A program made the translations under genes and the position numbers. A stretch of 56,183 nucleotides of DNA, filler included, from Circinaria calcarea (Eukaryota), in NCBI GenBank assembly GCA_051942165.1. It is 6 parts of 6 records of this genome, joined end to end, with 100 filler letters (N's around TTAATTAATTAA, not from the genome) between each part and the next. Parts side by side here need not be neighbours in the genome. Positions count along the whole stretch, not along the records: positions 28,173 to 37,452 come from JAVECS010000955.1; 5 more parts are not named here. One strand, 5' to 3'. The notes below the pieces were generated by a model. The model saw only the letters and a program-made list of their open reading frames with translations, was not told the DNA's origin and did not search any database. The stretch's first letter is position 1. The number at the start of each line of letters is the position of its first letter. Shown piece by piece: positions 1-56,183 of the stretch.

Positions 1-4326
<4,326 letters not shown>

Positions 4327-5712
4327 CGCGACGACCGCCTGGCTGGCGTCGCCGTGGCAGGGCTTGTCTTATGATCAGATGAGTGACCAGGTGGTACCGT
4401 GGCACCGGATAGGTCACTGAAGTAAGGGATTTGCCATACACGCTGGTCAATCTCGAGATGTGAATTGTGACGGCGATTATGATTTTGGGCGGCGCAGTTA
4501 TCAGGTGAAGCGAGTGCCTCGGCGTTGGAAATACCACTGGGCTGTGGCGAATCCTTCACTTGCGGCTCTTGACAGTCCAACAAGCTGAGGCTCCGTGATG
4601 TTGCTGTAGAGAGTCGAACCTCGTATGCTGCGGTCGTTGTGATAAGGTACCGGGTCTCCTGTGGTCGAGGCAGTGTCCTTGCTCCACTTATCCGCTAGCG
4701 CATAAATCCCATGTCATTTTTCCGCCGTAAATTACGCGACCTCCCATCTAGAAAATTACACGATGGTGTGCGAATCAGGTAAAAAGTCCGCACGTTGCCC
4801 TATCTATCATCTTCTACTACGGTGTCTTCTACGATGACTAGCAAAGCATAAACATTACTGGGTCTCACACGGCGTTTTGTGCCATGCTTAGTAGATACTT
4901 GTTTGTTAACAATAGGACCTTTACTGGTGTTCTGGAGCTTATCTGTTGTGGGAGGGTGTGAAATGCCTTCTCCACCGCCGTTTGCAATTCTGCTTTTACC
5001 TGATCTCACAACGGTAGGATATACTTGGAGATTGGCAGGTGCAGCTGCTATAAGAGCAGTTAATGACCCTCCACCTCCTTATGCGGTTGGAGATCCAGCC
5101 CATGGGTACCACCGAAGACATGAGATGACGCGTAGGCGGCTGTCAGCGCGCTTCATTCGCACATTGATAAAATGCATGGGAGTCAATCCGTGAATGCCTC
5201 CAGAGGGCATGGCCAAGCGGTTCGTAAGATCGAATAGTACCACAAAACAAGGTTCCCCCACACTTTCGGGGGGGTCAACCCTCGCTCCCGCCCTGCATCT
5301 TCCAAGATTTGGACCTGGCTCGATCAAGACGGCGACATCCGGCAATGTCAGCTTAATCCCAACAACCTTAATTAGAGAACCCTGCATTTGCCTCAAGGCA
5401 GCGCACATAAAGATGAAAGCGAAGAACTATTGGGGAAACAGTTACAGAATCCCAGTAGCTATTCTTTCTGATTACAGCGTCGCGCCATTCGCTATGCAGT
5501 TGAAGGCGTACTTTCATCTTTTCCTAGCCTAGACAGCCATGATGAAACCTACATACCATGCAGCAACCGCTTCCGCTAAATGGCCGACATGATGTGAACC
5601 GCAGACAATATGCATCGAAGAAAAGAGCCCGACATCAGCCAAGCGAGCTTAGCAGATAAGCAGTGGTGAGCAGCAATTGGATATAAGATTCAATGCCGCC
5701 TTACCGTTGTCT

Positions 5713-7397
5713 TCATGATGATGATGGTTCACCGCGGCCTCGTTGACCTCTCGGACCGCCGCGACCGCCGCGTCCACGATACCCACCATCTCCTCCTCTA
5801 TCGCCTCTATGCCCGCCTCGTCCACGGTATCCTCCTTCACCACCACGGTCGCCTCTGTAGCCGCCTCTGCCACGGCTGCCATGACGACCCTCACCCTGGA
5901 AGCCACCACGACCACGCCCACGATTATGATGAACCTCATGGAATCCGTCGTTGGCGTTAGTAGCCGGCGGATCGGCCGATGTCGGAGTTGCTGCTGGCTC
6001 GGTTGGGACATCCTCAGCCCAGCTCTGAGTACTTGTCAGAGCGGCCGGTGTGGCACTAACGCCGGTGTCCGTTTCAGCAGGGTCACGAGGTACCTCCACG
6101 TAACTTTCCGGTCCAGAAGCCGATGATGCAGATATTGTAGGTTCCCAATTAGCCTCGCCTGCTGCATTGGCTGCCCCGGCGTCAATGCTGGATGCCTCAG
6201 GCACTGTCGGAGTCTCAACGTGGCTGCTGATACCGTTTGTCTCAGGTTCACCCTCGGCGTCAATTTCTGTCAAACCAGCGTGGACGACGGTAGGGTCACT
6301 AGCAACAGGCTGGATAGCTTCTTGGGTGGTAGGAGGAATGGGGTCAGGCTCAGATTGAGCAACCTCATCTATCCAAGCTTCTTCAGCAGCATAGACTGAT
6401 GGAGCATACTCGGCAGACAAGTCTCGAATCTGTTTATCTGCACCTCAGCCATTAGCTTCGTCTCAATTGCAAACGAATTCAATGTGCTGCTGGCTCACAA
6501 GTGATATCCAAAGCATCGCCGTGCACAGTTGGAACTTTCTCATCACTTCCTTCGATAAGCTTCTCCATCGCGATAACCGCATTCGCGTCTCCTCCGTAAA
6601 CCAAGAGCAAAGCCCCTTCAAAAGCCTTATTCTCCTCCTCGTTCGTGGCATCCACATCTTGTCGCTTCGCCGCGGCAGCCCTCAAGAATTTGCTGAGAAC
6701 CAGGAGACTGTCCTTGGCCTCTTTCTTCCCTTCGGCTTTGGCTTCTGTGACGGCTGCATCCTTGACCTTTTCCAGTTCCGAGCGGTGCGAACTCTCGAGT
6801 GCAGCTTTCTCTGCAGAAAGGCGCTTTTGATAGTCCTCATCGAACTGCTTGTACTGTGCAATCTGCTCCTCGAGTTGAGCAAGAGAAGCTTGCAGCGAAG
6901 GTTTCTTTTGTGCTTGAATCTTCTGGTCCTGATTGATCTTACGAGCCGCTAAGAGCTCGTCGAGCGTCTTGTCAGGATTCTCCGCGATGATCGAGTCTAC
7001 TTTCTGGGTGGCGTTCTGTTCGAAAACTTAGTCTGGGCGTGAGGGAGGATACGTGAACATCTTGGAGCTCGTCTAGATATCGATGTGACTCACTAGCTTC
7101 TTTTTGACATTGCGAATATTCCTAGGTTGGTGATATAAGTTAGCATCGTATATACCTATTCAACAAGGTGTTGCTATGCTCGTACTTGTAAAGCTCTTTG
7201 ATGTACGGGCTTTCGTAGGCCCCTTCTACGCCATTGGCGGTGGAGTCAGCTCCTGGTTGTGTAGCGCCAGCATCGACGCTTGGACTTCTGGAATTGCCCT
7301 CTGCGGCGGGTTTTGAAGCCTGGGCTTTGGCTTTCTTCTTCCGCGAGCTCTTCGACTCAGTGGGCGCGGCAGGATTGGAAACGGCAGCAGCGGACAT
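5713..7397 (-). CDS. Caprin-like (YAG7-type) RNA-binding protein with coiled-coil N-half and C-terminal RGG box; 4 exons
   Basis: Spliced product MSAAAVSNP...YIKELYK|NIRNVKKKL|NATQKVDSIIAENPDKTLDELLAARKINQDQK...FLRAAAAKRQ...FEGALLLVYGGD, ending in an RGRGRGGFQGEGR RGG tail. Includes a micro-exon of about 28 nt near 7094-7121. Confidence 0.75.
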
Positions 7398-8058
7398 TAT
7401 GCTTGACTTTTTAGGTGACGGTGTAGTCAAATGATCATCCCAGAATATGCAGTAATCTAAACTACGATTTTGTGTCGTCTAGTCGGAGAGAAAGAGAATT
7501 GACAGATGTAGCTGTATGTTGTGGCGGCGCTCTTGAACTTTTTGTCTGATTTCGATACGCGCTTCATCGCCAGTGTGAAAAATAAGCCGCTTCCGTGGGC
7601 CCGTGCTCCCTGCTGAGGCTAACAGCAAACGGCCATTTCCAGACTAGAGCAAGAATTGCTATGCCACTCCAGCTCTACAGGGCGTGTTTTGATGTTGGAG
7701 AGCTGTCATCCTTTCATTTTTGATATCCCCCATGCCATGAATATAAACCTACCAACTGCTGTCAATAGGTTGGAAATTGCTATGGTGGCTATGGGCAGAA
7801 GTCGTCTGGCATCCACAAGGCTCACTTCAACGCCCATTTCATCTACAGCCTGGCTTTAGCGGTTACTAGCAAGTTAAAGTAGAAGGGTTGGCCTTCAATT
7901 TCTTGAAACTTTCAACCTTGTCAGTATTCGTTGCAGTGGTCTGAACTAGACTAAAGTTTTCTTTGCGGACCGTTGAGCTGCAATGTCCTCTACAGCTGGC
8001 AGTTTCATATTGTGAGGATCAAGCTCCTTGTATAATAATTTACCTATCATTATTTGTC

Positions 8059-9299
8059 ATGATGCTGGAACAAGAATTTGTTGATGATCTACAAGCACAA
8101 CTGGAGGGATACCAGCAAACGGACCAGGCTAGGCATGAAATTATACAGGTAAGGTTGGAGAGGCGGACTCCGCTGAAATGCACGCTAAGTCTTTCAAGGA
8201 CCTCCTCCACAGCTATCAGACTTTGAAGGCTGAATACCTGCAGAAGTCAAGCGATCTCGATGATCAAGTCAACAGTCGTCGTGAGTGGCAGAGAAAATTC
8301 GAAGCCGAGGGGCGTGCTCACCAGCTTACTCTTCAATCAACTGTAAATAGAGATACTCCCCCGAGTTGTGTGATCGTTTGTTAACTTGAAGCGATGCTAT
8401 AGGATGCCCACCCTTTCGTACTTGTCCTAATCGATGGGGATCATTATGTTATTAGTCTCACTAACCTCGTGTAACGCCTTTCTGCACCGATCTATCTGAC
8501 AACCTGCTTCTAGTTCCAGGAGCACCTATTGCGAGCTGGCCGCAGCGGGGGTGTCGATGCCGCCGATCTTATAGCCAAGTCAATTAAGAAACACATTCAA
8601 CTATTAGATACGAGCGCAGGCCAGTGGAGCACGGTGGTCCGAGTTTACGCAAATTTTTCGGGATTAGCGGATTATTTATCTCGGAGCGGTTTCATCGAGT
8701 CTGCCGCCAATTTCTTTGCATTCGCTAGAGGTTTCACCCAGCATCAGCCGTTGTTTGATTTCGTTGACGTCGGGAGTGGAAAGGAGCGTGCAGACCACAA
8801 GATCAAAGGTAGCGGGGTTTCGTTTCCATCATGACAGTGACTCTGATAATTATACTGACTATCTGTTTACAATGATATAGAGACATTTCGGTTATTCGTT
8901 GATAATCGGCATTGCAGACACATCATTTTTGGAGGGTGCCATGACAATGGGTATGTTCCATTTCTAGACCCGTATAGTAAGCGTGCTTTGCAAATCACCC
9001 TTCTCGAGACTGCCGCACCTGCTCGAGAGTTCAAGTCTCTACAATTCAAGACTTTAAGGTTTCCTTTGGTCTTCAGTCCCAGAGTTGCACCGGCGAAGCA
9101 TCAAACGGCGGCTACCCCGCTAAATATCAACACAAAGCCGCAGCATATCTGAAGCAGCGTGAAATGCAGGAGACGGTCTGTTATGATCATCACCTAACAA
9201 AGAAATGTAAGGGTCCATGTACATTTAGCCACGAGCCGATTGCACCAGAGCAGGTACTGGTATTGAGGCACTGGAAGAGGAAGATCGCATGCGATCAAA
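8059..9299 (+). CDS. Fungal NYN/PIN-like domain plus CCCH zinc-finger protein; partial and possibly disrupted
   Basis: Motifs PFVLVLIDGD, VVRVYANFSGL, LFDFVDVGSGKERADHKIK, HIIFGGCHDNGY, then CCCH finger CYDHHLTKKCKGPCTFSH. The finger is in a different frame from the upstream domain (see findings). Confidence 0.65.
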
Positions 9300-9399
9300 N
9301 NNNNNNNNNNNNNNNNNNNNNNNNNNNNNNNNNNNNNNNNNNNTTAATTAATTAANNNNNNNNNNNNNNNNNNNNNNNNNNNNNNNNNNNNNNNNNNNN
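9300..9399. other. Artificial contig-joining linker
   Basis: N44-TTAATTAATTAA-N44; stops in all six frames. Confidence 0.99.
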
Positions 9400-10478
9400 G
9401 AACCACCGGGTCCATCTGGGTTATAACATGGAGCTGGTTTGTTCCAAAGCCACTTCGTAGCCGCGCTTCGGAGAGGTAGTGCCCAGAGATCTAAAAGGCA
9501 CACTGTCGAGGATGGAGTGATCTGCCGAACGATAGCCGAATCCTCGGCAGGTTTGTAAAGCGATCGATTCGAAGGTGGAACAGGTGACGAGCGGTAGAAG
9601 ACGGACTTGACAAATTGAAGGACCGTTGCTGCACCAAAGGAATGTCCAGCCCACGAGATTTTGCCTGGCGTATGGACATCGAGGCCGCTCGCGAACATGG
9701 AGAAATTTCCCTTGTGGTCCTTTGACAGTACGTTTGAGACCTCTTCGCCATTGCCAATTTTCAGCAGCGCTTCATGTAGTAGCCCTAATTCCCATAGCCG
9801 AATCCGTAACTGTTCATCGCGGGCATCCTCCACCTCTTTCGACTGAACGTGTGATATCGCCTTGTAGTCAACCGGTCTTCCCTTTGGTCCCCCGATATAA
9901 GTCCTCGGTACACTGCCATCACGATGTTCCGGTGCCAGCACGACTACTCCGTAACTCGCCAACAAGCCGGCCATGTGGCTGTATATGTTGCGAGACCCAC
10001 CCAGGCCATGCGAAAACACCATCACCGGCCATCTCTTTGCTTTGGTCGCAGGTGGTAGGACTCGCGCATCTCGAAGGGCAGGAATCGTGGTGCGGTAAAG
10101 TAGTCTAGGGAAATATCTATCATACGATTGTCAACATTCGACTTTTCCGAGTTTCGACATCTCGCTCCGGCACCCCCCGCAGAGAACTCACGCCATGAAT
10201 TCCGCCAGCCTTGATGAGGCTCCGAGGAATCGCGCATAGGCCGAGGCGATATCATGTTGAGGGTCAGGGATCCAGTAAACGGGATGCGGCTTCTTGGCCG
10301 GGACTTCGCACGGATAGAACAAACGGAAGCTAACGGTGCTAATGGTCGGGTCTGGCGCTGGCGCTGGCGAGGGAAGTTCCACCGTTGGTATTTCTACGTC
10401 TATCGTGCCGACATGATAAGGACCGGTGTATGCAGGAAAAGACGGTGTGGGATTGAGGGAAGAGAGAAACGATGTCAT
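9400..10478 (-). CDS. Platelet-activating factor acetylhydrolase-type alpha/beta hydrolase; 3' truncated by contig end
   Basis: PAYTGPYHVGTIDVEIP, FRLFYP, one intron (about 10191-10117), VMVFSHGLGGSRN, VVLAPEHRDGS and nucleophile motif GHSFG. Confidence 0.9.
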
Positions 10479-12311
10479 GCCGGCGGATGATTATAGGTTC
10501 TCGATGAGTTTCAGCGGCGAGTAAGCCTCCTGTATAACTGTAGATTTATGTACACGGCGCAAAGGGAAAAAAAACAGAAAGCGAGGACAGGAAATCAAGA
10601 AGGAAAAAGGAACGCCGTCGCCACCGATGATGAAGTATGTCCTCGGTCAATGCGGCCAGGTCAAATTCCCTCGATTCAACATTATGGATGGATGACGTGA
10701 ATCATCGACGAGCCAGCCAGCAAAGGTGATTGATTGGATCCCGGCTCTTCCAACTTCCGTCCCGGAGATACACTGTAACATGGAAATGGCCGGATCGGGG
10801 ACAGGGTCGCGTGCTTACCTACCGGGTATACCCGTCCGTATCATCAAAGACTCGGGCTGTTACTCGGGGGCGAGATCAATTGCACAGGATTACGGGGGCA
10901 TGTGGGTCAGAAAGTCTGTTGTGCACTCGATTCGAGCAGCTGACATGTAGTAATAGGTATCTTATTTCATGTACTTACTCCTGCTCCAAAAGTCCACTGA
11001 TCCATCTTCAGTCATCCGGTACGAGCTCCATAAATTTGAAATCCTGCTTCTCGACCCTCCAGCTTCCAAACTGTCGTATGATAGATAAGCCTTCATCTCT
11101 GCTGCCGGCATGATAGCTGACTGGAATAACTTGGCATCATCTCGTGTTTTGTCTTCGTGTCATCGCACCTTCTCTTCTAATCTATCTGTTGTACCTCGCC
11201 AGGTTTTGCTGAATCGCTGCAGAGCGATATCTGTGGATGGGGATCGTAGATAATAGAGATAAGTCTGTGGAGGGCAGAGATCCGGGATAGCTAATGTCGT
11301 TAGATCTAGTATGCTGGCAAAAAAGGTGAACATTTGCCGTCACAACCATCTATCTGATTGTTGTTTGCTGATAACCGTTTCGGCGAATGCCTCTTTATCA
11401 TGATCGTCCCTTGGGTTCTCTTACAATTCATTTTTCACCAAGTACTTCCACTCCCCTTCCGTTTCTAGTTCAGGAGAGAACGGATCGATACGATAGCGAG
11501 CCTCAGTTTGTGCCTTTCTCCACTTCAACATCCATTCTGTATGCTCCTCAGCGCTATTTCTTCCTTTCACCCAATAAAATGCTGTTCTTTTGTCAAGCAG
11601 CTCCCCCCAGTCTTCTCGTAAATGCTTGGCTGCACCTCTCACCTCCTCTTTTATGGCCTCCAAGTGAGTAGTACAAAGGGAGAACTCAAAGGAACTCGTG
11701 CTGACACTCGATCGAAGGCTACCAAGAACCTTCATGAATAAGAAAAGCTATGTACAAGTGAATTATCCCCAGAGGTCCAAGGAAAGCGGATTTTATACAT
11801 TATAGCAGCCCTACTGTGCTTTACACAACCCCTTTCGACCTTCCGAACAACTATATACCCCTATTCCTCCCAGCCAATGACTAATCCTGATAAACTCGGT
11901 GTAGCTCCAGCTACCCTTATGCACGCAATCTTTTCCCTCGATCCCTTGGTTTCCTCCATGTCCTCTTCCTGCCACACTCTTACCTCCATTACCTGGGTAT
12001 CAGAAGCTTCCAAACAAAGCCCGAAAAACCCTTCAAAAAGACCGCCGAGCCTACTTGAGCTCAGTCGCGAGCCGGATTACTGAAAACAAAAAATCCTTCA
12101 GCTTCGACGCTGATGTGAGAAGCAAACCTCCGACTCCCACAACACCCACCGTACGCAGTAGTAATAAGCCGAAATTACAGGAGCGTCTTCGATCAATTCA
12201 TGAACGTAGCGATGCCCAGCACTCCAACTCTTCACAGTTTTGGATGAACGTCGAGTAGCGTCTGAAAGTGGACGATCGGATACCGTCGGATAACCAAATG
12301 AAAGCAGTGGA

Positions 12312-15300
12312 TTACCGCTCATCACCTGCCCTTGCCCTCCCTCTTCTCCGGAAGAAGTCCATCACCCTCTTCGCAGCCCCTGAACTTCCCGCATGATGTC
12401 CCGGATCATGGTCCTGGTCATAGGCGTCTGCAAATTTCCTGGTGTTCTTCTGCAACACGCCGGGACCTCGCCCATTCCGACCTTGCTGCATCGATGGCCG
12501 CGGCGGTTCCTCGTAGCCATCGAATCCGGGGGGATATTGCGGTCTCTGCTGTTGAGGCCGACCAATCGAAACTTCTGAATCTGTGGGAGGTCCGGATTCA
12601 CTGATGAAATAGGATTGCCCCGGTTGAGGTGGTCTCGACGCCTGACCTACTTGCTGGTACGGAGCATTTTGTAGAGGTCCAAAGTGGGTTGGCTGCGAAG
12701 ATAAGGGTTGGGTTGCATTACGAATCTGTGGGTTCTCATATTTGGGCTGAGGAGCTGATGCTTGACGACTGCGGTCTCTTGAGCCATCATAGACTGGCAT
12801 ATTCTCTTCACTCTGGCTCGGACTAAATCTTTGACCGTAAGCTATACCCTGTTGACTAGAGGTACCACGCGCCGACTGTTGGTTCTGATGACCGATTGAT
12901 GCTTTACGCTGAGACGCAGGTCTTGAGGCATCAGATGCTTGCTCTTTTGAGCTATTGGCGGAGCTCTTGAACGAGAATGAGGCTGGGAGCAGCGAAAACC
13001 TCCGGGAGGCTTTGTCTTGTTTTTCATGCCTGCTTAGATCGCTGTTTTTCCTCCCAAAGCTGAAAGACGGACGGCGGGACTCTGTTGATTGGCGTGGGCT
13101 GTTGGAAGCAATTGGAGCTTTCATACTCGTTGGAGGATACCTTTTCTCTGGCCTGGCGGACTCTTGGGGTGATTGAGGATGTGATTTCCCGCCGAACATA
13201 GATCCAGATTTACCAAAGATGTTACCAAGTGTATTGGATCGCTTATGAGCCTTGGGTCCATCTCGCGGTGGTGGGAGTTGGCTGTACCTTGCCGGTGTCT
13301 GCTGCGTGCTTGGCCGTCGAGCTGATGCATCAGATATATATGGTTCGGGTTGAGGTATCGGCGCAGATATATTGTAGTGTCTGCCGTTCTTGGGCTGCGC
13401 CAGTTTACCTTGAGCATTGGTCGCAGCGACAGTAGGCGCCACCGGTAGGCTATAAGAGTTACCGCGTGAAGACAGCTTACCACCGCCTGTGGATGCCATG
13501 GAACCGCTTGTGTTTGGTCTGGTTGTAGATGCAGCTGGCAATTGACCGAATGCTCCAGTGGAGTCTGACGCTGAACGGGGAATATCCCTACTAGGACGGG
13601 GTGGTGGGCGCATTCCAGGTTGAGAAGTTACAGGTCGTTGATGCGTCTGATTTGAGGCTAATGGCGCCTGGTGTTGTGGAGCTTGCCCGTCACCTTGAGA
13701 GATGGAGGGCTCCTGCGGTAGGGGTTTCCTTGCGGCAATTGCCGCGCTTGCTTGGCGTTCTGAGTCTGCCTGACTTTGGCTACCGGATCTAGTTTGCGTT
13801 GAGGTCTGCGGAGCTGTGGGTGAATCTTTATGAGCGGCTGAACTCGGGGTAGGGGAGAGCTCGCCCCTTGTAGTTTGCGATTGAGGGGCAACATATTCCA
13901 CCTGGACCGTCCTTCGCTTGGAGTCACGGGGTGCTTTTACCTTGTCGGACTGCTCTGGACCGATTTTGCCTTGGTGACTTAGACCGCCGACAGGTGACAT
14001 GTTCGTGGCGTGTGGCTTACTTGGCTCTCTAACCGATGCGCTACGAGCGAGGAGAGGAGGATCTTGATGATCTTCTGTAATTGTATCAGCAACATATCCA
14101 TATCTCTTTGAATTTGGGCCACAAGTGTCTTATTTGTAGAACATACCTGCAGGGACCGTGGTATTGACAATCTCTCCAACCGTCGTAGTGCTACTCGTCA
14201 CATGAGCCACCACATGAGCATAATCGCTCAGCCAGCTATGCCTAGCGACTTCGAACAGGTCTGCACGTTCTCTCGGGTTGGGTACCAAAATTCGTCGTAG
14301 AAGATCTCGGGCATGGGGTGTAACATATTCTGGGAAGGTGAGTGGGGTTGAGACAATGTATTTATACAGAAGATTTATATTATCTCCTTCGGGATTTGCT
14401 GGGTCGTCGTCAAAGGGAAGATAGCCCGCCAGCATGGCATACTGCGACCATGATCAGTATTCCCTGACAAAACGAGGCCCACCAAATACTCACTAGAATG
14501 ACACCGCAACTCCATACGTCGACTTTCCTTCCGGTATATAGAGAATCCGTGACAACAAGCTCAGGTGCTGCATAGCATGGACTACCGCAACTAGTCTGCA
14601 TCAAGTCCCCTCTCCTTACTCCATTTCGTACGCGTTCAAGATCCATCCTTTTGACGAACTCCCGGTTTGTCAAATTGCATTCGATCTCCTCTCCAAGCTC
14701 GTCCGAGGCATCAAAGGTATTTGCAAACCCAAAGTCAGTGATTATGATGTTGCGATTTCGGTCGAGAAGTAAATTCTCCAGCTTAAGGTCGCGATGGACA
14801 ATTCCCTTCTTGTGTAGATAACCAACTCCTGACACCAGCTGGGCAAACAGTCGACGTGCAGCGTTATCCTTCAGGTAGCGATGGTTCAAAATGTAGTCGA
14901 AGAGCTCCCCACCGGATGCGTACTCCATAATGATACCAATGTGGCGATCAGTCTCTACCATCTCGTGGAGTCGAACGATATTGGGATGTGATAGACCTCT
15001 CAAGATTGTAATTTCTCGATATATCTTAGGGAGCCGGCTCGGGTTCGTATTCAAATTTTCGCGCCTGATGAGTTTGATCGCGACCTGAACACTGCCATCC
15101 TTTTTCCACCCTAGCTTGACCTTGCCAAACTCTCCTTCCCCGAGGGTCTGCCCCAGCATATACTCCCCAAACTTGGTGTCTTTCCGTCTTGCAGCACTGG
15201 AAGAATAATCCTGGCGGCTCCGACCTGCACCTCTGGCCTGGTCGTTCACTCCTTCACTTCCGACAAGACCTAGAGTAGCCCCGGAAATGTCATCTCTGCC

Positions 15301-16203
15301 AGTGCCAATAGGAACAGCTTCTGCTAGCCTTTCCTTCTCCCGAGCTAGATCTATTACTGGATCTGTCACCACTACACGATTGATGACCTCACTCTCTTCC
15401 CGGGATAAATTGGCAGGGCGGGTTGAATAAGGGACTTCGGCGGCCGATCTGCTTTGTATATTTTCAGGCAATTGCTGAGGTCTTGGTTCTCGAGTACTTG
15501 AAGATCGATCATGTGACTCAGGTGATGCAGGCCCTCTTCGCCTTGATCGAGCAGCAGCAGCAGCGGCTGCTGCTGCATCATCCCTTGAGCGATTTTGTTC
15601 ACTCTCCCTTTGGTATTGAGCTAAAACGGCTTGATGGGCTTCTTCCCGCTGCTGAGCTTCGGAGATGTTTGTTGTTCGAGGGGAGCGTCCTTGGTCATCA
15701 GCTGATCTATCTCGTGATGGGACATTGATAGTCCTATCTGTTAGAGTCGCACCAGATGCCGGATCGACACCCAAGCCTCTCTGGTTTGAGGATGTTCTTG
15801 GAGGCGGCGGGATTGGGGGGCCAGTGGACGGATCTGCGTCAGTCCGTTGTTCCCTTCGAGTCGACTGATACGGAAAAGATAACATTGTGGCGGAGGCTAG
15901 CGGGGAGGCATGCGTTGTGGGAGGGTTAGGCAACGCACGAGCGGTGCTGGCGCTGGATGGTTGAGATGTTGGTGGGGAGCGATATTGTGATGGTTGAGGA
16001 GTAGCCGGATTACTCGATTGCGGAGTGTTTCCGCTGGGACGTCTTGAGGGCCGCTGGGACGACTGTGGTGAGTTCGCTGATCTGTATGAATCTCCCGTGG
16101 GAGAATTTTGTGGGTAGTGACGTCGAGATGTGGGTGCGTCCACGGCGTATGCATCTGAAGGTATTGACGCCTGCAAATGCTGAGCCGAAGCTTGCACAGC
16201 CAT
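12312..16203 (-). CDS. KIN4: Ser/Thr protein kinase, Kin4/KfsA/Ppk1 family; 3 exons
   Basis: [68 protein letters not shown]-terminal [16 protein letters not shown]. Confidence 0.9.
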
Positions 16204-18022
16204 AATGCCCTATTCTGATTTTTTCCTGATGTTCTTCAAGAACGATGCAGAGCCCAAATAATTTCCGCTGACGTCCCTGAGCCTTTATCTCCACTCTTGA
16301 TGGTTTAGAATGACCCCTAAGCTACCATGTACCCTTTGCGTAACCTCTTTTGAGTTCTATAGTCCAGGTTCACGTTCACTAGGACTCTTCTGTGAATACC
16401 GGCTATAGGTTCCGCTGCAAGACGGTATGCTTTGTATTCACAGCAATGGGGTTTGGAATGGAAGGATGCAGGCGAAGGTTGAACTAAGTAACAGGGACAT
16501 TAGTGTTGCGAGAAGCTTGATAGGTGCTTCATAGTAGCTAGCGGTGCGCATTTCGGACAGTTGGACTCACTGACAGTAACTCTACACCATATGAAGGAGA
16601 ATTATTTGGGTGAATGAGGTGAACGGTAGCAGAAGGACGTGTGAGGAGGCTGCTCGGCCACTTTGACGCGTATCCGGTTGAATGACAATTGCAAAAGTGC
16701 ACCGAGAGGGCTGGAGGCGCAATCACAAGCCACGAGGAGTTCAATCAACGTGTGATGGTACCGCTAAGGCTGGCGCAAACGCCGACCAACTCCCATAGAT
16801 TGATTGAGTGGTTTAGTTGTGAAGGGCCTGGGGAAGACCGATGAAGGCGGCCTGGCCTGGGGAAGGGACTCAAGGGCCGGCAGGGAAGGCGGATGGGATC
16901 AGGAGGGTTGAACGCCAATTCGGTCCGCGGGTGGTCGACTGGATGGGAGGCGGTGGAGAGGGGATTGACTGGCTATTGCTTGGCTGAGGGAAGATCGAGT
17001 TCAAGTCCAGTCCGAGAGGGAGGAGTAGTTGTTATTGATTGTTCATCTCCCACACACCCTGTCCGTTCCGTTCGAAGGGCGCAGATGCGGCGTAGGGGAC
17101 TTCCCAAGGACGACCAGGGGGATGATCGTTGCCGTTGCCGAATGAAGTCGCAATTTCGTTTCGAAATCGCCGTCCGGGGGGTTCCAGCAGTAGCAGTAGC
17201 CGTAGCAGGGAAGGGGGAGTGGGAAGGGGAAAGGGAAGGCGCAGGTGTAGGCGTGGCCTGCCTGTTTGACAATTTCTGACCGGGGGGGTGCCGGTAGAAG
17301 CCCGGAGTGTATGAATATCAGCTCCGATGCCCGAAAGTGTCTAGAAAGAACTCCTTGTTTCAGCTTAACAGGCCAACAATGGAGGAGCAGAGAGATGGCA
17401 ACAACGAGGAGGTCGAACGAGAGGGTCAATCATCTCAATCACATCTTCCACCGTCACTGACTGATTCTTTTCCGGCAGTCCAGCTCGAACTCGTGGCCCC
17501 GGACCAAAATCACATGTGAATCCTCCACCCTTCAGCTTCAGATAGTCTACAAAAGAGAGCACCCATGGTCCATTTCATTCGTGTTTGATCTTGCACTTCA
17601 TGCTACCGGCGCCTGCTACGCTACAACCGTAGGGCTCCTGGACATCGTCTCAAGAATCTCCAGCCCTGATCAATCGCGACGCATTTCCTCCGATACAAAA
17701 GTAATGGCCATGTCAATGATGATTTAATTCTCAACTCCCTGCCTACAGCTTTTCTACGCCCCTTCAGCACATGCAACATCCCGCGCGCTGCCCTCATGAG
17801 GCTGTGTGACGAATCACGACGGATGGAAATTGGCCATGGCGTGCATTTTCACACGTGAGGGGATGGACCCAGGGGTGTTTGCGCCACAAGCGCCTTGAAG
17901 CCATGTCCGTGTTTCATATCCCCTTCAGATGATCCTCTACCGGAACAAGACAATACCAGCGTAAATGAAGCACATCGCAAGCTCATCCAGTCAGCTACCG
18001 GCCTGGGAAAAAGAATAACCCG

Positions 18023-18691
18023 TCAACGCTTTCCATACGTGTCCTGACCCTGAAGACCTACAGAACCCAATGGCTCTCCTACACCGCTTCCGTAGGCCGG
18101 TGGAGCTGCATTGCCGTATCCCACCTCGCCATGCCCAGGCTGACCGACTCCCGGTTGACCGGTCCCGGGAAGATTTTGGTTACCGACTTGGCCTTTAGGG
18201 TCCTTTTCCTGCAGCACTTCAGGTGGAATTTGTCCGCCATCACCACCTCCTACCACCAGGTCTCCTCCTCCAGGCATCTTGCCCACAACCATACCTTTGG
18301 CAACAGATTTGATGACCGCCTTGCGAGAGACTCCTGCCGCGTCAATGTAGACCAAACCCACATTCTTTACCCCGCCAGCAAGCTCCGAAGCGACAACTCT
18401 AGCATCACTTCCATACCGATGGCCGACAACCGTGGTCGCGGCTGTCGATCCCGAGGCGAGTAGCTGCCGCGCGCTTTGATCAATACCGTCGGCAATTGTG
18501 GAGAATGCAATCATGGACTTGTTGAGAAGCCCAGGCTTGTAGTCTCCAAGTGGCCGACCATCTTTGTCGTACCCCTTGGCACCCTTCTGCTTCTGCTCGC
18601 CCCGTCGTGTCATACCGGCTCCAATGTTCTGAGCATACTTGTTGACTTGACCGATTGTCTTAGCAGATAATCCAACCGCACCTGCTGTAAG
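18023..18691 (-). CDS. Spartin/senescence-domain protein, C-terminal part; 5' truncated by contig end
   Basis: KPGLLNKSMIAFSTIADGIDQSARQLL...TTVVGHRYG...GGVKNVGLVYIDAAGVSRKAVIKSVAKG is typical of the senescence domain. Confidence 0.8.
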   Translation of the reverse strand, partial: LTAGAVGLSAKTIGQVNKYAQNIGAGMTRRGEQKQKGAKGYDKDGRPLGDYKPGLLNKSMIAFSTIADGIDQSARQLLASGSTAATTVVGHRYGSDARVVASELAGGVKNVGLVYIDAAGVSRKAVIKSVAKGMVVGKMPGGGDLVVGGGDGGQIPPEVLQEKDPKGQVGNQNLPGTGQPGVGQPGHGEVGYGNAAPPAYGSGVGEPLGSVGLQGQDTYGKR

Positions 18692-18791
18692 NNNNNNNNN
18701 NNNNNNNNNNNNNNNNNNNNNNNNNNNNNNNNNNNTTAATTAATTAANNNNNNNNNNNNNNNNNNNNNNNNNNNNNNNNNNNNNNNNNNNN
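18692..18791. other. Artificial contig-joining linker
   Basis: N44-TTAATTAATTAA-N44. Confidence 0.99.
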
Positions 18792-20011
18792 GTGAATCTC
18801 CAGCTGGCTTCCTTGACTTCGCTCCCTGTTGCCGCTGCCATCGAACCATTAGTATGGACGCCTCCTCTGGTTCTCCTGGTGATGTCGTCCAATTCGGCAC
18901 TAATCTCTTCTATTGCAACCGGTGTGCTTCGATGGTCGGGTTTAAGAGATCAGGATGCAAAGGATAAACATGTTGATCGCAGCAAGTCGGCATTCATACA
19001 AACCTCTGCTATGGTTCGGACTCATAATGCAATTACGAGGATCGTCGTGAGGAAGTGCAATTTGGAGTGTGGTTACGGTACATTGATTTGTATTGGGTAG
19101 TTACGAGAAGTACACACTACCGTACGGCACTGAAGCTAGAAAACATCGAAACTTCAAAAAGAGAATAGCCCGGATTTTGAAATGCCCCCAACGAGTCATC
19201 ACGCCTTGCCTGCCTGCATAGCTGTTGGCTATACTTTGGTCATGCCCGATGGCGCAACGGTTGGACGGCATTAGACACTCTCCCTCAGCGATGTATCGTC
19301 ACCTATCCACATCGTCTATTGATCATGCCTTGGGAAACACGAGGAGGATAGTGGAAGGGTGGCAGCAAAAGGTCAGTGCAGGTCTGAATTTTCGTCCAAG
19401 GGAGCTGTCCGGAGTTTATGGAAGAGGATCCAAGTTTGTATTGTCTGTGCGCATGGAGGTCTTCTGCCACTCCACCAAAACCGGTAGCTCTGATATCTTC
19501 CCATTCACTGGATATTGAAGTAGCATTCTCATCTGGCTGTGCATCCATGTTTGCAAATCCCGGCTCCAAGAGCGTATAAGGCTGGATAGCTTGGTGAAAT
19601 GCCGAGGGATCGTTCACGACCGATAGTCACTCTACATAAGCTCTACCTACTCTTGGCCTCCGTAATTGGTCTGGCTCTTACTTCCTACAATTGATACCGA
19701 CGCTCTCCCGCAGCCGAAGTTAGCCCAAACTTTCAGATCGGCGCTAATGGATAGCTAGCCGAAGCCTCTAATGGCGATAACCAATTGTCCCCACACCCCT
19801 CACCAAAATATCATGTAATTCCTCCGTCACATCGTGGCAGATGACGGTATCTGGACGATTCCTCGGAAAGGAAGGGCGGCGAGTACCTTGATCTTGCAAC
19901 GGGCCCGGGAAACCAAAACTGTTAATCAACTCAAGTCGCACTAAGCACCGAGCACGTTTCTGCCCATTCTTCGCGTTACCGTCACCACCACCAGATCTTG
20001 ACGACCTCGTC

Positions 20012-20803
20012 ATGGGCAAACAACCCAACCTGTACGCGTTTGGCGACATCGACGCTTTGGCAGAATCGCTACGGTCCTACGTCCTGCAGTGTCAAACGGC
20101 GGCCCTCAAACGGCATGACGCTTTCAAATTAGCCGTCTCCGGTGGCTCTTTGCCCAACACCCTTGCCAAAGCTCTGCTGGATCCGGGTAATGGGAGCGCC
20201 GAGGATGTGATTGAATTCTCCAAATGGGAGATTTTCTTTGCCGACGAGCGCGCGGTCCCTTTCGATCACAGCGAGAGCAACTACAAGCTCCTCAAGGACG
20301 AATTGCTCGACAAAATTCCAGAGCAACTGGGGACGCCAACCGTACACACCATCGACCTCAACTACCTGGACGATGTACAGGAGATGGCCGACCAGTACCA
20401 GGAAGAACTGTTGCACTCATTCGCCTCCAAGGATAGCGTCAAGACACCCATATTTGATCTCCTCCTTCTCGGCTGTGGACCCGACGGCCATACGTGTTCC
20501 TTATTTCCCAACCATGAGTTACTCCGAGAGTCCTCCGCTTGGGTTGCGGCGATTGAAGACAGTCCCAAACCCCCGGCGAAGCGCATCACCTTGACCTTGC
20601 CGGTGGTCATCCACGGAATCAAAATCGCATTTGTAGCGACCGGGGAAGGGAAGCAAGGCATCCTGAAGAAGATACTGGATACGGAAGAGGGTCGAAGCCT
20701 GCCATGCGGTCTAGTCAATGAGGGAGCCGGCGAGAGGGTCAGTTGGTTCACAGACTCGAAAGCCGTGCAAGGGGTTGGGTTTCCCAAACGAGGGAGTCTG
20801 TAG
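20012..20803 (+). CDS. 6-phosphogluconolactonase (SOL/PGLS family), intronless
   Basis: AVSGGSLP, WEIFFADERAVP, DLLLLGCGPDGHTCSLFP, DSPKPPAKRITLTLPV. Confidence 0.95.
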   Translation: MGKQPNLYAFGDIDALAESLRSYVLQCQTAALKRHDAFKLAVSGGSLPNTLAKALLDPGNGSAEDVIEFSKWEIFFADERAVPFDHSESNYKLLKDELLDKIPEQLGTPTVHTIDLNYLDDVQEMADQYQEELLHSFASKDSVKTPIFDLLLLGCGPDGHTCSLFPNHELLRESSAWVAAIEDSPKPPAKRITLTLPVVIHGIKIAFVATGEGKQGILKKILDTEEGRSLPCGLVNEGAGERVSWFTDSKAVQGVGFPKRGSL

Positions 20804-22668
20804 ATATTTGGATGGGAGGATGGATGACATTTTGAGGACCATCGATCGATAAAATTGATGTTTGGCCTCTTAGTGACCCTATTTTAAGAGGGAATGGCGT
20901 TGCAATCGGACCTGGATTGATGGGACCACCATGGCGCAAAGTCTCAATCCTGGACTGGTCGTGGGATAGGCCTAGCAAACACATTCCTTCGCTTGATTTC
21001 ATACATGTCACACATACTGTTGCAGAAAAAGAATGATCCGATGCAGGAGGACAGGCATCGTGTGCATGACACGCATGTCATATTGACGGTTGCCGCACAC
21101 CCATATAGAATCGAAAGGCAGTCATCGGAGGGCGCCTGAAAGGGCCTTGCAGATGCGCAGTGCATGGCCGCATTAGACGTTCTCCGTGCTTCCTTCCACA
21201 CTTTCTCCATTTCTCCATCACTCCGCCGCCTGACCTGGTTTAGCTGAATGTCGTTGCTGGGCCTTACCATGGTAGTGGCTACCCATTCAGATAAATCTTC
21301 TTGGGCGGACTGACTTTCCCGACAGCCACCTAATGCATGCCATGCTATAACCATTGCCTTGCAACGGCGGATAACCTGCCTTTTGTGCTTTGGGTAGAGA
21401 TCGGTCTCCTGCGGTGCCTACGCCGCACAATCCCCGTCTGAGCAACCACTGCCTCAGTCCACCACGACATGCCCCCATCGCGTTTATTACCGATCAGGGC
21501 TGACTGCACCGATCGGCAGAACTTCTGCCACAGTATTCTGAGGGGTCTCCTTGTTCTAATTTGGTGCTTTCGTACCTGATTACATGGGCTTTGCACCTTG
21601 ACCTTTAACATGTCAACCCGCTCATTCATTTGCGACAGTTCAGTACCCTGAGTACCTTTTCCTCATTACTTGCACTTTCGCCCGAAATAAAACCGTACGC
21701 TTTCACCATGTGTCTTGCTTCGCTTGGTAGATTCTGCTGATATGGCAGAACTATGATGATTTTCGGCATCCTGTCACATGGACATAGTCCTTCTTGCATG
21801 AGTCGGTCCTTGATATGTCTCAAATTTGCGTCCCAAGCCGGGATTGACCTAAACTCCTACTGCAGCATCCCACAAATAGCAGTTTTCTCAAACATGCACC
21901 AGTAACTGGGCTTTCATCTATGCCGGTTCAAGCATGTTCACCGTACACACATAGCTTTTTGACATGAACTGACAGCTGCTGGCTTCTTTGCTGCTTCAGT
22001 GGCATTCGATCCAGGATGGGAAGGATCTGCGTAGACGTCGGTGCAGGAAACGGAGGTCTTTGGATTCAAAACGATTCGCAACTAAAAGATTTAGGCACTA
22101 ACGGCAGTCACGGGCCTTCGTGTACATCCTCACACGTCAACTGTGTGACTCGACGTAACGGTTCCTTGGTTCTATATGTTTGTTTTCGACTACCTGTGAC
22201 TCCCTATTGGCTGACATACAAAGCCGTGGTTGTTGCTTCGAGCGACGAAGGCCAAGCAAATACTTATTCCGTTAGTCGTTCATCTTAATTCACCGATTAA
22301 CCTTGGGTTATGACTTCCGTGCCGTATGCAGATTCAGGGCAATGTTCATTTATGACTCAGATCCTTTTGCTACCAGTACTGTGTGTACGATCGAAAGACC
22401 CATAGGGAATATCGTTCCTATGCCAAATAAATGTAGTCCGACTCTAATACAAATACCACAAACTGCCTTCTCTTCTCGGGTCATTCATTCCCCGCGTCAG
22501 CCGTAAAAGAAGTTGAACTGAGATCTGATCAGGTAACGGCCTTCAAAGACCTTTTTGACTGGCATTCTTTGAGAGATACTCGCTGGACAAGTTCGATACC
22601 TGCAAGGCCCTATTCGAGCCAGGAAAGATACAAACACGACACTCCTTTCAACATCAAGAATATCTGTC

Positions 22669-24224
22669 ATGCTGAGTCCAGAACGGGCTGCCGTGGCTAG
22701 GTCCTTGGGATATCTGGAACGAGCTACCGCAGACAGGTCTCCAGATTATCAAGTTGTCATTTCCGGAGTGAGCTATTAATCCGAACAAGACAAACGGAGA
22801 CAGCCACTAATGACACTAACAGACTCCTGACCTACCATTGAATTTCAATCGTCCTGATCCGTGGAAGCCTGTTAAAGATCTAGAACGTAATATTTTGTCG
22901 TCAGGCGAGGCGCTTGGACACGTTAATATCCTTAGCGGTAATGGGATTAAAAGACATGCCTTTTGTCATGTTAAATCAAAGGAAGCAGCTCTCAAGATTA
23001 TGGGTAAGCAATCCCAGGCAACATCTTAACGTGACTAAAACTTTCCCAGACCATGTGGCAGGTAATACGTGGTTTGGATCTCGATTAGACGTCATGGTCT
23101 TTGAGAATGGAAACACACCAATGCAAGCTATTGGATGGAGGAACATATCTTCATGGCCTCACCCACTACCTCTGGATGAGCTCTATCCAACCAAGGACCT
23201 TGTTTCCATTAGCCCGGTTGCTTATGCTTCGTCCATGTCTTCACCGCCTGTGGGCAACGGTTCTTATTCAGGTGGTAGAGGTAGTATTGGGCGCCCAAGA
23301 GTATTTTCAATGCCCGGGGGTGGATCAATTACGAATTCATACCATGCACCTTTGACGACTGGGCTATCCCTCCCAACCGATTTCGCATTGTTTGATTCGC
23401 TATGCCCGCCAAACTGGTGGCAACCACTGCAGGATCAAACCCAAGGTGTATTTGGCCTTCAACCATGGGTATGGCCCTATCAAAACTACTCGGCTCCAGT
23501 CCAAGCTCCTCAGGGTCCAAGATTGATTCCAATGCCGTATCATATAAATCATTTCGTTCCTCAACCTTCACATCAGTCCCCTTTGCCTGCTAATTATCCT
23601 CTGCAACTGGTACAAAATAGCCCCAACTGTGATCCTCCTAGGTACCACGCTAATTCCAACGGACTTCCCGTCAACATCACTCGTGGCTCTGTTCCCGTTC
23701 AGCCACATGGTATCCATGTTAGGAATCTGCATCACGACGTTACGCCGGAAGATGTGGAATGCTACTTTCGTCCAGCGGGTGAAATAGAGCAATGCGAGGT
23801 CAAGAGGAACAGGAACACCAAGCAGACCACTGCTGTGGTTAGCTTTCGTACTTCACGTCAAGCGCAAACCGCGGTAGTTAGGTTCCACAATACCAACTTC
23901 ATGGGCCGAAAGATTGGTGTCAAGGCAGATAATGATACTGTAGCCCCAGATGCCGTCCGGGGCATTACTAATCCAACGAGATCACTGCACTCATCGCCGG
24001 AGTTGCCTTCTCGGCAGGGTCCAATAATCGTCAATGGGGATGACTTTAGTCTTGAAGCAGCGCCATCGTCAGTTAGCAAAAGCTCGGGAATGGGAAAAGG
24101 AAGAGATCAAAAGAACGGTAATTGTATCGCGTTCGAGTGGTGATATTTGTTACTGACAATGGCAGAGAATGAAGATGTTAAGGCCCTCACAAAGAAAACT
24201 AGGAAATTGAAGCTATCAAATTAA
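22669..24224 (+). CDS. RNA-binding protein with two RRM domains (first one divergent); about 4 exons
   Basis: Spliced RRM1 (YQVVISG|TPDLP...WKPVKDL...AFCHVKSKEAALKIM|DHVAGNTWFGSRLDV), Pro-rich linker, and RRM2 (GIHVRNLHHDVTPEDV...AVVSFRTSRQAQTAVVRFHNTNFMGRKIGV). Donors GTGAGC, GTAAGC, GTAATT; exact start uncertain. Confidence 0.7.
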
Positions 24225-25022
24225 ACGCAACTTGAGCGCGTTTACCTCTTTTAAGGTGCTCGGCAACGGGGAATGCATTTCTCATCGGTTCATGATGATT
24301 TGAGACATAGCCTGCTCCACTCTGTGATAATGTCATAGCCAAAAGTGGTTTCATATTTTAATCTTCAACAATGAGATTTTTCCCCCAATCAGAATGTGAA
24401 AGTAGGTTATTACTCGAAGGTCGTGTATGAAAGGATTGCCCCCACAACCCGAAACATTAGTGCAAGTCGCGCTTAGGAGTTTAGCGAGAAAAGCCGCGAT
24501 TTCTCTCTTCTGCAACTTTTGCCGACTTAAGGTCATCGCACCCTCGGCTCCACCCTTTGGAAATAAATGCATAAGCCCGGAGACTACTTTTTACCTTTGA
24601 ACTGCAAGACAGACTATGCTGCAGGGAGATTCATGACCGTTATTGTGATGGTCTGCGAATGGTGTGAGATCGCCAGGGAGTGAGTTGCTCTTGCAGTTTA
24701 CATCTTGACTGGACTGCACTTGGGACGGCTCGGCGAGACGAGGCTCAAGGCGACAGAGAAGTGGTAACATTCGACACATTGTGTCGGATCTGTCTGCTGT
24801 TCGTCATATGGTAGCACGGCAATCACCCTTTCAGTCCCAGCCGCTTCAGTTTCAGGTGAACTCGAACTGTCGTACAAGTGCTCGCAACAAGCCCTTGGTT
24901 TCTTGAATCAATTATATCTGTTGCACTACGAGCAGACCTGAAGATTCTACTACCTTCACTGCCATAAAGAAATATTAGCTCAGCTCCAGGCTAATTCTTT
25001 CCATAAACAAAGACGCAAAATC

Positions 25023-27440
25023 ATGCAGTCAGCCGAACCGCAGTGGGGAGGTGGCGGTGGAGGTACGAGCAGGCAGCACCGTGGGGGAAAGGGCAAGAGA
25101 CGGCAGTGGAACCCTTTCAAGCCTCGCGGTGGAGGAAACTTCAGTGGTGGAGGCTCTCGAGGACCCCGAGGCGCCCCGTGTGCCCCGCGTGCAATGTCTG
25201 GAAAGCTTGCGAGACCATCTTCCTTCCAAACACCTTCGAGACCCCCTGCAGATCACCAAGAGCAGAGTCATGACCGAGTTAGAGATCCCTTTGACGTTGC
25301 GAACGCATCCCCAAGACAGCCAAAACCGAGATCGCCCAGACCGCTGCCGGCTGATCATCCTCTGATGATCGAAATGGCGGAACTTACAGTTACCAGAGAG
25401 CGTCGGAGATTGTACTGGGCTGGCCTGGCTAATGAACTTGACGAGGAATGGAGAAACCCGGCTGGTCTTGACCGGCAGAATTGGCAAGAGGAGGAGAGGC
25501 TCGCTGATAAGAAGTACGCCGAATTGGCCGGGCAGATAATGCTTGCTGAGAGAAGTTTACCTATCATTGGAGCATCGCAGGTCTCGGACATTGGACAGCA
25601 TGATCCTAACTTAGGTAACCCCTTTGATGATAAGAAAGCCGATCGTGGATCAAGAGACGGTAAACCATATCGCAGTTACGTCAAGCCTAGGGAAACCGTG
25701 GTATGGAGTGATGAGAAGAAATTAAGCGCCGTGGATAAGTGGATGGAGGATATGGGGGCCACAGCACCGCTTGCCCGTGTTGAATCCCTCTTCATTGGTG
25801 ACAGCGATTCTAGTAATGGAGCCATGTCTCCGAAGCATGTTGAAGAATGGATTGACCAGGGAATAGTAGGAAGTGAAATCGGCCCACACCACAGTCTGGA
25901 GCCTAACAGTTTCTTATTAGGGGGCTATTCTACGAAGCCTCTAGTACCAGAACATCATATCGAGTCTTTCATTGACAATGGTGTGAAAAGAATATGGACG
26001 AGTGAAGATGAGGCGGCATACGAAGAGGCCGAAGCAGAGAGGGAATTGCAAAGGCTGGAGGCGGGCGCTTCGAGTAATAGAACAGCGGATGACATAGCTA
26101 CGTCCGAAGAAGCTGAAACAGAGAGAGAAGAGCAAAGGCTGCATGTAGGCTTCGACCAGGGTACAGTGAGCGACAGAACTATCTTACTTGCAACGAATTC
26201 CCAATCAACAAGACAAGATACTGCCCATGACAATGAATCACCACACAAGCATTGCGCCACTTCACTTTCCACCGTTATGAGAGCCGAAATCGATCTGGTG
26301 GATGAATCCACACCAGGTAGTCATTTCGAGTTGGCTTTAATTCCTAGCACCGAGAGACCTTTTATTGAACAACCAAGTAACTTGGACTATGTCAATTGTC
26401 AACACATCCCGGGCCCAACAAACATTATGCCTGCTGGTCCCGCCCAAAATGCCAAAGCTCCTTCAAGTATACCTTCCGACACCAAACCAGAAGGCACACA
26501 AGCTGGCCGAGACATGTTCGCGGCTTTACTTGAAGAACTGGACAGATCCGACTCTTCAGATTCAGAGCTAGAACCGGAGCCAGAGTCGGAGCAGCAGTCT
26601 CTCATGCCGCTAGTTACACAGCATGATATGTTTCTAGCCGAGCAACAAGCGCTTGCAATAGCAGCTTTTCGTGGCCTGCAAGAGCAAGGGCTAATAGGAA
26701 GGAGTGAATCGGCTGGATTAGCGGATGCCACAAATACAGAATTGCAGCCAAATAGTACTTCGACGAATGGGGTACCTCCAATGGTGAAGGACCCTGGAAC
26801 AGATTTGGAATTGCAGAGATCCAGATTCGAGGGCATGACTGTCGCCACCGACGAGATCAGCAAAACCAGTACGGAGTCCGTCTCGGAACGAGCTGAATGG
26901 ATGGATATAGACGATGCTGCTGTGGAAGTCGTCAATCTACAGAATGCAGCTGAGTCGGACTCCGAGCTTGAGAGCTCCGACTACACCATTCATGAACCTG
27001 CAACGGATGCCATGAAGTTTTATCGACCGAGGGTCAAGCCGGCAGCCATGCAGTCAATTCAGAGATCCTCTGCTCCTGGGATCCGAAGTAAGACGGCAGA
27101 GTCGGCAAAGCTCGATCCCGGTAGCAATGATGACGGTTATCCCTGTGAAAGCGAATCAGGTTCTGACGATACCATAGGATACGAAAGAGTACCAGAGGTC
27201 CGCCGAGGGCAAAGGTCGACCTCGGCATTTGAGAGGAGCAAATCCACTTCAGCGATGAGCAAGCAAAGACGGCTGTCAAAGATCTGGACGTTGGAGAACA
27301 AGTTGCGAAAAATCGGAAAATATAAGGCGAGAAGGGATGCGGGCAAGGAGATTCCCTTTGCGCATACCCGGATGATCAATAGGGAAGAGGATTTCACATT
27401 GGATCTGGAAGTTCTGAGGGCTTGGGGTAACTCGGGGTAA
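25023..27440 (+). CDS. Hypothetical 805-aa mostly disordered protein with Gly/Arg-rich N-terminus and a C-terminal basic helical hairpin
   Basis: Uninterrupted 2.4-kb ORF with ATG in A-rich context; acidic low-complexity middle. Confidence 0.7.
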   Translation: MQSAEPQWGGGGGGTSRQHRGGKGKRRQWNPFKPRGGGNFSGGGSRGPRGAPCAPRAMSGKLARPSSFQTPSRPPADHQEQSHDRVRDPFDVANASPRQPKPRSPRPLPADHPLMIEMAELTVTRERRRLYWAGLANELDEEWRNPAGLDRQNWQEEERLADKKYAELAGQIMLAERSLPIIGASQVSDIGQHDPNLGNPFDDKKADRGSRDGKPYRSYVKPRETVVWSDEKKLSAVDKWMEDMGATAPLARVESLFIGDSDSSNGAMSPKHVEEWIDQGIVGSEIGPHHSLEPNSFLLGGYSTKPLVPEHHIESFIDNGVKRIWTSEDEAAYEEAEAERELQRLEAGASSNRTADDIATSEEAETEREEQRLHVGFDQGTVSDRTILLATNSQSTRQDTAHDNESPHKHCATSLSTVMRAEIDLVDESTPGSHFELALIPSTERPFIEQPSNLDYVNCQHIPGPTNIMPAGPAQNAKAPSSIPSDTKPEGTQAGRDMFAALLEELDRSDSSDSELEPEPESEQQSLMPLVTQHDMFLAEQQALAIAAFRGLQEQGLIGRSESAGLADATNTELQPNSTSTNGVPPMVKDPGTDLELQRSRFEGMTVATDEISKTSTESVSERAEWMDIDDAAVEVVNLQNAAESDSELESSDYTIHEPATDAMKFYRPRVKPAAMQSIQRSSAPGIRSKTAESAKLDPGSNDDGYPCESESGSDDTIGYERVPEVRRGQRSTSAFERSKSTSAMSKQRRLSKIWTLENKLRKIGKYKARRDAGKEIPFAHTRMINREEDFTLDLEVLRAWGNSG

Positions 27441-27878
27441 AGCGGCTCTTTGAAGGGGATGACCTATATACAGATGGAAAAGACCTGAGAGGTATCGGGA
27501 CCTTGAAATAGATAATTTGCGCAGTTGGTCGCTTGCATTTGCACTTGCACCATCCCGCCCTGCCGTTGTTGGGGTCTGTAAAAGAGCAGCAGGTAGCACA
27601 TTTAGCTGATTGCGTTCGCGCCGTGGATGCAACTTTGTGTGTCTCCTTGGTAAAGGCTAAACGGAGCCATGTGGGTTCCAACCCAAACGTCCATAGGTTC
27701 CGATAAATAGAAAATAAATGTACTCCTACATCTGGGTATCACAATTGCTTTTCTCCTCCTTCCCATTTGGGGTCCCCCTTTATATTGCACATCCTTCACA
27801 ACCCCCTTTTCCCCTTCTCTCCCCGTCAACATTTCATGCACGCTTCATCCCCTAAACGCGCCCGCCCCCCCCCGTCCA

Positions 27879-28058
27879 TTAAGCCTTCTTCTTCCCCTTG
27901 CCCTTCAACAGCTTCTTCCGGTTACTCCGGATCATGACGACGCTCAGGAAGCTGCCGACCACGGCGGAGCCGAGGAGGATCAGGATGACGGGGATCCGGA
28001 TGGCCCAGACGCGCGGGGGGAAGAGGCGGTGCAGGGGGTGATCGGTGTCGACGAAGGG
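27879..28058 (-). CDS. DPM2: Dolichol-phosphate mannose synthase subunit 2, last exon only
   Basis: After a TAG acceptor: PFVDTDHPLHRLFPPRVWAIRIPVILILLGSAVVGSFLSVVMIRSNRKK...stop. Not in the ORF track. Confidence 0.88.
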   Translation of the reverse strand, partial: PFVDTDHPLHRLFPPRVWAIRIPVILILLGSAVVGSFLSVVMIRSNRKKLLKGKGKKKA

Positions 28059-28072
28059 CTAGAGGGAAGGGG

Positions 28073-28172
28073 NNNNNNNNNNNNNNNNNNNNNNNNNNNN
28101 NNNNNNNNNNNNNNNNTTAATTAATTAANNNNNNNNNNNNNNNNNNNNNNNNNNNNNNNNNNNNNNNNNNNN
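28073..28172. other. Artificial contig-joining linker
   Basis: N44-TTAATTAATTAA-N44. Confidence 0.99.
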
Positions 28173-29890
28173 GGGGTGTTGAGAACCTTGGGAATAGCCT
28201 TACCAGAAAGCGAATACTCCCTCTTCGAACCAGTAACGCAGAAGATGATGCAAACAATAATAATGCTTTTGAAGCGTACGAGTCACACAAGAAGTTGTTT
28301 CAGGAGGCCTACAGCAATTATATTTAATGTAATACGCTTCGACCCAAAATTACCCGTGCTACTGGACAGCATTTCGCCAATGACATGGGACCGTTCTTTG
28401 AGACTCAGATTTCAAATTTCATACCAGACCATAACCGAAAAGAGTGAAGAGAGACCAGGAGGAGGATATATAAGGATACAATAGTTTGGCTCTTGTCATA
28501 AAATCTCACAAACTTGCGAGGAGATGTACCTTCAATTGTGAAATGATTTCATGAAGTCATAGAACAATGAATAATCCCGGGCATACTGCGTTTAAGGGCG
28601 AGGCTGTGGCCTCATAGAACGTGCTGTTATACCATGACAGCAATAAACGTGGTATCAGGCCGAGCGACTTTGAAAGATGACATTATTCTCACCACATACG
28701 GCACTGATGGTAGGTCGTGTAGGTCTAGCGAGAAAAGAGCGAGCGCGTATATATAGAGAGAAAGTCGTAGTAGATAAAGCGAGTAAACAAGCGCATTCAC
28801 ATCGCATCATTAGGAAGGAAGATGGGACAGTACTAAATGTGCCTCTGGTATCTACAGTCCAAATGTGCCGCTTGTGATTATGGAATGGCAACGTTAAGCA
28901 ACGTTAGAATAAGTTCTTATATCTAGGTTAGGAGAGGAAATACTGGCCAAGGGTAAGGTCAAAGAGGGCAAAGGGAACGGTGATCGTCTTATACTCAGAT
29001 AATAGGAGAAGCGTACCAATTGCATCCAGGCATGGAAGAGGGTTGACAAAGGCCCAGGGGAGATTAGAATTTATAAAAAATGGCAAAGAGCGGTGGCTCA
29101 AGATCGCTGCTTGACAAAATTGTCTATATATTTCAAATAAGGGAGGAGTATCTATGTTGGTCGTATGTAATGACCGGGTTATAAGAGATGTCAATGCCTC
29201 ATGGCCGTATATGGATTACCAATAGCTGGACAAGGAATGAACAGACCTGAAGCACTTACCTCTGTCCATCGCCACCATTTGCCAATCGCCATAGGAGCAG
29301 CTATATCTGATCAGCGCAAGTTGCCTTGCGTATACCATGTTAATAGAGCCGCTTATTTACTCCTTCTCGCAATAGAAGACGCCAAGAAGAACTTAAAGGA
29401 AGTGCAATCTACTTTACTTTGTTGCAGCTCAGAAGTACAAAAATATTGCCTTGGATGTTCTGGTCTCTGATCTGGTGGATGTGCTACGACATCTTCAACT
29501 AGGCGGTTGAAATTCATAATCTCTTTCTAAGTAGGGAAATTCGAGCGCTCAAGTCTAAATGGCCTAATGCGAAAGCATTAGATGTTATTCACGAAGCCAA
29601 GCAACAGATTGCGGAGTTGGCAAATCTTTAGAGGAAGCCAGGGGTAAAAGACCCCAAAAACAATGCCGACACAATGGACTTTCTTACGCGACTCGATGTC
29701 GGGACTCATATGACGAAGAGAGCAAATATAAGTCAACAGATTGATAACATTACAAAAGAGTGTTTTATAAATTATATGCAATAGTTAAAACGATTACCCC
29801 AGACTTGGGTCGATTGGAGTGACAAGCTGTTAGCTGACTTCGAGGAAGAACAAGAACATTGTCATGGAGAATGTCAAACAGATCTGTGAT
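28173..29890 (+). pseudogene. Decayed coding sequence of unknown identity, RIP-like
   Basis: Protein-like reading (AFEAYESHKKLFQEAYSNYI*CNTLRP...; VEIHNLFLSREIRALKSKWPNAKALDVIHEAKQQIAELANL*RKP...) broken by isolated TAA/TGA/TAG codons, e.g. 28325, 28445, 28499; AT-rich. Confidence 0.5.
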
Positions 29891-30398
29891 GCTACGGATG
29901 AGGTGGTAGAATGAGGTGGGTAATGGTCATCACACGGTTCGAGAAATGCTGGAAGAGAGGAGAAGTAAGGAGATTGAAGGCTATGTAATGCATTGAAGGG
30001 GTAGCTACCTGCAAGATCTGTCACTTGGATTTGTATTGAAGTTGGCTGCTCTGCGGTTGTATAAGAGGTCGGTAGGATATTATATGCTAGCGCATATGGT
30101 TTAAGGAGAGAACATTGAACAGTGCAGTGTTGTATACCTCAGATAGGACAGTTAGGCGAGGATATAGGCTACAGAGAACCGACGAAGGCGGGAGAGGCTC
30201 ACGCAGAAATCATTAAATTTGCACCTCTGGTGATCAGTAGATTAAAAGATCCATCACTTGACGGCTTTCTGAATGTGCACCCTATGTAGCCGAGGAGTTG
30301 CCACACGATACCAGCCCCACGGGTATCGCATAAAAACCGTCAACGCCGGTCTATCCATCCAAGCGTTGTTCAAGACCGCTTTGGGAATGCCGTCAACG

Positions 30399-31349
30399 CT
30401 ATGCAGCAGTATTATCACCCAAGAGCCTCGCCAACAAAACATACCCAATGACTAGCATTGCCCCGACTGTGAACTTATGCCTCCTTACCCAACTCTGCCC
30501 TGCGTTCCTCGCGGCGTGCCCGCCCTCAACGACCGCCCCCAAGCCCGCTGCGCTCCCACCAGGTCTTCTCCTCAACGCTGCTGCCTCTGGAGAACAAGTA
30601 ATCGACAAAATCGCGTTGGGATCTGGTGCCATGTTTCCAGTGGCGGGGTCGACTCGGTTTTCTTTCATCCACTTCCAATTCTCCGCGTCCAACTCTGGCC
30701 ACTCGGCTCTGAACTTTACTCCTCCATCTCCTGCCTTAATTGCGCCAATCCCTTTCGTACTCGCGTTCACTCCTGGAACCGCTTTACTACTCGTTCCGCC
30801 ACCCGTGCTATTCCACCACCTCGTCCTCGCTGCGGCCCATTTACGTTCCGCTTCTGAAGCGTGAACACTACCGGTAGTCATTTCATCGCTGGTCATGAAA
30901 GACATTAGGCCGATTAGGATGGTGGAAACCTCCCAGGCTGGATTGAAGGATTTGGGGTGAAAGTCGGAAATGCTGAGGCAGAGGCGGGTGGAGGGTTGAA
31001 AGCGGCCGGAAGGGGTATGCATACGTATGGCGGGAGGAGCGAATGGGTATTCGGGAGGAAAGATCAAGGTGCCCCAGTATTGGCCATTTTCATAGGGTGT
31101 TTTTGGGGGCCCAGTGAGAATATAGTGCCATCTACGTTATGGCGTTAGAGTGAGTAGAATGGTGGAGAACCAGCTGGGAAGCTTACTCGAGGATGTTGGT
31201 TTCGGAGGGATGCGCGACAATGTAGGGAGGCGGGTTTTCTTGGATGGTTTTGTATTCCCGAGTAAGCTGCTCTCGAGGTTAGCGGAGTGCACTTGCAACC
31301 GTGGAGGCATAGGTGTATAAACCCGCTTGTTAGCAGCGCGTGTTGCCAT
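30399..31349 (-). CDS. UBC6: ER tail-anchored ubiquitin-conjugating enzyme E2; 3 exons
   Basis: MATRAANKR|LTREYKTIQENPPPYIVAHPSETNILE|WHYILTGPPKTPYENGQYWGTLIFPPEYPF...RLCLSISDFHP; C-terminal TM helix. Confidence 0.95.
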
Positions 31350-31632
31350 TTTGCAGCCTCTATAGTGTAGGAATTCTGTACTGGAAGAACGTGGAGTAAG
31401 AGAGTCGTGAGGCCGTAAAATCCTAAGTTGAGTTGCGAGAGCGGAAGTGGATGAGTTGACAATGCGATGTCGATCATCGGCAACGTCGCAGTAACTATTA
31501 ATCCTGGTTCCGCATAGGGCTGGTCGAAGCCTCTACATGCATGAGCTTTACGCTAGCAAGGTAAGGGACTGGCGTGAGCTCCGAGCCCGTTTCTGAGAGT
31601 TGAGATGCCATTGTAGCTTGACCCATCACTCA

Positions 31633-33388
31633 ATGGCGTCGCCATTGGATTCCGAAGATGATGTGAGTACGCTTAGCCGTTAGGAAGCCCCCTACTTTAA
31701 GGGGAGCTCTCGCTAACATGAGCGCGTGATTCATTTAGATCTTCGAGAATCTTCAAAAGCGCGTTGATCCCAAGCTTCAGGAGGAGAAGAGTCGAGCGGT
31801 ACACGAAAGGCAGCGGGGTCAATACGAAAAGGCACAGAAACGATTGGCAGAATTGGTACCTAGATCTCCTACCCTCGAGTCCTCTTCGAGATTTTTCCCC
31901 TTTTACGAGGTCCTACGGACTTAACAAAGCTTTAAGATAGATAATAACTCGACCCTACCTTGTACAATCTCTTCAATCCGTATCCTCAATGCGAATCATA
32001 CACGAGTTGGCTTTCTGGAAAGGATATTCAAGCCTCTCTTGAGTGCCAATCAAGATCGACCGTACACATTAGCAGAAGCTATACAGGAGGTTTCCATTGG
32101 CGCAGAGAAGCTACACAAACTTGGTATAATCTACGGTTGACTATCTTAAACTTCGAGGCTGATAGACGGTCTAGACATATTTCATCAACCTATTTCCCTT
32201 TTCATCGACAAACCTTCGAAAACAGAACCCTCGACCACTCCCACGGACATCGAAATTTATCTATCGGTCAAAGAAAAGTCAAGATTCATTTTGAAAACTG
32301 GCACAGACGTTGGAAACGCAGAAGGGTCCGCATATGGTAATCTCTTATGGCGTAACATTTTCGGAGGGGCAGAAACTCTAAACCTCAATGCTTCTCTGGG
32401 TACGCGGACACGATCAGCTTATCAAGCTAGCTTCGAAACGCCGATCTTGAGCAATCCTGATGTCCGGTGGGAGCTTGGCGGCCTCGCAAGTTCGACCCAG
32501 AAGAGCTTCGCAAGCCACGAGGAAGTGTTGAAAGGAGGTTGGACAAAGCTACGTTGGCTGGCTGCTGGAGGCAACAGGCATGAAGTAGGATACAACGGCA
32601 CTTGGAGACAGGTCACAGGTCTTGCAAGCAATGCCAGTCCTACAGTCAGGACGGACGCGGGGGATAGCGTTAAGAGTAGCGTCAGTTACACGTGGGTGAA
32701 CGACCAAAGAGACAACCCTATACTTCCTTTGCGTGGCATCTACAGTAAAGCGATGAACGAGCTTGCTGGCTGGGGCCCACTCCAGGGTGACGTGGCGTTT
32801 TGGAAATCTGAAGTGGAGACACAAGCGGCCGTACCCATTCCTATACCTGGTATACAAGGCGACAGCGGTGTTTCTGTTACCACAGGTCTTCGAGCCGGGT
32901 TTATATACCCTTTATGTCTCGGCTCAGACTCAACACCGAAGGCCTCGCGTCTCAATGATCGTTTTCAATTAGGTGGGCCAGCAGATGTCCGAGGTTTTCG
33001 ATTATCAGGTCTAGGTCCTCGAGATGGGACAGATGCAGTTGGCGGTGATGTATATGCTGCTGGCAGCGCAAATATACTATTCCCCTTGCCAAGAGTCAGT
33101 ATCGATAGACCCTTTCGAATGCAAGCTTTTATCAACGGAGGGCGGTTGCTAGCATTGAAGAGACCCGAGAAAGAAGGGAATGTGGACAGTCAGTCAGTGC
33201 CAAAGAGCATGGCTGCGACGATTGCCGAGCTCGGGAATGGTCTTCCCAGTATGGCTGCAGGTTTTGGCGTGGTGTATGCACATCCGGTGGCGAGATTTGA
33301 GCTCAATTTCTCGTTGCCCCTGGTACTACGGAAAGGTGAGGATGCGAGAAAAGGACTGCAGTTCGGCGTCGGGATAAACTTGCTCTAG
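31633..33388 (+). CDS. SAM50: Mitochondrial outer-membrane beta-barrel assembly factor Sam50/Tob55; 4 exons; head-to-head with UBC6 (about 280 bp between starts)
   Basis: KTGTDVGNAEGSAYGNLLWRNIFGGAE, DRFQLGGPADVRGF, ARFELNFSLPL, beta-signal GLQFGVGINLL. Confidence 0.95.
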
Positions 33389-34028
33389 GATAACCATCGA
33401 TCAGTACCTAACATCCCCCTTGTACATAGTCACAAGCGTGTGTCAAATAAAGTTAGTTCAACCACAAATCATGTTGCCCCAATCTTGCGTCTCCTCGAAG
33501 CGGGCAAGCAAGAGTCGTTGCTAAAACCAATTATATGATCCTGGATTGCTCCTTATGCAAAGAGCTGAGTCTCATGAAGGCTGTAATTCTTGAGCTCTGA
33601 AGTCTCGGCTCAAGAAAAGACTTGATATCTGTTTACACCGCTGCTATTGGCCGCTTGAATCGTGCACATCAAGGTTATGGCTTGAGCCGCCTAATTCAGC
33701 GTCTCCGTTGATGTCTTGTGGCGATGGAACGTCGGCGTCAAGGTAACGCGCTACCGGAAGGCATACGTAGGTAGTCAGGTATAAAGGACGGAGGCACTCC
33801 TCATGCGCTGATTGGCAAGGAACTTTTAACACACCAAAACCCATGAAGCTAGCCGGGTGAAAGGTAATCCGCTCCCCTCCACGAAAATTAAGCGAAGCCC
33901 GATCCCCACAATTCGCCAAAACGTCCCCAATGGCAAATTTCTTATATCTGCGATGCTGGGCTTTAGATACTGCAAAAGAAAATCTTTATAAAGCGTCTCA
34001 GGTGTTCGTAAGGTTAAAATCAAAACGT

Positions 34029-34033
34029 AAAAA
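34029..34033 (-). terminator. RNA polymerase III terminator (T5) of the tRNA-Ala gene
   Basis: TTTTT begins 2 nt after the discriminator A73 on the minus strand. Confidence 0.8.
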
Positions 34034-34055
34034 GCTGGAGACACTGGGAATCGAA

Positions 34056-34103
34056 CTGGGAGCCAATCAGTAACTGTATTTATGTCTAAGACAGCTGACT
34101 TAC
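34056..34103 (-). other. Spliceosomal-type (GT-AG) intron in the tRNA T-arm at position 53/54
   Basis: GTAAGTCAGCTGTCTTAGACATAAATACAGTTACTGATTGGCTCCCAG: donor GTAAGT, branch ACTGAT (34071-34066), acceptor CAG. Removal restores CTGGG-TTCGATT-CCCAG exactly. Confidence 0.85.
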
Positions 34104-34119
34104 CCCAGGACCGTTCCTA

Positions 34120-34131
34120 TATCACATGATG
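34120..34131 (-). other. Canonical tRNA intron at position 37/38
   Basis: CATCATGTGATA follows A37; its TGTGA can pair with the anticodon loop TCGCA, as in typical endonuclease substrates. Confidence 0.85.
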
Positions 34132-35766
34132 TGCGAAAGGAAAATTATACCCCTAAACCATATCCCCAATTATAATAGTGATTTCCTTATAATAAAATAT
34201 TATTAAAATAACTAAGCTAGCTGGGTAGTACGATCGCTCTAAATGTTCTCCCGCAACCCGAACTAGAGAATGTTAAGGAAATCTGACGGAGGATTCTCTT
34301 TTATAAATATCTTCAGTACGTTAGATGTGGTGAGGCCATCAGATGCAATAGGATTGTATGCTATATATTCTTTTCGCTTGTTTGTTTACTAGAGATTACA
34401 TCCCGGACTATTCTATAGATTCTACTTACTCCGGCTTCTTGGAGCCCCTAATTTTATTTGTATGAACCTCGTATGCCACCCCATTCTTATCACCGAGGTG
34501 GCAGCTTGGGATCTTCTCAAATCGACTACGAGGGTATTCATTTTTATTCTAGGAAAAGAGTATATCACCAGTGCACCTCGAAAGGTGTGTGTGTTGGATG
34601 ATTTTCCTAGCCTTTGAACTCCTCTAGTGGCTTGGCCAGGCGCCTTCGGTATGTATTGGTGATTGAAAAGTCAGGTGGCAAGTTGCTGACACATCTCACT
34701 ACAAGAGAAAGAATAAGGTTGGTTCCCTCAAGACTATTGGCGGTCACTGAAAAGCTTTTTTCTTGGGAAGGAGCAAGGAAAGGCAATTCTCGAAGATATT
34801 CAAGTGTTCTGTCGCGGGATTGTAAGGAACTCTCCCGAGCATGAAGAAGGAATGCAACCTATTCGGTAAATTATCCTGGCTTATTCTGGATACTTACAAG
34901 TTCTGGCAAGAGATATGGCCATGCGAGATGAGATAGCAGCGAATGTATATGGATGTTTCCTATTGAATCAAAGCTATAGCTATGTGTCTGAGTCTAATCA
35001 GAACCACGTCATGGGTTGTGCAAGGCACGATTGACTTTTATAGAGGTACTAATCCTTATTATCATGGCCTAAAACATACCTGTGGCAGAAACTAGACCCC
35101 CATTTCACCTACCAAGTAATCCCTACTTCCGGTCTCTACTAATCACCTGCGCGCACTAAGATTGAAGTCCTGGGAGTTTTACCTTCATGTGGATTGCCGT
35201 CAAGAAAGCGAGCTGCCAGTTGATGTCTTTCGGAGCAGTTGACCTTGTGGACCTTGAAAGCAACAAAACGATCCTCGCTTGAGTGCGCCTGTCATGCCGA
35301 CACAGAGAATTGGGGAAGCATGAAGGGGCATCTTTGCAGCTGTTCTTGGCAATGCAGAGGTTGACTGCTTCGTTCTGCAGCAGTCCAATTACCAGAATAC
35401 TTACGGTCAGCCGAATAATGACATGCAATAATAAGGTCATTTTGGTGATTCGCCGCATTAAGTACAGAGCGTGCAAACCACGCTCTACGTCCATAGAAAT
35501 ATAAAAATAACAACTGGGAGGATACCCTTGATTTTTAAATGGATTAGTAAAGAAGCGGGCTAGATAGAATAATACCATTTATGATGCATGCGAAACAAGC
35601 GCTTTAAGCGCATCGATGGCAAAACGCATCATTCATCAATAGTAACTTCGAGAAAGAATATGGCGTTCATACGGTCAGCAGTCGTGGTTCGCTGCATTCA
35701 CAAAGATGATGTTTTCTTGATAATTTCTTACATCTTCGACCGTCATCCTTTCGTGTTTCATCCGCC

Positions 35767-37452
35767 ATGAGTGATCGCATAGAGACACCTCTGAGGTGGA
35801 CAACTCAGCTAAAAGTCGCTGAGTCGGTCTCGAGACTGCATGGTGACAAGATCATACTACCTCAATCCGCGTTAGAACAGCTACTATCTGCAGCCACGAC
35901 GACGATTACACAATCAAGTGCGCCTTCACAAGCTTACACAAGCACCTTTGATCCATTCAATCCCTATTCGTTTGCTGCAGAAAGCCAAGCAAGGTCGCAG
36001 TTCTCCGAGAGGCAACAGCATCTACCGCATCCCCTCACATTCCGACTGGTGAATCCAGAGAATGGAAACATTGCCTATGCTGGAGTCAGGGAATTTTCCG
36101 CCGCCGACAGCGAAATCGGGCTCAGCCCTTTCCTACGTCAAGCACTTGGGGTTGGAGATGCAAAGCAACCCCTCAACGGCAATGAAAGCTACAAGATTAC
36201 AGTCCACGCTCACCAGCTTCCAAAGGGTACTTACGTCCGGTTTCGACCATTGGAAGCTGGATACGATCCTGAGGACTGGAAATCACTGCTAGAACACTAC
36301 ATGCGAGATACCTTTACGACCTTGATGAGAGGTGAAATACTAAGCATATCTGCTGGGAAGGAGGAGTTTAGGTTCTTGGTTGATAAGATAGAACCGGAAG
36401 GAGAGGCAATATGCATTATTGATACCGATCTGGAGGCGGACATTGAGGCTTTGAACGAGGAACAAGCTCGGGAGACTCTCAAGAAACGTCTGCAGAAGAC
36501 GGAAAAGCGGATACAAAGTAAAGATGGTGATTCCGCGGGAGGTATTCTTACGATTGGAAAGATCGAGGCCGGGCAAGTTCGGGCTGGCAGTTACGTAGAC
36601 TACACCATAGAGAGCTGGGACCGCTCCAAGGATGTTAATTTCGAATTGGACTGTGAGGACTCGGAAAATCCTCTCGATATATTCGTTAATCCTTTTTCAC
36701 CTAAGCAAAGAGCAAGGCCTCGGGAGGAAGAGTATGTGTTCGCTGACCTTTCGGGGCGGCCATCAAAGAGATTACGAATACAGAAGACGAACGCAGAATT
36801 TGAAGGTGCTGACGCGTTATACGTGTCTGTACGGAGCTACAATGCCACAGCAAGTACCGATTCACCACAGCAGACTCATCCAATACAATATTCCCTTCGG
36901 ATATCCGCGGAGGATACTCTGACAAACTCAACAGACCATGATGCGAAAATGAGCGATGGGGGAGCGCACGACGGCGATGAGGTTCAGTGTAAAAACTGTA
37001 AACAAATGGTACCTAGGAGGACGCTCTTCCTTCATGAAAACTTCTGCCTTCGCAACAACGTTCTCTGTCCTAGGTGCAAAGAAGTATTCCAGAAGTCTTC
37101 CAATGAATGGCGAAACCACTGGCACTGTCCACATGATGATGCGCATGGAAACTATCCCAGTTTGCAGTATAAGCACAACAACCTCTACCACACACCTAGG
37201 TCATGCTCGAATTGTAATTACGAAGCGCCAAACACCCCAGATCTAGCACACCATCGAACAACTACTTGTCCCAGCAAACTCATCCTCTGCCAGTTCTGTC
37301 ATCTACTCGTCCCTCAGCAAGGCCCCGATGATCCGAGCCCCTCAGATCCAGAAGTCGTCCTCTCGGGTCTCACGCCTCACGAGCTGAGCGATGGAGCCCG
37401 AACCACCGAATGTCACTTGTGCGGCAAGATCATCCGACTTCGCGATATGGCC
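35767..37452 (+). CDS. UFD1-domain protein with C-terminal TRAF-like zinc fingers; 3' truncated
   Basis: GDKIILPQSALEQL, YAGVREFSA, LPKGTYVRFRPL, ICIIDTDLEADI; fingers CKNC..LHENFC, CSNC..HRTTTC. Confidence 0.88.
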
Positions 37453-37552
37453 NNNNNNNNNNNNNNNNNNNNNNNNNNNNNNNNNNNNNNNNNNNNTTAA
37501 TTAATTAANNNNNNNNNNNNNNNNNNNNNNNNNNNNNNNNNNNNNNNNNNNN
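37453..37552. other. Artificial contig-joining linker
   Basis: N44-TTAATTAATTAA-N44. Confidence 0.99.
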
Positions 37553-38235
37553 AAAAAAAGGATGTATTTTTTGTCTATAAATGAAAGTGTAAGCATTTCA
37601 CCTCAAGAGTAATGTGGCAACGCAGAAACTGAAATCATTAGACCGTTTCTGAAACCAGTAGTGAAGTATGTTGTTTAATTAGATGGTCCGCAAAAAACCT
37701 TACCACAATTTGTATATTATTAGCTTAATACAGGAGTTGCACGGCTGTCTTCAGTTAATGTCGTGAGATTTTGGTTAGTTCCATTAAATTAACGTAAACC
37801 CTTACTTTATTTTATATAAAGTAGTTCCCCGCTATATTGGATATGATAACAGGGACTAAGACAAGTCATCATGGCCTGAATATTGTGGGCTATAGACGTG
37901 CCACATAAGCCTATACAAAGGGATGCGAAATTGTGAAATTGAGCTAATCCCCTAAAATCGGATAAAACATGGATTGTAGTCTGTAATTCGACTATATGAA
38001 AAAGGAATTACTAGTAATCGTGAATAAGAACGTCACGGTGGATTTAATCTCAGATAGGTACTAACTACTCGTCAGGCGCTGAAAGGAGTTCGTGCAATAA
38101 GTTTGGTTGGTGTTTTCTTATAATTTAGGCAATTAGGTCTAGATAAGTTTACCTTCAATCTTCGTATGCGCGTCTCTGATTAGTGTTAAGTCGAAATATG
38201 GTTCGTGTAGTGGAAGTTGCACGGAATTGATTAAT
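37553..38235 (+). rRNA. rns: Mitochondrial small-subunit rRNA, 3' part
   Basis: Conserved SSU segments GAAACTGAAATCATTAGACCG, AAAAACCTTACCA, TGCACGGCTGTCTTCAGTTAATGTCGTGAGAT, GGAATTACTAGTAATCGTG, GTTAAGTCGAAATATGGTTCGTGTAGTGGAAGTTGC; 3' end approximate. Confidence 0.93.
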
Positions 38236-38302
38236 ATTAACAATACCCCCAATATATTTATCTTATTTTATAGATGATAAATATATAAATAGGACAGCTA
38301 GA

Positions 38303-38387
38303 AGGAAGGTTCCGTTTGTTGGTATGACGGGTTGAGCTGTAAACTCAATAGCATTTGCTGTCAAAAGTTCAATTCTTTTTCTTCCTA
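38303..38387 (+). tRNA. trnY: mt tRNA-Tyr(GTA)
   Basis: AGGAAGG...TTGAG CTGTAAA CTCAA, long variable arm, TCTTCCTA end. Confidence 0.9.
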
Positions 38388-39299
38388 CATATTAATTCTT
38401 TATCTAATTAATATTATTTTCACGAAAAGACCTGGATAGTATATATCTTATATTCTAATAATAAATTAAAAAAAAAAATAAAATATAATTATTGTTATTG
38501 TTATAATCAGGTATTATAGGTTCTTTATCGCTAATTAAGTATAGTTGTACACAACTAAAGTTTACAGCAAGATAATAAAAATATGCAATGATATTTTAGA
38601 GTAAAAAAAAAAAGAAAAAAAAAATGAATAAATATAAGTATATATTTGATATAGCTTCTATTAAAAAAGGTATTTTGAAAGGTTTAGCATACCTTTGTTA
38701 CCTCGTCCTATTAATAAAGTGTATAATTATCCTCTAGTAAGAATTTTAATAGTTATAGGTGGATTTGAATCTATTTTAGTTTTGACTCTAAATTATACAT
38801 ATTTACCTAATTTCATCACTTAATTGTTTTAGTCTTTGGTTTTATTCAATTAATGTAAAGAGTTATTATCTCAATTATTAAGGTTAAATACGGTATAAGA
38901 AAATTAAGTCTCCAAAAAAAAGATTTTTAAGTTAGAAATTCTCCTTTAAATAAATATGCTTATATACTTGCTAGTTTAGCTTATTGCTGAAGGGTCGGTT
39001 GTACAGCAGTTGGTGGTGGTATTATAGGGGGTGTTGCGTTAGACCAGGCTTTAGAAGCTGGAGGTTTTTTAATAAAAAAGGTAAAAATATTTTTACCTTT
39101 TTTTAGTAGAGAGGTTAGTTTTGCTTTGGGTAATAATGTAAATAAAGATGCTTTATCAGTTTATAATAATATTAATAAGAATATTAAAGAATTAGATTAA
39201 GCTGAAGAAAGACATAAATATATTTTTATATTAATTGATAAAATTAATTCTAAAGACTATAAAAATTAGAAACTAATTTTTTATTTCTTAAAAGAAAAA

Positions 39300-39765
39300 A
39301 TAGGAAATTCTTGTATATTGTTATAGGGAAGATAAAAATGTATCTTCCATCAAAAAAGAACATTACTATCTTTATAGATTAAACCAAAATATAATACATT
39401 GAAGATAGCTGGTTCTTCTTACGGTTATAGAGATAATGAAATTAATTTAGCTAAATTAAGTACACGAGTTGTAACGGAAGAGACATTATGTAAAATGAGA
39501 ACACGTATTCAGAGCGAAAAGACTCTTCCCTTGGATGTAAAGCATTAGGTATTCCATTAATAGTTACTGATATTGATGAAGAATATATGATTCAATATAT
39601 TTTTAATTTTTTGGTTTCTAAAAAAAAAAAAAAATAAAATAAAAAAGTAAGCTGCCAGAATAATTGGCGTATCAGAAGCTACTATAAGACGATATATAAT
39701 ATAAAAAGTAAAAAATTACTCTTTAATAGGTATTTAATTGTAGAAGTTAAATCCAATAAAAAGTA
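39300..39765 (+). pseudogene. Decayed GIY-YIG homing endonuclease, C-terminal remnant
   Basis: EILVYC...KKEHYYL / KPKYNTLKIAGSSYGYRDNE...LAKL and NUMOD1-like AARIIGVSEATIRRYI...KKLLFNRYLI, with frameshifts. Confidence 0.7.
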
Positions 39766-40011
39766 AGATATGGCGGCTTGGCTTACTCTGTGTACATCAA
39801 AGTATCCGTGGCAAAATGCTTTTAAGAGTTAAAATCTCTCATTTCCTATTGGATGCTATATAAGATATATTCATTTATCTTAAGATTATCCTCTTTAATA
39901 TATTTAAACTTATTTAGATTGATATACATATAAATTTTGCCTTTTTGTCATATTTTAACCATCTTATTAGGAGAGTATTTTATTTATAAAATGATTATTT
40001 AATAATCTAGA

Positions 40012-40082
40012 GCCTTTATAGCTCAATGGTAGAGCGAGATACTGTTAATATTTTGATGAGTGTTCGATTCACTTTAGGGGCT
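40012..40082 (+). tRNA. trnN: mt tRNA-Asn(GTT)
   Basis: GCCTTTA..AGATA CTGTTAA TATTT..GAGTG TTCGATT CACTT TAGGGGCT. Confidence 0.92.
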
Positions 40083-40175
40083 GTTAATAGGATAAGTGTA
40101 TTTAATTAACATACCTAATTACGCATTTTTATGCATAACATATCTACTGGTTATCTCTCCTAAAATTTAACACAA

Positions 40176-40248
40176 GACGTGTTGGCTTAATTGGTAAAGT
40201 TTTGTGCTACGGACACAAGTATTGTAAGTTCGAATCTTGCACACGTCT
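40176..40248 (+). tRNA. trnR: mt tRNA-Arg(ACG)
   Basis: GACGTGT..TTGTG CTACGGA CACAA..GTAAG TTCGAAT CTTGC ACACGTCT. Confidence 0.9.
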
Positions 40249-40299
40249 AAATCTTTAGAAGAAAGTCAAGTGAGATAGAAAAATTATATATATATAATG
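40249..40299 (+). repeat. 51-bp direct repeat, copy 1 (duplicate of nad6 leader plus ATG)
   Basis: AAATCTTTAGAAGAAAGTCAAGTGAGATAGAAAAATTATATATATATAATG; 49/51 identical to 41523-41573. Confidence 0.95.
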
Positions 40300-41418
40300 G
40301 AAAAATTTTTTTCCTCTAAATTTCGCAAAGTCCATATATTAGTATCATCTTGGTTTCAGGCTTTAACTTATAATAAGGTTAAAACCTTATTAATTAGTTT
40401 ATTTATAACTTTCATTATTATTAATACATCTTTCTGTTTATTATATTATGTTTATGACTATAATCCTTCTCTTTATATAAGAGCATTTATAAATATATTT
40501 TTTATATTACCTATTGCACGTAGTATCACAAGCAAAACTTATGGGGGCAACTACTGTATTAGAAATAAAAAAGAAAAGGGGAAAATATTATATTCAGTGA
40601 TACATTTTTTTAAAACATCCCTTTATTCTTATACATTTAGTGTACTATTCATATCTTTTGGCATATCTGAGGTAGTTTATATTCCTCTTCTAAGTTTTAT
40701 GGTTTTAACAATACTAACTATGGATATTCATATTTTGGGATCTCCAGATTATTGCATGGGGCCAAATGAGGAACGATCTTTAACAGTGTGAAATAACACC
40801 TTTAGTGAAAATGGTAAAATGGTTGTGGAGGGCGAATCATCTAGCTCTAAAAATAAGAGGACCCATACTAAAGCTTTTTCTTCGTCTCCTTCTCCTTCTC
40901 CTTCTCAAGTAGAAGAGAGAGAAGTTGGACGGATTAGAAGGGCTATCTATTGCGGAAAAGCTACACCAGTTGATCTACCTGATAGAAGCATCGAAGATAT
41001 TAATACTCCTACCTTTAAACCAGATCTTCGTATGCCTTTTAACAGAGTACCTGCTGAAATACCTCCTACAGTAAGTCTAGCTCTTTCGGATAAAAGTAGT
41101 TTTTGAGCAAATATACAATCTAAATATACTAATACAACAGGTGATGTTACACCTTGTCCCTATACTTACCGTTTAATAGAGGAAAAATATAAACACAATA
41201 GAGATACTGGTTATTTATTTAATTTTTCCGGTGATTCTATTGAACAAAAAAAACAATCATTAGAGTTGTTAGTTTTCTTGTATGAAGAGGCTTCAACAGC
41301 ATATGATAAACATGTTGCGGATAAGCTTTCTGACTCCAAAAAATCTGAATATTATAAGTGGTTACATAGGTATTTAGCTTGTAGACATCATCATCAAAAA
41401 AGTTATCTCTTGACTTAA
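40297..41418 (+). CDS. Mitochondrial orphan ORF, 373 aa (code 4), hydrophobic N-terminus
   Basis: Track ORFs 40297-40791 and 40819-41106 are in one frame and join when TGA=Trp; the frame continues to TAA at 41416-41418. Confidence 0.75.
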
Positions 41419-41522
41419 GTTAAATCGTATCTAATTTGGAGATGTTTTAGAGTCTTTTATGTTGACTCTATCCAATAAGGATATATATATCTAAATAAAT
41501 TTCTTTTCTTTTTTTTATAAAG

Positions 41523-41573
41523 AAATCTTTAGAAGAAAGTCAAGTGAGATAGAAAAAATATATAAATATAATG
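41523..41573 (+). repeat. 51-bp direct repeat, copy 2 (nad6 leader plus ATG)
   Basis: AAATCTTTAGAAGAAAGTCAAGTGAGATAGAAAAAATATATAAATATAATG. Confidence 0.95.
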
Positions 41574-42239
41574 AATAGTTTAGATATTTTATCTGAAACC
41601 TTTACTAATGGATATAGAGTTGAAATTTTATCTATTTTTTCAGTAGCTGCCATTTTATGTGGAATCCTTGTTATAATTAGCAAAAACCCTATAGTCTCTG
41701 TTCTCTTCTTAATTGGTTTGTTTTTAAGCATAGCATGCTATCTTATTATACTAGGTTTAAATTTTATTGGTTTATCTTACTTATTAGTTTATGTAGGTGC
41801 TGTTTCTATATTATTTCTTTTTATCTTAATGCTAATAAATGTGAGAATTTCGGAACTTCAGAGTGAAACTAGTAATAGTATACCACTAGCAATTATTATA
41901 GCCGTAAGCTTTAATTATCCTTTACATGAAACATTACCATCTAGTTTAACTGTTTTAAACAGCTATCCACAAAATTTAAACCATATGTTTAAGGATGTTT
42001 TATCTAATTATAGTTATAGTTACTATCTAAAAAATTTTTTGTTTAGATCTGATAAGAGTGATGTAATAGTATTTGTTACTTCTAAGACCTGAGATGGAAA
42101 CTTAGCAGAAACTAGCCATATTACAAGTATAGGTAATATTATGTATACTAGTTATTCAATATGATTAATAATAACTTCTATTATTTTACTTTTGGCTATG
42201 GTTGGTGCTATTGTTATAACAATAGAACAAAAAAATTAA
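41571..42239 (+). CDS. nad6: NADH dehydrogenase subunit 6 (code 4), 222 aa
   Basis: SKNPIVSVLFLIGLF, YLLVYVGAVSILFLFILMLIN, W(TGA)DGNLAETSHITSIGNIMYT...LLLAMVGAIVIT. Confidence 0.97.
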
Positions 42240-42402
42240 AAATAAGATTAAAGAATCTTATCCTAAATATCCATTTAATAAATCTAAATTGTTAATCTAA
42301 TTTTAGATTAGATTAGATTGCTAATAATTAGCTTTCATTTATTAATCTGGTATAGGTCGGGGATTAAAGTTTAAATAATATTAAGGCTAATTTTTAGCCT
42401 TA

Positions 42403-42474
42403 GAGGAATTAGCTCAATGGTAGAGCTACCGTTTTACACACGGTGGGTTAGGTGTTCAAATCGCCTATTCCTTA
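42403..42474 (+). tRNA. trnV: mt tRNA-Val(TAC)
   Basis: GAGGAAT..ACCGT TTTACAC ACGGT..ATTCCTTA. Confidence 0.92.
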
Positions 42475-42611
42475 GTCTATAAGAAAGATTAATTTAATAT
42501 AAAAATGTCTACTTTTGGAAGACTCTCTAGAAACTACTGTAAGAGAGTGATTTAAGACCTAAAAATAGGTAACATACACACGTTAAATTGAATAAAACAA
42601 TAAACAATCTA

Positions 42612-43421
42612 ATGACAAACTTAACAAGAAGTACTTTTCAAGCTCATCCATTTCACTTAGTTTCTCCTTCACCATGACCTCTTTATACATCTGTCTCTCT
42701 TTTAACTCTTACTACTACAGGTGTTTTAACTATGCATGGATTTAGTAATGCACAGAATTTTTTAGATTTAGCTTTTTTTTCTTTAATTTCTTCTATGTCT
42801 TTTTGATTTAGAGATGTTATTTCTGAAGCTACATATCTAGGTAATCATACACTAGCTGTACAAAGAGGTTTAAATATGGGAGTCTTTTTATTTATAGTGT
42901 CAGAAGCTTTGTTTTTCTTAGCAATCTTCTGAGCTTTTTTCCATAGTGCTTTGTCTCCTACTATTGAATTGGGTGCTCATTGACCACCTATGGGGATAGA
43001 TGCGGTTAACCCTTTTGAATTACCTTTACTTAATACTGTAATACTCTTGTCATCGGGTGTTACAGTTACATATGCTCACCATTCTTTAATACAAGGAAAC
43101 AGAAGTGGAGCTTTATATGGGTTAGTCTTTACAGTAATATTAGCTTTCATTTTTACTGCCTTTCAAGCAGTAGAATATACAGTATCTGGTTTCACTATTT
43201 CGGATGGTACCTTTGGATCCAGTTTCTATTTTGGTACTGGTTTCCATGGACTACATGTTATGATTGGTACAGCTTTTATAGCTGTTGGATTATGACGTCT
43301 ACTTGCCTATCATCTCACAGATAATCATCATCTTGGTCTAGAGTCTTCAATACTTTATTGACATTTTGTTGATGTAGTTTGATTATTTTTGTATATATCG
43401 ATATATTACTGAGGTTCTTAA
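42612..43421 (+). CDS. cox3: Cytochrome c oxidase subunit 3 (code 4), 269 aa, intronless
   Basis: [63 protein letters not shown]. Confidence 0.98.
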
Positions 43422-43483
43422 TATAAAATATAAAACAAGATAAAAAAAATAAGATCTTATTTTTTTTTCGAACAATATCCAAA

Positions 43484-43556
43484 GAGACTTTAATTTAATT
43501 GGTAAAATATGTGACTTTTAATCATCATTACGTGGGTTCAAATCCCGCAGGTCTTA
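43484..43556 (+). tRNA. trnK: mt tRNA-Lys(TTT)
   Basis: GAGACTT..CTTTTAA loop..GTGGG TTCAAAT CCCGC AGGTCTTA. Confidence 0.9.
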
Positions 43557-43565
43557 AATTGGCTA

Positions 43566-43636
43566 ACGGCCATAGGTTAATGGTAGACCGTTCGTCTTCC
43601 AAACGATGTGCGTCGATTCGAATTCGACTGGCCGTA
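43566..43636 (+). tRNA. trnG: mt tRNA-Gly(TCC)
   Basis: ACGGCCA..CTTCCAA loop..TGGCCGTA. Confidence 0.9.
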
Positions 43637-43656
43637 ATCTAGATATGTTTAGAATA

Positions 43657-43729
43657 GAGTTAGTAACTTAATTGGTAAAGGGCTTTCTTGTCGAGAAAGT
43701 ACATGTCGGATCGAAGCCGGCCTAACTCG
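43657..43729 (+). tRNA. trnD: mt tRNA-Asp(GTC)
   Basis: GAGTTAG..CTTTC TTGTCGA GAAAG..CTAACTCG. Confidence 0.9.
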
Positions 43730-43763
43730 ATCTTATCTAGAGATCTCTCTAAGAGATCTAAAA

Positions 43764-43845
43764 GGAAAAGTTGCTATTGGTAAAGCAAGATATTTGCTAA
43801 ATATTGTGTAATTAGCACCTGGATGTTCGAATCATCTCTTTTCCG
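43764..43845 (+). tRNA. trnS: mt tRNA-Ser(GCT)
   Basis: GGAAAAG..TTGCTAA loop, long variable arm, CTTTTCCG. Confidence 0.88.
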
Positions 43846-44002
43846 AGATAATTAAAAATTTGATCACATTTTATATATTTTATTAAAGATAAATTAATAG
43901 CTTTAAAGTTAAGCTTTTACTTAATTTTTTTTTATATTAGTGTGCTTTTAATATGGTTATCTAAGATTTTGCTTTTAATAAAACATAGAAGATCTTAACT
44001 TA

Positions 44003-44074
44003 AAGAGCATAGTTTAATTGGTAAAGTAGGAAGCTTCAAACTTCAAATTCTCAGTTCAAGTCTGAGTGCTCTTG
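44003..44074 (+). tRNA. trnW: mt tRNA-Trp(TCA)
   Basis: AAGAGCA..GAAG CTTCAAA CTTC..TGCTCTTG; consistent with TGA=Trp. Confidence 0.9.
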
Positions 44075-44117
44075 ACTAACTAAAATATTAGCTTCGACAT
44101 AGTCGAAGATGTCTAAA

Positions 44118-44175
44118 GGTTCTTTAACTTAACTGGTAAAGTGCGTTCTGTATAAGGATGTTATACAAGTTCAAT
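44118..44175 (+). pseudogene. Truncated, degenerate tRNA-Ile-like 5' part
   Basis: GGTTCTT TA ACTT AACTGGTA AAGT G CGTTC TGTATAA GGATG: D arm and anticodon stem present, loop altered, no 3' T-stem or acceptor strand. Confidence 0.7.
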
Positions 44176-44439
44176 TAGACTTTTTGTTTATAAGGTTAGA
44201 TATAGTATCAATCTATTGGTTAATACCATAAATATTTGGGTGGTGCAAATCCATGTTAACTTAATGATAAAACACATATTAAAAAAATAAATAAAAAAAA
44301 AAATTATTTTTTTTATAAAAATGTGGGTAATAACCCTTCAATAATAGGTACAGGGTTTTGTCTTTTAACGTGCGTCTCTCTAAAGCTGGTATAGAGGTAA
44401 TATGTTTTACAGCTAAATATCTGAAAACTACTTACAACT

Positions 44440-45402
44440 GCACACTCCTGTTTTTTCCTTTGATGTAGTGCCGATAAAATTATATTATGATGCTCACGCA
44501 TCCAAATCAGATATAGTTAAATTTTTTAAGGATAATACCATCATATATATGTGGTTTAAGAAAGTTACAGGCGAAATTAACATAGGGAGCAGATTAAAAG
44601 GAACGAATCGTTTAAACACATACTATTGGCCATCTGTGCTTAATAGTACTAAAAAGAGTTTAATATACAACAGTTTATTAAAAGACGGCCATAGTAATTT
44701 CAGTTTGGCTATTTTATAAATATGTAACACCTCTAGCTATACATCTAAAAGATCCTCTTTAAACAGATAAAGTTTTTATATTTAATCGGCTTTAAAGATT
44801 TATTTTAGAGAGTTAAAAAAAAGTTTTGAATATTTTAAATATAGCTGGGTCTAGTTTAGGGTATACTCATCTTACGGATAGTAAACTAAAGATTAGTGTT
44901 CTTTTTAGTTCTTTTTTTTATCTCTAAAAGGTAACATAAATATTATGTTCAACAAAAAACATACAGAAGAGACAGATAAATCCATCTGCTTAAAAATGAA
45001 AGGGCGACTTGGACATCTGCACACAGATATAACTCGGACAAAAATAAGTGAAAGCCTTCGGGGGCGAAGGTAAAAATACTTCGCAGGAGGCTAGAGATAA
45101 TATTAGTGCTGCATGTAAAGGCAGAATTCATACCGAGGAAACTAAAGCTAAATTAATAATAGCTATGCTTAATCTAAAACTTAGTGTAAGAACACTACAC
45201 TAGGTGTTAAAAAAAAATGAAAATAATACATAGTAAACCTATATTAGTTACAAATGTCCTTAATTGTAAAACATACCTTTATCCATCTATAAAGCAGGCA
45301 GCGTATGAGCTTAATACAACTAGTCTCAAAATTAGAAGATATATAAAAAATAAAAGTGTGATCTGGGATTTATATCTTATTACTGCGCCATCTGATGGCT
45401 AG
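44440..45402 (+). pseudogene. Decayed GIY-YIG homing endonuclease with NUMOD3/NUMOD1 modules
   Basis: IIYMWFKKVTGEINIGS..RLNTYY..IYNSLLKDGHSNFSLAIL* (TAA 44717), NILNIAGSSLGYTH, KKHTEET, GRIHTEETKAKL, YPSIKQAAYELNTTSLKIRRYI; stops and frameshifts. Confidence 0.85.
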
Positions 45403-45527
45403 CATCAAAGCAAATCTAAATATTTAGATATGTTTTAATAAATAGGTTAAATATTAATACTAAAGTACATTATAGCTCTGAATATTATTTAGAGAGTATC
45501 TTTATAGACAGGATTTATGTATACTCA

Positions 45528-45599
45528 GTTTCCTTAGCTTAATTGGTAAAGCGTATTTTTGATAAGAATATGTTCAGCGTTCGAGTCGCTGAGGAATCA
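45528..45599 (+). tRNA. trnI: mt tRNA-Ile(GAT)
   Basis: GTTTCCT TA GCTT AATTGGTA AAGC G TATTT TTGATAA GAATA TGTT CAGCG TTCGAGT CGCTG AGGAATC A. Confidence 0.9.
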
Positions 45600-45676
45600 T
45601 CCCAAATGGGAGTTTATATTATCGCTATTAGCATTTATTGCTACAAATCAAAAGATTATTGACTGAATAAATTATA

Positions 45677-45745
45677 AAGGAAGGAAGGAAGGAAGGTAGG
45701 AAGGAAGGAAGGTAGGAAGGAAGGAAGGTAGGAAGGAAGGAAGGA
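45677..45745 (+). repeat. (GGAA)n microsatellite with GGTA every fourth unit (16-nt higher-order period)
   Basis: Direct reading of the sequence. Confidence 0.95.
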
Positions 45746-46824
45746 TACCTTAGGATGCAAGAATTTCATATATTCTCATTTAATTTTCTTCATTTGGGCG
45801 TCGAGAGTGAACGCATTCTTTGTAGCCTAATACGAAGAACGTTAATAATAATAGCCTTAGGCAATAAAGTTGTGGTAAAATAGTATTATGAATAGCCTGC
45901 CTATAAGCTAAATAAACAATAGTAATCGCACTACTAATTTACAATACCCTTTTAGATAATACTAAAGCAAAAAAAACAACAAAAAAACAACCAAAAAAAT
46001 ATATATATACACTTATATAATTATATTTACCTCGACCTTACAAATGTTTATCAAAAGGTCTGCTAAAATCTAAAAAACTATCTACCTCTCTTCTTATAGA
46101 AATTTTAAGTTCTTTTATAATTTTCTGTCAGATTTTTTGATCTGGATCTCAAGACTCTTTAAACTCATCATATACTTTCTTGTACTGGTTACACTTGAAT
46201 TTATTGGGCATCCCGTCTGTGTCTTACTGCCTTTCTAGGAATTTATAATTAGTTTTAATTACCTGTACGTAGCATAATAGCAACCCAGCCGAAGAATCTG
46301 GTCAGGTGGCTGGAAGGCTAACACTCTACCCAGCTATAGAGATTTACATTTATACTATTCCTACATAAAAGAGTTCAGATGATTTGGCACATAAAAAAAA
46401 AACTTAAATAATCTGTTACTATTTTTAAATTATTCTTCTGTAAATCTTTACATCACATCACGAGCAAAAACGGCTTAATTCAATCTATGCTGCTACTTTT
46501 TGTTTTCCCTATTAGGGACGCTTTTACAGATCCCTCATCTCATAATAACAACATATATTATCTTAACAATAAGATTAACACTCCAGATAATAATAAAATA
46601 AGGGATCTTATATTATTTAGTATATCTGATTATATAAAATCCATTTTAGACGGTCCAGCTAAACCTCACCCGTTTATATCTTTACCTTTAAATAGTAGCA
46701 CCCTTATGTTTAGCTTAAAACCGTCTTCGAATAATTTTCCCAAAGGTCATCTTAAGGAGAAGGGTCTTAATGGAGAAATAGATATTACACAAGAGGTTGA
46801 AAAAAAAGCTCTTAATCTAAATTT

Positions 46825-46924
46825 NNNNNNNNNNNNNNNNNNNNNNNNNNNNNNNNNNNNNNNNNNNNTTAATTAATTAANNNNNNNNNNNNNNNNNNNN
46901 NNNNNNNNNNNNNNNNNNNNNNNN
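46825..46924. other. Artificial contig-joining linker
   Basis: N44-TTAATTAATTAA-N44. Confidence 0.99.
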
Positions 46925-46940
46925 GACAGCAAAATTCCCT

Positions 46941-48665
46941 CTAAACCTCCATCCCCATCAACTCCTCGCACCGCAAAACCCTAGCCCCATAAACCTTCCG
47001 CATCAAATCCAGACAAACGGCCCCCTCGAGGTGCAAACTCGCCGTGCAATCCTCGACCACCGACAGGTAAAAGCCCTTTTGAAACGCCGTCCGCGCTGTT
47101 GCGTCGACACAGACGTCCGCGTACAGGCCCGCCAGCACTAGGTGCTCGTAACCCCGTGCGTGCAGGTAGCGCTCGAAGCCCTCGGCCAGAAAGGAATCGA
47201 AGAGGGCGCGCTTGGTGAAGACACGCTCGCCGGGAAGGGGACCCACGAGCTCAGGCGCGTGGAAAGCGGCGCCGGGCGTGTGTTCGAGGCAGTGCGGTTT
47301 GCGGGCCAAGAGGCGGTCGCGGTGGGCCCAGTTGGGGGGCTGGTGGGCGGGGCAGTCGCCCAGGAAGCGGAGGTAGATGATTTCGAGGTTGTGCGTGCGG
47401 AAGGCGGTGATGAGGCGGTGGAGGTTGGCGATGAGGGTTTGGGTTTCGATTTGGGTTTGGTTCGTGGTGGAGTCTTTTTGTAGGGGAAGGAGGAAGTCGT
47501 TTTGGAAGTCGATGACGAGGAGAGCAGTGGGTTTACCCATGGAGATGCGGGTTTCGAGGGGTGATGGGGTTGGAAGGGGTAGGACGCCGTTAGAGGGTGA
47601 TGGCTTTGCTGTCAAGCTATCGAGCACGGCGTGGACGAATTCGGCGGTGGATAGGGAACCACCTTGATCGGGCGTTGTGGCATTTCTGCGGAGCAAGGTC
47701 CGGAGGGTGGAGTTTAGGGTTTCTTCTAGTCCCGTGCAGCCGGCATGCCGTTCGAGAATGGCGGCGGCAGCTTTGATCGTGGCGGTGGGATTGACAATCC
47801 CTTTCCCAACGAGATTGTCGGCGGAACCGTGAACGGTCTGGTACTCGCTGAGGGTATGCAGTTTCGGGTGGAGGTAAACGTTTTCAGCATAGGAGGTTTC
47901 TTGCACTTGCTTTCCAAACATGTCGATGAGAATTACTTGCATGATATCTGCATACTCGTTGCCAGCTATGATTAGCCTCTTTCCTTGAATCCCGAATGCG
48001 AGGAGGTTTCGGTTCATCGTATCGGGCTGGATGAACTCGACTTTTACCGCATATTGCTTTGACAGTTGTTTGGCCCATCCGTCGAACGTGCCGCCAAAGA
48101 GGTGATGCTTGTATACCATGGCAATTGAGTCGATGGCGTCAGGGCCCCAAAGTTGACGGGCCCTCTCCAGGGAGTATGAGACGATTCGGCCAAAGAGCCC
48201 TTTGGAGAAGTAACACGTACGAGAGACAACTTCCTCGCCGACATCGTTGGAGCCCGTATAGAAGCCCTGTGCTTGATCGCGAACAAGGAGGATCGAAGCC
48301 TGCCCCTGATCAAAGCGCTCTATCTTGATGGCCTCAAAATCCTCACGCACTATGTATAATGATTGAGCAGTAATCGCCGTTCGAAAGATCACACGGGTCC
48401 CGCGCGCAGCCTCTTCTTCGCAGAAACGTTTATAGTGCTCAACATCTTCCATAGTCTCCTTGTTTATATTCTCTTGGTTATCCCCGGCTGAGAACAGCGA
48501 TAGATAGGAGTGGTAGATTCTGGATGGGCGGCGCAGCTGGACATGGACGGAATAGGGGTCAGCAAGGTGAAGAATAACTCTCTCAAAGATATCTGCCAGC
48601 TCTGGACCGGTACCGTGTCCTACCGCCAGGCCGACAGTGAGAACTCTGTGTCCATTAGTTTCCAT
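46941..48665 (-). CDS. Fusion of an isocitrate/isopropylmalate-type beta-decarboxylating dehydrogenase domain and an isochorismatase-like cysteine hydrolase; 574 aa, intronless
   Basis: N-part GHGTGPEL, LLVRDQAQGFYTG, GNEYADIM, QTVHGSADNLVGKGIVNPTATI, TTPDQGGSLST; C-part TALLVIDFQNDF, FTKRALFDSF, LAGLYADVCVDATARTAFQKGF. Confidence 0.88.
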   Translation of the reverse strand: METNGHRVLTVGLAVGHGTGPELADIFERVILHLADPYSVHVQLRRPSRIYHSYLSLFSAGDNQENINKETMEDVEHYKRFCEEEAARGTRVIFRTAITAQSLYIVREDFEAIKIERFDQGQASILLVRDQAQGFYTGSNDVGEEVVSRTCYFSKGLFGRIVSYSLERARQLWGPDAIDSIAMVYKHHLFGGTFDGWAKQLSKQYAVKVEFIQPDTMNRNLLAFGIQGKRLIIAGNEYADIMQVILIDMFGKQVQETSYAENVYLHPKLHTLSEYQTVHGSADNLVGKGIVNPTATIKAAAAILERHAGCTGLEETLNSTLRTLLRRNATTPDQGGSLSTAEFVHAVLDSLTAKPSPSNGVLPLPTPSPLETRISMGKPTALLVIDFQNDFLLPLQKDSTTNQTQIETQTLIANLHRLITAFRTHNLEIIYLRFLGDCPAHQPPNWAHRDRLLARKPHCLEHTPGAAFHAPELVGPLPGERVFTKRALFDSFLAEGFERYLHARGYEHLVLAGLYADVCVDATARTAFQKGFYLSVVEDCTASLHLEGAVCLDLMRKVYGARVLRCEELMGMEV

Positions 48666-49378
48666 GGTTACTTAATGGAATTTGACAAATGGTCCAAATG
48701 AGGACCGGTAGTTTCACGGCCTTGTACTCAAAAGATCGACTGAATACTTCCAGTATATACAAAGTTGAGTCTTGGCTGCGGTACATGTTGTATACCCTAG
48801 GTATATCTCAACATGCGATACTCGGGGGTTATGACGCAGAATCTAGGGAAATTTTAGTTTCCGTAAACGAAGCTTAACGCGTATAGAAGAAAACAGTGAA
48901 TGGAACGCATAAATGCATGATGATCATAAAGTTTTAGTACAGGTCTCCACCTATATGCTGAGCGGCTGCTGACGAGATAGCTCGGTAGAGTCTTGATTTG
49001 CTAAAAAGGTGTCGAGTCCCTCTTAGCTCCCCAAACGGAGAGATCCTTACAACACGAATTTCAAGACAAATCAGAGCGGAAGAAAATCCAATTCCGCAGA
49101 TTTTGTAACCGGCTATGTTTTACCAGATAAGACATCTGGGGAAGGCAGAGAGCCCGGGTTGATTTGATACGCGCAGGTCTGTAGTTGAAAAGTCTTGGAC
49201 CTGCGGCTGTTGGGCTTTCCCACTTCTTGAGACATAGGACGTATGTCAATTCAATGGCAATCTTGAACCCAAGGCATACCGTGGGTATGAGTTAGCATTC
49301 TCCTTACATCAATATTGAACTGTCTGTTTGTGTAGACACATATTCTATCTGATCTTGAATCGTCACAGCGTTTTCGCA

Positions 49379-50221
49379 ATGGCAAAAGACCAGCAGGTGA
49401 TCCCGGACTTCAAATTGGCAGATGGTCGCGAATACATGTTGGGCCGTGGTTACGCCGCGGCGGCCAGGTTGAACTTTCAGTTCTATCTTTGGAAAGACTC
49501 GCTCGGGTTCAACATACACCCTTCGATTCCAATCCCCGAGCACAATCCTCGCATTGCGGATGTGGCCACCGGGACAGCAATATGGCTGGTGGATGTTGCT
49601 CGCGAATTACCAACTGCGCAATTAGATGGCTTTGATATCAGCCTTGCCCAAGCACCACTGAAAGGATGGCTGCCTTCGAATGTCGGCTTACGAACCTGGA
49701 ACATCTTCGATGAGGTCCCCGCTGATTTGCTAGGAAGGTACGACGTTGTCCACGTTAGATTGCTCATCTTGGTCGTGGAGAACGGAGATCCTCGGCCTGT
49801 TGTTCGAAAGCTTACCAAGATGTTAAAACCGGGTGGGTATTTGCAATGGGACGACCTTAACTACCCGGACACCTGCGTCAGAGCTGTCGACCCGTCGTTA
49901 CAAACACCAGCACTACAGGAGCTTCGAGATCTGGTATATTCTCGGGGAAGGCATGACTGGACGCTCCAGCTTGCTGACATAATGACCGACGAAGGGCTTG
50001 AGAACGCTAGACTCTACAACTTTGCGGACAGGAAAGAGCTGGCCAAAGCCAACGGTGAACAGCACTTGCTCACAATGGAGGAGTTTGCGTCGCGTTTGGC
50101 CCAAGGCAGCATCAAGGATGAAGCGGCAAAGCTATATCAGCTCATCAATGCTTCGTATAAGGAATCCATGCAAGGAGCTGCCTTGTCCATGCCGAGAGTC
50201 GTATGTGTCGCACGGAAGTAG
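49379..50221 (+). CDS. Class I SAM-dependent methyltransferase, LaeA-like
   Basis: YMLGR..AAARLNFQ, RIADVATGTAIW, LDGFDIS, YDVVHVRLL, MLKPGGYLQWDD; probable ATG at 49379. Confidence 0.88.
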   Translation: MAKDQQVIPDFKLADGREYMLGRGYAAAARLNFQFYLWKDSLGFNIHPSIPIPEHNPRIADVATGTAIWLVDVARELPTAQLDGFDISLAQAPLKGWLPSNVGLRTWNIFDEVPADLLGRYDVVHVRLLILVVENGDPRPVVRKLTKMLKPGGYLQWDDLNYPDTCVRAVDPSLQTPALQELRDLVYSRGRHDWTLQLADIMTDEGLENARLYNFADRKELAKANGEQHLLTMEEFASRLAQGSIKDEAAKLYQLINASYKESMQGAALSMPRVVCVARK

Positions 50222-50718
50222 ATAGTGACCTCAATAGCAAGACCTCGTATCAAACGTGCTCTCTTTCGTGTGGAAAACAGGTATTCTATCTCGTGGCGTT
50301 CAAGTCATGGTGAGCAAAGCATAGCCTCCGATGTCCAAATTCCGAAACCAAAACTGCAACTAGAAGCTATTCAGAACTACCCGAAAGCTGTGACCAAATT
50401 GCCTATGCATCAAAGAATTGGGCAACAAGCACAGACTTAGGTGGTAACGGGTGTAATTGACACCTAGCACATACACGAAATTAAAGAGGCGGGTTGTAAT
50501 TGTAATAGGCGTGAAAAATGGGTTCATTCTAAATGGTTTGTGGGTTTGTGTGGTTCGCATATAGCAAAGCCACATTCCCCTTTCTCCCGCCTTTTCACCC
50601 TGCTTTACCTCGTAACCCTCATATAAAATCCTTATCACACAGGGAATTCAACTACGATTGAACTCCACTGTCCAGTATTATCTGATTTCGCTTTTGCCTA
50701 CACGATTGACAAGCTGTG

Positions 50719-51658
50719 ATGCTCAGTGAAAAATCCCCATGGTACAAGCCAGACATTGGTCCTCGTTTAAAGTCGGTCATAAGAAGACAGTATGAAACAT
50801 GGAGCGGGCTCACCGGCGATGAGCTTATAGCTCACCTACACAGCATTGTACGTGTTACCCGATGCCAAGTGTCCTTGATGCTGTGCTCAAACGAATTACC
50901 AGAGGGACCGAGCCTGGCCACTGGGCCAGTACCCTTGCATAGGAGAATGGATCTTTCTCTTACCAAGCATCTCATCTTTCCCTGAATATCCTGGTATCAT
51001 CAAGCGAGCACAAGCCGGCGCCACGATCCTCGACCTCGGGTGCGCCTTCGGTCAGAATCTTCGCCTCATGGCAGCTGATGGCGTTTCGACGCAGAATATG
51101 TACGGAATCGATATCAGCACGGAGCTCTGGAACCTGGGCTTTGACTTGTTCCGCGACAAGGACAAGATGAAGGCGAAATTCACTCAGGCTGATATCTTGG
51201 ATAGCAAGTCGGATCTGCAGCGATTGAATGGGCGGATGGACATCATGATTGCATGCCAATTCCTGCACCTCTTCGACTGGGAAGGGCAGGTGATAGCAAT
51301 GAAGCGGATCGTGGAGTTTTCTAGGCCGGGCTCTGTGCTCATCGGATATCAACGAGGTCAGGTAAAGGCACAGGAGTTTGCGAGACCGTGGGGGGCGATG
51401 TTCTTCCATAACGAGGATACCTTCCGACAGATGTGGCGCCGAGTTGAGGAGGAGACGCGGACCAAGTGGGATGTCAGGGTTTCCATGGTCGATTTGCAGG
51501 AATGGGGTATGGAGGAAGAGGATATTGAGTGGATGCCCATTGGTCGAAAAGGCATCAATTTCGTCGCCACAAGAGCAAGCTGGTATGAGTATCAACGAAA
51601 CCGGATTTTAGACTTCAATAGACATTATATAAGTACAATACGTAATTGGTTTTGCTAA
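50719..51658 (+). CDS. SAM-dependent methyltransferase of the AusD/Trt5-like fungal secondary-metabolism group; 3' end uncertain
   Basis: Exon 1 to 50847, intron 50848-50902, then RDRAWPLGQYPCIGEWIFL..ILDLGCAFGQNLR..LGFDLFRD..FLHLFDWEGQ..FFHNEDTFRQMW. Confidence 0.85.
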
Positions 51659-51853
51659 TTTGGCTCCAAAGAGCCATTTCAGGGAGCGAGAGGGAGGATA
51701 CGGGAAGGCCGAAGTGGTGGATGGCAGGGAATGGAAGCACCTGAGGGCTGATTTGGGTGGCATTTAGAATAGCTTCGCTAAATGCTTGGCATAAATAACT
51801 CTGGGCTACATTGAAGCAAAGTCAACTGGCGATTACGCTGCACAGGTTCCACC

Positions 51854-53545
51854 ATGTTTAATGTCCCCGGCTGGTCTGTCTCTGCCGATACGTTGAAAAC
51901 ACAGACACAGAAGACGTCTACAATAGCAGAAAAGAACCTCAAAGCAAACACAAATGGATCCACTGTCAACCTGACCAAGCCATCAAAGAAACGGAAGCGT
52001 GGTGTGGACAGCAATCGGATTGCAATTAATGGAGATAATCTCGCAAAGCTATGGGAGGAATATATCGAGGGGAAGCCTGGTGGGAAGGATTCTGCGGAAG
52101 CTGTAGCCAAGCGGGAGCAGAGGAAGCGGAAGAAGGAGAGTCGAGAGGCTCAAGGAGGGACCGCAGGGGACATCACAACCACAGATGGGAGTATAAACAG
52201 TGGTACTATCAAGGCAGATGGGAAAGAACAATACCAGAAGCGCAAGACCCTCAAGGAGAAGAGGCGTGAAAAGAAAGCTCTACAGCAAGCCAATGGCGAC
52301 ATCCCACCTCCACGGCCAGCCAATACGGTACAGCTTACTCTTGCTGGAGCCATAGTCAGAGGAAACCATTCAACACAACCTTCTGTAGATTTACTAACTC
52401 CGCCTTCTGCTGCCGGAAACACCTCTTCTCAACCTTCCACCTTAACACCCCTACAATCTAGTATGCGACAGAAGCTCATATCCGCGCGCTTTAGACATCT
52501 AAATCAAACCCTCTATACTACCCCTTCAAGCTCCTCCTACGACCTCTTTTCACAGAATCCGACCTTCTTCACTGAGTATCACGAGGGTTTCCAGCGCCAA
52601 GTCAATACATGGCCCGAAAATCCGGTTGAAGGCTTTATCCAATGGATCAAAGAGCGTGGTTCCATCAAGACCGGTAGTAGGGCTTTAGGAAGTCAGAAAT
52701 CGCTCTTCAAAAAAGACCAAAAAAGCCAGAAATCTGCTCCAGCAGTACCAGAACCACCATCAGACCATTCCATCATCCCTCTTCCTCGCCACCACGCTAC
52801 TCACACCTGCACCATTGCAGACCTTGGCTGTGGAACTGCCCTCCTCTCTCGCACTCTCACACCCCTCTCCAAATCCCTGAACCTTCACATTCACTCATTC
52901 GATCTTTGTGCCCCGTCTCCGCTCATCACAGTTGCTGACATTCGTACTTTGCCACTTAAGGACGCTAGCATTGATGTCACGATATTCTGTCTTGCGCTCA
53001 TGGGTATCAATTGGATTGACTTCATCGAAGAGGCATGGAGAGTGTTGAGGTGGAAAGGTGAATGCTGGATTGCTGAAGTAGGCAGCCGGTTTGTTTCTCC
53101 TGCCGGTATGAGGAAAGTAGGGAGAGTGGCACACAGCGTTGGGAATAGAACTAAGCCGGGGGCTACGAAAAGGAAAGGCAAGAAGGAAAGAGATGACGAT
53201 GTTGAAGATGAAGATGCTGTTCTTGATGCGGAACCAGACTCCACCGTGCATTCGCAAGCTGCACCAGGTCAATTAACGACTGACCTCGCACCTTTCCTGT
53301 CCGTCATGCGTACCCGTGGGTTTCTTCCACACGGGGAACCCGAACTGGGCAATAAAATGTTTGTCCGGATGCGGTTCGTTAAAGGCCTCACGCCGACGAG
53401 GGGAAAGAACGTACCGGCGCAGAGTGCTACTTCTGCTGAGTACAGGGGCACAAAGTTCGTGGAGAAAGAAAAGAAAGGCGATGAGGAGATAGGGATCGAG
53501 GAGGAGGCAAAGGTATTAAAACCATGTGTGTATAAGAATCGATAG
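51854..53545 (+). CDS. RRP8: 25S rRNA adenine-N1 methyltransferase Rrp8
   Basis: MFNVPGWSVSA, LTPLQSSMRQKLISARFRHLNQTLYT, YHEGFQRQVNTWPENP, IADLGCG, FCLALMGINW, LKPCVYKNR. Confidence 0.95.
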   Translation: MFNVPGWSVSADTLKTQTQKTSTIAEKNLKANTNGSTVNLTKPSKKRKRGVDSNRIAINGDNLAKLWEEYIEGKPGGKDSAEAVAKREQRKRKKESREAQGGTAGDITTTDGSINSGTIKADGKEQYQKRKTLKEKRREKKALQQANGDIPPPRPANTVQLTLAGAIVRGNHSTQPSVDLLTPPSAAGNTSSQPSTLTPLQSSMRQKLISARFRHLNQTLYTTPSSSSYDLFSQNPTFFTEYHEGFQRQVNTWPENPVEGFIQWIKERGSIKTGSRALGSQKSLFKKDQKSQKSAPAVPEPPSDHSIIPLPRHHATHTCTIADLGCGTALLSRTLTPLSKSLNLHIHSFDLCAPSPLITVADIRTLPLKDASIDVTIFCLALMGINWIDFIEEAWRVLRWKGECWIAEVGSRFVSPAGMRKVGRVAHSVGNRTKPGATKRKGKKERDDDVEDEDAVLDAEPDSTVHSQAAPGQLTTDLAPFLSVMRTRGFLPHGEPELGNKMFVRMRFVKGLTPTRGKNVPAQSATSAEYRGTKFVEKEKKGDEEIGIEEEAKVLKPCVYKNR

Positions 53546-54063
53546 GTAGAACGCGGATCACGGATACAGGAGACAATCATAGGTTAGGCGCCGCTCAAGG
53601 CGGTGCTTACTCTCATATTTACCAGCACTATTCAAAGCTTATCTCTTACCTCTCATCACACCTCGATCTCAAGTACTACGGTCATGCAAGCAGTACTGCG
53701 AGTTGCCTCTCACCGCTCACACTATCCATACATCCATGACTCCCTCTCCTCTTCCCTTGAAACCCTGATTGTAGATTAAGGGTCTTAGGACGAAGGCCGA
53801 AATCATCAACCTTTGAAACTAATGTCGTCGGCTAAACCTGCTTCACGTTTAGGTGATTTTCGCTTCTCCTTGGAAGACGTTCACCGGAATCATTCACTGC
53901 ATGCGAACCCAGCCTAAGAACCTTTATAAATTCCCTCGGAAAATCCTAATCCTTCGTCACTTCCTTTCATCAAACTCCAAGAACAAGTCAGATCAACACA
54001 CCCTCCTCCATCATATATATCATGAAAGGCTAGAGAACCCACTGCTTTCTATCACCGCTCAAC

Positions 54064-55810
54064 ATGAGTACGAACAGCAGTAGCATAGACTTTTTCCTGC
54101 CCTTTCCGACCCTTTATCTGATGACGAAGACCCATCACACCGAGCCACGCATCCTCGAACAACCACCGAATCTGAAAGCGATGGTCTGTCACACCGAGCC
54201 ACGCATCATCGAACAACCACCGAATCTGAAAGCGATGTTCTATCACACCGAGCCACGCATCTTCAAATAGTCAACGAATCCAAGGCCGTAAGTACATTCA
54301 CAAGCTAGATTCACAAGTCCCTGGTGAGTTATGTAGTCATTCTGACTTGCTAACCTCACCTCAAGTCACGTCCACCAAACCCAGTATCGACGTCGCGGGG
54401 GGCCTCTCAAGCATCAAAATGTCAGCATGCTAGCCAACTTCAGCCGTGTCGTCTGTGTACTGTGGATAAGCCTTGGTCGGTTTCCAGTGCGAACATTCCC
54501 TAGTAAGTTTGAATTTCTTTCAATCAGAACTTCAGCTCACTACCTCTTTCTAGCTTGCCTATTGACAAACGTACAAGTCACATGACACCATACTCCGATT
54601 TATTGCTGGCCGCTCTCTCCTATACTGGATTACCAAACCACCTTGTCGAGACCCTTGGGTTGATGAAAGTTAACGATTCCAAACTGATACAAGAAGGTTG
54701 CATACAAGTAGTATTAGGCAACCGCGACCTTAAAGCGTCTGCACTTCCAGGCACGTTTTGGCTCAGATACTTTGTGGTTGTACTATCCGCTAACATGGTA
54801 ATACAGGCAATACAAGGACGCTGGCATTTCTAATACCGATTATCATGCGTATTTTGTCGTCGCCTCTCGTACCTCCACCCTTTGTGCGTGCTCTCATACT
54901 GTGTCCTACGCGCCTCCTAGCTATCCAAACATTCGAGATTTCTGTCCAAGCATGCCATCAGACGCACATACGCCCAGCGCTACTATGCGGGGGCTGCCCC
55001 ATGAAAAGTCAGGTTGAAGAATTGGTTCAAGGCTGTGAGATCCTGGTCGTAACACCTGGTCGTCTCCTCGTTGCACTTCAGCGCGGTATCCTAGACTGCA
55101 GCAAGTTGATGCACATCGTTCTTGACGAAGCGACTGCCTTTTCCAGACCTCGGTTAGAACAAGAGTTAACAGATATCCTGACTCAATACATTCCACATGA
55201 CACCACTGCGAACTGTTCGATGCTACTATTCGCGACGAGTTACACCAATGCACAGAAGAACCTTGTGAACCGATATCTCCGCTTAAAAGGCTATGACACC
55301 ATTGAAAATACTCGGGACCTTGGCAGCTCAAGCTCCATTCAACATGAAGTCCGCTTTTGCAAACGACAAGATAGGTACAAGCAACTAGTCACCGACTTGA
55401 ACAACATTTGCCTCACCGGTCCACGACAAACCATCATTTTCGTTGCATCGAGGCGAGAAGCTGAGTATCTCGATGGCCTTTTATACAATGATGGCTATCA
55501 AGTCGATGCTCTGCACTATGATCGTACCGATCAAGCCCGAGAAGCGGTTACTAATCGTTTCAAGGCAGGGGAGCTTGCCATCCTGATTGCCACTGATGGT
55601 GTGGTTTGTGGGCTTAGCTTCGACCATTGTACTCAAGTTATTCAGTTTCACCTTCCCCGGGACCTTGAAGTATTCGTCGACCGCGCTTGGCGGGCAGATA
55701 ACGGATCGGGCGCTACAGGTCATAATCTCTTCTACTACGATCGTGGGCACGCTGGTGACGCTGCTCTCGGTCCAGAACTGACCTCCCTTTTTCTGACACC
55801 AATCGAATAG
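54064..55810 (+). CDS. Degenerate DEAD-box helicase (Ded1/Dbp2-like pseudo-enzyme or young pseudogene); 4 exons
   Basis: Two RecA-like domains with altered motifs (PTRLLA, TPGRL, DEAT, FATS, ATDGVVCGL, DRAWRA). Introns 54288-54365, 54504-54553 and GC-AG 54751-54806 keep the frame; start uncertain (frameshift at T5, 54091-54095). Confidence 0.7.
54135..54278 (+). repeat. 54-bp tandem repeat, about 2.7 copies, in-frame (18 aa) in the helicase-like first exon
   Basis: Unit TCACACCGAGCCACGCATCNTCGAACAACCACCGAATCTGAAAGCGATGKTCTR. Confidence 0.9.
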
Positions 55811-56183
55811 AGTGACCTTATCTGTGGATACTAATGGAGCGACGGAGCGACGGAGCAAGGTGGCACGGACAGATAGCTTGGACATGGCGCTGATACTACT
55901 CATTCCATAGCACTACGGCCTTGCCCTTTCATAATACCACCGTGTTATCTTTCCACAGCACTACAGTCTCCCCTCTGAGTAACACTACGGCCTTGCCTTC
56001 TCCTTACACTCCGGTCTCGTACCTTCCACACTCGTCATGGTTGCCTTTACTTCGCTTTCGAAGCAAGTTGCCTACCCGCTACCCGCTACCCTGCCCAAAG
56101 CCCCGTCCACAGACAGAAATCCCCCTTTTTCGTACCCGGTTCCATGACCTCCTACCCAACTCCCACCCCTCCCGCATCAGCAC

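Follow-up and report, generated by a model that had tools for sequence, protein, structure and literature searches.

Textbook tRNA splicing is carried out by proteins alone (an endonuclease and a ligase) and is confined to introns between positions 37 and 38. Spliceosomal introns, in turn, are considered to belong to Pol II transcripts, apart from a few exceptions in snRNAs, snoRNAs, and rRNAs. Pol III transcripts have no cap and no coupling to Pol II, so they are in general poor substrates for the spliceosome.

Among the known exceptions, the host list in one review names U6, U2, U5, and U1 snRNA genes and rRNA genes as carrying mRNA-type introns (PMC5855946). Those of U6 snRNA, from Schizosaccharomyces pombe and other fungi, were reported by Tani and Ohshima (1989, 1991) and Canzler et al. 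(2016), as cited in PMC5855946 and PMC5832005. Fungal U3 snoRNA genes also have spliceosomal introns, most of which were inferred computationally, according to PMC5832005. Lichen-forming ascomycetes are reported to carry spliceosomal introns in their rDNA (Bhattacharya et al. 2000, cited in PMC8527467), and yeast excises such introns even from Pol I transcripts: as summarized in PMC8527467, it did so with a 57-bp intron from Cladonia rDNA. Finally, tRNA genes with ectopic or multiple introns are described from Cyanidioschyzon merolae, cryptomonad nucleomorphs, and archaea, and in C. merolae the last intron to be removed is reportedly the one at 37/38 (summaries in PMC4033280 and PMC3978253).

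Here we describe a nuclear gene for tRNA-Ala(CGC) that is interrupted twice. The second interruption, a 48-nt insert in the T arm, is probably a spliceosomal intron in a Pol III-transcribed gene, and this tRNA-Ala may need the mRNA splicing machinery to mature. The gene lies in a stretch of 56,183 nucleotides, which was analyzed as a whole and which we call the window. The original prediction knew of no described case in a tRNA, and our full-text literature search likewise turned up no account of a tRNA gene with a spliceosomal intron.

A tRNA-Ala(CGC) gene with two inserts

The gene is 132 nt long, or 72 nt without its two inserts (Table 1). Its cloverleaf is complete, with the invariant residues and the identity elements G3:U70 and A73. 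On reading the sequence, we found an acceptor stem of 7 pairs, including G3:U70 and followed by A73, and an anticodon stem with 5/5 Watson-Crick pairs; by eye, U8, A14, G18 G19, U33, a purine at 37, G53, T54 T55 C56, A58, and C61 are kept, and so is the G15/C48 pair. The shorter insert can form a 4-pair helix with the anticodon loop. Its boundary can be drawn in two places that differ by one A, which is why ARAGORN places it one base leftward. It occupies the canonical position of a tRNA intron (37/38), whereas the 48-nt insert is at 53/54. This agrees on every point with the original prediction, which had described a cloverleaf with G3:U70, A73, and 5/5 pairs in both the anticodon stem and the T stem; a 12-nt insert at 37/38; and a 48-nt insert (34103-34056) between G53 and T54 with GTAAGT, ACTGAT, and CAG.

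Table 1. Features of the tRNA-Ala(CGC) gene and its surroundings, in window coordinates.
Feature	Position	Strand	Basis or remark
AT-rich upstream 60 nt with TATA-like strings	34168..34227	-	20% G+C
Whole tRNA-Ala(CGC) gene, positions 1 to 73, with both inserts	34036..34167	-	Sequence; ARAGORN after removal; Rfam
Exon 1: acceptor 5' strand, D arm, anticodon stem 5' strand, loop to A37	34132..34167	-	Sequence and ARAGORN
Anticodon CGC	34135-34133	-	Within exon 1
12-nt canonical tRNA intron, 37/38	34120..34131	-	ARAGORN intron length 12 nt
Exon 2: U38, anticodon stem 3' strand, 5-nt variable loop, T stem 5' strand	34104..34119	-	Sequence and ARAGORN
T stem 5' strand CTGGG	34108-34104	-	Within exon 2
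48-nt spliceosomal-type insert between G53 and T54	34056..34103	-	Sequence; ARAGORN; signal statistics
Donor GTAAGT	34103-34098	-	GTRNGT-type 5' splice site
Branch motif ACTGAT, A at 34067, 11 nt from the end	34070-34065	-	CTRAY at a working distance
Acceptor CAG	34058-34056	-	YAG 3' splice site
Exon 3: T loop TTCGATT, T stem 3' strand CCCAG, acceptor 3' strand, A73	34036..34055	-	Sequence and ARAGORN
T5 run, two bases past A73, likely Pol III terminator	34029..34033	-	Sequence read

The D stem is weak, with a G.U pair, two U-A pairs, and a U.U mismatch (U13.U22), which is the only mismatch noted in the cloverleaf. This weakness would fit the main alternative explanation, which we consider unlikely but still a serious contender: the gene could be a young dead copy, in which an intron-like sequence landed in one tRNA-Ala(CGC) copy and is either not spliced or spliced uselessly. 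The sequence could have arrived by reverse splicing and retro-copying or as an intron-derived element, and the copy would have had no time yet to decay. The work would then be done by other genes, either another CGC copy (an uninterrupted tRNA-Ala(CGC) may be present elsewhere in the genome) or tRNA-Ala(UGC). By the wobble rules, tRNA-Ala(UGC) can read GCG; the CGC isoacceptor is therefore dispensable in principle, which also favors a dead copy, as this copy could decay freely.

Detection of the gene before and after deletion of the insert

ARAGORN found nine tRNAs in the window, whether its intron search was on or off, and none of them was at 34036-34167. When 34103-34056 was deleted, ARAGORN called a tRNA-Ala(cgc) with a 12-nt intron and a full cloverleaf. 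The Rfam tRNA model did align to the interrupted gene (34036-34167, minus strand), across model positions 1-71 of 71, with an insertion of 15 nt in the anticodon loop, another of 54 nt in the T loop, and one non-standard pair (U13.U22). The score was 24.0 bits (E = 0.013), beneath the gathering score of 29 bits. A score under the threshold is another point in favor of a dead copy; it also fits, together with the ARAGORN result, the expectation that standard tRNA finders would probably miss this gene.

How often does such a deletion create a tRNA? We tested 27,368 GT..AG deletions of 30-100 nt, on both strands of the whole window, with ARAGORN. Twenty of them gave a tRNA that spans the junction, and 19 of the 20 only trim the ends of mitochondrial-type tRNAs that ARAGORN calls without any deletion too. 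The sole new tRNA was tRNA-Ala(CGC), from the removal of 34103-34056. ARAGORN is tolerant near the insert: in a local test of 625 deletions (25 offsets by 25 lengths), 19 likewise yielded a callable tRNA-Ala. The claim that a cut at GT/AG restores the T arm with no slack is thus correct in that this cut gives a perfect canonical arm, but ARAGORN does allow some slack.

Splice signals and comparison with mRNA introns

The donor, branch motif, and acceptor would occur jointly in a random 48-mer with a probability of about 4e-7 (if the donor is GTAAGT) to 3e-6 (if it is GTRNGT). Looser intron-like strings are not enriched in the window, with 7 observed versus 9.9 +/- 3.8 in shuffles. What lies beyond chance is the coincidence of intron signals with the exact restoration of a tRNA, not intron-like strings alone.

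We compared the insert to eight mRNA introns in the window, which are 48-113 nt long, so that the insert falls inside their length range. Four of the eight have a CTGAT branch motif with its A 10-12 nt from the 3' end, and two begin with GTAAGT; five of the eight were selected by a script for a GTRNGT donor and a CTRAY motif, and for those five only the form of the motif (CTGAT) and how far it lies from the end count as independent evidence. One of the introns with CTGAT (32124-32174) was defined purely by the homology of the Sam50 protein. Another of the four, at 2952-2905, had been put forward as having the same length, donor, and CTGAT branch as the insert. The description holds, and the intron is real: it is 48 nt long, begins with GTAAGT, and contains GCTGAT, whose A lies 10 nt before the 3' end; its removal connects two open frames, one of 334 and one of 364 codons. 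Beyond the shared signals, we found no similarity between the insert and three mRNA introns (p = 0.22-0.31). Judged by these signals, the insert is a GT-AG intron of the U2 type, and it matches the style of the genome's own short mRNA introns.

Folding of the insert

By itself, the insert folds no better than shuffled sequences: its z score is -0.35, and equally good folds occur in 63 of 200 shuffles. No other Rfam family was found at E <= 10 in 33800-34400, save two chance-level rows. The insert does not show the conserved catalytic fold of a group I or group II self-splicing intron: it has just 48 nt, matches no Rfam intron family at that cutoff, and has that z score.

We also considered whether the insert might be an ectopic tRNA intron that adopts a fold like a bulge-helix-bulge (BHB) and is removed by the endonuclease and sealed by tRNA ligase, with its GT and AG being incidental. 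Ectopic tRNA introns exist in some eukaryotes, as described in PMC3978253 and PMC4033280. The 5' strand of the T stem can pair with the intron's last bases (4/4), the minimum-energy fold of the precursor uses this helix, and an arrangement can be drawn in which the bulges measure 3 nt and the outer and inner helices have 2-3 pairs each. However, an equally good arrangement was obtained with 21% of 20,000 shuffles of the interior, with 17% of 20,000 random interiors, and with two of the eight mRNA introns from the window when transplanted to the site. The two required cuts would also fall at non-equivalent places in the two bulges, whereas a true BHB motif needs them at equivalent places, and this route leaves the coincidence of the splice signals (p of 4e-7 to 3e-6) unexplained. 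We consider removal by the endonuclease to be very unlikely, and with the pairing at chance level, we rejected BHB-type excision of the 48-nt insert.

Pol III context

An AT-rich upstream region with TATA-like strings, such as this gene has, is seen ahead of fungal Pol III genes. Across the nuclear part of the window, just 0.7% of 46,723 60-nt windows have a G+C content as low as the 60 nt upstream of this gene. Two T4 runs follow the T5 run. Both the T5 terminator and the AT-rich upstream region were part of the original prediction, and both hold. The longest T run in the 48-nt insert is 2, and there is one T4 in the region of the D arm and anticodon stem. In the B-box region (positions 52-62), 10 of the 11 letters are retained in the interrupted DNA, because the intron's terminal AG takes the place that G52 G53 have in the spliced product. 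The inserts lengthen the distance from the A box to the B box by 60 nt. A scan of the region for bacterial-type promoters and terminators found nothing relevant to a eukaryotic gene. We propose that RNA polymerase III would transcribe the entire unit, because of the AT-rich upstream region and the T5 run, the lack of any T run above 2 in the insert, and the retained letters of the B box.

Taken together, the invariant residues that we checked, all three splice signals, the terminator, and the AT-rich stretch upstream are intact, which argues against a dead copy, although a very young one would equally be expected to have intact exons and intact splice signals.

Host lineage and contig

The best named relatives of the neighboring Sam50 gene are from Lasallia, Lambiella, Schaereria, and Xylographa (77-80% identity), which are Lecanoromycetes. 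By its sequence, the host is a lecanoromycete-like (lichen-type) ascomycete, and this lineage, known for its rDNA spliceosomal introns, speaks for the spliceosomal reading of the insert.

The same contig contains a mitochondrial-type block of 9.4 kb, 3.4 kb from the tRNA gene. The block has open nad6 and cox3 and is set directly between nuclear genes; it may be a chimeric join. The quality of the assembly is therefore not to be assumed, and this raises the question of whether the insert or its position is an assembly or sequencing error. Of all the explanations that we weighed, this one is the least probable: an error would not produce flawless intron signals in a 48-nt stretch that, once cut out exactly, leaves a complete tRNA. 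Also, a search of the 56-kb window for further copies of the insert, such as a repeated, introner-like intron element would have, gave none (the best match elsewhere was 11 nt, E = 0.41), and hence no source for a mis-join there. The lack of a second copy in the window, and of any target-site duplication beyond chance, counts against a dead copy as well.

Searches for relatives of the gene

We scanned metagenomes with a loose pattern (AG followed by the gene's T loop, the 3' strand of its T stem, and a TCCA end), which matched at least 120 loci. Among the 120 matches listed, no tRNA-Ala with an intron was found by eye, given this loose pattern, and 1,986 GT..AG deletions ending at the pattern's AG in these matches gave no ARAGORN tRNAs. 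A tighter two-part pattern had one match in genome contigs, which lies in a bacterial coding sequence and is due to chance, and no match in viral contigs.

Proposed maturation, origin, and significance

All of the predictions from the earlier interpretation that could be tested on the sequence turned out as expected: the insert is of the U2 type, unstructured, and not BHB-like, its removal restores the tRNA exactly, and the surroundings are of the Pol III type. From the anatomy of the gene and its fit to the genome's intron style, we infer its transcription, both splicings, and their order. The spliceosome would remove the 48-nt intron in the nucleus via a lariat at A34067. The T arm and the helix of the acceptor and T arm could form only after this loss. 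The ends would then be trimmed; last, the tRNA splicing endonuclease would cut out the 12-nt intron, an ordinary tRNA intron, and tRNA ligase would seal the exons.

As for the origin of the 48-nt intron, it probably arose when it was reverse spliced into an abundant nuclear RNA that was then copied back to DNA, a route of gain that has been proposed for the introns of U6 snRNA and rDNA. If the insert was reverse spliced, then by reversibility the same RNA should be a substrate for forward splicing, which also makes a dead copy less likely. Two other ideas were rejected. Birth of the intron by tandem duplication of the 3' part of the tRNA with its trailer seemed attractive by eye, but in local and semi-global comparisons with the downstream and upstream sequence the insert scored no higher than its shuffles did (p = 0.87, 0.42, and 0.33). 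A 13-nt direct repeat (33846-33858 and 34214-34226) was considered as a target-site duplication, but we estimate that chance alone would give about 0.8 such pairs in the 1.6 kb that we covered. Complementarity of the insert to the exons was not above that of shuffles (p = 0.95).

If the 48-nt insert is indeed spliced by the spliceosome, then this would be a third route of intron removal from eukaryotic tRNAs, and a Pol III gene would prove able to tolerate an intron that splits its internal promoter. Intron gain via reverse splicing would have a natural test case as well. Standard tRNA finders would undercount the tRNA genes in these fungi, because ARAGORN missed tRNA-Ala(CGC) and Rfam scored the gene below its threshold. 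The supply of this tRNA would be tied to the capacity of the spliceosome, in a lineage where the spliceosomal introns of rDNA have been proposed to slow growth. More broadly, the spliceosome might be a regular enzyme of tRNA maturation in lichen-forming and related filamentous ascomycetes, with some of their nuclear tRNA genes, this one included, bearing mRNA-type introns gained by reverse splicing into abundant Pol III transcripts; we regard the case for this wider idea as evenly balanced. Such tRNAs could be made only once the spliceosome had acted, before folding, trimming of the ends, export, and the classical cut by the endonuclease.

Comparison with known systems

The 12-nt insert resembles canonical 37/38 tRNA introns in its place, its shortness, and its pairing with the anticodon loop. 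The 48-nt insert differs from them. The tRNA endonuclease measures its cut sites from the mature domain, and position 53/54 is beyond that measurement; also, the mature domain cannot form while the 48-nt insert is present.

Like the tRNAs of C. merolae, nucleomorphs, and archaea that are described in PMC4033280 and PMC3978253, this tRNA-Ala has more than one intron per gene, with one outside of 37/38, and the order reported for C. merolae, with the 37/38 intron last, is the order that we propose here. The introns in those systems are bulge-helix-bulge structures that are cut by the endonuclease, whereas the tRNA-Ala insert folds at chance level and has a donor, branch motif, and acceptor instead.

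Fungal U3 snoRNA genes are similar in that ordinary spliceosomal introns lie in the gene for a structured non-coding RNA, across fungi (as far as described in PMC5832005). Those introns are in the variable 5' stem-loop, whereas the tRNA-Ala intron is in the most conserved arm of a tRNA.

In U6 snRNA, as here, a short GT-AG intron with a branch motif is found in a small, abundant, non-coding Pol III RNA, and gain by reverse splicing is thought likely. Unlike U6, the host is a tRNA, which is absent from the review's host list (U6, U2, U5, U1, and rRNA; PMC5855946). The tRNA-Ala intron also splits the internal promoter region (the B box and T arm), and the gene would also need the tRNA endonuclease for its 12-nt intron. 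Splicing has been demonstrated for U6 of S. pombe, whereas that of the tRNA-Ala intron is predicted from the gene sequence.

The rDNA introns of lichen fungi, as presented in PMC8527467, differ in that they reside in Pol I-transcribed rRNA and have RNA evidence, whereas the tRNA-Ala intron would be in a Pol III transcript and is predicted from DNA. The two are alike in that they come from the same fungal lineage and are short mRNA-type introns that lie "ectopically" in genes that are not transcribed by Pol II.

Anatomy of the split tRNA gene

The tRNA-Ala(CGC) gene, at 34167-34036 on the minus strand, reads as five pieces (see the table), and this direct reading of the sequence bears out the two-insert anatomy of the original prediction. 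All five pairs of the anticodon stem are Watson-Crick. The D stem has four pairs (G.U, U-A, U-A, and U.U), and the D loop contains A14 and G18 G19. The alanine identity marks of tRNA, G3:U70 and A73, are both found.

Coordinates of the split tRNA gene, of CTGAT-type mRNA introns, and of genes in the mitochondrial-type block
Feature	Position	Strand	Remark
Exon 1	34167-34132	minus	Acceptor 5' strand, D stem, D loop, anticodon stem and loop through A37
Anticodon CGC	34135-34133	minus	Within exon 1
12-nt insert	34131-34120	minus	Between exon 1 and exon 2
Exon 2	34119-34104	minus	U38, anticodon stem 3' strand, 5-nt variable loop, T stem 5' strand CTGGG
48-nt insert	34103-34056	minus	Between exon 2 and exon 3
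Exon 3	34055-34036	minus	T loop TTCGATT, CCCAG, acceptor 3' strand, A73
T5 run	34033-34029	minus	Two bases past A73
mRNA intron	2952-2905		Joins long open frames
mRNA intron	14493-14442		
mRNA intron	14146-14075		
mRNA intron	32124-32174		Homology-defined (Sam50)
Small-subunit rRNA, 3' part	37603-38225		Mitochondrial-type block
373-aa frame	40297-41418		Mitochondrial-type block
nad6	41571-42239		Mitochondrial-type block
cox3	42588-43421		Mitochondrial-type block; open only with its 8 TGA codons as Trp

The gene is overlooked by tRNA finders

With its intron option on or off, the tRNA finder ARAGORN reported nine tRNAs in the intact window, all within 38.3-45.6 kb, and none at 34167-34036. Once 34103-34056 was deleted, it called a tRNA-Ala(cgc) with a 12-nt intron. 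Rfam, a set of RNA family models, gave no match at 34036-34167 at its gathering thresholds. At permissive thresholds, the minus strand of this stretch covered 71 of 71 positions of the tRNA model (24.0 bits, E = 0.013; the gathering score is 29), with one non-standard pair and two insertions, 15 nt and 54 nt long. Because the deletion rescues the ARAGORN call and the sub-threshold alignment is full length, we conclude that the gene is real and would be overlooked by ordinary annotation, as had been anticipated for standard finders.

We also deleted each GT..AG stretch of 30-100 nt on either strand in turn and ran ARAGORN on the resulting 27,368 constructs. In 20, a tRNA spanned the junction: 19 did no more than trim mitochondrial-type tRNAs at their ends, and ARAGORN finds those tRNAs in any case; the sole remaining one was the deletion of 34103-34056. 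The GT/AG cut was said to leave no slack. It does make a perfect arm, but other cuts can be scored too: ARAGORN tolerates 19 of 625 neighbouring deletions, which likewise yield a callable tRNA-Ala.

The 48-nt insert resembles an mRNA intron

If 48-mers are drawn at random with the base composition of the window, the chance that one combines GTAAGT, YAG, and CTRAY (counted where the A lies 8-20 nt before the end) is about 4e-7, or 3e-6 with the looser donor GTRNGT. Across the whole window, a loose intron-like pattern was not enriched (7 seen versus 9.9 ± 3.8 in shuffles). The signal is that the intron pattern coincides with restoration of the tRNA; the pattern by itself is not the signal.

We compared the insert with eight mRNA introns from the window (48-113 nt), of which five join open frames and three were set by aligning the Lasallia Sam50 protein to the window, without reference to any motif. 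CTGAT, placing its A 10-12 nt before the 3' end, occurs in four of the eight, although the five open-frame introns were picked by requiring a GTRNGT donor and CTRAY, so that only the motif variant and the distance are independent there. The insert has ACTGAT, with the A 11 nt from its end. The 48-nt mRNA intron starting with GTAAGT that the original prediction had singled out is indeed among the eight. It is the short introns that favour CTGAT at this distance; longer ones have CTAAC or CTGAC further upstream. Beyond the splice signals, the insert showed no likeness to three of the mRNA introns (p = 0.22-0.31), and no second copy of it was found in the window.

Might an endonuclease remove the insert instead? 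A bulge-helix-bulge (BHB)-like fold can be drawn at its borders, because its final bases, CCCAG, duplicate the T stem 3' strand. However, when the interior was shuffled 20,000 times, 21% of the shuffles gave a fold of equal quality, as did 17% of 20,000 random interiors; two of the eight mRNA introns also gave one when moved to the site. The drawing carries no weight, and we consider the endonuclease route very unlikely. The fold of the whole insert was no better than that of shuffles (z = -0.35; 63 of 200 equally good), and no Rfam intron family matched at the locus. Birth by tandem duplication, suggested by eye because parts of the insert looked like degenerate versions of the T loop and of the 3' end of the tRNA, was rejected (shuffle alignments, p = 0.33-0.87; complementarity, p = 0.95). 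Judging from its sequence, the insert is very probably a spliceosomal-type intron.

Genomic surroundings

The gene is flanked by Sam50, which lies on the plus strand and ends at 33388, and, from about 35.7 kb, by a UFD1-like gene. The closest named Sam50 relatives (77-80% identity) are from Lasallia pustulata and Lambiella insularis, both Lecanoromycetes, and from Schaereria dolodes and Xylographa; environmental proteins are up to 91% identical. On this basis, the window belongs to an ascomycete of the lichen type. The 60 nt upstream of the tRNA gene have 20% G+C, a value so low in just 0.7% of 46,723 nuclear 60-nt windows. A 13-nt direct repeat (33846-33858 and 34214-34226; 12 of 13 identical, spacing 368 nt) brackets the gene, and about 0.8 such pairs are estimated by chance in the searched stretch.

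A 9.4-kb mitochondrial-type block of low G+C (about 17-40%) lies at 37500-46900, with nuclear genes adjoining it on both sides. Either mitochondrial DNA was copied into the nucleus very recently, or the assembly is chimeric here. Since the block is only 3.4 kb from the tRNA gene, on the same contig, the insert or its placement might be an artefact, which we regard as very improbable. The block has ten tRNA genes: one at 43484-43556 (plus strand; Rfam, 60.6 bits) is not among the ARAGORN calls, and ARAGORN's tRNA-Tyr (38303-38388) and tRNA-Ser (43764-43845) are missing from the Rfam gathering table. Elsewhere, a stop-free frame at 46941-48671 (minus strand) with isocitrate/isopropylmalate dehydrogenase and isochorismatase domains might reflect a gene fusion, or two genes read as one. 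Open frames at 24942-27440 (plus strand, 832 aa) and 12312-14129 (minus strand, 605 aa) matched no Pfam family at E ≤ 0.001.

A loose-pattern metagenome scan gave at least 120 loci, all unrelated among the matches listed. One of them (L008, match 401-422) has a tRNA-like last third (T loop, T stem 3' strand, and acceptor 3' strand) preceded by TTTCAG and followed by a T run; GT..AG deletions within 320 nt recovered no upstream tRNA part.

Proposed maturation and precedents

Pol III would initiate in the AT-rich leader and terminate at T5; the longest T run in the 48-nt insert is 2. By our reading, the unspliced DNA keeps 10 of 11 letters at future positions 52-62, because the intron contributes a terminal AG in place of the GG present after splicing. 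The distance from A-box to B-box is 60 nt longer. The T arm should be blocked from forming as long as the 48-nt insert remains, and RNase P, RNase Z, exportin, and the endonuclease read the mature domain of tRNA; the spliceosome would therefore have to precede them, acting first, in the nucleus. The 12-nt intron would be excised last.

The 48-nt insert is probably spliced and the gene probably works. Alternatively, the gene could be a young dead copy, all the more since wobble lets tRNA-Ala(UGC) read GCG; we think this unlikely.

The order proposed for a working gene matches that reported for Cyanidioschyzon, where, according to a review (PMC3978253), the intron at 37/38 is invariably processed last. 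The original prediction knew of no spliceosomal intron in a tRNA gene, and our full-text literature search likewise found no paper on one. A term search of a review from 2014 on the diversity of tRNA genes returned no word starting with "spliceosom" (PMC4033280), and tRNA is absent from the list of non-coding hosts in a 2018 review of U6 (PMC5855946). That list includes mRNA-type introns in U6 (a Pol III transcript), U2, U5, U1, and rRNA genes. Fungal U3 genes also carry them (PMC5832005), and lichen rDNA has spliceosomal introns, which yeast excises from Pol I transcripts (PMC8527467). mRNA-type introns in non-coding RNA genes are already known; tRNA would be a new class of host, and the T arm, or B-box region, a new place for such an intron.
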